A stretch of 41,473 bases of DNA from an uncultured archaeon (GTDB lineage Archaea; Aenigmatarchaeota; Aenigmatarchaeia; CG10238-14; SCSR01). The position numbers and the translations under genes were made by a program. Below are positions 1 to 41,473 of this stretch, piece after piece; positions within the stretch are counted from its first letter, which is position 1, and each line of letters starts with the position of its first letter. The notes beneath the pieces are model-generated. The model was not told the DNA's origin. It ran no database searches and was given only the letters and a program-made list of their open reading frames with translations. Where the stretch lies: NCBI GenBank assembly GCA_964570195.1, contig CAZMWU010000002.1, forward strand, positions 1 through 41,473. Reading direction: 5' to 3'.

Positions 1-49
1 TCCTTTTCCATGTTTCATCATTTATAAAACAAAGTTTAAATCATATCTT

Positions 50-661
50 ATGCGATTGAACTGGACCCTGACGTTTTTCATAATTGCCGTAATAGTATTT
101 TTTCTGCAGTTTACAGGATTATTCGACTGGAGATTGTTTGCATTCACACCTGCGCTCGCATTGGAAATGCCATGGACATTCATAACGTCGATATTCATGC
201 ACGCCGACTTGGCCCACTTGTTCTTCAACATGTTCGCTTTGTTGATGTTCGGGCTTACACTTGAAAGCAAAATTGGACCTAGAAATTACTTGACAATATT
301 TTTTGTTTCGGGTATAATAGGCAGCATTGGATACTTGTTAACATCGAGTAATCCTTTGATTCCGGCAATTGGTATGAGTGGGTCTATCTACGGTATAATG
401 GGGACATTGGCGATGTTAATGCCGGGTACTATGGTGTTCATAGGCGGATTCTTTCCGATGCCAATGATATTCGCGGTATTCTTCTGGGGCATATCCGAAT
501 TCTTAGGGTTGTTTTATCCAAGCGGTATAGCTCGTGGCGCACATCTGGCAGGGCTTTTCATCGGAATTCTATATGGATTGTACATACGCAAGAAGGAGGA
601 AACGTATAGTCGCAGAAGACGGCGAGTTGAAATACACGGTTATGCTGACTGGGAGAGATAA
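50..661 (+). CDS. Rhomboid-family intramembrane serine protease
   Basis: 203-aa polytopic membrane protein. Has the GxSG catalytic-Ser motif (GMSGSIYG) and a downstream catalytic-His helix (AHLAGLFIG) typical of rhomboids. ATG start. Confidence 0.85.
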   Translation: MRLNWTLTFFIIAVIVFFLQFTGLFDWRLFAFTPALALEMPWTFITSIFMHADLAHLFFNMFALLMFGLTLESKIGPRNYLTIFFVSGIIGSIGYLLTSSNPLIPAIGMSGSIYGIMGTLAMLMPGTMVFIGGFFPMPMIFAVFFWGISEFLGLFYPSGIARGAHLAGLFIGILYGLYIRKKEETYSRRRRRVEIHGYADWER

Positions 662-685
662 ATTTCTTTACACACAATAACTTTT

Positions 686-1222
686 ATGCGAGCTATGATT
701 ATACCAGGAAATGGAAATGCAGATATATCCCAGTTTTGGTATCCTTATGTGAAAATGGAATTAGAGAAGCTGGGTGTTGAGGTTATAGCAAAAAATATGC
801 CCGATCCTGATTTAGCTCGCAAAGAATTTTGGCTTCCATTTATAGAAGAGCAGATACATGGTGATGAACAGACTATTTTGATTGGGCATTCTTCTGGTGC
901 AGTAGCTATTCTGAGATATTTGGAAACTCATAAAATAGAGGGCGCTGCAATAATCGGAGTATGCTATACTGATCTCGGTGACGAAAAGGAAAAGGTTAGT
1001 GGCTATTATGATGACCCATGGCAATGGGAAAAAATTAAACAAAACGCAAAATGGATTGTTGAGTTTGCAGCAATCAACGACCCTTATATACCGATAGATG
1101 AAGCACGTTATGTTAGAGACCACATAAATCCAGATTATCACGAATATATCGGCAGAGGTCATTTTATGACAAATGAGTTTTCCGAGCTGGTAGATGCAAT
1201 AAAAAGGAAGTTAACGTCATAA
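686..1222 (+). CDS. RBBP9/YdeN-like alpha/beta serine hydrolase
   Basis: GHSSG nucleophile elbow. Colinear blocks (PGNG, KNMPDP, WLPF, GHSSGA, LGDE, SGY, PWQWEKIK, GHF) match my memory of human RBBP9 and the Ser_hydrolase family. Confidence 0.75.
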   Translation: MRAMIIPGNGNADISQFWYPYVKMELEKLGVEVIAKNMPDPDLARKEFWLPFIEEQIHGDEQTILIGHSSGAVAILRYLETHKIEGAAIIGVCYTDLGDEKEKVSGYYDDPWQWEKIKQNAKWIVEFAAINDPYIPIDEARYVRDHINPDYHEYIGRGHFMTNEFSELVDAIKRKLTS

Positions 1223-1665
1223 AGCTTTTAAATACACAAACCAATTAATATTTAGTATCAATGTCATCCCATACCTTAGCATGCAATAATCTTGTATCAC
1301 TATTTACTAAGGTAACCTATCAATCAATTAAATGTTGATTGGGGATGATTCCTTTTCTCAATTATTTCGGATGACCCTTGCTTAACAATTCTGCATTCAT
1401 GATGAACTCCTTGAGATAGGATAGTAGACAATCCCCTTGGAGGTTTCCTTCAATCAAAATAATCCCCTTCTCTATCCCTCAAAATGGTAGTTATCGGTGA
1501 AATTATGGGTAATAAAACTTGGATCAGATTGGTATTGACAAAATACAGGAGTAGTAAGATCAGGAAATGATTAGTGATGCCTTCTTCGCTCTCTCTTTCT
1601 TCTTCGCATTCGTTGTTTCTTAGTTTTCTTTCTTCTACGCCTTTTTTCTCCAGCTGCCATAAATT

Positions 1666-1923
1666 CTATATCTTCTTCTCTCTTCTTAAGGGTTTTTCGT
1701 TATAGCTTGAAGCTAATACAGATCCAATTTGAGAAGCCACTCTCCTCATATTATGACGACCGTTTCCCATTACTAGTAAATCATCCGTATAGGGAACAAT
1801 ATGTACATGAAGATGAATATCATTTAAATATCTTTCCTGCCACTCCCCAAACTTTTCCAGATCTCGATTAGTACGAATGGGTACATAGACCTTATCATGT
1901 TCAAATTTAGCAAAATTTCCCAT
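1666..1923 (-). CDS. Small protein with a histidine-triad (HIT)-like motif; atypically short, possibly a truncated HIT domain
   Basis: The 85-aa ORF contains HLHVHIVP (the HxHxHxx pattern). Only about 36 residues precede the motif, far fewer than in canonical HIT proteins. Confidence 0.35.
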   Translation of the reverse strand: MGNFAKFEHDKVYVPIRTNRDLEKFGEWQERYLNDIHLHVHIVPYTDDLLVMGNGRHNMRRVASQIGSVLASSYNEKPLRREKKI

Positions 1924-1952
1924 GACCGACCTGAAAATAAATTAAATTTAAG

Positions 1953-2600
1953 CTATTTAAAAATAACTCCTGTTTCTTTCGACCACAACAATAAATCCAA
2001 TTCATCTAGCATAATTCCTAATCTATCAGCAAATTTTTTCATCCTAGCTTCTATTTCCAGATATCTCTTTTTAGTAAGTGATTTAGGTATCTCATCAATC
2101 ACGCCAAATTCTTTCAGGTTTTTCAAGATGTGGACATCAAGTATTGCCAATTGGTTTTTAGTTAGTCCAATATTTCTTATAAAATGTGACGTTTCTTTCA
2201 TTCCTAATCCTTTTACATTATCCAGTAGCCAGTCTCGCAACAAAACAGGATCATTTTTAGTTTCCGATAATTTATCTTTGATTGATATTCTACCATCTCC
2301 ACTAAACAGCTTTCTTGCCGCAACCAAATACTTGCTCTTATTATCAGCAAATCTTACAGCTTGGAGAAATGGTCTTACTTGTTCCACTGTACCGTTCAAA
2401 AGGAGATTCTTTCTTTCCAGAGATTGGATGGCATTCCATGCTGTAGTTGCTTTCGACTGTGGCGTCATCAGACAGAATGCAAGTTCACCGAACACTTTCT
2501 CATCAGACTGATTTAATACATCCTTGAATTCGCTTAGCCTTTTTCTGATTTCACCTTTCTTAACTTCATAACCTTTCAAAATATCATCCACGGGGTTCAT
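1953..2600 (-). CDS. ogg: Archaeal Ogg2-type 8-oxoguanine DNA glycosylase / DNA lyase (HhH-GPD fold)
   Basis: FCLMTPQSKA, RF..NKSKY, a helix-hairpin-helix GLGMKETSHFIRNIGL and the AILDVHIL Asp motif. The layout matches archaeal N-glycosylase/DNA lyase. Confidence 0.8.
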   Translation of the reverse strand: MNPVDDILKGYEVKKGEIRKRLSEFKDVLNQSDEKVFGELAFCLMTPQSKATTAWNAIQSLERKNLLLNGTVEQVRPFLQAVRFADNKSKYLVAARKLFSGDGRISIKDKLSETKNDPVLLRDWLLDNVKGLGMKETSHFIRNIGLTKNQLAILDVHILKNLKEFGVIDEIPKSLTKKRYLEIEARMKKFADRLGIMLDELDLLLWSKETGVIFK

Positions 2601-2604
2601 GCAA

Positions 2605-3090
2605 TCATCTTGTGAGATTATTTATAAATTTCCATATGGATCTTCTGAATTCTATAAATCTTCTGCTAAATCTGAATACAAATATAAACAGCGAACCACC
2701 TATTAGTTCGGTTACTATGACAAATTTTGTGAATGTTATCTCAATCTGCTTACACGTGTCGAAGAACGCGTAATCTTTCAACGGGTAAAGAAACGGCACA
2801 TTGTCATGCATGTCCTGCAGCAAATGCAAAAATGCCCCTAATGCAACAGCCAAAGCCAGTTTTTTGTTTCTTGTTATCGCATAAGTGACAACTCCAGCTA
2901 CAGGAAAGAAAAATATGGAATGCGCTATAAATCTCGAGCATGGAGCATGTCCCAAAATAAATAACCCCTTGTCAATGATATCAGGCAACAAAACGCCTAT
3001 TATGCCGCCCAAAGCCGATAAATAAATCATAGAAGAAACGAATGCGGTAATTCCAATGTGACCTAAAAACAGCATACAGTTCTCCTTCAA
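2605..3090 (-). CDS. Membrane-bound metal-dependent hydrolase-like protein (DUF457/YdjM-like)
   Basis: Polytopic membrane protein with N-terminal LGHIGIT and LLPDIIDK motifs. The real start may be the MLFLGH Met at 3075. Confidence 0.5.
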   Translation of the reverse strand: MKENCMLFLGHIGITAFVSSMIYLSALGGIIGVLLPDIIDKGLFILGHAPCSRFIAHSIFFFPVAGVVTYAITRNKKLALAVALGAFLHLLQDMHDNVPFLYPLKDYAFFDTCKQIEITFTKFVIVTELIGGSLFIFVFRFSRRFIEFRRSIWKFINNLTR

Positions 3091-3114
3091 GATTCACGAT
3101 TGGAAATTAAAAGC

Positions 3115-3660
3115 TTATCTGTTCTTGATGAAAGTCAAAATTTTATTGACTGTCTGGGTTATTGTCAGGTCAGAGCTATCTACAACCAAGTCGGCATCTT
3201 TTTCCTGTTCGAAATAGTCGAAACCATACAATCTCTTGAATTCACGTCTTTCAATTTCTTCACGTCTTTCAATTTCTTCCCTAGCTTGGCCAACTGATAT
3301 GTTATCACGTTGGGCAGACCGTTGCGCCCTAATTTCCAAAGGTACATCAAGCCATATTTTTTTGTCGCTCATGTTCTTCAAAAAATGTATGCTGAGTTTG
3401 CCATTAATAACCACATTGCCTTTTTTCGCTTCCTCTATTTGAGGCCTATCCAAAATTTTTTCATGAAATTCTTTTGTTGTGCCATACTTCTTTCTCCATA
3501 CCTGCAATGATGATTCGCCTTCTTTTCTCGAACTGCCAAAACTTTTCTGGATTTTGCCGACAGAAAAATATCTTAATTTCAGTTTTTTCGCCAGCGTTTT
3601 AGCAATAGTAGAACTCCCAGCCCCAGGAGGACCAGAAACTACAATGACATTTTTCACCAT
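3115..3660 (-). CDS. cmk: Archaeal-type cytidylate (CMP) kinase
   Basis: P-loop VVSGPPGAGSSTIAK at the N-terminus. About 180 aa, with a small NMP-kinase layout. Sits next to rps10. Confidence 0.65.
   Translation of the reverse strand: MVKNVIVVSGPPGAGSSTIAKTLAKKLKLRYFSVGKIQKSFGSSRKEGESSLQVWRKKYGTTKEFHEKILDRPQIEEAKKGNVVINGKLSIHFLKNMSDKKIWLDVPLEIRAQRSAQRDNISVGQAREEIERREEIERREFKRLYGFDYFEQEKDADLVVDSSDLTITQTVNKILTFIKNR
3241..3276. repeat. Perfect 18-bp tandem duplication inside cmk
   Basis: ttcacgtctttcaatttc occurs twice back to back. In-frame, it encodes the duplicated EEIERR/EEIERR hexapeptide. Confidence 0.9.
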
Positions 3661-3690
3661 GAAATTTATTGCACGATATAAAAGATAACA

Positions 3691-4011
3691 TTATCCAAGT
3701 AGCTTGATTTCAATCCTGATATCTGTCGGGATGTTCACTCGCATTATTTGCCTAAGCGCCCTGTCGTCGGCTTGGACATCCAGTACCCTCTTATGGATAC
3801 GCATTTCCCATTTTTCCCAAGTCGCGTTTCCGTGACCAGTTCCGTCCCCAGAAGGTGTCTTCAAAGTTGTAATCTTCATTTTCTTTGTCGGCAATGGTAT
3901 GGGACCATGATAATCTATTCCAAATTTCTTGGCAATCTCTCTAATCTCATTTGATACGCCGTCCAATTCCTCCGGATTCTTCCCGCTCAGTTTTATTCTC
4001 GCTATTTGCAT
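3691..4011 (-). CDS. rps10: 30S ribosomal protein S10 (uS10)
   Basis: 106 aa. ARIKL.G....LD, GPIPLPTK and the HKR..D signature are typical of uS10. Confidence 0.95.
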   Translation of the reverse strand: MQIARIKLSGKNPEELDGVSNEIREIAKKFGIDYHGPIPLPTKKMKITTLKTPSGDGTGHGNATWEKWEMRIHKRVLDVQADDRALRQIMRVNIPTDIRIEIKLLG

Positions 4012-4154
4012 ACTCTCTTAATTAGATGATTACTTTAAAAAGGTTTACTGAGGAAAGAACTAGTTACTTAGCTTTGACCACATAGAGCAATTCAGATGTT
4101 TAAAAGTTGTCTAACCTTTTGACACTTAATATCAATCCAAAGGAGTTAGATAAC

Positions 4155-5420
4155 ATGGTTAGCGAGTATCAGATAAAGAAGTTAGAAACTGATTTGAGGA
4201 AGCTTCAAAACACTACCAAAATAAATCAGTTACAGAAGGATAAGATATTCAAATTCTTAGATTTGATTAATGCTCAAGGCAGGTCTCCAGCTACAAAAAG
4301 GAATATTATCTGGGCACTAATGACAACAGGAGAGATGTTAGGGAAGCCATTCGAGGAGGCTACATACGATGACATTGTTCGTATTGTTGGAGATGTAGAA
4401 AAGAGATATCAGAGTGGTAAAACTAAGAAAATGCTGAAAGCTGAAATAAGAAGATTTTACAAATGGCTGAGGCAGACATCTGATTTTCCACCAGAAGTAT
4501 CGTGGATAAAGTTGGATTACAAGGTTGACACAGAAAGTAAGATAGCCCCAGAGGATATGCTTGCAGACAGTGAGGTAGACGCTTTAGCGAATGTTACCCT
4601 GAACTCTAGAGACAGAGCTCTAGTTTATATGTTGGCTGAAAGCGGTTGCAGGATAGGAGAACTACTTGCTCTGAAAATCAAGAACATAAAATTCGATAAC
4701 AAAGGTGTTCTATTACATATTCCAGAAGGTAAGACAGGAAGACGTCAGGTAAGACTTGGAAACCACACTAAAGAACTTTTGAAGTGGTTAGATGAGCATC
4801 CCTCTAAAGAAGACCCAGAAGGACCAGTATGGGTTTCTTTGAGTAACAACTCGAAAAACAAGTGCTTGACTTATGTTGGTGTTGAAATTCTTTTGAAAAG
4901 ATTAGCTGTAAAATGCGGTTTAGGTAAGTGGATAGGTGGGAATGGTGGATTAGGTAGCAAACCACGTGGTCGATATGTAGGAAGACCAGTAAATCCTCAT
5001 AATTTTCGGCATAAAAAGGCGACAATGCTATTAATCCATAAAGGCATTCCAGAAGCTATAGTGAAAAGGTATATGGGATGGTCTAATCATTCAAGGATGG
5101 TAGAAATTTACACTCATTTTAATGACCAAGATGTAGACAATGCAATTCTCGAGTCCAATGAAATTGATGCAAAAAACGTAGAGAAAATGATTCCAGTAGA
5201 CTCTAGAATATGTGCCAACTGTGGGGAGGTCAACACAATACTCTCGCATTTCTGCAAAAAGTGTAATAACTTATTGGACTTGTCCGTAGCATGGAAAGAG
5301 AAGGATATAGCTGTAGCAAAAATTTTGGAAGAATTGAAGAATGATGAGTGGTTTAGAGAAAAGGTAAAGGAAATAATTAGCAAGTTGAATTTGGAAAAGG
5401 AATTTATTGAACTTGATTGA
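4155..5420 (+). CDS. Tyrosine recombinase / integrase with a C-terminal zinc-ribbon extension
   Basis: Catalytic-residue pattern R (ESGCRIGELLALK), HxxR (HNFRHKKAT) and Y (VEIYTHF). CxxC...CxxC (CANCG...CKKCN) follows the catalytic Tyr. ATG at 4155 is preceded by GGAG; the ORF track's TTG at 4107 is an alternative start. Confidence 0.85.
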   Translation: MVSEYQIKKLETDLRKLQNTTKINQLQKDKIFKFLDLINAQGRSPATKRNIIWALMTTGEMLGKPFEEATYDDIVRIVGDVEKRYQSGKTKKMLKAEIRRFYKWLRQTSDFPPEVSWIKLDYKVDTESKIAPEDMLADSEVDALANVTLNSRDRALVYMLAESGCRIGELLALKIKNIKFDNKGVLLHIPEGKTGRRQVRLGNHTKELLKWLDEHPSKEDPEGPVWVSLSNNSKNKCLTYVGVEILLKRLAVKCGLGKWIGGNGGLGSKPRGRYVGRPVNPHNFRHKKATMLLIHKGIPEAIVKRYMGWSNHSRMVEIYTHFNDQDVDNAILESNEIDAKNVEKMIPVDSRICANCGEVNTILSHFCKKCNNLLDLSVAWKEKDIAVAKILEELKNDEWFREKVKEIISKLNLEKEFIELD

Positions 5421-5589
5421 CAATAGTTATTATAGCTTTTTCTGGTATATCCCATCCTCTTTCAATTTCCAATCTTTCTAAGTGGTCCAACACAATTCGC
5501 TTTTCAAAGTTAGTAAAAATTCCAAGATGTTCCATAATAGTGAAATACTTGTTAGATATGGTTCTTATTCTCTCTATGTCAAATATCAT
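5404..5589 (-). CDS. Hypothetical small protein (61 aa), convergent with the integrase
   Basis: Open frame only, with no recognisable motif. Overlaps the integrase 3' end by 17 nt. Confidence 0.25.
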   Translation of the reverse strand: MIFDIERIRTISNKYFTIMEHLGIFTNFEKRIVLDHLERLEIERGWDIPEKAIITIVNQVQ

Positions 5590-5770
5590 ATTATATCCTT
5601 ATCTAATAACTGTTAGGGCACGGTTTAAAAGCTTTCGGTTTTCTTATTTCAAGAAAGCATTTAGACAATTTGTGAAGGAGAGAAATTACCAGACCTTATT
5701 CGTCACCGAAAGTTGAGAGAACTTGTGATTAAGCTTTTATATGAGGTAAATTTAGTCTTATTTAGATGAA

Positions 5771-8062
5771 ATGTTAAAAATCTTGGGTGTGCCTTCGATT
5801 GCAATTGTTTTATTCTTATTTTTATCCTCTTTAGCAATTGCACAAGGTCAGGGGTTTACAGTAACATCTGTTTCTACTTCATCAGTTGTAACAAAAAATA
5901 CCGACCCTATCCAAGTCTATTGGATAGTTAATACACAGTTGACTGGTGGCGGTCAAGCTATAACAGGAACTATTTCTCCAGAAACAGTCAAAAGTTTTAT
6001 GGGTAATAAATTATATACGAACAAATCTCTTCTCATCGAAGCCAGTACTGTAGACGAACAAATATTTTATGAAATTCAAAATGAAGGTATAGGAATTTAC
6101 AAATATAAGGGTCAAACATTCACAGACGCCCCTAACTTCTTAGGTGTTACAACAGGAAACCCTTCACCATGTCCTACTGGAGCTAATTGGGATATACTTT
6201 TAGGCAGAACCCTTTTCAGCTACGGGACAAAAAGGTACTGTATAACTAAAGAACAGGTTGGAATAAAAGGCGTTTACAATAATCCAACTATTGGTTTCAA
6301 TGCAAAAATTAAACTATCTGTTGGTACAGACACGAAAGAGAAAACTATCTGTTCTGGTTCAGTAAGCGGTTGTGACGGCAGTTCAGTTAGCTTTGATAGT
6401 GTCGCTGTAGCTACTTGGAGCGGTTCTTTAGTTACTGGGGACCCAGCACCAAACCAAGATAATTTCGTTGCTATAAAAAGAAACGATATTGGCAAATGGC
6501 AAATAGCAAGAAAATCAACTTATGAAGCTTACTTTCCAAAAGTAGACGTTACTGACCAGAAACTCAATACAGCCAAAACTACTTACGAGAGAAGTTCCGA
6601 TGTAACAAAAGCCGATAAAGAAATAATAGATGCAGTAACACCAGTTAATAATGCTACCGCTACACTCTTGGGTGAAGATACGTCATTTACGTCAACACCG
6701 TTTACAAAGGACGATAATACAGGAAAGGTTACTTTAACACTGAAAAGAAGTCTGACTTCACCTAATATTGTACTCAAAGTAAGAGCTGACTGGATAGGTC
6801 TTGTAATTCCTTCAGGTCAACCTAAGATACTTGGTGTGCAAGCTGAGAAATTTGCCAGCGGTGAGCCTGGAACCATCAGCATCCAAATAGAGAACGTGGG
6901 GGAGGTTGGTGGTACATTTTCTGCAATGTTAGTAAATTGCGACCCATTTGTACAAACAACAACTACTCAAAGTGCGAGAAAAACCTTACAAGCTGGAGAG
7001 GTTGATAGCATAACAATTTCTGTGAGTGGAGGGGATGAAGCACAAACTCTTACAAAATCATGTTCTGTAAAAGTTTATGATGTTAATGAGCCTTCTCAAG
7101 AAGATTTGTATCCACTAACTTTAGAATTGACAACTCCAAAGCTATGTGTTCCAAACAAAGTCATCGCCGATGGCAATATCATCAAAAAATGCAATCAGTT
7201 TGGAACAGGTATAGAAATTGTAAAGACATGCAAGAAAGGTGTAGTATCTGACGGTAAGGGTGGATATATATGCTCAGAAGAGACTTCTAAATACGAGTGT
7301 ATTTCAGATGCACAATGTGGAGAGTTTGCTTACTGTAATTTGGATATTCATGCATGCGTACAAAAGAGTTCTTGTTTGAAAATAATTGATAATGGAGATT
7401 CGAGTTCAAAAATAGATGTCTCGTTTGTTGGAGATGGTTATTCTGATAACCAAGTATTAAAGGACGATGTTGCTAAGCTTGTGGATTATGATGGGAATAA
7501 CGGTTATAATGGCATGATGTCTGTTGAACCATTCAAATCAAACAAAAACAAATTTAACGTTTGGATAATAAAAGGTGGGAATATACCAGCTGATAGTTCT
7601 AACACTGTACTTGGAAATATTCCAGATATTGAAAAGTCTTTAGAAATTTCAGCAGAATGTACATCGGCAGATTACCAAGTTATATTATCTAAGAAAGATT
7701 TCCGTTCTTTTGCATTCTTTTCAGGTGAGGCGTTTGTATCAGTTGAAAATAAAATTGATACTGACGAAGGCAGACTTTTATTACATGAATTTGGACACTC
7801 ATTTGGAAAGTTGGCCGACGAATATGTCGAACCGCAATTGGGCGATAGAGCAACATACCCTAATTGTGCTCCAGACACTTCTACTGCTCAAAAATGGTGG
7901 GGAAGCGTTTCGAATACAGGGATTTTTTCTGGTTGTAGTTATGTTGAAAATAATATAAGACCAACTTTCAACTCGATTATGAGAGATTATTGGATACTAA
8001 AAGATGATTATGGAGAGGTAAATAAATTGGCACTTTTACAAATATTAAATAAATACAGGTGA
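5771..8062 (+). CDS. Secreted multidomain protein with a C-terminal M64 (IgA-peptidase-like) zinc metallopeptidase domain
   Basis: N-terminal signal peptide (LFLFLSSLAIAQG). A CARDB-like beta-sandwich stretch and a Cys-rich linker follow. The C-terminal part has DVSFVGDGYS, PF.SN.NKFNVW and HEFGHSFGKLADEY (nt ~7784-7825), as in peptidase family M64. Confidence 0.7.
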   Translation: MLKILGVPSIAIVLFLFLSSLAIAQGQGFTVTSVSTSSVVTKNTDPIQVYWIVNTQLTGGGQAITGTISPETVKSFMGNKLYTNKSLLIEASTVDEQIFYEIQNEGIGIYKYKGQTFTDAPNFLGVTTGNPSPCPTGANWDILLGRTLFSYGTKRYCITKEQVGIKGVYNNPTIGFNAKIKLSVGTDTKEKTICSGSVSGCDGSSVSFDSVAVATWSGSLVTGDPAPNQDNFVAIKRNDIGKWQIARKSTYEAYFPKVDVTDQKLNTAKTTYERSSDVTKADKEIIDAVTPVNNATATLLGEDTSFTSTPFTKDDNTGKVTLTLKRSLTSPNIVLKVRADWIGLVIPSGQPKILGVQAEKFASGEPGTISIQIENVGEVGGTFSAMLVNCDPFVQTTTTQSARKTLQAGEVDSITISVSGGDEAQTLTKSCSVKVYDVNEPSQEDLYPLTLELTTPKLCVPNKVIADGNIIKKCNQFGTGIEIVKTCKKGVVSDGKGGYICSEETSKYECISDAQCGEFAYCNLDIHACVQKSSCLKIIDNGDSSSKIDVSFVGDGYSDNQVLKDDVAKLVDYDGNNGYNGMMSVEPFKSNKNKFNVWIIKGGNIPADSSNTVLGNIPDIEKSLEISAECTSADYQVILSKKDFRSFAFFSGEAFVSVENKIDTDEGRLLLHEFGHSFGKLADEYVEPQLGDRATYPNCAPDTSTAQKWWGSVSNTGIFSGCSYVENNIRPTFNSIMRDYWILKDDYGEVNKLALLQILNKYR

Positions 8063-8066
8063 ACTA

Positions 8067-8648
8067 ATGAAAAAATCGCTAGCCACAATCATTTTAATAA
8101 TTCTAATGCTTTCATTAACAACTTTTGCTCAAAGTAATTTAGTTTACTCTTTAACTTTAAAATACGACGGTACTACTTTAACTAACGAGGGTCTAAGATT
8201 AATAGAAGGTACTGCTCCAGATAGAATAAATCAACCCGAAAACGGATTCACTTTGAAAGTCACTTCTTTCGATAACGAAGTCCTTCATTCATTCAAATTT
8301 TTGATAGAAACAACACCTATTAGAGCCCCACCAAAGGATATTTTTAGTGAAAATGGTACTCAAATAAAAATTCCTACAGGAGAATCAACTCAAATTACTA
8401 AATCTGTAGTTTTAGTAGTTCCGTATTTCTCAAATGCAATATCTGTTGATATATTGGATTCAAATGACAAACTGATATTATCAGTTGACGTTTCAAAATA
8501 TTCGAAAGTACCAGCTGGATTATCTAGTCTGACAATCTTCATAATACTAGGTATTGGTATAGTAGCGTTCATCGTAGTTTCATTCTTTTATGTTAAGAAA
8601 CGAGAACATAAAGTGAGTATAACTAAACACCATAAGAGAAGTAAGTGA
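8067..8648 (+). CDS. Secreted protein with a C-terminal transmembrane anchor and basic tail
   Basis: Signal peptide (ILIILMLSLTTFAQS). C-terminal hydrophobic helix followed by KKREHK...HHKRSK. Starts 4 nt after the upstream stop. Confidence 0.55.
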   Translation: MKKSLATIILIILMLSLTTFAQSNLVYSLTLKYDGTTLTNEGLRLIEGTAPDRINQPENGFTLKVTSFDNEVLHSFKFLIETTPIRAPPKDIFSENGTQIKIPTGESTQITKSVVLVVPYFSNAISVDILDSNDKLILSVDVSKYSKVPAGLSSLTIFIILGIGIVAFIVVSFFYVKKREHKVSITKHHKRSK

Positions 8649-8652
8649 GTAT

Positions 8653-8913
8653 ATGAAAAATGATATTAGAGATATAACTATTTTAATTATCACACTACTT
8701 TTTATTGCTCCGAATATTTTTGCACAATCTCAAGCAGATGTTGAGGTAACAGCATTGCCTTTAGAAGTTACATCACCTATTGAAACAAGTCAGTCATCTG
8801 ATACATCATCGCTTATAGCATATGTAGTTGTTATTGGCGTTCCTATTTTAGGAATAGGTTTACTTTATTTTGGTATAAAAGGTTTATTAAAAAGCCGTAA
8901 TAAAAAAAGATGA
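8653..8913 (+). CDS. Small secreted protein with a C-terminal transmembrane anchor
   Basis: 86 aa. Signal peptide (LLFIAPNIFAQS), a Ser/Thr-rich middle, a C-terminal TM helix and a KSRNKKR tail. 4-nt gap from the upstream gene. Confidence 0.5.
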   Translation: MKNDIRDITILIITLLFIAPNIFAQSQADVEVTALPLEVTSPIETSQSSDTSSLIAYVVVIGVPILGIGLLYFGIKGLLKSRNKKR

Positions 8914-8917
8914 AAGT

Positions 8918-9457
8918 ATGAGGATTTATCTAATCTTAAGCTTGATTGGACTTGTTTTTCTTGCGGGATGTACGCAATTAAATATCTCAAGTATGAGTTC
9001 TGGTAGATGTCATGAACTTGCTGAAGAGATGATACCCGATAAAATTAACTTACTAATAGGTACACAACAGAACGTTCCAGGAGATTGGAGTCTCCCAACA
9101 GGGGCATTTGGAAGCTACGAAAGTTTTTGGAACGATGGGTCAGAAATTACTGCACCGTATATGATGTCTATCTATTTTAGGCCAGGAAATCAAGAAGGTG
9201 AGAATGTTAACTACTACTATTTTGAAAAAGGAAAGTTCATCTATGAAGACAATTCTCTCAAGTATTCAAAGCAAATAATCAATGATGATGGCGTGATATT
9301 AGGAATCCGTGAGTTTGGAATTGCACCTACATTGAAAGAGATTCCAGGTAGTGAGAACCATATTTCAGACATCCACAAGATTAAAAGTTTTGAAATTATT
9401 AAACCTAATTTTATTTTTTGCTATTGGGTTACAGACGAGGGAGAAAGTATTAAATGA
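8918..9457 (+). CDS. Putative lipoprotein
   Basis: Lipobox-like VFLAGC after a hydrophobic N-terminus. 4-nt gap from the upstream gene. Confidence 0.55.
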   Translation: MRIYLILSLIGLVFLAGCTQLNISSMSSGRCHELAEEMIPDKINLLIGTQQNVPGDWSLPTGAFGSYESFWNDGSEITAPYMMSIYFRPGNQEGENVNYYYFEKGKFIYEDNSLKYSKQIINDDGVILGIREFGIAPTLKEIPGSENHISDIHKIKSFEIIKPNFIFCYWVTDEGESIK

Positions 9458-9621
9458 AACTGTCCAAGCAAAAAATAAGCTTCGTTCTGAAAAATTTTGG
9501 CATCGGTCTTGGCACAGCATCGCTTATTTACGGAGTCACAAATAGTTTTGACATCCGTGTATACAGTTTGTTATTTCTTGCACTTAGCTTTATTGTAAGC
9601 AATTGGTTGTGGAAGAAATAA
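9454..9621 (+). CDS. Small (55-aa) two-helix membrane protein, below the ORF-track cutoff
   Basis: Hand-translated as MKLSKQKISFVLKNFGIGLGTASLIYGVTNSFDIRVYSLLFLALSFIVSNWLWKK. Its ATG overlaps the upstream TGA (ATGA), suggesting translational coupling. Two hydrophobic segments. Confidence 0.4.
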   Translation: MKLSKQKISFVLKNFGIGLGTASLIYGVTNSFDIRVYSLLFLALSFIVSNWLWKK

Positions 9622-9631
9622 AAAATTAGAT

Positions 9632-10906
9632 TTATTGTATGAGAGGTTCAAAAACTAAATAGCTATTATCTCTTGTGCTGTTGGCATCCACACATTCTGA
9701 ATTAGTTTTTAATGCTATTTGAGGCGAATTTAGAAACTCATAATTCAAAACATTAGAAAAGTTTAAACTATTGGTTGAGGAATGTATCCAAGGGCCACAT
9801 CTCTGCCATACTATTTGCGTTGCATTAAGAGTTTGGTCACAGATAAAGACACTGTAATTTGTTACCCGTTCCTTTATCAAATCTGAGTATTGACTTCTAT
9901 AAATATCATCGGGAATTGTAAAAACATAATCTTGAAAACAAACTTGAAAATTTTCTAAATTATTCAAATATATGGGGACAATGTATTGTACACGTCCAGT
10001 ATTAGTAACATATTTCCAAAAGGGGCTTTGTATATCTGATATCCATGCATTATGAAGAGGAAATGTATCGCCACGATATCCGAGTTTTACATTGATTTTT
10101 TCATATGTCCATCCATCACCGAAACCATAAAGCTTTGCAGAATTTTTATCCTTGTTAACGTGAGATACTAAGAAGGGTTGTATGTTCTCATACCAAACAT
10201 CGGTTAAATTGGAAGGTGATAAAGGTATTGTCACATCTCTATCAATTGGTATAAGTGGTGGTTTTATTTCTAATTCAACCCTACTAGATACAAAATCTCT
10301 TCGAGTATTATTAATAGTACGTATTGACCCAAACCTGATTTCGTTATCTAAAACAGAAACTTTTGGCAAAAATATAGGCCACACCACTTGAATTGTTAAC
10401 ATAAAACTCAAAAATATTGCAGCATATTTCCACCAATGCTTACGAAATTCCTCATTCTTAAACGCCGATATTGCGATAATTGTAAAGAAAAATAAAACTA
10501 GAATTGGATAAAGTGAAATAAGTGATTTTTGATACAGAATCAGAAATATGTATATATACAGCAATAGAGTACCTATGACTACTCCCATTACAATTGATAA
10601 CGCCATGTTTTTTATAAGCTGTCTCGAAAGCTTATTTCGACTGTCGGTTTGTAAGATTTTTTGACTGGGTTTATACCCCTTTTTATTTTTAATAACCAAG
10701 TTTCTGTTCTTCCAAAAGTGGGTGACTATCGTCACAATCCAAATAAGTGCAACTCCTTCAAGAAAAACTCCTATGATAAAATAAATCATTGCAACAGGAG
10801 TGACTATACCTAGCTTATCCAATCCGAATAAAGAAATTGCAAGACCAGTTCCTAACATTGTCAATGGAATACCAAAAAGATTACTCAAACGCTCTATTAT
10901 AGACAT
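9632..10906 (-). CDS. Polytopic membrane protein with a large C-terminal non-membrane domain (unknown function)
   Basis: About 5-6 hydrophobic helices in the first ~180 aa, then ~240 aa that are Asn/Tyr/Trp-rich and soluble. No recognisable motif. Confidence 0.55.
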   Translation of the reverse strand: MSIIERLSNLFGIPLTMLGTGLAISLFGLDKLGIVTPVAMIYFIIGVFLEGVALIWIVTIVTHFWKNRNLVIKNKKGYKPSQKILQTDSRNKLSRQLIKNMALSIVMGVVIGTLLLYIYIFLILYQKSLISLYPILVLFFFTIIAISAFKNEEFRKHWWKYAAIFLSFMLTIQVVWPIFLPKVSVLDNEIRFGSIRTINNTRRDFVSSRVELEIKPPLIPIDRDVTIPLSPSNLTDVWYENIQPFLVSHVNKDKNSAKLYGFGDGWTYEKINVKLGYRGDTFPLHNAWISDIQSPFWKYVTNTGRVQYIVPIYLNNLENFQVCFQDYVFTIPDDIYRSQYSDLIKERVTNYSVFICDQTLNATQIVWQRCGPWIHSSTNSLNFSNVLNYEFLNSPQIALKTNSECVDANSTRDNSYLVFEPLIQ

Positions 10907-10964
10907 AGTTTTTAATTGAGAATAAAGCTATTTAACCCATTCCCTTCTTGTAACTTCTGTTAAG

Positions 10965-11510
10965 TTATGCACCATCATAATTTTTTTTGAATAAAGCTTT
11001 TTCAACAACCCTCAGATTGAGATTATGTTTGTTTGCTATTTTTCTTAGTTTCTCCAGAAGTTTTATGTAGTGGTTAGGATTAGTAATGTCTTTCGGTCTT
11101 GTTTTAGGGTTGGTAGCAAACACCTCATCGTATATGTGTATATCAAACACACCGTAGTTTTTTGGGTCATAAAATGTTAAGATAGCACTTGCTACAGCTA
11201 GCCCGACGCTTTTAATTTCCATAAGATACTTCAATCTTAGGAGTTCATCATCGGTAGTAAAAGCTAGGTTAGACAGTCTTTTTATTTCATTATCATCAAC
11301 TTTTTCAACCAAGTTTAATTCTCTTTTCAATCGGTGTTTGTTTGTTGCAAATTTCCATTTGATAACTTGAATCAAATCTTCTTTAGCCATTTTTTTATTT
11401 GTTCTGAATCTATTTCCCAATTCAGCTTCTAGTTTTGGAGACCATTGGTCTTCTTCAGCATCGTATTTCTTACATAAATCTAGAATTTGTTCTTTCGTTA
11501 TGTCAATCAT
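10965..11510 (-). CDS. Hypothetical protein with a helix-hairpin-helix / OGG-fold-like C-terminal motif
   Basis: IKSVGLAVASAILTFYDPKNYGVFDIHIYDEVF resembles the HhH plus Asp segment of HhH-GPD glycosylases (compare AILDVHIL in the Ogg at 1953-2600). No clear catalytic Lys. Motif-level call only. Confidence 0.35.
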   Translation of the reverse strand: MIDITKEQILDLCKKYDAEEDQWSPKLEAELGNRFRTNKKMAKEDLIQVIKWKFATNKHRLKRELNLVEKVDDNEIKRLSNLAFTTDDELLRLKYLMEIKSVGLAVASAILTFYDPKNYGVFDIHIYDEVFATNPKTRPKDITNPNHYIKLLEKLRKIANKHNLNLRVVEKALFKKNYDGA

Positions 11511-11544
11511 ATATCTAGATTAGTTCTTCATCCAATAAAAAGCT

Positions 11545-11808
11545 CTAACCCTTTAACTTCTGAAGCTCTTTCAGAACTTCCAAACCAAGCTTAGTTATCT
11601 TATACAATTTACCTACTCTTTCATGTGGTGTCAGACATTCTATGAGTTTCTTCTTTTTAAATTCCTTCAAAGCTCTTGATACATGTGTAGAATAAAGTCC
11701 GCTCTTCTTTGCTACAACACTGGGAGTAATGGGTTCCCTAAGTAACGGTAATATCTGCTTTCTCTGTTTGCTTCGAGACACGAATGATACCAAATCCCAC
11801 TTGACCAT
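11545..11808 (-). CDS. Small winged-helix (ArsR/MarR-like) transcriptional regulator
   Basis: 87 aa. The pattern ...ILPLL.EPITPSVVAKKSGLYSTHVSRALKEFKKKKLIE...GKLYKITKLG is a classic HTH plus wing. Confidence 0.65.
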   Translation of the reverse strand: MVKWDLVSFVSRSKQRKQILPLLREPITPSVVAKKSGLYSTHVSRALKEFKKKKLIECLTPHERVGKLYKITKLGLEVLKELQKLKG

Positions 11809-11902
11809 AAATTAGTCTTCTAAGACCTAATTCTAAACAGAATATGACCAAAGTATTACCAACTAACAACAAACTTAAATATCTGAATTTTTAGTTAAAA
11901 TT

Positions 11903-12499
11903 ATGGGTTGGAAAAAGAAGCTCCTAATAGGTTCTGTTTCAATAGTTTTCGTTCTGGTAGCTTTGGGTGTTTTATTTGGGGGCAGTGAAACCGAAAGTTC
12001 TAAAACAACTGGACAGGTAACTGGGGTATCAGAACAGCAATCTTTAACCATGAAATCTGCAAGTGAAATGTTACCAACGAGAGAAGAGATTCCGACGGAA
12101 TTTGTAATGAGCACTGTAAATGATATTAGCACCTCCGTTTCCGTGTCTGGTTTGGAAGAGGCTAAAAGTATTTCTACAGATAAGATAGAAGGGAGTTTCG
12201 GGGTAATTTCAGTTGGTTATTCAGTTTACAAGTTTTCGACAGTTGAAGATGCGATAGTATATCATAATGGTTTAGTTGATAACGTAGTTCAGGTTGGTGG
12301 ATACGAAGAGATTAAATTATCTAGTGACAACTGCTTTAGTTATAAGGAGGATTACGGATTTGAAGCTAAGATGGGTCAAGGTATTTGTGTTGAGAAAAAT
12401 GTTGTTTTTACAGTAGGTTTTGCTTCATCGAACTCTTTCAAAAGTCCCGACGGCTTTATCAAAGATGGTATAAAATTACTTGATAAAAAGGTGAGTTAA
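11903..12499 (+). CDS. N-terminally anchored extracytoplasmic protein (unknown function)
   Basis: A single N-terminal TM/signal-anchor (LLIGSVSIVFVLVALGVLFGG) followed by a soluble domain. Confidence 0.5.
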   Translation: MGWKKKLLIGSVSIVFVLVALGVLFGGSETESSKTTGQVTGVSEQQSLTMKSASEMLPTREEIPTEFVMSTVNDISTSVSVSGLEEAKSISTDKIEGSFGVISVGYSVYKFSTVEDAIVYHNGLVDNVVQVGGYEEIKLSSDNCFSYKEDYGFEAKMGQGICVEKNVVFTVGFASSNSFKSPDGFIKDGIKLLDKKVS

Positions 12500-12519
12500 T
12501 TAACTCTATTTTAATATTT

Positions 12520-13353
12520 TTGTTGTTGAGTGTTGTTTTTCTAGTTGGATGCACGACACAACCTTCTACAACAGGACAAATTGTAGAATCCACACCATTA
12601 GAAGAATCTGAAGTACCAGAACAAAAAATAATTCAGAATGAATCTGAAATCATTTCTCAGGGAAAAGTAACAAAAAACGTCTCTCCTATTGATTTTTGTT
12701 CCTCGTTGCAATTTGATGCCGTTACAGGAAGATGGTCGCCATACAAATATGAAATTTCCATAACTAACTTAGGCTTGGACATTGATGAAGATGTCGAAAT
12801 TTCCACAATAGACAACAGTATTGTCATTGATGAAATCAGATTCATAGATTGGTTGAGTCAAAATGTTAAGACTATCTATATGGATGCAGGTATTAGAACA
12901 TTAAGAATCAAGCCTGCAAGTTGTGCGAAAGGATTTATTATTGATTTGAACATGCCTGTGCCCAAACAGTGTTCCGTGACGATTTCTGATTTAAGATGGT
13001 CGGGAAATTATGATGATAAGGTATTTCTCACTTTCAATGTGGAAGGATATGATACTTTTGAACAAAATGTAACTACAACAGTCAGTACGGGAAATCATCA
13101 ACGTTGTGTATACCCTGAAAGTGAGGGAGGGTTGCGAATATTTATGTCTGATTCGTATGTTGTCTATAATGACCGCACAGCAATAGTCGGCTCCTCTCAA
13201 GTATCAAAGGAGATGGTGATGAATATAGACAAAGAGCATTGTGAATATACTAATCAAATTAAAGTAAATGTCTCTTCATCGCAGTGCGAACTATTCCTAA
13301 AACACTATAATTTATCTACAGATGATTCGATAGACGGAAGAGTTGCTGGTTAA
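12520..13353 (+). CDS. Putative lipoprotein / secreted protein (unknown function)
   Basis: Short hydrophobic N-terminus ending in LVGC (lipobox-like). TTG start with no in-frame ATG nearby, so the start is uncertain. Confidence 0.45.
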   Translation: MLLSVVFLVGCTTQPSTTGQIVESTPLEESEVPEQKIIQNESEIISQGKVTKNVSPIDFCSSLQFDAVTGRWSPYKYEISITNLGLDIDEDVEISTIDNSIVIDEIRFIDWLSQNVKTIYMDAGIRTLRIKPASCAKGFIIDLNMPVPKQCSVTISDLRWSGNYDDKVFLTFNVEGYDTFEQNVTTTVSTGNHQRCVYPESEGGLRIFMSDSYVVYNDRTAIVGSSQVSKEMVMNIDKEHCEYTNQIKVNVSSSQCELFLKHYNLSTDDSIDGRVAG

Positions 13354-13518
13354 AGTGATATTGGACGTGAATGATTTAGAGAGCGAAAGATAAACTCGTA
13401 CTAAGCATTAAATTCATTTTATGAAATGATAAGATATGTTAAGCAAAACGGCAAAAAGTAAACCATAAAGTATTATCCGACCAGAAAATTTTGTGCGTAC
13501 ACTAGAAACGGACTTGTT

Positions 13519-13543
13519 GAACCTTTCACTTCGTGAAAGGTTC
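13519..13543. repeat. Perfect 11-bp inverted repeat (hairpin) between convergent genes
   Basis: gaacctttcac-ttc-gtgaaaggttc, read directly from the sequence. Confidence 0.85.
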
Positions 13544-13630
13544 ACATCCCCTCCGTCCCCAATCAAATCTATATGAAATTTTCGATGAAAGCATAAAGTG
13601 TAAAGGATTTGTAAAAGAAATAAGCATAAA

Positions 13631-14104
13631 TCATTTAGATAGCTCTAGGTCCTTTTTCCAAGTTAGCTTTCCCTTCTTCTTGAGATACTCTTTATGTCCT
13701 TCTTTGAGCAATTGTTCTACTTTTCTACCATGTTCACTGTTCTTTTCATCCTCTCGAACTTCATCCCAATCAGTTGTATCTAACACATGTCTCGATTCGG
13801 GACTCATGGATTCTCTCAGTCTTTTGTTGCGTTCCTTGTAGTATTTGCCAACATTCTTTTTATTTTTACGTTGGGTATTCCTCAAGTCTTGTTCGTGATT
13901 ATACGTAGCTATGTACAGCGACATCCCAATCGGAGGGACTTGCGGATTTGAAATTTTCAATATCCCGTTGTCTGGGTCGGCTTGTATTCCGACTGGTATC
14001 TTACCTTTGTCCTGAGGTATATCCCACCCCATTGAAATAATCATGTCGCTTGGTAAACCTTCAATGGTGAAGTTTCTCTTGGTTTTTCTGATATAACTTC
14101 CCAT
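13631..14104 (-). CDS. Hypothetical protein with a highly charged Lys/Glu/Arg-rich C-terminal half
   Basis: 157-aa ORF with no recognisable motif. Confidence 0.4.
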   Translation of the reverse strand: MGSYIRKTKRNFTIEGLPSDMIISMGWDIPQDKGKIPVGIQADPDNGILKISNPQVPPIGMSLYIATYNHEQDLRNTQRKNKKNVGKYYKERNKRLRESMSPESRHVLDTTDWDEVREDEKNSEHGRKVEQLLKEGHKEYLKKKGKLTWKKDLELSK

Positions 14105-14160
14105 ACATGATATTGCCTAGGGCAAAGTTTTATAGATGAAATTTTCCACATTCTTACTCA

Positions 14161-14295
14161 ATGTTAAGAAAACAGGTTTTGTTAGCTGAAAAGGAAGTAG
14201 AAAGGGTTAATCAACTGCGAGAGAATGAAACAAGAAGTTTCAGTTCCATGTTGCGAGTACTTCTACAGAAAGCTTTGAAAAATGAGGTTGTCTGA
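14161..14295 (+). CDS. Ribbon-helix-helix (CopG-like) small DNA-binding protein, below the ORF-track cutoff
   Basis: Hand-translated as MLRKQVLLAEKEVERVNQLRENETRSFSSMLRVLLQKALKNEVV. It has an N-terminal beta-strand-like segment and the RS.S..LR.LL..AL helix pattern of RHH proteins. Its stop overlaps the next ATG. Confidence 0.45.
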   Translation: MLRKQVLLAEKEVERVNQLRENETRSFSSMLRVLLQKALKNEVV

Positions 14296-14399
14296 TGACT
14301 AAGCTGTATCCAAAATCCTGGCAAGTCATTTTAGAAATCCTGAAAGAAAAGAAAATGCCCGTTCCTGAAGCGGGCAAAGGAATTGATACCAATGAATAG
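14295..14399 (+). CDS. Very small hypothetical ORF (34 aa)
   Basis: Hand-translated as MTKLYPKSWQVILEILKEKKMPVPEAGKGIDTNE. Its ATG overlaps the upstream TGA and its end overlaps the next ATG. Only the overlapping-gene context supports it. Confidence 0.25.
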   Translation: MTKLYPKSWQVILEILKEKKMPVPEAGKGIDTNE

Positions 14400-14634
14400 A
14401 TTAAACAAGGCTGATTATAAATCTCAGATGCAACAAGATGGAATCGATGCAGTATTCTTACGGGTTAAGAACGAGTTGGACGATTTCACACCTTTCATAA
14501 CTTATCCAGTCTTTTTCACATGGGCTAAATTTTTGAAATATCACAAGCCTGAACTATGGAAAATAATTTTCGAATTGAAACGCAGGAAGTATATTCGATT
14601 AGTTCGCGGGCATGGATTTGAAATTCTCAAGTGA
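14392..14634 (+). CDS. Small hypothetical protein, possible winged-helix
   Basis: 80 aa from the ATG at 14392 (the ORF track uses TTG at 14383). The C-terminal ELKRRKYIRLVRGHGFEIL resembles a recognition helix plus wing. Weak. Confidence 0.4.
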   Translation: MNRLNKADYKSQMQQDGIDAVFLRVKNELDDFTPFITYPVFFTWAKFLKYHKPELWKIIFELKRRKYIRLVRGHGFEILK

Positions 14635-15346
14635 TTTTATGAGGAGCAAACACGGTTTCAAGTTTATATCAAAGATACCCAGCGACAATTTGCCCATCCT
14701 TCACGAGAGCTGGCAAGAATATGCTGATAAAGTCGACCCGAATGAAAACGACAGGGCAAAGAATATCACATATGACTTACCCCAAATCGGCAAGGTAACA
14801 GTCTCACATACAACAGGAACAATCACGATAGACACAAATAAAAGTCAGAAAGAGCTCCTAAAAACAATAAGAAAATATGTTGGTGGTAGACAGTACGAAT
14901 CCTTCGAGAGTAATCTAGTATGCAAAGAAGCTGGTGCACACTTCAGGAAGTTCCATGGAACGGTAGGGTATATTCTCAATGTCAAACAACCAGGTAAGAT
15001 ACCTATTTTCCTAAGTGCAAGAGGGTGCAACAGTTATGCAGACATACATATCAAAATTCCATGGAAGATGGCAGACATAGAGGACTTTTCAAAAAAGGAC
15101 TATACCCCTACCAGTACCCCTATACGGAAATACACCTTAGACACGGATATTTTAGACTTGGTAAAAAAACGAGATGTAGTTAGAACAAAAGACTGTTCTG
15201 CGGTAAACCTATCTGAATCCGCATTTTATCGCAGACTAGAGAAATTACGTATCCAGGGCAAGCTCACTAGAACAAACAGATACCCAGCCCTGTATATGTC
15301 TAATCCATTGATTTTGCAAAAAGCGAAACAAGATTTATATTCTTAA
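14612..15346 (+). CDS. Hypothetical protein with a C-terminal HTH-like segment; candidate element replication or regulation protein
   Basis: 244 aa, overlapping the upstream ORF by 23 nt. The C-terminal LSESAFYRRLEKLRIQGKLTR resembles an HTH. The function is inference from context only. Confidence 0.45.
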   Translation: MDLKFSSDFMRSKHGFKFISKIPSDNLPILHESWQEYADKVDPNENDRAKNITYDLPQIGKVTVSHTTGTITIDTNKSQKELLKTIRKYVGGRQYESFESNLVCKEAGAHFRKFHGTVGYILNVKQPGKIPIFLSARGCNSYADIHIKIPWKMADIEDFSKKDYTPTSTPIRKYTLDTDILDLVKKRDVVRTKDCSAVNLSESAFYRRLEKLRIQGKLTRTNRYPALYMSNPLILQKAKQDLYS

Positions 15347-15383
15347 GAAACTAACTAAGAAATGGGTTAGACAAAGTTCAACA

Positions 15384-16661
15384 TCATTTGGCTTTAACCA
15401 CATCAAGAACTACGCCGGCAGCCACAGTCATTCCCATATCTCTGATAGCAAACCTAGCCAATTGTGGAAATTCCGATTGCTTTTCAATGACCATAGGCTT
15501 CAAGGGCTTCACTTTAATCCTTGCGGCATCCCCTGTCTTGATGAAGTCTGGTTTTTCCTGGACGACCTGCCCCGTCTTCGGATCTATCTTTGCTATTATT
15601 TCTTCAATCGTGCATGCTACCGCTGCCGTGTGTGCATGGAATACAGGCGTATATCCGGCAGTCACCACAGTAGGATGGTTCAAAACAATAATCTGCGCTG
15701 TAAACTCAGAAACAACTGTTGGCGGGTTGTTTGGATGTCCGATAACATCACCTTTCTTTATCTGCGACTTGTCTACACCTCTTACATTAAATCCTACATT
15801 ATCACCTGGCACGGCTTGTGGCAGTTGCTGGTGATGGATTTCTATCGATTTGACTTCGCCAGTCACACCTGCAGGCTGGAAAACAATAGTATCATTAATT
15901 TTCATCACGCCTGTCTCCACTCTTCCAACAGGAACGGTACCGACGCCAGTGATAGAATAAACATCTTGTACAGGAAGTCTCAATGGCTTGTCAGTTGGCT
16001 TATCGGGCTCTTTTATAAATTGATCCAAAGCTTCAATCAAAGTAGGGCCATTATACCAAGGCATCTTGTCCGATTTCTTCGCTACGTTATCACCAACATA
16101 TGCCGATGCCGGAATGAATGGTATTTCCGCGACCTTGTAGCCAATCCCTTGCAGAAGTTTCGTAACTTCGACTTTCAATTCCTCGAATCTCTTCTGGTCA
16201 TAACTTGCCGCATCCATCTTGTTCAACACAACCAACATCTGGCCTATTCCGAGGACTTTCATCAACCAAGCATGTTCTTTTGTCTGTTCCTGTATTCCTT
16301 CACCCGGCTTTGCAGATACAACAAAAATCGCAGCATCGGCCTGTGAAGCGCCTGTAATCATGTTCTTGACAAAATCCCTGTGGCCTGGAGCATCAATAAG
16401 AGTGAAATACCATTTTTGTGTTTCAAATGGTCTGTGCATAATGTCAATCGTAACCCCTCTTTCACGCTCTTCCTTGACCTTGTCCATCACGAACGCGAAT
16501 TCAAATGTCTCCTTCTTCAGTTCAGTGGCAACCTCTCTCAGTTTTCTCATTTCTTCTTCCCTGATTGATCCTGTGTCATATAGAAGTCTTCCGACTAGAG
16601 TAGACTTCCCTGCGTCTACATGTCCTGATGTCATTATGTTAATGTGCGGTTTTGTTGGCAT
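15384..16661 (-). CDS. tuf: Translation elongation factor aEF-1 alpha
   Basis: [17 protein letters not shown] and NKMD GTPase motifs. Full-length, 425 aa. Confidence 0.97.
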
Positions 16662-16713
16662 GTGTTCACCAAATTTACTTAAACTAATATAGCAGATAGG
16701 TTTAAATAATTTC

Positions 16714-18906
16714 CTAAACCTCCGGTTGAGGTATATCCTCTGGCAATCCTTTTCTCTTTCTGATTGCTCTGACAGTCAACTCAAACAATTCTTTAGGCAC
16801 TCTTTCGAATGCAGTCTCTATCAAAGAGTAAAATCCTCTTCCGCTTGTGGCAGATTTCAGTGTCGCATCAAACCCGAACATCTCACTGACAGGTAATTTC
16901 GCAGTAATAACAGATGCACCCCGTTCTTCCTTCATGTCAATAATCTGCCCTCGTCTATTCTCGACTTCCCTAATAGCTTCACCGATCAGTTCTGACGGTA
17001 TGTCAATTCTGATAATCTGCTTCGGTTCCAGCATTCCTGCATTTGCCGCCAGCATAGCCTGCCTGATAGCCCATCTAACCGCTGGACGTATCTGGCCTTC
17101 GCCTCTGTGAACAGGATCCTCGTGCAATTCAGCATCCATCAGTTTCACTTTCAATTTGGTGCAAGGTTCCCTTGCCAACGGCCCATCATCCATCACATCC
17201 TTGAATGCATCCTTGATCATTTCAATAACTTCATTAAGAAACTGAATACCTTTTGTCTGATCAAGCAAAACACTTTTGTTATGCATTATAACTATGCTCT
17301 TAGCTTCATCGTAATCCATACCAAATTTTTTGAAATCTTGGAACAATGTTATATTTTTCTTTTTGATTTCACCCTCGCTCTGAAGTATCCCATCGAGCAT
17401 CGCCTGGTACACACCATCCTCCAAAGGCTCGACTATTATTTCAAATTTGTTGTGTTTGTTAGGGGACTTGCCTTCAATTTCTGGCGATTTTTCGAATATG
17501 GTCTCACGATAAACAACTATAGGCTTGGACATTTCAACATCTATACCCAAATCCCTCAGCTTGTGTTCAACCTTAATTTCAAGATGCAACTCGCCTAACC
17601 CAGAAACAAGATATTCGCCAGTTTCCTGATTGATTTTAACAATCATCGTCGGGTCTTCACGCCCCAATCTTTTTAGAGTATCAACCAACTTTGGAAGTTC
17701 CATCGGGTTCTTAGGTTCAATTGATTTGGTAACAACGGGTTCGAACATGTGCTTGATTTCTTCAAACGGCTCAATAACTTTTCCCGCGTCTGTAATAGTT
17801 TCACCTGTGAACGCATCTGGTATGCCAACAATGCCGATAACATTGCCTGCAGGAATCTCATCAACAGGTATTCTCTGTATTCCCTTGTATACGACTACTT
17901 GCTGCAATTTTTCTGTTTTGTGCATCGTCAGCAATTGCACGTCTTTGCCTTTGAAAATTTTTCCGGAGAATATCCTTCCAGTTGCAACAAAACCAACATG
18001 CGGATCTGGAACCATTTTTGTAATTATCATGGCCAGTGTTCCGTCTACATTGCATGCAAGCATATCCTTTCCAACGTCGGAATCCAAATCGCCTTTCCAT
18101 ATCTTCTCAATTCTATATTTCTGGGCGTCCACGGGATTTGGCAGATGCGTTATAATCATATCAAGAACAACTTGATGCATCGGGGCTCTCTTCGCAAGTT
18201 CATCTTCATTTTCCTGCAGAGTAAGGTCGATTATGTCCTTGAATGTCATTCCTGTCCTTTTCATGTATGGGATTGATATGGCCCATCTTTTTACCGCGCT
18301 TCCCATAGCGACCGACCCGTCCATTACATTCACTATCCATTTCTGTTTGTATTCTTCTGGCGCGTATTTCTGAATGTAAATGTTGACATCACGAATAACT
18401 TCCTCGAATCTTTTTATCATCTGTTCTGGTGTCAATTTTAATTCTCGGATGAATCTGTCCACTTTGTTGATGAATAATACAGGTTTTACATATTCCCTCA
18501 GTGCCTGCCGAAGAACTGTCTCTGTCTGAGGCATTATACCTTCAACAGGGTCTATCAATACAATTGTGCCATCGACAGCTCGCATAGCCCTGGTGACATC
18601 ACCACCAAAGTCAACGTGTCCTGGAGTATCAACCAAATTTATAAGATAGTCATGCCCTTCAAATTCATGGACCATAGAAACATTTGCCCCATAAACAGTC
18701 AGCTCTCTTTTTCGTTCTTCAGGGTCGAACCATGTGACCATAGCCTTTCCTGCCATTTCTTCAGCAATCATCCCGGCCCCCGCCATAAGATTGTCGGTAA
18801 GCGTTGTTTTTCCATGATGGACATGACTGGAAGTGGCGATATTGCGGATCCGTGTCGGTTCTTTCATAACCTCTACAATTCGTTCAGTCATTTCTTTTTT
18901 TGCCAT
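16714..18906 (-). CDS. fusA: Translation elongation factor aEF-2
   Basis: [17 protein letters not shown] and NKVD motifs, plus the diphthamide-loop [12 protein letters not shown]. 730 aa. Confidence 0.97.
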
Positions 18907-18991
18907 ATGATCTTCCTTAATTTACACAATGATTTGTATTCGAAAATTTATAAAATGAAAGTTCATTATAAACCAACCAATTATATGAATA

Positions 18992-19594
18992 TTACCTTGC
19001 GCCCTCGGCTTCCTTCTCTACCCTTTCCTTTTCCTTGATGGCCTCACTCTTAGATCCATCTTTATTGTAAGTCGCAATTAACTCGTCTACAAGTGCGTCA
19101 ACTATATTTAATTTTTTCCCAAAGGCTTTCTTGTAAGTCGCTTGTGTTATGCATCTCAGGGCAGAATCGATTCTTCTTTGCGGAGACGTTATTACAGCTC
19201 GCCTGACAATTATGCCACCAACCTGATAACCAGCAATTTCTTCCCTCAGTGCTGCATTCTCCAGCGCCCTAACAAGAATTTCTACTGGATTCTTTTTGGT
19301 TCTTTCATAAATTTTATCAAAGGCTTTCTGCACAATGGTATATGTTGTTATATACCGTCCCACAATCTTTCCAGATGTCAGAAAATGTTTCCTGCTTTTA
19401 TGTCCCGGTACCATCATTTTATTTATCAGTCTCTCAACGATACTCATCTTAGATTTATAGAATTGATGCTTAGAAAATCTGCCGGAGCTTTTTGGAAATG
19501 CGTAAGGAGTTAGATTTATGTGAGCCCTTAGTCCCAAATCAGCGACAGTTATTTCGCTGACATCCCATTTATTGAAAATCTTTATGTCTCCCAT
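18992..19594 (-). CDS. rps7: 30S ribosomal protein S7 (uS7)
   Basis: 200 aa. Position between S12 and EF-2, with conserved LINKMM..G.K and ALENAAP/REE-like blocks. Confidence 0.9.
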   Translation of the reverse strand: MGDIKIFNKWDVSEITVADLGLRAHINLTPYAFPKSSGRFSKHQFYKSKMSIVERLINKMMVPGHKSRKHFLTSGKIVGRYITTYTIVQKAFDKIYERTKKNPVEILVRALENAALREEIAGYQVGGIIVRRAVITSPQRRIDSALRCITQATYKKAFGKKLNIVDALVDELIATYNKDGSKSEAIKEKERVEKEAEGAR

Positions 19595-19598
19595 TTGA

Positions 19599-20021
19599 TT
19601 ACCTCGTAGGTTTTTGCTTTCTGCCGCTTAAAATCTCTTCCAAGTCAACGCCATTAACAGCGATAACTTTGTATTTTAATCCCCACATGCTACCTACAGA
19701 ACCACCTTGTGATCCACCAACACCAGCTATGGTTACTTCATCATGTTCATTTATCTGGTCAATAGCCTTGTTGCCAGGGACAAATGCAGTGACTTGTATA
19801 TTGTTTTTAATTAACTGAACTCTAACCGCTTTAACTAACCCAGAAGAAGGCTGTTTTTGTTCAATAGTTCGTTTACTTATAACAAGTCCGCGTGCCTGCG
19901 GAGCGCCGCCAAGAGGTTCGTCTTTCCATAGTTTCTTCGTTTTTCTTGTATAAGTGATATCTTTCCATCTGAATTTTTTCCTAGTTTTCTTCAATTTCCT
20001 TCCTGCGAATTCTCCTGGCAT
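19599..20021 (-). CDS. rps12: 30S ribosomal protein S12 (uS12)
   Basis: 140 aa. Has [22 protein letters not shown] and FVPG blocks. Conserved position. Confidence 0.93.
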
Positions 20022-20025
20022 ATAT

Positions 20026-20448
20026 TCACCTTATTATTAGTTCATTTATAGCATGGTTTCTATGCAACAACTCTTTATAAACTTTTAAATTTTTTCCATC
20101 TCTTCCGATTACTATAGCTTTGTCCTTCTTGCTGACCCAGACCTCAGCCACATTCATTCCATTTTCAGTTTTCAATTTTACAGAATTTATCTGTGAAATG
20201 AGATTTTTCACAAATTTTTCTATATTGTCAGAGAATTCAAACACCTTTACGTTCTTCTTAATAAGATTTTCTATGTTTCTTATACTGCTGCCATTCTTAC
20301 CTATAGCCTTTCCAATCTTCCCTTCTTCTATTACAAAATATACAATGCCGTTTTCTGTGTCGGCTATACAATCTCTAACACCGGCTCCGGTCAAATTCTC
20401 AAATAGAGTTATCAATCTTATTGTTTCTGTATCTAGTACTACTGGCAT
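20026..20448 (-). CDS. nusA: Archaeal NusA-like protein (two KH domains)
   Basis: Two GxxG KH motifs ([11 protein letters not shown] and [10 protein letters not shown]). 140 aa. Conserved position between rpl30e and rps12. Confidence 0.85.
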
Positions 20449-20452
20449 AGAA

Positions 20453-20713
20453 TCATTTGATTATTATTGTCGTCACAGGAAAGGGTTTACCGCAAACAAC
20501 TCCTAATTCTCTGCTGGTCCCATCGAACACTTCAAACTTCGCCCTCGAAACTTTTGAATTATGTTCAAGTTCTTGTCTTATACTTAATGGTAAATTATTG
20601 GCCACAATAACTACTTTAGGGGTATTCGTTTTTATATAAGTTAGTGACTCATTGTATCCGATAATGGTTTTATTTGCTTTAATCGCTGATTGTATGTCAT
20701 CCGTTAATGTCAT
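20453..20713 (-). CDS. rpl30e: 50S ribosomal protein L30e (eL30)
   Basis: 86 aa with an L7Ae/L30e-like pattern (IIGYNESL..IK....KVVIVANN.P). Conserved position after rpoA''. Confidence 0.8.
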   Translation of the reverse strand: MTLTDDIQSAIKANKTIIGYNESLTYIKTNTPKVVIVANNLPLSIRQELEHNSKVSRAKFEVFDGTSRELGVVCGKPFPVTTIIIK

Positions 20714-20768
20714 TTTATCTACTCAAGTTAATCGTCAAAAGGATTTAAATAGTCAATCATATTCAAGT

Positions 20769-21884
20769 TTACTTTTCTGGCCTAACAATTAGCTCAAACA
20801 TTCCAGTACCAGCAGGTACAACTTGTCCTATCATAACATTTTCGAAAATGCCTTGCAAGTTATCAACCTCATTCCTTATAGATGCGCGTACGAGGTGCTT
20901 TATCGTCTCTTCAAATGCCGCTCTTGACAAAATCGATGTCTTAGCCCCGGCGACGCCGTACCTTCCAATCGAATTCACCTCTCCGCCAAATGTCATCATA
21001 TCAGCCACCAGCATTACATAACGGGCATCAATGTCTAAAGCCTGCTCCTGCATTGTTTTCAATGCCTCTCTGATAATCACGTCTCTTGCCGCCTCTATCC
21101 CAAATACAGAAACAGTTTCGTGTATGTTGTTTGTGTAAGTTCTCCTTTCATCAACTTCTTTGACGGTCAAAGTGTCCTTCAAGTTCGTACCTATGGTGTT
21201 TATTATCCAATCCTCTCCCTCCTTTCTAACTATGGCATTCTTCACTCCTTTAACCCCGCCAATCTGAAGATTAAGAATCTTTTCTTTTATTTTTTGCAGT
21301 TCCTTGACATCTTCCGTTTTAGCTATAGCAACAATTTTGTCGGCTTTAGTTTTGGTGTTTACATTTTTCAAAGTCTCTCTAATAGTTTTAGAAATTGCTT
21401 CAACTCTCCTTCCATCCGTCACTTCAATTTCGATTGAGTTCTCATTCAAATTCAAAGAAACTTTTTTTGCCAGATTCACCACTTTCTTTTCAACTAAATT
21501 TTCTGCCAGTTTTGCCGTTTCAGTTGCATTGTTGAATTCTTTTTTCAGATAGATTGTCATCATTGGAGTTTCTGGTTCTTTCTTCGCATCAAAAATTTCT
21601 ATCAGTCTTGGTAGGCCATATGTAACTCTTATGCCAGCTGTTCCAGCAAAATGATATGTTCGCATTGTCATTTGCGTCGAAGGTTCTGATATGCTCTGCG
21701 CAGCAATAATCCCAATGCTTTCACCAGGCTCAAATTTCCCTGCCAAATAGGTTTTTTTGATGTGCTCTATTAATTTTTCCTTCTTCTCCTTGCTCAACCT
21801 CATTTCTTTACCGACTTCTTCTATCTCATCGATAATCTTTTTAGGCAATTCTATTTCATAGTTTGTTTGCAATTGTTCTGACAT
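20769..21884 (-). CDS. rpoA2: DNA-directed RNA polymerase subunit A''
   Basis: PGESIGIIAAQSISEP.TQMTMRTYHFAG and a C-terminal GQ..P.GTG. 371 aa. Confidence 0.95.
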   Translation of the reverse strand: MSEQLQTNYEIELPKKIIDEIEEVGKEMRLSKEKKEKLIEHIKKTYLAGKFEPGESIGIIAAQSISEPSTQMTMRTYHFAGTAGIRVTYGLPRLIEIFDAKKEPETPMMTIYLKKEFNNATETAKLAENLVEKKVVNLAKKVSLNLNENSIEIEVTDGRRVEAISKTIRETLKNVNTKTKADKIVAIAKTEDVKELQKIKEKILNLQIGGVKGVKNAIVRKEGEDWIINTIGTNLKDTLTVKEVDERRTYTNNIHETVSVFGIEAARDVIIREALKTMQEQALDIDARYVMLVADMMTFGGEVNSIGRYGVAGAKTSILSRAAFEETIKHLVRASIRNEVDNLQGIFENVMIGQVVPAGTGMFELIVRPEK

Positions 21885-24339
21885 CTACACCAACCTTTTC
21901 GATTTTTGAAGGATCTAACCCGTCTTCACCGGGCAAAAACTGTATAATTCTATTTGCACTATCTCTGACAGTCCCGTCATATTCAATCTTCAAATCCTGT
22001 AATGCACCGACCAGTCTTCTTTCCATATAACCGCTATGCCTAGTCTTTAATGATTTGTCCATCAAAGACTCTCTGCTATTGATCGCATCGAAGAAAAATT
22101 CAAACGGTGTCACACCATCTTTAAACCCTCTGCTTACAAATCCTGTAGCTTCCAAGCTCACAGTCCCTTTTTTGAAATGAGGAAATGTTCTTTGGTAATA
22201 ACCTCTCTCTATCCTCTCACCCATTACCATTTCCTGTCCGACCATAGCTGCTGTCTGAACCATATTTACCAACGATCCTCTTGCACCGCTTTTAACCATG
22301 GCTAGAGTTGGGTTGTCTTTGATATGCCTTTCTAGAACTTTCTGCACATCATTCAAACCGTTTCTCAAAACAGTCTTTACCATGTGATTTAAACTTTCTT
22401 TCGGAGATCTCCCGACTAAAAGTTTCAGCTCACCCCTTTCATATTGCCTGTTCATTTCGTCTACATCTTTTCTGATCTTTTCAATAACTTCTTTTATTTC
22501 TTTTCTTGCCATGTCAGGCAAATCCTGATCGGATATGCTTATTGAAAATCCGTCTTTCATCAGAAATTCTATAGCGAGTCTTGTAATTTTATAAATGAAA
22601 TTTTTGGTGAATTCACCACCGTACGTTTTTTCGATTTTATCAATTAGTTTTCCGGTTTCTGCCCCCACAGCTACCTTGTCAATAACACCCTTTATCATTT
22701 TACCTTTCTCTATAACAACTGTCTCGCCTGAATTTGATTTGAATTCAATTGTAAGGTCCTTAGGTAAGAATAAACTGAATAGATCCTTTCCGCTTAAACT
22801 TTCCTTGTCAGGTAGCTCCACATTGTAATCAACAGCTCTAACTAATTGCGTGAATTCTTTTTTCGACAATCGCGTCTCGTCCTTGGTCAGAAGATACAAA
22901 CCTGTTATATGATCACGAATAGCGCCTATTACAGGTCCCGAAAATCTCGGACTTCTAATATTTTTTGGCACCATCATCAAATTTTCCGTTTCGACTTTCG
23001 CTTCTTCTGTCTGCGGGACATGAAGGTTCATTTCATCTCCGTCAAAATCCGCATTATACGGTGTAGTAACGCTAAGGTTCAGTCTAAATGTTCTAAACGG
23101 CATAACCCTAACCCTGTGACCCATTAAACTCATTCTATGCAGGCTTGGTTGTCTGTTGAATAGGACAATATCATTGTTTTGCAAATGCCTTTCTACAATG
23201 TATCCAGGAACAATCTCATTGGTAATCTCTTCCTTATTGAGTTCAGTAATTTTCTTTCTTCTTCCATCAGGTCTTATTACATAGTTGGCGCCTGGCCAGA
23301 TCTCAGAGCCATTGAGGACAAGTTTCTTTACGTTTTCTATGTTAGATTCGTTAACTCTAACAGGGACTGTAAGCTCTTTTGCGATAACTTCGGGCACACC
23401 AACTTCATCCAAATCAATCTTAGGATCCGGAGATATCACAGTTCTTGCGGAAAAATTCACCCTTTTACCTGCCAAGTTCCCTCTAAATCTGCCTTCTTTC
23501 GTCTTCAGCCTCTGCGACAATGTTTTCAGAATTCTTCCTGACCTGTGTCTTGCAGGCGGCACCCCTGATAGCTCATTGTCGAAATAAGTTGAGATGTGGT
23601 ATTGCAATAACTCCCACAAATCCTCGATTATAAAATCTGGTGCGCCAAGATCTATGTTTTCTTTCAAGCGGTCGTTAATTCTTACTATATCAACAAGCTT
23701 ATGCGTCAAGTCATCCTCGCTTCTCTCACCTGTTTCTAATGTTATTGACGGCCTCACAGTTACAGGCGGTACTGGGAGCAATGTCAAAATGAGCCATTCG
23801 GCTCTTGCCTTCAAGCCAATCAGATTCAAGTCTTCCTCTGAGATTTTTTCAAATCGTTCTCTAACTACTGATGCAGTCAATGTCTCGGCGCCTTCGACAA
23901 AGGTGTACGGTTTGATAAGTTTTAATTTTTTCTGTTCTGCATTGCAGTAGGGGCATTTCTTTTTAGATAAAGTCACAAATTCTTTGAAGCTGAGTTTTTT
24001 CCCTTTTATTTTTTCCATATCCTTTGGATCAACTAGGATTCTACTACATTTCCTACAAAACATTTTGATAAATGCAAAAATGATTTTTGAATAGTGAACA
24101 TGTATAACAGGTCGCGTTAATTCCAAATATCCAAAATGCCCGTGACATTCACCAACATTTCCTCCACAAGTTCTACATCTTACTCCAGGATCTATGACAC
24201 CGAGCCTAGGATCCATAAGACCCCCTTCAATCGGGTAGCCTTCCTGATCATAAAGTTCAGTTTTTGTTATCTTCGCAGCCGCAATGCTCTTTACCATATC
24301 CGGCGGCACTATCCCAAACTCTATTCTTTCAACTTTCAT
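21856..24339 (-). CDS. rpoA1: DNA-directed RNA polymerase subunit A'
   Basis: Zn-binding CRTCGG...CHGHFG, the catalytic YNADFDGDEMNLHVPQ, and NRQPSLHRMS. Confidence 0.97.
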   Translation of the reverse strand: MKVERIEFGIVPPDMVKSIAAAKITKTELYDQEGYPIEGGLMDPRLGVIDPGVRCRTCGGNVGECHGHFGYLELTRPVIHVHYSKIIFAFIKMFCRKCSRILVDPKDMEKIKGKKLSFKEFVTLSKKKCPYCNAEQKKLKLIKPYTFVEGAETLTASVVRERFEKISEEDLNLIGLKARAEWLILTLLPVPPVTVRPSITLETGERSEDDLTHKLVDIVRINDRLKENIDLGAPDFIIEDLWELLQYHISTYFDNELSGVPPARHRSGRILKTLSQRLKTKEGRFRGNLAGKRVNFSARTVISPDPKIDLDEVGVPEVIAKELTVPVRVNESNIENVKKLVLNGSEIWPGANYVIRPDGRRKKITELNKEEITNEIVPGYIVERHLQNNDIVLFNRQPSLHRMSLMGHRVRVMPFRTFRLNLSVTTPYNADFDGDEMNLHVPQTEEAKVETENLMMVPKNIRSPRFSGPVIGAIRDHITGLYLLTKDETRLSKKEFTQLVRAVDYNVELPDKESLSGKDLFSLFLPKDLTIEFKSNSGETVVIEKGKMIKGVIDKVAVGAETGKLIDKIEKTYGGEFTKNFIYKITRLAIEFLMKDGFSISISDQDLPDMARKEIKEVIEKIRKDVDEMNRQYERGELKLLVGRSPKESLNHMVKTVLRNGLNDVQKVLERHIKDNPTLAMVKSGARGSLVNMVQTAAMVGQEMVMGERIERGYYQRTFPHFKKGTVSLEATGFVSRGFKDGVTPFEFFFDAINSRESLMDKSLKTRHSGYMERRLVGALQDLKIEYDGTVRDSANRIIQFLPGEDGLDPSKIEKVGVDVRTIANKL

Positions 24340-26141
24340 TCTTCTCCCACCACAACTTTTGGATATATCAGCATGCTTTTCAACTCATCCAACATAAGTT
24401 TGAACGCATAGCTCATCTGAACATCATTTATTTTTGATTCTCCGTCGATCGGGCATATTTTTTTGTTTTTTGTTTTATCCTGTATCGCGACAAGTCCACA
24501 TATAGAGCATATAGACACTGTAGTTTTATCAGAATCGAATCTCTCTTTCAAGACTAGAGATGCCCCATGCGCAATCAGACAATCCTTCTCCATTTCACCA
24601 AGCCTAAGCCCACCTTCTTTGCTCCTGCCTTCTGTCGGTTGTTTTGTCAATAATGTGACAGGTCCGCGAGATCTCGCATGTATCTTGTTTGAGACTAGGT
24701 GATCAAGCTTTTGGTAAAACGCAGAGCCGATGAAAATCTGGCTCTCGAATTTCTTCCCAGTCCTCCCATCATGCATAATTTCTTTACCGTCATTTCTGAA
24801 ACCGTTCTTTACAAGCGTCTCACGCAACTCCTTTTCTGGGACCGGGTTGAATGCAGATGATGTAACATAATTGCCTGTAATTGCGGCAACTTTTCCCGCT
24901 ATAATTTCCAACAGCTGCCCCATAGTCATTCTCGACGGAATACCATGAGGATTGAATATTATATCCGGCACAATGCCACTCTCTGTGAATGGCATATCTT
25001 CCGGCGGTACTATCAGAGCTATAACACCTTTCTGACCGTGCCTTGATGCAAGTTTATCGCCAATTTCAGGGGTTTTCAAATCTCTGACAACGACTTTTAT
25101 TAATTTCGTACCGTCAGTAGTGTCTGTAACAAAAATCCTGTCAGCTATTCCCTGATCACCATGTCGCAATCTTATTGAAGTCTCACGTATATTTTCCAAT
25201 CCTGTAACAAACCTATCCATCGTCCCTAGGAATCTCAATGGAGATACGCGACCAATTATTACTTTATCAGACTCCAGAGTTGTCTCTGGGGAAGACATCC
25301 CATCCTCATCCAAGTGTTTATACGCATCTTCACCGGCGTATCCTCTTACACCTGCTTCTGGCACATCAATCAAATCCTCTTGACCGCCCAGATATCTTTT
25401 TTGCTCAGCTTCGTAGGATCTGTACATGTAAGACCAGAAAAGTCCTTTCTGCAAAGAACCCGCATTAATCACTATGCTGTCTTCCATGTTATAGCCGTCA
25501 AATGATGCGACTGCAATGATTACATTATTTCCATTCGGATGGTTGTTATACGGGATAACGGAATATGCGTATGTCTGAGTTAATGGCATGTTAGGATAAA
25601 TCATAACGTTAGACTTTGTATCTGTTCTTGATAAAAAGTTTGTTGCAAAAATACCTATCGACTGCCCGACCATTTTTGCGCCATAGTTTACTCTGTCGCC
25701 TCTGTTGAATTCTGGGTAAGGTATAAATGACGCCGATAGACCCAAGATAACAGAAGGATCAAATTCGAGATGGGTATGTTCAGGCGTCAGTTCCTTTTCA
25801 GTCAATGCAATATAAGTGTTTTCCTCCTCCTCACTATCGAGAAATTCCACAATCCCAGTTTTTGTCAAATCCATCCAACCAATTTCCCTCTTTTTCAATT
25901 TCTCCACATGTTCATCCGTCAGTTTCGGCACACCATTTTCAACAATGATTAACGGTCTTCTGACTCTTCCCGAGTCGGAAAGTATCCTAACCTCATCCAA
26001 ATGCTGATGATAGGCTACATTTATTTGATAAGGTATGATTCCGTTTCTTCTTTTGGAACGGATTTCATTCACGAGCTTCTGCGGATCAGAAGCATTCCCT
26101 GCAAACTTGCCATCAAAAAATATAGACACCATAATAATCAC
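24336..26141 (-). CDS. rpoB1: DNA-directed RNA polymerase subunit B' (C-terminal part of split RpoB)
   Basis: GDKLASRHGQKG, MPFTESGIVPDIIFNPHG.PSRMT and GGLRLGEME, plus a C-terminal Zn ribbon C.ICG...C. Its start overlaps the B'' stop. Confidence 0.96.
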   Translation of the reverse strand: MIIMVSIFFDGKFAGNASDPQKLVNEIRSKRRNGIIPYQINVAYHQHLDEVRILSDSGRVRRPLIIVENGVPKLTDEHVEKLKKREIGWMDLTKTGIVEFLDSEEEENTYIALTEKELTPEHTHLEFDPSVILGLSASFIPYPEFNRGDRVNYGAKMVGQSIGIFATNFLSRTDTKSNVMIYPNMPLTQTYAYSVIPYNNHPNGNNVIIAVASFDGYNMEDSIVINAGSLQKGLFWSYMYRSYEAEQKRYLGGQEDLIDVPEAGVRGYAGEDAYKHLDEDGMSSPETTLESDKVIIGRVSPLRFLGTMDRFVTGLENIRETSIRLRHGDQGIADRIFVTDTTDGTKLIKVVVRDLKTPEIGDKLASRHGQKGVIALIVPPEDMPFTESGIVPDIIFNPHGIPSRMTMGQLLEIIAGKVAAITGNYVTSSAFNPVPEKELRETLVKNGFRNDGKEIMHDGRTGKKFESQIFIGSAFYQKLDHLVSNKIHARSRGPVTLLTKQPTEGRSKEGGLRLGEMEKDCLIAHGASLVLKERFDSDKTTVSICSICGLVAIQDKTKNKKICPIDGESKINDVQMSYAFKLMLDELKSMLIYPKVVVGEE

Positions 26142-27613
26142 TTTTTAAGTAGATCCATCACAGGTTTCAATTCTTTTTCCTGCATACTGCGCGTGACTTC
26201 AGCCATTATTGCAAGATATTTTCTCAATCCAATTGTTGCACCTTCGGGTGTTTCACTAGTGCACAGCTTGCCGAAGTGCGTAGGATGTAATTCTCGCGCT
26301 TCAAAATGTTCTTGCGTTGATGTTAACGGTGAAAGGACGTTTCTCATATGTGAAATAGTTTTTATGAAGCTGCCCCTCTCAAGCCTCTGGCTAACGCCAG
26401 TTCTCCCGCCAACCCACGATCCGATTGCCAAAGCCGAAATCAACTGGTTGCTCAATACATTCGATTCAATAATTGACTGTAAAGGAGGCAGTCTTCCTCT
26501 TTTCGTCAGCTTCTGGTAATTGTATGTCACTCTTGTTATCAATCCCCATTTGCCGAGAAGAATCGATCGCAACAATATCTCTAACAAATCCCCTGAGAGT
26601 CTAAGTCTTTTGTTTGAATAATGATCCAAATCATCTTCTTCAATTTTGTCCAAGTGTAGTTTGATTATTTTTTCTATCGCCTTTGCAAGAAACATGGCCT
26701 TAGAAAGCCTGCCATTCGGTTCTTGTCCAAGATGCGGTAGCAGATACCTGTCCACAATTTTAATAGCGCGGTCCATCCTGTATTCTTTCTGGGGTATTTT
26801 CAAATGTTTTCCTATCTCGTCTAGGCCCTCATCTTTATTTACAGCGTTAGTTTCGTATAGGTTTATGTAAAACTCCTCCTGTACCGCTTCGTCCTGCGAC
26901 ACTGTGGTAATGATATCTTTGTCCGTTTCTAATCCCAGCGCCTTCAACAATATCCCGACAGGTAACCGGGTGATGTTAGCAAAGCTTATGGTTATCGTCC
27001 CGTCTATCTTTCTTTCAATCAAGTGCCTTTGGACATATCCATCTTTTTCAGAGTGTATTCTTGTTATTTCGGTAATATTTCCCGCCCCAACTTTTGTTGC
27101 AATAATTCTATTGGGAGCAATTTCTTCGACCAGCACCAAAATCCTCTCAGTCCCATTAACAATGAAATACCCACCAGGATCATCAGGATCCTCACCAGCT
27201 TCAATCAGTTGTTGTCTTGACATTTGCGCTAGCGGGCAAATTTTTGATTTGACCATTACTGGCATATCACCAAAATTGACAACAACCGGCTCACCTTCCT
27301 GTTTGTTTATTACAGGAGTTATTTCAACATACATAGGTGCGGAGTAAGTAAGATTTCTTATTCTTGCCTCGGAAGGCTTGATAGGTCTTATGCTACCATC
27401 AGCTTCTTTGACTATAGGTTCACCGATTTTAAAGTCGCCAAGCTTTAATTTTATATCGCCAAGATCAGGAACATCCGGTTTTATTACACCTATCTCGCTA
27501 AGAACCTTTGGTATCCTTCGCGTAATAAAGTCATTATAAGATTCTATTTGAAACTTTACAAACCCGTGTTCATTAATAAAACTTTCCAGTATTGTGGCAA
27601 ATCTATTATTCAT
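26138..27613 (-). CDS. rpoB2: DNA-directed RNA polymerase subunit B'' (N-terminal part of split RpoB)
   Basis: N-terminal Rpb2-like blocks (QIESYNDFI, PSEARIRNLTY, GGYFIVNGTER) ending in the fork region. 491 aa. Confidence 0.95.
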   Translation of the reverse strand: MNNRFATILESFINEHGFVKFQIESYNDFITRRIPKVLSEIGVIKPDVPDLGDIKLKLGDFKIGEPIVKEADGSIRPIKPSEARIRNLTYSAPMYVEITPVINKQEGEPVVVNFGDMPVMVKSKICPLAQMSRQQLIEAGEDPDDPGGYFIVNGTERILVLVEEIAPNRIIATKVGAGNITEITRIHSEKDGYVQRHLIERKIDGTITISFANITRLPVGILLKALGLETDKDIITTVSQDEAVQEEFYINLYETNAVNKDEGLDEIGKHLKIPQKEYRMDRAIKIVDRYLLPHLGQEPNGRLSKAMFLAKAIEKIIKLHLDKIEEDDLDHYSNKRLRLSGDLLEILLRSILLGKWGLITRVTYNYQKLTKRGRLPPLQSIIESNVLSNQLISALAIGSWVGGRTGVSQRLERGSFIKTISHMRNVLSPLTSTQEHFEARELHPTHFGKLCTSETPEGATIGLRKYLAIMAEVTRSMQEKELKPVMDLLKK

Positions 27614-27615
27614 TT

Positions 27616-27891
27616 TTACCCCTTCACAACAACTCTATAGTACAAAGATTCACCAATGGTAGGTGACTCTCGAACAATTTTCACAATATCACCAATTTGT
27701 CCACCCAAATTCTGGATTACAGGATCGTTCACAAATATTCTAGGCAATTGTCTAAGTACGATTTTGTACTTATTCATCAACTCCCGTTTCTCGTTATCAG
27801 TCAATAAAACATGCTTCGGTACTAAATCGTTTTTGGTTATATCTATTTCTTTCGTGCTCACACCCCGATAATGTCGGCTGGTCGGATGCAC
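27616..27891 (-). CDS. rpoH: DNA-directed RNA polymerase subunit H (Rpb5-like)
   Basis: LVPKHVLLTD.E...L...Y.I...QLPRI...DPV....G...GD.VKI.R.S.T.G....YR.VV. The exact start is uncertain. Confidence 0.9.
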   Translation of the reverse strand: MHPTSRHYRGVSTKEIDITKNDLVPKHVLLTDNEKRELMNKYKIVLRQLPRIFVNDPVIQNLGGQIGDIVKIVRESPTIGESLYYRVVVKG

Positions 27892-28008
27892 ATATTCATG
27901 TGAAGAACAGCAATTCGTCTCTCAATCAAAATGTTATCCCCACTAGGCCGATTGGATATCGTATATATGATATTTGTAGGTTTTTAAATTTATCGGTTGC
28001 ATAATAAG

Positions 28009-28152
28009 CGCCTTGGGCGGGATTTTCAGGAACTTTAATTCCATTTGAACCCGCGTATACTCGCGATATTTGGTCGCTCGAAGCCGCTCTGTGTGACCTT
28101 GACAGGGTTATAATCTTTCGATCTTTATCCTAGGCCACTAGACGACCAAGGC
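28009..28152 (-). tRNA. tRNA-Asp(GUC) interrupted by three inferred introns
   Basis: On the minus strand the acceptor is GCCTTGG/CCAAGGC with discriminator G, and the D-arm is GTCT-AGTGGCCTA-GGAT. The anticodon arm is TAACC-CTGTCAA-GGTCA. The T-arm GCGGG...CCCGC is split by a 21-nt insert (28023-28043). The span from 28010 to 28152 is 143 nt against about 73 nt for a mature tRNA. Confidence 0.7.
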
Positions 28153-28196
28153 TTGATTGAATAATATGAAATGCTTGTTTATAAATCTAAAAGAGG

Positions 28197-28312
28197 TAGA
28201 CGACGTGGTGCATTTCCCATGGCTCACGCCATAGTACAGAGCACTACGCTGAACTGTTTGACTTCTGTGTTCGAGATGGGAACAGGTCGTTCCAGTTCGC
28301 TTTGGTCGTCAA
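28197..28312 (-). rRNA. rrf: 5S ribosomal RNA
   Basis: The minus strand reads GACGACCAAAGCG...CCCATCTCGAACACAGAAGTCAAAC...GTACT...GGGAAA...CACGTCGTC. The terminal helix is GACGAC/GTCGTC. The universal loop C, helix III and loop E-type blocks are present. Ends are good to a few nt. Confidence 0.85.
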
Positions 28313-28349
28313 TAAAATAATACTGCATGTGAATGTTTTTAAAGATTTG

Positions 28350-28493
28350 TCCCGACTGGGAGATTTGAACTCCCAACCTCACCGTTTCTGAGCACGTGCT
28401 GAGTTACAGCACCAAATTATTATCATTTTGTACTGCGCTACAGCGGCGCGCTCCACCATTACTCCAGACTAAATCTGTTTGAGCTAAGTCGGG
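28350..28493 (-). tRNA. tRNA-Tyr(GUA) with two introns (D-loop and canonical 37/38)
   Basis: On the minus strand the acceptor is CCCGACT/AGTCGGG (C1-G72) with discriminator A. The D-stem is GCTC/GAGC. The anticodon stem is CGCCG/CGGTG, with loop CTGTAG|A after removing the 52-nt intron (28386-28437). The variable loop is AGGTT and the T-arm is GGGAG-TTCAAAT-CTCCC. A 20-nt D-loop intron lies at 28459-28478. No CCA is encoded. Confidence 0.85.
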
Positions 28494-28516
28494 ATTAATA
28501 GAATAAACATCTTGTT

Positions 28517-28524
28517 AATATAAA
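28517..28524 (-). promoter_or_regulatory. TATA-box-like element upstream of tRNA-Tyr
   Basis: The minus strand reads TTTATATT, 24-31 nt upstream of the tRNA-Tyr 5' end. This is the usual archaeal TATA distance. A/T-rich background reduces specificity. Confidence 0.35.
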
Positions 28525-28528
28525 AACT

Positions 28529-29968
28529 TTATTGTGCCTTGGCCAAAGCCTGCTTAGATATACTCATTCTCTTAACCTTGTGCCTGTCCAAGAAAAACAT
28601 CTGTGCCACTGGCAAGCTTAAATGCCCAACAATATCAACAACAGGCCTTATTCTGTATGTAACAACCCTTTCTTCACCAGATTTCATGGAGCCTATATTC
28701 CACCTCAACTCTGTCCCGTCTGGAACTCTCTTCGCTTTCGGTCTTAACGTATCAAATCTATCAACAACCCTTGCTATCTGCGGCACAACATCAATAATTT
28801 CCACATCCTTGATTTCATGCAGTGCCCTGTTTTTCACTTCAAGTAGAACTAGTATTTCCTTGCCTCTTGTTATTTCGCCTTCGTGTCTTGTCATTTTGCC
28901 AATTCTTGGTTTGGACAACCATCTATATGCCCCATAACCTATTCCCCCTATTAGACCAATTGTCAGCCAAATTCTCCAGATAGCGATTTTATATTCTACA
29001 GTATACTGTCCGCCAGGAGCTAATGCAGGAACAGACCATGTATATACCACACGATTTGCAGACGAGTCGATTGTTGTCGGTTCTATATCCGGATCAAACA
29101 GGCTTTGTGCAAATTTCGGAAGCGATTCTGTTACAGTAAATGCAGGCAGTTCAACATTCCCTTCATTTTTAACTCTCACCGACACAGATGAAAACAAGAC
29201 ATTGTAACCACTGGATTTTGTAGTGTATTCTGTAGGCGTCTGTGTGACAGTGTTAACGTTGAAATTTACTGATTTGGAATATTTTAGTTGGTTTGTCGTG
29301 TCTCTTAGTTCGGTTTCAACCACATAACCTCCCGGTACAGCATATTTGTCTAGAGCAAAACTCTTCGGGACGTTAACAGAAGATTTCGCACCGATAGCAT
29401 CTAAACTCTCCTCAAATGTTTTCACCACAGCAACCCCTTTTCTAACAGCTATTTTTAGGAAATATTTCCCAGATCTAGTCTCTTCAAGATTGAAAACCTT
29501 GACCGCGATTTGAACTTCCTCGCCAGGATTAAGTGTGTACTTTTCTAGTGACATGTCTGGAATGTAAACTGGTGTCTGTCGCTGGATTATTAAAATCAAA
29601 TTCTCGCTATCAGACACAGATTCATAAGACGTCGATTTGGCAGTGACTGTAAATAAAGGCGACAGCAAGTCAGCATCGAGTGCAACAGTCAGGTACATCT
29701 TTACCACCTTTTCTTCGTTTGGTGCAAGGGTTAAAAGAAAGCTTTCTAGATTAGCGGTGACTTTTTCAAATTGAGAAGGAAATAAAGACAATGTAAACGT
29801 GTCCGCCTTATCTTGCATATTTTTTACAATCACATCTACAGTCTGAGTTTCTGCCGTATATCCAATCAAACTACCAGTCGATAATGAGACATCCACTCCT
29901 GCTGCAAATGTTGCTGATAAGCTAATCATGAAAGCGAAGATGAAGGTAGAAATCAGAAGTCTTTTCAT
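28529..29968 (-). CDS. Cell-surface protein with repeated beta-sandwich (CARDB/DUF11-like) regions and an internal transmembrane helix
   Basis: Signal peptide (FAFMISLSATFAAG), then ~320 aa of Val/Thr-rich beta-type sequence. A TM helix (IWRIWLTIGLIGGIGYGAY) follows, then a ~125-aa domain with the pattern V.L.V.N......V.I.D..P. Confidence 0.55.
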   Translation of the reverse strand: MKRLLISTFIFAFMISLSATFAAGVDVSLSTGSLIGYTAETQTVDVIVKNMQDKADTFTLSLFPSQFEKVTANLESFLLTLAPNEEKVVKMYLTVALDADLLSPLFTVTAKSTSYESVSDSENLILIIQRQTPVYIPDMSLEKYTLNPGEEVQIAVKVFNLEETRSGKYFLKIAVRKGVAVVKTFEESLDAIGAKSSVNVPKSFALDKYAVPGGYVVETELRDTTNQLKYSKSVNFNVNTVTQTPTEYTTKSSGYNVLFSSVSVRVKNEGNVELPAFTVTESLPKFAQSLFDPDIEPTTIDSSANRVVYTWSVPALAPGGQYTVEYKIAIWRIWLTIGLIGGIGYGAYRWLSKPRIGKMTRHEGEITRGKEILVLLEVKNRALHEIKDVEIIDVVPQIARVVDRFDTLRPKAKRVPDGTELRWNIGSMKSGEERVVTYRIRPVVDIVGHLSLPVAQMFFLDRHKVKRMSISKQALAKAQ

Positions 29969-30013
29969 AGATTCACTAATAGTATTTTCTTTTCTTTATA
30001 TTTTAAACTTATT

Positions 30014-30637
30014 TTATTCCTTTTTCTTCAGTTTGTCAATAATCTGGTTGACTATCGGTTTGAAGACTTCTTCTTTGGGCCCTATCTGGAAGAGATAGGA
30101 TATATCATACTTTTGCTTGAACTTATTGAACGATGTCATGTGCTCAAAGGATTTCAAATTCTTTTTCTCGGCCTTTTCAAAAGCATATCCCAAAGTAATA
30201 ATTCCGACTGGTCTGAGTTCATTAGGCAATCCGAGAATTGTTTTTACATCGTTCTCATTTAAAGCTCTTATCCAATTGGCGCCTAGTCCTAGAATTTGTG
30301 CTGTGAGCATCATAATTGTTATCGCGCCTGTTGTGTCTTGGATAGAATACAGATATTCTCCTCTCTCTTCGTACTTCAAACTGAACTTCTTCAAATCCGC
30401 GCACACTACAATATCAACAGGGGCGTCTTTGACAACATCCAGTTTAAGTGCGGCTTTATGCAATTGTTTTTTAATTTCAGGATCGCGGATAACAATGAAC
30501 TCCCATCCCTGCAAATTCCCTGCAGAATCGGCATGATTAGCCATGTGAAGAATAACGCCAATCAGCTTGTCGTCAACATCTTTCTTTTCGTATCTTTTCA
30601 CAGTCGTCTGTGTTGTCACAGCGTTGAAAAAATCCAT
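30014..30637 (-). CDS. Nitroreductase-family oxidoreductase
   Basis: N-terminal R.YEKK.V....I..IL..A..A.SAGNLQ.WEF.VI.D, typical of the FMN nitroreductase fold. Confidence 0.75.
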   Translation of the reverse strand: MDFFNAVTTQTTVKRYEKKDVDDKLIGVILHMANHADSAGNLQGWEFIVIRDPEIKKQLHKAALKLDVVKDAPVDIVVCADLKKFSLKYEERGEYLYSIQDTTGAITIMMLTAQILGLGANWIRALNENDVKTILGLPNELRPVGIITLGYAFEKAEKKNLKSFEHMTSFNKFKQKYDISYLFQIGPKEEVFKPIVNQIIDKLKKKE

Positions 30638-30676
30638 TTTACCATTAAATAGTTTGTTAGTTAAATGTAAATCCTT

Positions 30677-30853
30677 TCACGGACTTCTGGTCGAACCGCA
30701 TCTTGTACACACGTATAGCTCAGAGTATTTAGACTCGTCATGCGGAGAAACAACTCTTTTTAAAACCACTTTTTGTTTCTCGTGCGAATTTTTCAAACAG
30801 CTTTCGCAAAGCGAATAGCTCCAGCTATTCGAATAACCGTGACTTAATGCCAT
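30677..30853 (-). CDS. Small zinc-ribbon protein (unknown function)
   Basis: CxxC (CESC) and CxxC (CTRCG) pairs. The ATG at 30853 is preferred over the ORF track's TTG at 30868. Confidence 0.4.
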   Translation of the reverse strand: MALSHGYSNSWSYSLCESCLKNSHEKQKVVLKRVVSPHDESKYSELYVCTRCGSTRSP

Positions 30854-30898
30854 CTTTTGGTCAACCAACCTATAATTGTTTATAGTTTTTCTAAATAA

Positions 30899-32614
30899 AT
30901 GTATTGTATGGAATATTCTATCCTTACCGACAGATATGAGAAGTTGGAGGGGGTATCTTCCAAACTATCAAAAGCAGACATTATAGCAGAGTTTTTAAGA
31001 GAAGTGCCTTCTGACGAATTGCCGAAAATAGTCTTGCTCCTTCAAGGTCTTGTTTATCCGTCATATTCGGAGTATGAGTTGGGTATCGCAACACAAATGA
31101 TGATTAAAGCTATTGCCAAAGCTTCCGGAATTCCTTCTGGAAAGGTAGAAGATATATTCAAGAAAACCGGTGACTTGGGATTGACTGCAGAGCAATGCGT
31201 TAAGGACAAGAGACAATCTAGTTTATTAAAAAAGAAACTCACAGTCGATCACGTCTTTGAAAACTTGCAAAAACTCGCAACTGTTACTGGCGAAGGCTCG
31301 CAAGATAAAAAATTAAATCTTATATCAGAGCTGATAATCTCTGCTCGGCCAAAAGAGGCGCGGTATATTGTGAGAACTATTCTGGGCGAATTGCGCATTG
31401 GCGCAGCCGAAGGTATAATCAGAGATGCAATAGTCAAGGCATTTTTAGTCAATGAAAAATCAAGCAAGGACGACAAAGACAATGCCACCGAAAGTGTGGA
31501 AAATGCATGGAGTCTGATTAACAATTATGGTGAAGTTGCTGCAATAGCCAAGGAAAAAGGAGTTAAGGGCTTGAAAAGAGTTGGAATTCAACTAGGTAAC
31601 CCCCTGCAAGTAATGCTTGGTTTAGCAGCAGAAAAAATTGAGGATGTTGTGAAAGAATTCGGTGAAGTGATTGCAGAATACAAGTATGACGGCATGAGGG
31701 TTGTGATAGAAAAGAAAGGGAATCAGTTCTGGCTCTTCACAAGAAGACAGGAGGATGTAACAAAAAAATTCCCGGACATTGTAGAACTTGCGAAAAAATG
31801 TTTGAAAGCTGAAGATTGCATTGTCGAAGGAGAGGCGTTGGGGGTAAACCCAAAAACTGGATACCCACTACCATTTCAGGCGCTAAGTCAACGAGTGCAC
31901 AGGAAATATGATATAGAAAAGATGGTTAAAGAAATTCCAGTTCAGGTAAATCTTTTCGATGCTGTGTACATCAATGGAAATCCACTTTTCAACGAACCGC
32001 TAACAAAAAGAAGAGATGAACTTTCGAAAATATTGAGACCTGTTGAAGGAAAGTTTCAATTGGCCAAGTCCATCATTACAGGCGATGCTAAAAAATTGGA
32101 AAAGTTCTATCAGGACGCTATTAAAGATAGGCAAGAAGGCCTGATGATGAAAGTTCCTAATTCACCGTATGTCTTTGGCAGACACGTCGGAACAATGTAT
32201 AAAATAAAAGGCGTTATGGAAAGTCTCGATTTGGTTGTCATTGGTGCAACATGGGGGGAGGGTGTAAGAGTCAAGTGGCTAACAAGTTACGAATTGGCAT
32301 GTAGAAATCCCGACACAGGCAAATTTTTAAGTTGCGGTTTCATGTCTACAGGATTAAATGAAGAGGAGTATGAAACAATGACGAAAGAATTGAAAAAATT
32401 GATAGTAGCGGAGAAAGGCAAGGCAATAATAGTAAAACCCAAAATTGTTTTAGAAGTTGCATATCAAGAAATCCAGAAATCCCCTAATTATGAATCGGGT
32501 TTTGGCTTGAGATTCCCGAGATTTGTAAGGGTTCGGGACGATAAAGGGCCGAATGACGCCGACACCATCGAAAGAGTAGATTCCCTGTATAAGAGCCAAG
32601 GAAAGATAGGATAA
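30899..32614 (+). CDS. lig: ATP-dependent DNA ligase
   Basis: Adenylation motif I EYKYDGMRV, plus EGLMMK, and a C-terminal OB-domain block LRFPRFVRVRDDK. Confidence 0.95.
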   Translation: MYCMEYSILTDRYEKLEGVSSKLSKADIIAEFLREVPSDELPKIVLLLQGLVYPSYSEYELGIATQMMIKAIAKASGIPSGKVEDIFKKTGDLGLTAEQCVKDKRQSSLLKKKLTVDHVFENLQKLATVTGEGSQDKKLNLISELIISARPKEARYIVRTILGELRIGAAEGIIRDAIVKAFLVNEKSSKDDKDNATESVENAWSLINNYGEVAAIAKEKGVKGLKRVGIQLGNPLQVMLGLAAEKIEDVVKEFGEVIAEYKYDGMRVVIEKKGNQFWLFTRRQEDVTKKFPDIVELAKKCLKAEDCIVEGEALGVNPKTGYPLPFQALSQRVHRKYDIEKMVKEIPVQVNLFDAVYINGNPLFNEPLTKRRDELSKILRPVEGKFQLAKSIITGDAKKLEKFYQDAIKDRQEGLMMKVPNSPYVFGRHVGTMYKIKGVMESLDLVVIGATWGEGVRVKWLTSYELACRNPDTGKFLSCGFMSTGLNEEEYETMTKELKKLIVAEKGKAIIVKPKIVLEVAYQEIQKSPNYESGFGLRFPRFVRVRDDKGPNDADTIERVDSLYKSQGKIG

Positions 32615-32703
32615 CCTTTTAACCTTTCTCATCCGATTAATTATCGCCAAGTAACAATAATGCTTATAAGCTTGAAATTCAGATTAAAATTAACCGTGAG
32701 AAA

Positions 32704-33522
32704 ATGGCTTTAGCTTCGCAAAAAGTGATGGATGCATTGAAAGGGATAGGATTGAACCTGTACGAAAGAAAACTATGGGTAGCCTTGCTTGCAAGAGGGA
32801 CATCAACAGCAGGCGAACTATCAGAGATTGCTAATGTTCCGAGATCAAGGAGCTATGATATCCTACAGAGCTTGGCTGAAAAGGGATTCGTTGTTGTTCA
32901 GACCGCCAAGCCGTTGAAATACGTTGCAATAAATCCTGCAGAGTCATTGGACAGGGCCAAGAAGAAGATCGAGGAGGACACGCAAACAACTATTGAAAGA
33001 ATTGATGACTTGAAATCTTCACAGATAGTAAAGGAGTTGAATTCTATTTATACGCAAGGGCTGAGCATGGTCTCACCAGAGGAAATAACCGGAGCGCTGA
33101 AAGGAAAATACTCTCTCATGCAGCAAATGACAACAATGTTCAAGATCGCTAACAAAAGAATAAACATCGTCACAACATCCGAAGGATTGGATGACTTGTT
33201 TGAAACCCATTACAATGATTTGAAGCGAGCTGTTGAACGGGGAGTGAAAGTTCAGGTAGCTGTAACCGGACTGGAAAAATCAACCGAAGCTGCCAGAGGG
33301 TTGAGCAACCTAGCCGAAGTAAGAACATTGACAAATAAAGATTTGCCAATAGCAGGAAGATTTACTGTCGTTGACAGTAAGGAGATTGTATTTTCGTTGA
33401 CAGACCACAAAGTCCACGAGACACAACATATGGCTTTCTGGAGCAAAAGCGAACATGCAGCTACGAGCCTGTTAGAGCCTTTATTCAAGATGGTTTGGAG
33501 CAATTCCAAGCCTATGAATTAG
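32704..33522 (+). CDS. TrmB-family transcriptional regulator
   Basis: N-terminal LGL..YE.K.W.ALL..G.STAGELSEIA.VPRSR.YD.L.SL..KGFV, followed by the typical TrmB C-terminal domain length. Confidence 0.8.
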   Translation: MALASQKVMDALKGIGLNLYERKLWVALLARGTSTAGELSEIANVPRSRSYDILQSLAEKGFVVVQTAKPLKYVAINPAESLDRAKKKIEEDTQTTIERIDDLKSSQIVKELNSIYTQGLSMVSPEEITGALKGKYSLMQQMTTMFKIANKRINIVTTSEGLDDLFETHYNDLKRAVERGVKVQVAVTGLEKSTEAARGLSNLAEVRTLTNKDLPIAGRFTVVDSKEIVFSLTDHKVHETQHMAFWSKSEHAATSLLEPLFKMVWSNSKPMN

Positions 33523-35214
33523 TCAATTGAAATTCCTTATTTCATTATTCACTTGTTTTACAAAATCATTTAATTTAACACCGTATTTCACTTTTCCGTC
33601 TCGCGATCTAACAGCAATTGATTTACTCGACTCTTCTTTCTTCCCAATCACAACAACATAAGGAATTTTCTGCAGCTGAGCATTTCTTATCTTATATTCA
33701 ATCGTATGTGATTCGTAAGCCCCTTCTGCTCTTATGCTGCTTTCAGATAATTCTTTTTCAACTGATTTAGCATAATTCACATTCTCTTCTGACAAAGTTG
33801 CTATTTTAACTTGTAATGGTGACAACCAAAGAGGCAAGTTTCCATTTGTCTGTTCGAGAAGATAAGCAATAAACCTTTCATAACTTCCAAGAACAGCCCT
33901 ATGGATTACAATTACTGTATCTTCCTTACCATCCTTTTCCCTGTAAATCAATCCAATTCTTTTAGGAACAACTATGTCAACTTGGGATGTGGCTATGGTT
34001 TCTTCTTTACCAAGAGTATTTTTTATCTGCACGTCGATTTTAGGTCCGTAAAATGCAGCTTCACCCTTCTCCTCTACAAACTTCTGACCAAACTTTTTCA
34101 TGGCTTCTCTTATTTCGTCGCCGGCAAACTCCCATTCTTTCGCATTTCCCGTGAACTTTTCCGGATGTTTTTTGAAATCAGGCAAAGAAAGCCTGAACCA
34201 GTATCCCTTTAATCCCATGATTTTGTAAACTTCTTTGAACAGTTGCAGAACTTTTGTGAATTCGTCCTTTAGCTGGTCTTTTCTCACGTAAATGTGTGCA
34301 TCATTCTGGCAAAATCCAAGCACTCTAATGAGACCATAAGTCACTCCTGATAATTCTTTCCTATAAGTTGTCCCCGCTTCAGCTAAACGCAAAGGCAAAT
34401 CATTGTAGCTTGTTACAAGCTGTCTGAAAATCATATGATGATGAGGGCAATTCATTGGCTTTAGATAATAATCTTCATCCTCTACAATTATCGGCGGATA
34501 CATGGAATCTTGGTAATATGGAAGATGACCTGTCTTCCTGTACAAGTCCCCTTTTGTTATTACAGGAGTATCAACATACTTGTAGCCGTATCTTTGTTCT
34601 ATGGCTCTCATGAACTCTTGCAATCTATGTTTGATAAATTCCCCGTTAGGCATGAAAAGCGGCAGGCCAGCGCCGACTTCGTCTGCGAATGTGAATATCT
34701 TAAGATCTTGTCCGAGTATTCTGTGGTCGTTGGGCGGTAAGTTCTTTCTGTCAAGTATTATCTTTTTGCTTGGAGCCTTTTCTCTTTTAACTTCTACTTT
34801 CGCATCCGCGCCATAGATCTTCGCAGTTTCAGCCAGAGGATGCCCTTTAGTTTTTATATGCAATGACTTTGTCCATCCGAATGGAGCACGATAAGTTTCA
34901 ATTTTCAGCGACTTTGCATAATGCTCCATCTCTCTGATAAGCTTTAACGCATCATTCGGTCTCGCAAGAGTCCTGCTCAAATGTGCAAAAGGATATAGCA
35001 ATATTTTATTTCCCTTGACTTTTCCAAGAAATTCTTTCACGTCATCTACGGCTTTCTTACCAACTGATTCATTATCATTTTCTTCGACAGAAATAAACAA
35101 AACAACTATATCTTCATATCTGTATTTTTTCTTTTCAACATCTTCCGCCTGAGCAATCTCTTTTTGCGTAGGTTCAAATTCTATGAAATCTGCATGCGAC
35201 TGTAATATCCTCAT
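33523..35214 (-). CDS. thrS: Threonyl-tRNA synthetase, archaeal type with N-terminal editing domain
   Basis: Class II motifs (RVLGFCQNDAHIY, HRAVLGSYERFIAYLLE). The N-terminal ~140 aa resembles the archaeal ThrRS editing domain. C-terminal anticodon-binding domain. Confidence 0.88.
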   Translation of the reverse strand: MRILQSHADFIEFEPTQKEIAQAEDVEKKKYRYEDIVVLFISVEENDNESVGKKAVDDVKEFLGKVKGNKILLYPFAHLSRTLARPNDALKLIREMEHYAKSLKIETYRAPFGWTKSLHIKTKGHPLAETAKIYGADAKVEVKREKAPSKKIILDRKNLPPNDHRILGQDLKIFTFADEVGAGLPLFMPNGEFIKHRLQEFMRAIEQRYGYKYVDTPVITKGDLYRKTGHLPYYQDSMYPPIIVEDEDYYLKPMNCPHHHMIFRQLVTSYNDLPLRLAEAGTTYRKELSGVTYGLIRVLGFCQNDAHIYVRKDQLKDEFTKVLQLFKEVYKIMGLKGYWFRLSLPDFKKHPEKFTGNAKEWEFAGDEIREAMKKFGQKFVEEKGEAAFYGPKIDVQIKNTLGKEETIATSQVDIVVPKRIGLIYREKDGKEDTVIVIHRAVLGSYERFIAYLLEQTNGNLPLWLSPLQVKIATLSEENVNYAKSVEKELSESSIRAEGAYESHTIEYKIRNAQLQKIPYVVVIGKKEESSKSIAVRSRDGKVKYGVKLNDFVKQVNNEIRNFN

Positions 35215-35215
35215 G

Positions 35216-35725
35216 TTATCGTCTCTTCTTTGTTCCCAATCCTAGCAATTTCGTCGTATTTATTTTATGCCTTACTTTTGGGTTTTCGTAGAAATATGTT
35301 GCCCTTAACATTCTGGCAGATATGTTGATGAATCTAAAAATTTCAGCGAATCTAGCCAGTCTAGCATCATTAAAAGTATTTGCAATATACCTACCTACGA
35401 GTATACTAGAACTGGTAGATGATGCTGAAATCTGATAGAATCTCTCCAGTACTCTTACAACTAGGAAGAATGGAAAAACTGCGATAATATACGGCCAATA
35501 ATGTTTTAGAAAGCTTGGAATGCTTTTCGCATGTTTGAATTTAAATACGAGATCCAAAAAGAAAACTAGAAGAATCCAAAAATCAACGAGGTCTATCACC
35601 CATATGTAAGGCCTCACAAATTTCAAAAAGAATAATTCTATTATAGTTATCACTACCAGCAAAACAATTGCAACAGGTATCAGACTATCAATGAAGATTT
35701 CAAACTTGGATGCTTTGTTTTGCAT
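35216..35725 (-). CDS. Four-helix membrane protein resembling an isolated voltage-sensor (S1-S4) domain of ion-transport proteins
   Basis: An S2/S3-like block (VIDLVDFWILLVFFLDLVFKF..., WPYIIAVFPFF) and an Arg-periodic S4-like stretch (RLARFAEIFRFINISARMLR). No pore (S5-P-S6) region follows. Confidence 0.45.
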   Translation of the reverse strand: MQNKASKFEIFIDSLIPVAIVLLVVITIIELFFLKFVRPYIWVIDLVDFWILLVFFLDLVFKFKHAKSIPSFLKHYWPYIIAVFPFFLVVRVLERFYQISASSTSSSILVGRYIANTFNDARLARFAEIFRFINISARMLRATYFYENPKVRHKINTTKLLGLGTKKRR

Positions 35726-35838
35726 ATGTTTACTTTGTTAAATTAGATTTATCTATATTATTGAGAAAGTAAGTTTTGAAAGAGCTTCAACCATTTTACA
35801 ACCCGATATTAATTTATCATATCAAATAATTATCAAAC

Positions 35839-35911
35839 AGCCCTGTTGTGTAGTGGTCAAGCATGCGACCCTCTGGAGGTCGAGACAGCGGTTCGAATCC
35901 GCTCGGGGCTA
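35839..35911 (+). tRNA. tRNA-Gln(CUG), no intron
   Basis: The acceptor is AGCCCTG/CGGGGCT (A1-U72). The D-arm is GTGT-AGTGGTCAA-GCAT. The anticodon arm is CGACC-CTCTGGA-GGTCG and the T-arm is AGCGG-TTCGAAT-CCGCT, with discriminator A. No CCA is encoded. Confidence 0.9.
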
Positions 35912-35917
35912 TATAAC

Positions 35918-36730
35918 TTAAAATGATCTCAAACTATCTCGCAATTCTGGTGGTAGCTTATCTACCACTTCGAGACATTTGTATATTGTCAAACGTGAAA
36001 ATTCAGCAAAAGTCTGCGAACTTAAAAGGAAGTATGCGATTCCTCTAGGCGTAAGATAAGGCATCGATCTTACAATATCGAACCCCTTGTCTACAAGTTC
36101 TTTTCCTTTCGGATGAATTACACCATTATGGGTATATTTTTCTATTAATGACCATTTAGCATCATCCCACGTTCTAGTATTAAGAGTAGCGTCTACCATC
36201 ATAGCGTGGAGTTCTTCTAGAGCAAATTGGTCCTCATTTTCAGGTCTACCCTTTACAAGGCGTATTCCATGATGAATATCCTCATGTGGCGTTTCAATTG
36301 CAACGAGTTTTATTGGCATCTCACTCCCTTTTGGATAACACAAATTATTAAAAGTGCCGCCACCACTATTACCGAGGGTTCTCAGTTCTTCTCTAAGGCC
36401 TTCTTTCTCATTTTGAAAAGGTCCGAACCCAACCGTATACCCATCCCAGCGTGGAACTAAAATTGTCGAAGGATATAGATGAAAATAACCATCAATTCCG
36501 TATCTCTCTTGTAGATATTCTCTAGAAAATGTTGTACCTGGACCAGTCGCAAGTTTTGCGCCTTCAAAATGTTCTGGTGTGACGTAGGGGTATCTTGATC
36601 TAAACAATTCTGCTAATTTTCGTCTATTATTATGTGGGGTTGCAACCAAATCAAGATGTTTCTTATACTCTTCTTCCCTTCTTCGAAGGTTTGCAGGATC
36701 AACACGTTCTAGTGTTAACATAAACATCAC
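35918..36730 (-). CDS. Hypothetical protein containing an HExxH motif (HEDIH)
   Basis: 270-aa ORF. ETPHEDIHHG is followed ~20 aa later by EELH, which is gluzincin-like spacing. No other recognisable family features. Confidence 0.4.
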   Translation of the reverse strand: MMFMLTLERVDPANLRRREEEYKKHLDLVATPHNNRRKLAELFRSRYPYVTPEHFEGAKLATGPGTTFSREYLQERYGIDGYFHLYPSTILVPRWDGYTVGFGPFQNEKEGLREELRTLGNSGGGTFNNLCYPKGSEMPIKLVAIETPHEDIHHGIRLVKGRPENEDQFALEELHAMMVDATLNTRTWDDAKWSLIEKYTHNGVIHPKGKELVDKGFDIVRSMPYLTPRGIAYFLLSSQTFAEFSRLTIYKCLEVVDKLPPELRDSLRSF

Positions 36731-36749
36731 TAGCTTGAAGAATTAATAA

Positions 36750-36941
36750 TTACCGTGTTACTTTAAGTCTTTCCTTTAAAAAATTAATTCGGCTTTGCAA
36801 AAACTTGGCTTCCTTGACACTTTTAGCGAAAAATAAAGCCTGCTGACTTTCCATAAGTTGTTCTTGTAAAAACTGGTTATGCACCTCAATAAGTCTATTT
36901 CCATTTGTCTTACCATTGACAGTTCTAAATCCATTAGTCAT
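36750..36941 (-). CDS. Small hypothetical coiled-coil protein
   Basis: An internal Met (63 aa) is preferred, because the 100-aa version overlaps the cca start region and has a non-protein-like N-terminus. Confidence 0.25.
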   Translation of the reverse strand: MTNGFRTVNGKTNGNRLIEVHNQFLQEQLMESQQALFFAKSVKEAKFLQSRINFLKERLKVTR

Positions 36942-37042
36942 AGTCACTATACAGTAGTTACTTATATATAAGCTTTTCGGTAGTTCACTACATATTAGTA
37001 ACGAAATCTGAAAATCTAGGAATACGACCAAATCTAAATAGA

Positions 37043-38491
37043 ATGCAAACAAATAGATTAATTATGAAAATGAATTATCAGAAGATTTTATCAAAAGTTC
37101 TGAATAAAATCAAACCAAAAGAGACAGAGGAAAAATTCCTGACTGAACTATCGCAAAAGACGCTTGAGATTACCAAAGAAAAAGCCAAAAAATATCATGC
37201 TAAAGCTATTCTAGCAGGCAGCATCACCAGAAACACATGGCTACCTGGCAAAAGAGAGTTTGATGTCTTTATTCTATTCTCACCAGATTTGCCAGAAAAC
37301 AAACTGGAGGAATATGGACTGTTGGTTGGTAGGGAAGTTGTCAAACAGCTAAAAGGCAAGTTCTCGGTAGAATACGCGCAACACCCTTATGCATCCGGAT
37401 TAGTTCAAGGTGTGGATATAGACATAGTCCCTTGTTATGAGGTTGAATCTGCTGAAAAGATCAAATCTGCCGTCGACAGGACGCCATTTCATGTTAGATA
37501 TATAGAAAAGAATCTCCCATCGACACTGTCAGATGAAGTCAGATTACTGAAGCAATTCCTCACCGCTAATAAAATCTACGGAGCGGATGCCAAAACCGAA
37601 GGATTTTCTGGTTATGTCTGTGAATTGCTGACGATTCGTTATGGCGGATTCACCGAAGTCCTGAAAGCTGCATCCAATTGGAATCCAGGCGAAGTTATCG
37701 ATTTAGAAAATCATTATAAAAAAGAAGAATACAATCAACTGAGAACCAAATTCAAAAACAATCCCTTAATTTTGATAGACCCTACCGACAAAAACAGAAA
37801 TACAGGATCTCCTATATCTGCGGAAAAGTTTCTAAAAGTTAGAAAACTTGCAAAAGAATTTTTAGATAAACCAAGTGAAAAATATTTCTCAGAAAAGAAA
37901 TTGCAACCAATTACAAACAAAGAATTATCAAAAATACAAACCCAGAGAAAAACCGAATTATTGTTAATCAAATTTACACCACCAAAAGTAGTTCCTGATA
38001 TTTTGTGGCCGCAGTTAAGAAGATTCGCTGAAAGATTGCAAGAGATTTTGGAAGAAACCAAATACGAGTTTAAAGTTTTGAGAAGGGGTGTATATTCTAA
38101 CGAAAAAGACTTGGCTGTAGTTTTGCTTGAAATGGAAGTAAACAGATTGCCACATGTACAGAAAAGAATCGGTCCTAGTGTGTTTGATTCAAATGATTCA
38201 GCAAGATTCTTGGAAAAGTATAGTAAACCATTGACAGGTCCGTTTGTCGAAAATGTTAACTGGGTTGTAGAGGTTAAGCGTAAATTCATTACAGCTCATG
38301 AAAAGCTTGTGGACAGCCTTAAGAAGAACGCAGAAATACTAAGAGCAAAAGGCATACCAAACTACATAGCCGAGCAAATTGCAAAAGGATACGAAATGGT
38401 GCCCGAAAACAAAATAACAAACTTGATAAAAAAAGATAAAAACTTTGGTATATTTTTAAGAAGTTACTTTGAAAAAGAAAATTTGGTTTAG
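37043..38491 (+). CDS. cca: Archaeal class I CCA-adding enzyme (tRNA nucleotidyltransferase)
   Basis: GS..R.TWL.G..E.DVF.LF nucleotidyltransferase motif, RTPFH and LLK.F. About 470 aa. The true start is probably a downstream Met (37067 or 37073). Confidence 0.9.
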   Translation: MQTNRLIMKMNYQKILSKVLNKIKPKETEEKFLTELSQKTLEITKEKAKKYHAKAILAGSITRNTWLPGKREFDVFILFSPDLPENKLEEYGLLVGREVVKQLKGKFSVEYAQHPYASGLVQGVDIDIVPCYEVESAEKIKSAVDRTPFHVRYIEKNLPSTLSDEVRLLKQFLTANKIYGADAKTEGFSGYVCELLTIRYGGFTEVLKAASNWNPGEVIDLENHYKKEEYNQLRTKFKNNPLILIDPTDKNRNTGSPISAEKFLKVRKLAKEFLDKPSEKYFSEKKLQPITNKELSKIQTQRKTELLLIKFTPPKVVPDILWPQLRRFAERLQEILEETKYEFKVLRRGVYSNEKDLAVVLLEMEVNRLPHVQKRIGPSVFDSNDSARFLEKYSKPLTGPFVENVNWVVEVKRKFITAHEKLVDSLKKNAEILRAKGIPNYIAEQIAKGYEMVPENKITNLIKKDKNFGIFLRSYFEKENLV

Positions 38492-38530
38492 CGTTAAATA
38501 ATTTTCTATTTAATAACTTAGTAGGAATCT

Positions 38531-39370
38531 ATGACTACGACAACGGCTCAGTACAATGTTTTGGGAGTAGGATCTGTAAAACTAGATGGTGGTGTACTTT
38601 TTACTACAGTTCCGAGAGAAGAATGGGAAGGAGATTTTAAACCTGATAGAAAAAACAGAATTAAACTGGATATAAGTTCCCTACTAATTAGACGAGAGGA
38701 CATGACTGTTTTAGTAAATCCTGGCGTAGGAAATATAGAATTACCTGAACATATTGAACAAAAATACGGAATAAATACAGATCATCTTTCCAGAGGACTA
38801 CGTGAGCATGGAGTATCAGCTAAGGATATAGATGCTGTAATCTTGACATCTCCTCGATTTTATTTTTCTGGAGGTTGTATACGTACGGATAGACATGGAA
38901 AGCTTATCCAAGCTTTCTCACAGGCACGTTACTTTGTGCAAAAAACTGCATGGGATGAAGCACTAACCACTAGTGAACTTAATTCGGAATTTTATTTTAT
39001 CGATCTTCGTACTCTTGAGGAAAAAGGTACTTTAGTGTTAATAAACGGTGATGACGAGATACTTCCTGGGATTCATATAGAAAGTGTTGATAATGGTCGC
39101 CACCAAAATGTCTATACCAGTGTAGGTTCAGAAAGAATTAGATATGTAGGTGATATGTTTCCAACTGAATTACATATCGATAGACCCGGTTGTATATCAG
39201 CATATTGTGAAACCCCAAGAGTTATGTTAGCGTCTAAAAAGGAAGTTTTAAGACGTGCAGAAAAGGATGGTGAACGTCTTATTTTTGGCTTAAGCTATGG
39301 TGAAAAAGTTGGAGGATATCGAGAAAACCGTAATGGTGGAAGTAGTACACGATGGATAAAATTACCTTAG
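38531..39370 (+). CDS. Metallo-beta-lactamase-fold-like protein lacking the HxHxDH metal site
   Basis: Overall MBL-like layout. The position where HxHxDH is expected reads VILTSPRFYFSGG. Confidence 0.5.
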   Translation: MTTTTAQYNVLGVGSVKLDGGVLFTTVPREEWEGDFKPDRKNRIKLDISSLLIRREDMTVLVNPGVGNIELPEHIEQKYGINTDHLSRGLREHGVSAKDIDAVILTSPRFYFSGGCIRTDRHGKLIQAFSQARYFVQKTAWDEALTTSELNSEFYFIDLRTLEEKGTLVLINGDDEILPGIHIESVDNGRHQNVYTSVGSERIRYVGDMFPTELHIDRPGCISAYCETPRVMLASKKEVLRRAEKDGERLIFGLSYGEKVGGYRENRNGGSSTRWIKLP

Positions 39371-39405
39371 ATTATTCTTTAATTTCATTTAACTAAATAG
39401 ATTAT

Positions 39406-40326
39406 ATGCTTCAGATAACATTCTTAGGCACGGTATCGGGTATACCAACCAAAGACAGGAATCATTCAGCAATAATTTTCGAGCATTACACAGATAAGAA
39501 ATCAACCTTGCTTTTTGATTGTGGAGAAGGTACGCAAAAACAATTGATGATGTCCGGAATTAGTTTCATGGATATTGACAACATCTTCATTTCACATTGG
39601 CATGCAGACCATTTCGCAGGATTGATTCCTTTAATACAGACAATGAACATGGAGAAACGAAAAAAAGAACTGACGATATTTGGACCAGAGGCAGAAAGGT
39701 TCGTAGCTGACATAATTGATTTAGGATATTTTGGCTTGAGATTCCCTGTAAATGCAATCAATGTCCCTTTCGAGGGGAGTGAAATAACAAAAATTTTTGA
39801 CGCAGAAGAGTTCGAAGTTTTATCCATACCGACTTTGCATACTGTTCCAAGTGCAGCTTACTGCTTTAAGGAAAAGGACAGATGGAACATTGATTTGAAT
39901 AAACTGAAGGAATTAGGATTAAAAAGAGGGTACTGGTTGAACAAACTCAAAAAACACGGTGAAGCTGAATACAAAAGTAAAAAAATTAAAATCGAAGATA
40001 TTTCCAATAAAACAGAAGGACTGAAAGTTGTATATACAGGCGACACAAAACCATGCGAGACTGTGGTGAAGATATCACAGAAAGCTGATATTTTGATTCA
40101 TGATGGTACATTTCTAGAATTGGACGAGTCTCAAGGCAAATATCATGCTGATGTTGCGGAAGCGGCAAAGATTGCAAAAAAAGCGGATGTAAAACAATTA
40201 ATATTGACACACTTAAGCCGGCGATACAACAAGGATGATATCAAAGAAATGGAAGAAAGAGCCAAAAAAATATTCCCGAATACAAAAATTGCACATGACT
40301 TCATGAAAGTTGAGTTAAAACTTTAA
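39406..40326 (+). CDS. rnz: Ribonuclease Z (tRNA 3' endonuclease)
   Basis: MLQITFLGT... N-terminus and the HxHxDH motif (SHWHADHFAG). C-terminal THLS.R. 306 aa. Confidence 0.9.
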   Translation: MLQITFLGTVSGIPTKDRNHSAIIFEHYTDKKSTLLFDCGEGTQKQLMMSGISFMDIDNIFISHWHADHFAGLIPLIQTMNMEKRKKELTIFGPEAERFVADIIDLGYFGLRFPVNAINVPFEGSEITKIFDAEEFEVLSIPTLHTVPSAAYCFKEKDRWNIDLNKLKELGLKRGYWLNKLKKHGEAEYKSKKIKIEDISNKTEGLKVVYTGDTKPCETVVKISQKADILIHDGTFLELDESQGKYHADVAEAAKIAKKADVKQLILTHLSRRYNKDDIKEMEERAKKIFPNTKIAHDFMKVELKL

Positions 40327-40584
40327 CACTCTATCTCCAATGATTCCAAATGCTTTATTCGTTAAAATCTCCATTAGTTTGTCATAAAAAGGTTCAAGTT
40401 TTCTCAAACTTCTTTTATCGCCAAATAACCAATACTTCAAATTACAAATTTCTTTAGAGCCATCAGGATCGATTCTATATGATGCACTTGCCAAAACAGG
40501 TACCCTTCTATCACCCACCCGAATTTCATGATAAAGATGAAGTGGTTTATATAAAGAAGAAAAATACTCGAAATCATTCATCAA
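40315..40584 (-). CDS. Hypothetical protein (89 aa)
   Basis: ORF only. Overlaps the rnz 3' end by 12 nt on the opposite strand. Confidence 0.3.
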   Translation of the reverse strand: MMNDFEYFSSLYKPLHLYHEIRVGDRRVPVLASASYRIDPDGSKEICNLKYWLFGDKRSLRKLEPFYDKLMEILTNKAFGIIGDRVLKF

Positions 40585-40634
40585 ATAAATTTGTACTTAA
40601 ACCGATATAAATACCATAGACTATTTTTATAACT

Positions 40635-41150
40635 ATGAACTGGACTATGGTAGGTTTCATAATTGCCGTTATTGTTCTGTATGCGACAGTTTATTTTGTC
40701 AATCCAAAGAATGTAAAGATAGCGTTTGATTCCACTGTATACCAGCTTTTCCATCCGCAGCAGGGGTTTGCATATCTGATCATTGCATCATTTCTGATAT
40801 CCAGCATGCTTGTGCTGATACTGCCAAAGGAATTGATTTCAGCGTGGCTAGGTAAAGAGTCTGGGTTAAGGGGTATATCTCTTGGAACGTTATTAGGCGC
40901 ATTGACACCCGGAGGACCGTTTTTGACATTCCCGATACTGGTGGGATTTTGGAAAGCTGGGACAGGAGTAGGTCCTATAATCGCGTATCTGACAAGCTGG
41001 TCGCTTCTTGGTTTGCAAAGGGTATTGGTATGGGAATTACCGTTCTTAGGACCAAAATTTGTTGCGGTAAGAATTGCTATTTCTTTACTCATCCCTATAA
41101 TTCTAGGAATTTTAGGACAATGGATTTTCAATTGGCTTAAATTAGGATAA
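40635..41150 (+). CDS. Half-size permease-like membrane protein (COG0701/DUF318-like)
   Basis: About 5 hydrophobic helices with a Gly/Pro-rich re-entrant-like segment (LTPGGPFLTFPILVGFW). Family assignment is from general resemblance only. Confidence 0.45.
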   Translation: MNWTMVGFIIAVIVLYATVYFVNPKNVKIAFDSTVYQLFHPQQGFAYLIIASFLISSMLVLILPKELISAWLGKESGLRGISLGTLLGALTPGGPFLTFPILVGFWKAGTGVGPIIAYLTSWSLLGLQRVLVWELPFLGPKFVAVRIAISLLIPIILGILGQWIFNWLKLG

Positions 41151-41175
41151 ATAGTTTATGTAATTAAGAAATGTT

Positions 41176-41391
41176 ATGGAGTATTTGGTTACAGCCATTT
41201 TAAGAGAAACGTCAGGAACCGAACTGCAAGAAGTAGAAATGAGAGCTTCGAGGTTTGGGAGTTATCGTAGTGGTTCATGGCACGATGGTACTTATTCGGC
41301 TAAATTTGAAGCGCAACATGATGCGCTTCAGTACATATCTTGGCTACTCGGTAACAACAGTATAAGAAGAGCTTCAATTGAACGTAAATGA
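41176..41391 (+). CDS. Hypothetical protein (71 aa)
   Basis: ORF only. Confidence 0.3.
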   Translation: MEYLVTAILRETSGTELQEVEMRASRFGSYRSGSWHDGTYSAKFEAQHDALQYISWLLGNNSIRRASIERK

Positions 41392-41473
41392 TGGGCATGG
41401 AGAGATTTGAACTCTCGACCCCCTGCTTTCTTAGATATACGGAGCAAAGTCGTATAAGACAGGTGCTCCAACC
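41392..41473 (-). tRNA. tRNA-Ile(UAU), 3' portion (5' end lies beyond the window), with a canonical 25-nt intron
   Basis: On the minus strand the gene reads ...GAGC-A, then the anticodon stem CCTGT/GCAGG. The loop is CTTATA|A once the intron at 41428-41452 is removed. The variable loop is GGGTC, the T-arm is GAGAG-TTCAAAT-CTCTC and the 3' acceptor is CATGCCC, with discriminator A. A bulge-helix-bulge can be drawn (CTTA/TAAG central helix). Confidence 0.65.

What the first reader, a model, noticed from the sequence alone, without database searches (positions are those of the whole stretch)
4012..15383. About 11.4 kb integrase-bearing insertion splits the conserved tuf-rps10 junction
All genes from rpoH to aEF-1alpha lie on the minus strand in the canonical archaeal order. 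The gene that normally follows tuf directly is rps10. Here tuf ends at 15384 and rps10 starts at 4011.

The roughly 20 ORFs between them lie on both strands, and none is translation-related. The rps10-proximal end carries a complete tyrosine integrase. The tuf-proximal end carries a compact block of overlapping small regulator-like genes (RHH, wHTH), as in small archaeal plasmids and proviruses.

Insertion into this operon-like junction, rather than at a tRNA, would be an unusual target. The cargo consists almost entirely of secreted or membrane proteins of unknown function.
Basis: partly seen in the sequence, partly recalled or inferred. Interest (0 to 1): 0.7.

Follow-up and report, generated by a model that had tools for sequence, protein, structure and literature searches.

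The report
Integrase element inserted in tuf's end
An 11.3 kb mobile element in a DPANN (Aenigmatarchaeota) archaeon has inserted into the last codons of the essential elongation-factor gene tuf using its own tyrosine integrase, and it carries a spare copy of the gene's end so that tuf stays intact; relatives of this integrase sit at the same site in other genomes.

Summary

- **Insertion site.** The crossover is not in the tuf-rps10 spacer. It lies inside tuf, 14-20 nt before its stop codon.
- **Repeats.** A 7-bp repeat, ACCACAT, sits at 4077-4083 and 15397-15403 and bounds an 11,320-bp element. The original tuf end (…VVKAK*) is stranded at 4064-4083 beside rps10. The element supplies a synonymous new end.
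- **Empty sites.** Close relatives have uninterrupted tuf-rps10 sites. Joining the window's two flanks gives a sequence collinear with them.
- **attP.** The reconstructed attP has 21-22-nt inverted arms placed 11 nt either side of the core. Two other complete elements (11,308 and 11,028 bp) have the same layout.
- **Integrase clade.** In every case where flanking DNA was available, integrases at least 44% identical sit at a tuf 3' end with a tuf remnant. This holds for about ten independent contigs. Those at 42% identity or less do not. One sub-lineage inserts in the opposite orientation.
- **Cargo.** It is almost unique to each element; here it is mostly secreted or membrane proteins. No virus, conjugation or clear replication genes were found.
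- **Mobility.** No circular form was found, so current mobility is inferred.

This is a new member of a known kind of element.

The parts
3691..4011 (-). rps10 (host gene), the normal downstream neighbour of tuf
   Evidence: Pfam Ribosomal_S10, 3.4e-26
4034..4041 (-). TATA-like box (TTTTTAAA on the minus strand) 23-30 nt upstream of the rps10 ATG. It lies inside a spacer conserved with the empty sites L001 and L023, so rps10 appears to keep its own promoter
   Evidence: Alignments. The promoter function is inferred.
4064..4083 (-). Displaced original 3' end of tuf. It reads …YVVKAK* and is followed by the native tuf-rps10 spacer
   Evidence: It continues collinearly into the same spacer as in empty-site relative L001. 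It is one of only two [VILA][VILA]K[ASG][KR]* matches in all six frames of the window.
4077..4083 (.). attL core ACCACAT (ATGTGGT in tuf orientation), the putative 7-bp overlap or crossover region
   Evidence: The same position is used in L081, L085, L086 and L094 (ATGTRGT).
4084..4116 (.). Integrase-proximal attP arm: an 11-nt inner segment (4084-4094) plus a 22-nt outer inverted-repeat arm (4095-4116, GATGTTTAAAAGTTGTCTAACC)
   Evidence: Inverted repeat I19, laid out. The arm is conserved in L081, L082 and L085.
4155..5420 (+). Tyrosine integrase (421 aa from the ATG at 4155; the ORF opens at TTG 4107). It has a C-terminal CxxC…CxxC zinc ribbon
   Evidence: PF00589, 8.2e-19. R166/K193/H282/R285/W309/Y319 and four Cys are invariant in 15 homologues. 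The closest solved structure is XerA 4a8e, 8.6e-21.
5648..5701 (+). Possible relic of the 3' end of a different integrase allele (FKKAFRQFVKERNYQTLF)
   Evidence: 72% identical to residues 371-388 of the 393-aa integrase P0016, E 2e-6 in a 400-nt search space. This is weak evidence.
5771..8062 (+). Cargo: a 763-aa secreted protein with a C-terminal M64-like metalloprotease domain (HEFGH)
   Evidence: Peptidase_M64, 2.1e-11. N-terminal hydrophobic segment.
8067..9457 (+). Cargo: three small secreted or membrane proteins of 193, 86 and 179 aa
   Evidence: There are no family matches apart from a sub-threshold TrbC hit for the 86-aa ORF.
9632..10906 (-). Cargo: a 424-aa protein with five predicted transmembrane segments
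   Evidence: No Pfam or PHROG match.
10965..11510 (-). Cargo: a 181-aa protein of unknown function
   Evidence: Weak Ogg-HhH match (0.002) and phrog_24538 at 1.8e-8.
11545..11808 (-). Small winged-helix regulator, one of the few genes shared between elements
   Evidence: HVO_A0261_N, 6e-8. Homologues in L171 (55%) and L083 (34%).
11903..13353 (+). Cargo: two secreted or lipoprotein-like proteins of 198 and 277 aa
   Evidence: and for the 198-aa ORF only. That ORF has a 54% homologue in element L081. The lipoprotein-like call for the 277-aa ORF rests on reading its N-terminus (VVFLVGC), not on a tool result.
13631..14104 (-). 157-aa basic protein, transcribed divergently from the regulatory block
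   Evidence: No family match.
14161..14634 (+). Compact block of three ORFs: a 44-aa RHH, a 34-aa ORF and an 83-aa ORF
   Evidence: RHH_5, 5.2e-5. The 83-aa ORF has a 52% homologue in L083.
14612..15346 (+). Conserved last gene beside the attP arm: an N-terminal beta-rich domain absent from Pfam, plus a C-terminal winged helix
   Evidence: Homologues are the last gene before tuf in L176 (60%) and L094 (hhalign 96%, 3.9e-9). AF2 pLDDT is 85.7. There is a weak fold match to RepDE 4cwe (E 4.9e-4, TM 0.31).
15365..15396 (.). Integrase-distal attP arm: a 21-nt outer inverted-repeat arm (15365-15385, GGTTAGACAAAGTTCAACATC) plus an 11-nt inner segment (15386-15396). It also encodes the replacement tuf end …(V)KAK*
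   Evidence: The arm is conserved in L083 and L176.
15397..15403 (.). attR core ACCACAT
15384..16661 (-). tuf / aEF-1alpha. Its last 13 nt, up to the core, are supplied by the element, and the protein sequence is unchanged

Best explanation
Window 4084-15403 is an 11,320-bp integrative mobile element of an Aenigmatarchaeota (DPANN) host.

**Proposed mechanism.**
- Its XerA-like tyrosine integrase (4155-5420) recombined a site on the circular element (attP) with a site in the chromosome (attB). attB lies in the last codons of tuf, at the D-V-V codons GATGTGGT. This step is inferred.
- Strand exchange took place in a 7-bp overlap, ATGTGGT.
- The original end of tuf, its stop codon and the rps10 promoter were pushed 11.3 kb away.
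- The element's integrase-distal arm carries a synonymous copy of the last codons (GTT AAA GCC AAA TGA), so tuf still encodes …VVKAK*.
- In attP the core sits midway between two 21-22-nt inverted repeats, each 11 nt from it. I infer that these repeats, and perhaps the inner 11-nt segments, are integrase-binding sites.

**What is shown.** The insertion, its exact borders, the restored tuf end, the intact integrase, and a clade of related integrases that always sit at tuf.

**What is inferred.** The position of strand exchange, the protein-binding roles of the repeats, and that the element can still excise.

**Classification.** The cargo encodes mostly secreted and membrane proteins of unknown role. 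No replication, capsid or transfer machinery was recognised. It is therefore best called a cryptic integrated element.
For: 1. **Empty sites.** The closest relatives have tuf, then 50-85 nt, then rps10. Joining window …15404 to 4083… gives a sequence collinear with L001 across the tuf end, the spacer and the rps10 start.
2. **Remnant.** A tuf-end remnant, …YVVKAK*, lies at 4064-4083. It is one of only two such matches in six frames of 41 kb. The same pattern gave only 3 unrelated hits on the searched strand across the 80 non-tuf integrase loci.
3. **Repeats.** The 7-bp core is identical at both ends, with inverted repeats just inside each.
4. **Symmetry in three elements.**
   - window: 22 - 11 - [7] - 11 - 21 nt;
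   - L083: the same layout;
   - L094: 17 - 12 - [7] - 12 - 17 nt, with different arm sequence.

   In shuffle tests, 322 of 20,000, 0 of 20,000 and 0 of 20,000 shuffles reached the observed symmetry, in that order.
5. **Integrase clade.** Where flanking DNA was available, integrases of 44-84% identity lie next to a tuf remnant or the tuf end:
   - L081, L082/83/84, L085/L091, L086/87, L094, L174, L093, L171/L092;
   - L173 ends exactly at the core.

   The next clade, at 42% identity or less, does not.
6. **Variable cargo.** Cargo differs almost completely between elements, while the integrase, the arms and the terminal gene are kept.
7. **Intact integrase.** All catalytic residues are present.
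8. **Independent assembly.** A second assembly spans the right-hand junction.
9. **Composition.** The element is more AT-rich, and the tetranucleotide distance peaks at 6-12 kb.
Against: - No attP (circular) junction was found. A degenerate attP pattern gave nothing in JGI metagenome contigs. Arm patterns gave nothing in IMG/VR. No fetched locus has both arms joined. Excision is therefore unproven.
- The perfect repeat is only 7 bp. It would be unconvincing without the comparative evidence.
- The window's own arm symmetry is only modestly significant, because of a 1-nt indel (322 of 20,000 shuffles).
- No excisionase or replication gene was identified.
- The composition difference is modest, and the flanks are highly expressed genes that are GC-richer anyway.
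- No relative of any element gene was seen downstream of tuf in the 80 species-level genomes fetched.
Confidence: 0.88

Rival explanations
1. It is a virus satellite or other packaged element. On this reading the family consists of elements of about 11 kb that excise and are packaged by a helper virus, with size limited by a capsid.
For: - Three complete elements with nearly unrelated cargo are 11,320, 11,308 and 11,028 bp long.
- The L094 element encodes a clear large terminase right after its integrase (phrog_2, 1.3e-42; Terminase_6N and 6C above their cut-offs).
- The layout of integrase, RHH and wHTH regulators plus a small module next to attP resembles that of bacterial satellites (my own knowledge).
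- The nearest viral integrases belong to archaeal pleolipoviruses, at 28% identity.
Against: - The window's element has no terminase, capsid, portal or other virion gene by Pfam or PHROGs.
- Only the integrase matches pleolipovirus GacPV1.
- IMG/VR holds no relative of the integrase or of the terminal gene, and no arm sequences.
- Three lengths are too few to show a size constraint, and the L086 element is longer than 11.28 kb.
Confidence: 0.12
2. It is an integrated plasmid that replicates autonomously after excision. The conserved last gene (14612-15346) would be its replication initiator.
For: - That gene keeps its position beside attP in three elements.
- It combines a conserved His/Asp/Tyr-bearing N-terminal domain with a wHTH.
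- Its only fold match below 1e-3 is the rolling-circle initiator RepDE, 4cwe.
- In pleolipovirus GacPV1 the Rep gene is also the last gene before the integrase.
- A related element, L083, has an AAA-lid protein after the homologue of the 83-aa ORF.
Against: - The fold match is weak: TM 0.31 and rmsd 19.7 Å.
- There is no sequence match to any Rep family.
- No helicase, primase or Orc1/Cdc6 gene is present.
- The PLSDB hits to the integrase are only distant, at 28% identity or less.
Confidence: 0.2
3. It is a fixed, no longer mobile genomic island: an old insertion kept for its cargo.
For: - No circular form was found.
- Other lineages show decayed remains at the same place. L082 has a second, older tuf remnant 1 kb further on, and L005 has one 412 nt after tuf.
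- There is a possible relic of another integrase allele at 5648-5701.
Against: - The integrase is full-length with all catalytic residues.
- Both 7-bp cores are identical, and the arms match those of other elements.
- The closest relatives, at 86-89% tuf identity, lack the insertion.
- The two assemblies of this population are 99.98% identical, so they say nothing about the age of the insertion.
Confidence: 0.25
4. It is an assembly artefact that joins a mobile-element contig to the ribosomal-protein cluster.
For: Metagenome contigs often break or mis-join at repeats. Contig L173 ends exactly at the core.
Against: - An independent assembly spans the right-hand junction.
- The left-hand junction has the same architecture in at least six other contigs from different samples.
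- Both junctions show exactly the hybrid sequences expected from site-specific recombination.
Confidence: 0.02

Closest known systems
Cryptic integrated elements and other tyrosine-integrase iMGEs of Thaumarchaeota that insert in the 3'-distal part of protein-coding genes (Krupovic et al. 2019, PMC6563490)
   Same: - Archaeal host, tyrosine recombinase and very short att sites (down to 8 bp).
- Insertion in the last codons of a protein gene.
- The element supplies a replacement end and stop codon, as NitEve-E2 does.
- Boundaries can be proven only by comparison with empty sites.
- Cargo is of unknown function.
   Different: - The host phylum is Aenigmatarchaeota (DPANN).
- The target gene is tuf/aEF-1alpha, which is not in that paper's list.
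- The integrase clade carries a C-terminal zinc ribbon.
- attP is strongly symmetric.
- A whole clade is specific for this one site.
Family 1 casposons of Nitrosopumilus, which insert in the 3' end of aEF-2
   Same: They use the 3' end of an essential, conserved translation-elongation GTPase gene in the same gene cluster. Tandem re-use of the site is seen (PMC6563490).
   Different: Casposons use a Cas1 integrase, carry terminal inverted repeats, create target-site duplications and encode PolB. None of these is present here.
pNOB8-type (type II) archaeal integrases, as opposed to SSV-type (type I)
   Same: The integrase gene stays intact on integration, because attP lies outside the gene. The classification itself is from my own knowledge.
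   Different: Phylogenetic membership in the pNOB8 family was not tested. By sequence the nearest solved structures are the XerA proteins.
XerA/XerC/D-type tyrosine recombinases acting on dif-like sites
   Same: This is the best sequence match among solved structures (4a8e at 8.6e-21; 5hxy). The site has a short central region flanked by inverted binding arms.
   Different: This enzyme is element-encoded, has an extra zinc ribbon and C-terminal helix, acts on two unlike partners (attP and attB), and has additional outer 21-22-nt arms.
Integrated pleolipoviruses such as Geoglobus acetivorans pleomorphic virus 1 (BK065156)
   Same: This is the nearest viral integrase (28% identity over 88% of the length). 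The genome size is similar at 13.4 kb, and the integrase is the first gene.
   Different: No VP3-like, VP4-like, ATPase or Rep homologue was found.

Membership tests
Tyrosine recombinase / phage integrase family (PF00589) | Catalytic domain scoring above the curated threshold | tested here: met
   68.5 bits against a cut-off of 27.1. phrog_1 integrase at 3e-29.
Tyrosine recombinase / phage integrase family (PF00589) | Catalytic R-K-H-x-x-R-H/W-Y residues | tested here: met
   R166, K193, H282, R285, W309 and Y319 are invariant in 15 homologues.
Tyrosine recombinase / phage integrase family (PF00589) | N-terminal SAM-like core-binding domain | tested here: inconclusive
   Phage_int_SAM_1 scores 20.1 bits, below its 22.3 cut-off. 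The profile aligns to XerA from residue 10.
Site-specifically integrated mobile element (attL/attR-bounded) | Direct repeat at both ends | tested here: met
   ACCACAT at 4077 and 15397, within GCTTTrACCACAT.
Site-specifically integrated mobile element (attL/attR-bounded) | Uninterrupted target site in related genomes | tested here: met
   L001, L003, L004, L006 and L023. The reconstructed site is collinear with L001.
Site-specifically integrated mobile element (attL/attR-bounded) | Same integrase clade at the same target, with different cargo, in other genomes | tested here: met
Site-specifically integrated mobile element (attL/attR-bounded) | Excised circular form (attP) or restored attB in the same population | tested here: not met
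   No attP junction in JGI contigs, IMG/VR or the fetched loci. Raw reads cannot be searched with these tools, so this is absence of evidence only.
SSV-type (type I) archaeal integrase elements | attP lies inside the integrase gene, so the gene is split on integration | tested here: not met
   The integrase ORF is intact. The core lies 72 nt upstream of its ATG.
Casposon | Cas1-family integrase, PolB, and terminal inverted repeats with a target-site duplication | tested here: not met
   No Cas1 or PolB among the Pfam and PHROG results for the ORFs of 80 aa or more and the small ORFs that were scanned.
Pleolipovirus provirus | VP3-like and VP4-like membrane proteins plus a conserved NTPase | tested here: not met
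   No PHROG match. Only the integrase matches GacPV1. Very divergent homologues cannot be excluded.
Tailed-virus provirus or terminase-bearing satellite | Large terminase, portal and major capsid protein (any one of them) | tested here: not met
   None in the window's element. A large terminase is present only in the related element L094.
Integrative conjugative element | VirB4/TraC-type ATPase and coupling protein | tested here: not met
   No ATPase gene is present. The only hint is a sub-threshold TrbC/VirB2 hit for the 86-aa ORF (19.6 bits against a 27.9 cut-off).
Rolling-circle plasmid or virus (Rep_trans or HUH Rep) | A recognisable Rep with a catalytic Tyr and a metal site | tested here: inconclusive
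   The model of 14612-15346 matches RepDE 4cwe at E 4.9e-4 but with TM 0.31. Y142, D144 and H146 are invariant. There is no sequence-level match.

The most novel reading that the evidence does not exclude
The tuf-targeting elements could be a family of archaeal (DPANN) virus satellites or otherwise packaged elements. Their size would be held near 11 kb by a helper capsid. Their attP core, lying between inverted repeats, could be flipped to reverse the direction of insertion. Three observations fit this reading: three elements of 11.0-11.3 kb with unrelated cargo, a large terminase in one of them, and a sub-lineage inserted in the opposite orientation.
Probability: 0.12. Interest if true: 0.75.

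Novelty: new member of a known kind. Interest (0 to 1): 0.45.

Why it matters
Mobile elements of DPANN archaea are poorly charted, and these organisms have no genetic tools. This work defines three things:
- an integrase clade with a precisely mapped target that is conserved at the protein level, namely the last codons of an essential gene;
- a reconstructed attP;
- several natural cargo variants.

Together they give a testable integration system for Aenigmatarchaeota.

The finding also adds tuf/aEF-1alpha to the short list of protein genes used as integration sites in Archaea. The casposon target aEF-2 lies next door in the same gene cluster.

The tuf-rps10 interval in these small genomes is a place where foreign genes arrive, and in some lineages it holds decayed remnants. 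Many of the genes arriving here encode secreted or surface proteins. Such proteins could matter for an episymbiont's contact with its host, but that link is speculative.

Tried and rejected
- **Direct repeats.** The generic repeat finder did not report the att repeat, because 7 bp is below its limits. It did report the inverted arms as I19. The repeat came from reading the two ends side by side.
The stretch 13350-13650 holds no att-like repeat.
- **Exact-protein look-up of tuf.** Not on record.
- **Same element elsewhere.** I asked whether the same element sits after tuf in other species-level genomes. tblastn and phmmer of all element proteins against 80 tuf loci found nothing. Larger tuf-rps10 gaps in those genomes hold unrelated genes. 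Only L005 shows a stray tuf remnant.
- **Circular form.** The attP pattern gave zero hits in JGI metagenome contigs. Arm patterns gave zero hits in IMG/VR. No fetched locus has the arms joined.
- **IMG/VR relatives.** None for the integrase or the terminal gene.
- **Pleolipovirus provirus.** Rejected because only the integrase matches.
- **HUH motif.** An apparent HIH in the consensus of the 244-aa family is not conserved. The invariant motif is YxDxH.
- **Structure prediction.** The first AF2 run, with 4 sequences, was unusable (pLDDT 48). A 17-sequence alignment gave pLDDT 85.7. Fold searches then returned mostly winged-helix hits.
- **Literature.** A search for integration into tuf found nothing relevant.

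Full report
**1. The observation.**

- On the minus strand lie rpoB2, rpoB1, rpoA1, rpoA2, nusA, rps12, rps7, aEF-2 (16714-18906) and tuf/aEF-1alpha (15384-16661).
- rps10 follows only at 3691-4011, and after it come cmk, a YdjM-like gene and ogg.
- Between tuf and rps10 are about 16 plausible genes on both strands. None is translation-related.

The genes in that interval are:
- a tyrosine integrase next to rps10 (ORF 4107-5420; PF00589, 68.5 bits);
- a 763-aa secreted protein with an M64-like metalloprotease domain;
- several small secreted or membrane proteins, and a protein with five transmembrane segments;
- a small wHTH protein;
- next to tuf, a compact + strand block made of a 44-aa RHH (RHH_5, 5e-5), two small ORFs and a 244-aa protein ending in a winged helix.

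The host is an Aenigmatarchaeota (DPANN) archaeon. The best tuf matches are Aenigmatarchaeota MAGs at 86-89% identity. A 5.9-kb contig of GCA_016176655.1 is 99.98% identical to window 10355-16249 and crosses the element-tuf junction. That junction is therefore seen in an independent assembly.

**2. Is it an insertion?**

In the closest relatives (L001, L003, L004, L006, L023) the tuf stop codon is followed by about 50-85 nt and then rps10.

Reading the two ends of the window's interval side by side shows a second copy of the tuf end. Positions 4064-4083 on the minus strand read …YVVKAK*. The native spacer and the rps10 start follow directly, almost base for base as in L001. Joining window …15404 to 4083… gives a sequence collinear with L001 from inside tuf to inside rps10.

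So 4064-4083 is the original tuf end, and the end now attached to tuf (15384-15396) came with the insertion. The pattern [VILA][VILA]K[ASG][KR]* occurs only twice in six frames of the window: at the tuf end and at this remnant.

**3. Exact borders and site architecture.**

The two ends share GCTTTrACCACAT. The exact repeat is ACCACAT, at 4077-4083 and 15397-15403, which gives an element of 11,320 bp. In tuf orientation the core ATGTGGT covers the D-V-V codons, 14-20 nt before the stop.

Immediately inside each core lie an 11-nt segment and then a 21-22-nt arm, and the two arms are inverted repeats of each other (I19). The reconstructed attP is:

GGTTAGACAACTTTTAAACATC - TGAATTGCTCT - [ATGTGGT] - TAAAGCCAAAT - GATGTTGAACTTTGTCTAACC

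The core sits exactly at the centre of the dyad. Two other complete elements have the same design:
- L083 has the 22-11-7-11-22 layout with arms 18/22 identical.
- L094 has a 17-12-7-12-17 layout with a different arm sequence, 15/17 identical.

Shuffling tests of arm symmetry gave 322 of 20,000 shuffles reaching the observed value for the window (reduced by a 1-nt indel), 0 of 20,000 for L083 and 0 of 20,000 for L094.

This is the layout expected for a tyrosine recombinase: a 6-8-bp overlap flanked by inverted binding sites. The binding roles are inferred, not shown.

**4. The integrase and its clade.**

- The likely start is the ATG at 4155, preceded by AAGGAG. Homologues begin there.
- R166, K193, H282, R285, W309 and Y319 are invariant across 15 homologues.
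- A C-terminal CxxC…CxxC zinc ribbon is also invariant.
- The closest solved structures by sequence are the archaeal XerA proteins (4a8e at 8.6e-21; 5hxy).
- The gene is intact and attP lies outside it. It therefore behaves like the pNOB8 type and not like the SSV type, which is split on integration.

A database search found 203 homologues. I fetched the surroundings of the closest ones. Where flanking DNA was available, each homologue with 44-84% identity lies at a tuf 3' end:
- L081 (80%);
- L082/83/84 (80%);
- L085 and L091 (69%);
- L086/87 (44%);
- L094 (45%);
- L174 (71%);
- L093 (53%; remnant …DVVKLR*).

Each has a tuf remnant 70-90 nt upstream of the integrase gene on the opposite strand. 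L173 (74%) is a contig that ends exactly at the core.

Homologues of 42% identity or less (L088-L090, L095-L170) have no tuf remnant beside the integrase and no tuf nearby. Those examined (L088-L090) lie next to Orc1/Cdc6-like genes.

In L174 the gene after the remnant is a purB-like gene and not rps10. The target is therefore the tuf end itself and not the tuf-rps10 junction.

The core ATGTRGT is present in the tuf tail of 15 of the 80 related species-level genomes, mostly those with the closest tuf sequences.

**5. What the element does to tuf and rps10.**

- In the window the replacement end is synonymous (…VKAK*).
- In other elements it changes the tail slightly: VVKLS* in L094 and VKAKG* in L171/L092. 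L018's tuf ends VVKLR*, which suggests an element there too.
- The conserved spacer kept in front of rps10 contains a TATA-like box at 4034-4041, 23-30 nt before the ATG. It is shared with L001 and L023. rps10 probably keeps its own promoter, but this is inferred.

**6. Two orientations.**

In L171 (Logan) and L092 (JGI), integrases 67-69% identical lie immediately downstream of tuf and point the same way as tuf. This is the reverse of the window's arrangement.

The outer arm next to the integrase is homologous to that of the other elements. The inner segment, however, is the tuf-mimicking one that is normally found on the far arm. The simplest description is that the central 29 bp (11 + 7 + 11) is inverted relative to the arms and the integrase gene. 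Because this segment lies between inverted repeats, inversion is mechanistically easy. That explanation is my inference, and the far end of these elements was not recovered.

**7. Cargo and type of element.**

Between complete or partial elements only a few genes are shared:
- the integrase;
- the small wHTH (34-55% identity);
- the 83-aa ORF (52% in L083);
- the 198-aa ORF (54% in L081).

The last gene before tuf (14612-15346) is a second conserved feature.
- Homologues occupy the same position in L176 (60%) and L094 (hhalign 96%, E 3.9e-9).
- The family is small: 31 representatives among 1.84 billion proteins.
- A 17-sequence alignment gave a confident model (pLDDT 85.7), with a beta-rich N-terminal domain and a C-terminal winged helix.
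- H14, G69, G108, Y142 and D144 are invariant. D47 and H110 are nearly so, and Y-x-D-x-H is conserved after realignment.
- The only PDB fold match below 1e-3 is the rolling-circle initiator RepDE (4cwe), but at TM 0.31. No sequence-level match exists.

That gene could encode a replication initiator or an arm-binding directionality factor. Neither role is shown.

The window's element has no capsid, terminase, portal, pleolipovirus, conjugation, Cas1, PolB, helicase or Orc1 gene. It therefore fits the category of cryptic integrated element used for Thaumarchaeota (PMC6563490).

**8. Composition.**

The element has 35.3% GC against 39.0% in the flanks. The strongest tetranucleotide departure is at 6-12 kb. 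This agrees with foreign origin but is weak on its own, because the flanks are highly expressed, GC-richer genes.

**9. Mobility now.**

I found no circular junction. A degenerate attP pattern gave nothing in JGI metagenome contigs. Arm patterns gave nothing in IMG/VR. No fetched locus has the arms joined.

For current mobility:
- the integrase is intact;
- the two cores are identical;
- the arms are conserved.

For decay at this site over time:
- L082 carries a second, older tuf remnant about 1 kb beyond the first;
- L005 has a stray remnant 412 nt after tuf;
- the window has an 18-aa stretch at 5648-5701 resembling the C-terminus of a different integrase allele.

**10. Comparison with what is known.**

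Integration of archaeal elements into the 3' ends of protein genes is documented for Thaumarchaeota, with short att sites and stop codons supplied by the element. aEF-2, the gene next to tuf, is the favourite target of Nitrosopumilus casposons (PMC6563490).

I found no paper describing tuf as an integration target, or this integrase clade in Aenigmatarchaeota. The library is incomplete, so this is not proof of novelty.

I rate the finding as a new member of a known kind. The mechanism and strategy are familiar. The target, the host phylum, the integrase sub-clade, the symmetric attP and the orientation flip are new details.

**11. Less ordinary readings.**

Three complete elements with nearly unrelated cargo measure 11,320, 11,308 and 11,028 bp. 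One of them, L094, encodes a clear large terminase. That would fit elements packaged by a helper virus. Few virus satellites are known in Archaea (bioRxiv 10.1101/2025.02.15.638363).

Against this reading, the window's element has no virion-related gene, nothing related is in IMG/VR, and three lengths are too few. I give it about 12%.

Noticed in passing
L171:1-2013 and L092:1-1092: Integrases 67-69% identical to the window's lie directly downstream of tuf on the same strand, which is the opposite insertion orientation. There tuf ends …VKAKG*. The central part of attP appears inverted relative to the arms and the integrase gene.
   Followed up: partly
window 4077-15403; L083:886-12200; L094:114-11148: Three complete elements of this family measure 11,320, 11,308 and 11,028 bp although their cargo is almost entirely different. 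This may be a size constraint or a coincidence.
   Followed up: partly
L094:1975-3573: A related 11-kb tuf-inserted element (integrase 45% identical) encodes a clear large terminase subunit (phrog_2, 1.3e-42) directly after its integrase. No other recognised virion genes are present.
   Followed up: partly
window 5648-5701 (+): Just downstream of the integrase gene, an 18-aa stretch (FKKAFRQFVKERNYQTLF) resembles the C-terminus of a different integrase allele of the same clade (P0016, 72% identity). It may be a relic of an integrase-module swap.
   Followed up: partly
L082:8914-8931 and 9911-9928; L005:7690-7707: Extra stranded tuf-end remnants (…EVVKAK*, …VVKAK*) lie beyond the current insertion or after tuf. 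This suggests repeated insertions and decay at this site in other lineages.
   Followed up: partly
window 14612-15346 (+); also L176:4293-4979 and L094:10387-11127: This is a small protein family (31 representatives in 1.84 billion proteins) that is always the last gene before the tuf-side att arm. It has an N-terminal domain absent from Pfam, with an invariant Y-x-D-x-H, and a C-terminal winged helix. It shows a weak fold resemblance to the rolling-circle initiator RepDE.
   Followed up: yes
L173:1-10: A 2.8-kb contig carrying a 74%-identical integrase ends exactly at the att core (AACCACAT…). An assembly graph would branch there if occupied and empty or circular forms coexist.
   Followed up: no
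window 3241-3276: A perfect 18-nt tandem duplication (TTCACGTCTTTCAATTTC x2) lies inside the cytidylate-kinase-like gene. It encodes a repeated EIERRE in the protein.
   Followed up: no
window 10965-11510 (-) and 1953-2600 (-): The element's 181-aa ORF has a weak Ogg-HhH match (E 0.002) and a phrog_24538 match. A bona fide Ogg-HhH glycosylase gene lies in the host flank. The relationship between the two was not examined.
   Followed up: no
window 8653-8913 (+): An 86-aa ORF with two hydrophobic segments gives a sub-threshold TrbC/VirB2 pilin match (E 0.001; 19.6 bits against a cut-off of 27.9). No other conjugation gene is present.
   Followed up: no
window 35839-35911 (+): tRNA-Gln(CTG) is the only tRNA gene in the window. 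Nothing is inserted next to it.
   Followed up: no

What the first reader, a model, noticed from the sequence alone, without database searches (positions are those of the whole stretch)
5771..9621. Five-gene operon of exported proteins led by an M64-type zinc peptidase: candidate undescribed cell-surface module
Five co-directional ORFs are packed tightly: three 4-nt gaps and one ATGA overlap.

The 763-aa first protein has a signal peptide and a long novel N-terminal region with a CARDB-like segment. A Cys-rich linker follows, then a C-terminal domain carrying HEFGHSFGKLADEY. That is the diagnostic motif of peptidase family M64 (IgA-protease-like), which is mainly known from bacteria.

The next two proteins have a signal peptide plus a C-terminal TM anchor and basic tail. 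The fourth has a lipobox, and the fifth is a 55-aa two-helix membrane peptide below the ORF cutoff.

Together this looks like a membrane-tethered extracellular protease/adhesin complex carried on a mobile element. In a putative episymbiotic archaeon it would be a plausible host-contact or surface-remodelling system. That last point is speculation.
Basis: partly seen in the sequence, partly recalled or inferred. Interest (0 to 1): 0.62.

Follow-up and report, generated by a model that had tools for sequence, protein, structure and literature searches.

The report
Anchorless archaeal fusexin fused to protease
The first gene encodes an archaeal relative of the HAP2 gamete-fusion and class II viral fusion proteins that has lost its membrane anchor, carries a zinc protease in its place, and is always followed by a small membrane-anchored partner gene, which makes it a candidate cell-contact or cell-fusion device in a tiny symbiotic (DPANN) archaeon.

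Summary
Five tightly packed co-directional ORFs (5771-9621) lie beside an integrase in an ~11 kb stretch that interrupts the archaeal S10/EF-1alpha ribosomal cluster of a groundwater DPANN archaeon. The interpretation missed the main point. The "novel N-terminal region" (residues ~27-503) is a complete fusexin (Fsx1/HAP2-like class II fusogen) ectodomain: NCBIfam Fsx1 E=1e-28, PDB 7P4L E=4e-15, Foldseek 7P4L E=4e-27, then HAP2 and viral E1/Gc. Canonical Fsx1 ends in 1-4 TM helices. This protein has none and carries a complete, motif-intact M64 metallopeptidase domain instead. Sister proteins carry a C25 protease, an unassigned Cys-rich domain or a Gly-rich tail. Only genes 1 and 2 form a conserved module. 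The ORF2 family (signal peptide, beta-sandwich, TM, basic tail) follows the M64-type gene within 10 nt in every locus checked, and the other C-terminal types have their own anchored partners. ORFs 3-5 are local additions. Best reading: a mobile-element-borne, two-part surface fusogen/protease. The fusexin family is known, and a likely ortholog sits in a 2022 supplementary table, but the anchorless protease-fused form with a partner was not described in the papers searched.

The parts
4107..5420 (+). Tyrosine recombinase/integrase (XerA-like) with a C-terminal zinc ribbon, at the left edge of the inserted stretch
   Evidence: Pfam Phage_integrase E=8e-19. NCBIfam recomb_XerA_Arch E=5.5e-27, below its equivalog cut-off. 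Integrases also lie near the fusexin genes in L001-L003, L006, L009, L010, L014 and L015.
5735..5742 (+). TATA-box-like element (ttttatat) about 28-36 nt upstream of the first ATG; putative archaeal promoter giving a leaderless or short-leader mRNA
   Evidence: Read directly from the sequence. This is an inference; no transcript data were available.
5771..5842 (+). Signal peptide of the fusexin-M64 protein (residues 1 to ~24)
   Evidence: Hydrophobic segment 4-22. Helix 6-19 in the model, followed by AIAQG.
5849..7105 (+). Fusexin domains I-III (residues ~27-445): class II fusogen fold with a long helical hairpin in domain II (H248-272, H278-300) and the domain III disulfide C390-C431
   Evidence: NCBIfam Fsx1 E=1.2e-28. 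phmmer against 7P4L E=4e-15. Foldseek: 7P4L 4e-27, HAP2 5e-17 to 1e-13, viral E1/Gc/E about 1e-9. pLDDT 80-95. C390 and C431 are invariant in 37 sequences, matching Fsx1 C389-C432.
6170..6241 (+). Candidate fusion loop (residues 134-157, CPTGANWDILLGRTLFSYGTKRYC) between two conserved cysteines of domain II
   Evidence: C157 aligns with the Fsx1 cysteine just after its cd (fusion) loop (Fsx1 C125-C155 and loop S143-V148). W139, L143, G145 and F/W149 are conserved across the sub-clade. The function is inferred.
7133..7279 (+). Fusexin domain IV (residues ~455-503), a small beta domain with four invariant cysteines (C459, C474, C487, C501)
   Evidence: The cysteines are invariant in A1 and A2. 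The NCBIfam Fsx1 match runs to residue 506, profile position 492 of 610. Domain IV with two disulfides is the archaeal-specific Fsx1 feature.
7280..7378 (+). Six-cysteine linker (residues 504-536) at the position where canonical Fsx1 has its stem and TM helices
   Evidence: Sequence. Weak Dickkopf_N-like hit E=0.38 only. The same kind of linker precedes M64 in P0202.
7379..8062 (+). Complete compact M64 metallopeptidase domain (residues 537-763), with HEFGH-x7-DEY at 672-685 (nt 7784-7825)
   Evidence: Pfam Peptidase_M64 E=2e-11, above the gathering score. hhalign against free-standing archaeal M64 proteins E=2.3e-32 over residues 540-763. HExxH, DEY, PNCA, GCSY and NSIM are conserved in all 19 full-length M64-type homologs aligned.
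8067..8648 (+). ORF2, the conserved partner: signal peptide, 7-strand beta-sandwich ectodomain (25-141), one TM helix (152-179) and a K/R-rich cytoplasmic tail
   Evidence: A homolog lies within 10 nt downstream of the M64-type gene in all 11 loci reached from the fusexin side. From the ORF2 side, an M64-bearing gene lies directly upstream in 6 of 6 loci; one of these re-samples a contig already counted. The family has 18 members and no Pfam family, and some carry C-terminal zinc ribbons. AF2 pLDDT 80.8.
8653..8913 (+). ORF3, 86 aa: signal peptide or N-terminal TM, Ser/Thr-rich stretch, TM and basic tail. A local accessory gene, not conserved elsewhere.
   Evidence: Hydropathy. Sub-threshold TrbC/VirB2 pilin hit E=0.001, 19.6 bits against a cut-off of 27.9. 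No homolog in the related loci.
8918..9457 (+). ORF4, 179 aa, lipobox-like N-terminus (LVFLAGC). A local accessory gene, not conserved elsewhere.
   Evidence: Sequence. No family hit. No homolog in the related loci.
9454..9621 (+). ORF5, a 55-aa hydrophobic peptide overlapping ORF4 by ATGA. A local accessory gene, not conserved elsewhere.
   Evidence: It is only a mechanical ORF; there is no evidence of expression.

Best explanation
Genes 1 and 2 form a two-part surface machine carried by a small integrative element in a groundwater DPANN archaeon. SHOWN: gene 1 encodes a signal peptide, a full four-domain fusexin (Fsx1/HAP2-type class II fusogen) ectodomain, a Cys-rich linker and a complete M64 zinc-metallopeptidase domain with an intact catalytic motif. 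It has no transmembrane helix, whereas almost all other fusexins of this family end in 1-4 TM helices. Gene 2 (ORF2) encodes a type I membrane protein that always accompanies the M64-type gene. INFERRED: ORF2's beta-sandwich ectodomain binds the M64 domain and so supplies in trans the membrane anchor that the fusexin has lost. The peptidase cuts proteinaceous surface layers, either the target cell's S-layer or the producer's own. This gives the fusexin's hydrophobic loop access to the target membrane. The complex then mediates tight membrane apposition or fusion between the DPANN cell and another cell (host or recipient), which would serve host contact and/or transfer of the element. ORFs 3-5 are lineage-specific exported or membrane proteins co-transcribed with this core. 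They are not part of the conserved machine.
For: FUSEXIN IDENTITY: NCBIfam Fsx1 E=1.2e-28; PDB 7P4L E=4e-15. Foldseek on a model with pLDDT 80-95 in this region gives 7P4L 4e-27, then HAP2, then viral class II fusogens. Precomputed Pfam PF28161 'Fsx1', and PF10699 HAP2-GCS1 in relatives. Invariant domain III and domain IV cysteines match the published Fsx1 disulfides. A conserved hydrophobic loop sits at the fusion-loop position. LOSS OF THE ANCHOR IS SPECIFIC TO THIS SUB-CLADE: of about 930 family clusters, most listed representatives have 1-4 C-terminal TM helices, and the TM-less proteins are concentrated among the window protein's close relatives. PROTEASE DOMAIN: M64 passes the Pfam gathering score. 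It aligns end to end with free-standing archaeal M64 proteins, E=2e-32. The catalytic motif is conserved in all 19 M64-type members. A C25 protease occupies the same position in P0021 (E=3e-17). PARTNER: ORF2 homologs lie within 10 nt downstream in 11 of 11 M64-type loci, and an M64 gene lies upstream in 6 of 6 loci found from the ORF2 side. ORF2 is absent after non-M64 fusexins whose fusexin domains are equally similar; those have their own conserved partner with signal peptide, beta domain, TM and zinc ribbon (3 of 3 loci), or a lipobox protein in the C25 type. In L024 an ORF2-like protein follows an M64 protein with no fusexin part in its visible region. The best, though weak, fold match of ORF2 is a Bacteroides M64 peptidase. 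MOBILE CONTEXT: an integrase is adjacent, and the stretch lies between S10 and EF-1alpha. Related loci carry integrases, primases, a resolvase, a DUF87 ATPase and a D5-like helicase. Published Fsx1 genes also lie in integrated mobile elements. Published work shows Fsx1 still fuses cells when its TMs are replaced by another membrane anchor.
Against: No experiment or transcript data exist for this locus; no RNA run holds it. Binding of ORF2 to the M64 domain is inferred from co-occurrence only: sequence profiles give no link between ORF2 and any M64 N-terminal domain, and the fold match is weak (E=0.077). The L024 ORF2-like protein has no TM helix, so anchoring is not a universal property of this partner family. 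A non-covalently tethered class II fusogen has no precedent that I know of, and it might not transmit the force needed for fusion. The M64 part of the model has low confidence (pLDDT 45-80). The window's island carries none of the VirB4/HerA/TraG-type genes reported for haloarchaeal Fsx1 elements. No att sites or empty site were found, so the mobility of this particular island is not shown.
Confidence: 0.5

Rival explanations
1. Targeted surface protease or adhesin with no fusion. The fusexin ectodomain has been re-used only as a membrane- or glycan-binding, trimerising stalk that places a protease (M64, C25 or other) on a neighbouring cell's surface, or on the producer's own surface for remodelling. 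ORF2 is a regulatory, inhibitory or substrate-presenting subunit of the M64 peptidase rather than an anchor for a fusogen.
For: There is no TM helix in cis, and a class II fusogen needs to be held in one membrane. Three or four unrelated C-terminal effector-like domains are swapped onto the same ectodomain, a pattern typical of delivery or display scaffolds. The ORF2-like protein in L024 pairs with a non-fusexin M64 protein and lacks a TM helix, so the M64-ORF2 pair exists independently of fusion. Fsx1 domain IV resembles carbohydrate-binding folds.
Against: The whole fusogen apparatus is under conservation, not just a stalk: the hydrophobic loop, the domain II helical hairpin, and the domain III and IV disulfides. 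Every TM-less type examined keeps a membrane-anchored protein encoded immediately downstream, which fits a need to stay attached to the producer's membrane.
Confidence: 0.27
2. Virion protein of an integrated virus. The island is a provirus or virus-like element. Protein 1 is its class II envelope fusion glycoprotein and ORF2 is its companion protein, analogous to E1 with E2 or E with prM. The protease helps entry through the host S-layer.
For: Class II fusogens are best known from enveloped viruses and are usually encoded next to a companion membrane protein (general knowledge; viral hits). An integrase is adjacent. In L008 a large terminase subunit lies just upstream of the fusexin gene. L006, L009 and L012 carry primase-polymerase or D5-like replication genes. 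One island protein hits a PHROG of unknown function.
Against: No capsid, portal or other virion gene was recognised in the window's island. No relative was found in 2.9 million IMG/VR viral contigs. A viral envelope fusogen without its own TM anchor would be as unusual as a cellular one. The neighbouring genes differ completely between loci.
Confidence: 0.1
3. One reading: all five proteins form one membrane-tethered extracellular protease/adhesin complex, with a novel non-fusogen N-terminal region.
For: Tight packing with 4-nt gaps and an ATGA overlap suggests co-transcription. All five products are predicted to be exported or membrane proteins.
Against: ORFs 3-5 have no homolog in any related locus, even with phmmer --max. 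In most related loci the gene after ORF2 is on the opposite strand. The N-terminal region is a known fold.
Confidence: 0.06

Closest known systems
Fusexin 1 (Fsx1) of archaea (PDB 7P4L; Moi et al. 2022, PMC9259645; Pfam PF28161; NCBIfam NF053506)
   Same: Signal peptide. Domains I-III of the class II fold. A helical hairpin in domain II. The archaeal-specific domain IV with two disulfides. The conserved domain III disulfide. A location in integrase-bearing inserted DNA. A likely ortholog (archaeon GW2011_AR20, 63% identical) is listed as an Fsx1 in that paper's Supplementary Table 1.
   Different: There is no stem or TM helices. A Cys-rich linker and a complete M64 peptidase domain take their place, and a dedicated anchored partner gene follows. 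The score is 99.9 bits against the NCBIfam equivalog cut-off of 650. Identity to 7P4L is about 19%. The island is small (~11 kb) and has none of the VirB4/HerA/TraG genes reported for haloarchaeal elements. The protein is not the highly acidic, halophile type.
Eukaryotic HAP2/GCS1 gamete fusogens, and viral class II fusion proteins with their companion proteins (alphavirus E1/E2, flavivirus E/prM, hantavirus Gc/Gn; Chlamydomonas HAP2/MAR1)
   Same: The same three-domain fold (Foldseek E 5e-17 to 1e-9). Some relatives hit Pfam HAP2-GCS1 directly (P0024, E=1.3e-10). A second membrane protein is encoded or acts alongside the fusogen.
   Different: Those fusogens carry their own TM anchor. None is known to me to carry a protease domain. 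ORF2 shows no similarity to E2, prM, Gn or MAR1.
Peptidase family M64 (IgA peptidase of Clostridium ramosum; Bacteroides lipoproteins 3P1V and 4DF9/9QDI)
   Same: The HEFGHSFGxLADEY signature. The Pfam gathering score is passed. The conserved downstream motifs are shared with free-standing archaeal M64 proteins.
   Different: The catalytic domain is compact: only Pfam profile positions 2-164 of 302 align. It lacks the N-terminal beta-sandwich in cis and is fused behind a fusogen. Its nearest relatives are about 383-aa archaeal proteins anchored by an N-terminal TM helix. The substrate is unknown.
Polymorphic surface or toxin proteins with swappable C-terminal domains and cognate downstream partner genes (a general design principle; my knowledge)
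   Same: One conserved N-terminal scaffold carries alternative C-terminal domains (M64, C25, Cys-rich, Gly-rich). Each type is followed by its own specific downstream gene.
   Different: The partners here are exported membrane proteins, not cytoplasmic immunity proteins. The scaffold is a membrane fusogen.

Membership tests
Fsx1 / fusexin superfamily (class II fusogens) | Three-domain class II fold (domains I-III) | tested here: met
   Foldseek on the AF2 model: 7P4L E=4e-27, HAP2 5e-17 to 1e-13, viral E1/Gc/E about 1e-9, all with probability 1.00. pLDDT is 80-95 over residues 30-500.
Fsx1 / fusexin superfamily (class II fusogens) | Sequence-profile membership in the Fsx1 family | tested here: inconclusive
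   NCBIfam NF053506 gives E=1.2e-28, but 99.9 bits is far below the equivalog cut-off of 650. phmmer against 7P4L gives E=4e-15. Precomputed Pfam PF28161 'Fsx1' hits this protein and its relatives. It is therefore a member at domain level, not an equivalog.
Fsx1 / fusexin superfamily (class II fusogens) | Conserved domain III disulfide and archaeal domain IV with two disulfides | tested here: met
   C390, C431, C459, C474, C487 and C501 are invariant in 37 sequences. Fsx1 has C389-C432 and C457-C477 plus one more disulfide.
Fsx1 / fusexin superfamily (class II fusogens) | Hydrophobic fusion loop at the tip of domain II | tested here: inconclusive
   A conserved W-x-I/L-x-L-G-x-S-x-F/W loop lies between C134 and C157, at the position of the Fsx1 cd loop. 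Membrane insertion was not tested.
Fsx1 / fusexin superfamily (class II fusogens) | C-terminal membrane anchor (1-4 TM helices in Fsx1; one in HAP2 and the viral proteins) | tested here: not met
   No hydrophobic segment lies beyond the signal peptide. Most listed family representatives have 1-4 TM helices.
Fsx1 / fusexin superfamily (class II fusogens) | Location in an integrated mobile element | tested here: inconclusive
   An integrase is adjacent, about 11 kb lies between S10 and EF-1alpha, and GC is 0.353 against 0.392. However, no att repeats, no empty site and no conjugation-type genes were found.
Fsx1 / fusexin superfamily (class II fusogens) | Membrane-fusion activity | not testable with these tools
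   This needs a cell-cell fusion or liposome assay.
Peptidase family M64 | Pfam Peptidase_M64 at or above the gathering score | tested here: met
   44 bits against a cut-off of 26, E=2.1e-11, residues 537-688.
Peptidase family M64 | HExxH zinc-binding/catalytic motif with the family's extended signature (HEFGHxFGxLADEY) | tested here: met
   H672-Y685 is present. It is conserved in all 19 M64-type homologs (one has HEFAH) and matches 3P1V and 4DF9.
Peptidase family M64 | Complete catalytic domain | tested here: met
   hhalign against free-standing archaeal M64 proteins: E=2.3e-32, residues 540-763, to their last residue. Only positions 2-164 of the 302-position Pfam profile align, so it is a compact variant.
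Peptidase family M64 | Proteolytic activity and substrate | not testable with these tools
   This needs an enzyme assay.

The most novel reading that the evidence does not exclude
DPANN archaea, or the small integrative elements that live in them, carry split class II fusogens. A fusexin ectodomain is armed with a surface-layer-cutting protease and held on the cell by a separately encoded anchor. This would be the machine that opens the S-layer and merges membranes to make the cytoplasmic bridges seen between DPANN cells and their hosts, or to move the element between cells.
Probability: 0.2. Interest if true: 0.88.

Novelty: new variant of a known kind. Interest (0 to 1): 0.66.

Why it matters
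Fusexins are the only protein family known to fuse cells in eukaryotic sex and to fuse enveloped viruses to their hosts. Their archaeal members were reported in 2022, and their natural role is still unknown. How DPANN archaea open a connection to their hosts is also unknown.

A clade in which the fusogen has lost its own anchor, gained interchangeable proteases and acquired a dedicated anchored partner gives a concrete two-gene system that can be tested, by co-expression, fusion assay and protease assay. It bears on both questions. It also shows that searches which filter fusexin candidates by TM topology, as the 2022 metagenome screen did, will tend to miss this class.

Tried and rejected
- att-site search by direct repeats across 3600-16000, and a targeted junction comparison: only chance-level matches.
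- Empty-site or excised form in the four groundwater metagenome runs: none. Island depth equals flank depth, and contigs cross both borders.
- RNA evidence for co-transcription: no RNA run holds the locus.
- Viral origin: no relatives in IMG/VR. No PHROG hits for proteins 1-4.
- Conservation of ORFs 3-5, the 424-aa membrane protein and the other island genes in related loci: none by blastp or phmmer --max.
- 'ORF2 is a detached M64 N-terminal domain': the only support is a weak Foldseek hit to BF3526 (E=0.077). hmmsearch against PDB, Pfam and hhalign against archaeal M64 N-domains all gave nothing. I kept it as a lead only.
- My by-eye call that the third C-terminal domain type (P0027, P0033) is transglutaminase-like: not supported by Pfam or PDB sequence searches. 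It is reported as unassigned.
- CARDB in protein 1: no hit at E<=1.
- TrbC/VirB2 pilin for ORF3: E=0.001, below the gathering score. I treated it as noise.

Full report
**1. The observation**

There are three 4-nt gaps and one ATGA overlap.

- Protein 1 has a single N-terminal hydrophobic segment and nothing TM-like afterwards.
- ORF2 and ORF3 have an N-terminal and a C-terminal hydrophobic segment followed by a basic tail.
- ORF4 has a lipobox-like LVFLAGC.
- ORF5 is a small hydrophobic peptide.
- The M64 call is correct: Pfam Peptidase_M64 E=2.1e-11, 44 bits against a gathering score of 26. The HEFGHSFGKLADEY motif matches the solved Bacteroides M64 structures 3P1V and 4DF9.
- A TATA-like ttttatat lies about 28-36 nt before the first ATG, and ORF2 is preceded by aggtga. 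This fits an archaeal operon with a leaderless first gene. No transcript data could be found.

**2. What the N-terminal 500 residues are**

The "long novel N-terminal region" is a fusexin, meaning a class II membrane fusogen of the Fsx1/HAP2 type.

- NCBIfam's Fsx1 model matches residues 151-506 at E=1.2e-28.
- phmmer finds the Fsx1 crystal structure 7P4L at E=4e-15.
- An AlphaFold2 model built on 37 homologs has pLDDT 80-95 across residues 30-500.
- Foldseek on that model ranks Fsx1 first (4e-27), then plant, algal and red-algal HAP2 (5e-17 to 1e-13), then alphavirus E1, hantavirus Gc and dengue E (about 1e-9). Predicted viral glycoproteins follow in BFVD.
- The database's precomputed Pfam hits name the domain PF28161 'Fsx1', and a few relatives also hit PF10699 HAP2-GCS1.

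Published Fsx1 landmarks map onto family-invariant residues here:

- the domain III disulfide (Fsx1 C389-C432) corresponds to C390-C431;
- the four cysteines of the archaeal-specific domain IV correspond to C459, C474, C487 and C501;
- the long helices of domain II correspond to H248-272 and H278-300;
- a loop between C134 and C157, at the position of the Fsx1 fusion loop, keeps W, L, G and F/W across the sub-clade.

The 'Cys-rich linker' is domain IV plus a six-cysteine knot.

**3. What is unusual**

Canonical Fsx1 is a signal peptide, an ectodomain and 1-4 TM helices. A profile of the ectodomain finds 930 clusters (50% identity) at E<=1e-3 in 1.84 billion representatives. By a simple hydropathy count, most of the listed representatives have 1-4 C-terminal TM helices. 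Nearly all the TM-less ones are close relatives of the window protein, at roughly 45-65% identity.

In that sub-clade the place of the stem and TM helices is taken by one of the following:

- an M64 metallopeptidase, in about 20 proteins including this one;
- a C25 (gingipain-type) cysteine peptidase (P0021, E=3e-17);
- a large Cys-rich domain that I could not assign to any family;
- a Gly-rich tail.

The M64 domain here is complete. It aligns from residue 540 to the last residue with free-standing, N-terminally anchored archaeal M64 proteins (hhalign E=2.3e-32). Its HExxH-x7-DEY signature and the downstream PNCA, GCSY and NSIM motifs are conserved in all 19 M64-type members.

**4. The conserved unit is two genes, not five**

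I fetched eleven related loci by exact-protein look-up, four from species genomes and six from metagenomes. Some of them re-sample the same contig.

- ORF2 has a homolog (30-59% identity) within 10 nt downstream of the M64-type gene in every locus where the downstream region is visible.
- Starting from ORF2 instead, all six metagenome loci have an M64-bearing gene directly upstream.
- ORFs 3-5, the 424-aa membrane protein and the rest of the island have no detectable homolog in any of the eleven loci then in hand, even with phmmer --max.
- In most loci the gene after ORF2 is convergent.

The ORF2 family is small: 18 members and no Pfam family. Its architecture is a signal peptide, a beta-sandwich of about 120 residues with about 20 invariant positions, one TM helix and a K/R tail. 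Some members also carry a cytoplasmic zinc ribbon.

**5. ORF2 goes with the M64 domain rather than with the fusexin**

- Fusexins of the Cys-rich type have ectodomains as similar to the window's (54%) as the M64-type ones (47-63%). They are not followed by ORF2.
- In 3 of 3 such loci they are followed, with a 7-nt overlap, by their own conserved protein of 301-333 aa (37-43% identity among the three). This has a signal peptide, a beta domain, a Cys-rich stretch, a TM helix, a basic tail and zinc ribbons.
- The C25 type is followed by a lipobox protein.
- In L024 a divergent ORF2-like protein follows an M64 protein whose visible N-terminal 150 residues are helical, not fusexin.
- ORF2's best structural match is a Bacteroides M64 peptidase, which has an N-terminal beta-sandwich. 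The match is weak (E=0.077), and no sequence profile method supports it.

I therefore infer, and have not shown, that ORF2's ectodomain binds the M64 domain. In the TM-bearing members it would tie the anchorless fusexin to the producer's membrane.

**6. Genomic context**

The window is an archaeal chromosome. It carries split RpoA and RpoB, EF-2, EF-1alpha, S7, S10, DNA ligase, ThrRS and the CCA-adding enzyme.

- EF-2 is over 90% identical to a protein from a Candidatus Aenigmatarchaeota MAG.
- Close homologs of protein 1 come from Nanoarchaeota MAGs, from Aenigmatarchaeota, and from the complete 829-kb genome of archaeon GW2011_AR20.
- The DNA is found in groundwater metagenomes.

S10 (3691-4011) and EF-1alpha (15384-16661) lie on the same strand and are normally adjacent in the archaeal str cluster (established knowledge, not tested here). 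They are separated here by about 11.4 kb. That stretch begins with a XerA-like integrase, has lower GC (0.353 against 0.392) and is rich in exported proteins of unknown family.

Related fusexin genes sit beside integrases, primase-polymerases, resolvases, a DUF87 ATPase, a D5-like helicase and, in one case, a terminase. Their neighbours are otherwise unrelated. This agrees with the published placement of Fsx1 in integrated mobile elements.

For this island I found no att repeats, no empty site and no excised form. Its depth equals that of the chromosome. 'Mobile element' is therefore likely but not shown.

**7. Mechanism**

My best reading (about 0.5) is a two-part surface fusogen/protease.

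1. Protein 1 is exported.
2. Its M64 end docks on membrane-anchored ORF2.
3. The peptidase clears proteinaceous surface layer.
4. The fusexin loop engages the other cell's membrane, and the complex drives close apposition or fusion.

The published finding that Fsx1 still fuses cells when its own TM helices are replaced by a single TM or a GPI anchor shows that the nature of the anchor is not critical. An anchor is still needed.

The main rival (about 0.27) is that fusion has been lost. The ectodomain would then serve only as a membrane-binding stalk that delivers interchangeable proteases, with ORF2 as a regulatory subunit of the M64 enzyme. The TM-less ORF2-like protein in L024 favours this.

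A proviral envelope protein (about 0.1) cannot be excluded, but no virion genes, IMG/VR hits or PHROG hits support it.

**8. Novelty**

The fusexin family is known. It has Pfam and NCBIfam models. The 2022 paper's Supplementary Table 1 lists AJF63093.1 of archaeon GW2011_AR20 as an Fsx1. That is probably the 63%-identical M64-type ortholog I found in that genome, although I could not map the accession to the locus.

The paper does not mention a peptidase, a TM-less form or a partner gene: the word 'peptidase' does not occur in it. Its metagenome screen used topology filtering. No paper in the searchable library links fusexins with DPANN biology beyond citations.

I therefore rate this a new variant of a known kind. 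It is interesting mainly because it offers a testable two-gene candidate for cell-cell contact or fusion in DPANN archaea.

Noticed in passing
window 4012-15383: About 11.4 kb lies between S10 and EF-1alpha, genes that are normally adjacent in the archaeal str cluster. The stretch starts with an integrase and has lower GC (0.353 against 0.392). It encodes several exported or lipobox-like proteins of unknown family: a 424-aa multi-TM protein (9632-10906, -), a 198-aa protein (11903-12499), a 277-aa protein (12520-13353) and an 87-aa wHTH-like protein (11545-11808, -). No att repeats were found.
   Followed up: partly
window 7742, 8899 and 9610 (also 4183): In several groundwater runs, contigs match the window only from these points onward and carry unrelated sequence before them. 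This suggests co-existing strain or element variants with recombination breakpoints inside the M64 domain and at the ends of ORF3 and ORF5.
   Followed up: no
L024 33-2202: An M64 protein with a helical (TPR-like) N-terminal part instead of a fusexin is followed 1 nt later by a divergent ORF2-like protein of 334 aa that has no TM helix. So the M64 plus ORF2-type pairing exists outside fusexins.
   Followed up: partly
L009 10517-11422; L017 8451-9386; L018 4383-5384: A second conserved partner family follows the fusexins that carry the unassigned Cys-rich C-terminal domain, overlapping them by 7 nt. Its layout is signal peptide, DUF11/CARDB-like beta domain, Cys-rich stretch, TM helix, basic tail and one to three zinc ribbons.
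   Followed up: partly
L008 6228-7691: A large terminase subunit gene (Terminase_6N) lies just upstream of a fusexin-M64 gene. A restriction-modification pair, an Hjc resolvase and a DNA ligase lie downstream. This may be a provirus-like or satellite element.
   Followed up: no
L014 2161-4421: The fusexin-M64 gene of a MAG labelled 'Methanosarcinales' is split into a 592-aa and a 94-aa ORF. This is a frameshift or stop, or an assembly error. The taxonomic label may reflect mis-binning, because all other hosts are DPANN.
   Followed up: no
window 8653-8913: ORF3 (86 aa) gives a sub-threshold hit to the TrbC/VirB2 pilin family (E=0.001, 19.6 bits against a cut-off of 27.9). Its shape (signal peptide, short exposed segment, TM helix) is pilin-like, but the hit is probably noise.
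   Followed up: no
window 28529-29968 (-): A 479-aa protein with weak DUF11 and CARDB matches is probably another surface protein of this archaeon. It is outside the island.
   Followed up: no
window 10965-11510 (-) and 1953-2600 (-): The island's 181-aa protein weakly resembles the Ogg-type HhH glycosylase fold (E=0.002) and hits phrog_24538 (E=1.8e-8). A genuine Ogg-HhH glycosylase (E=1e-55) is encoded outside the island.
   Followed up: no
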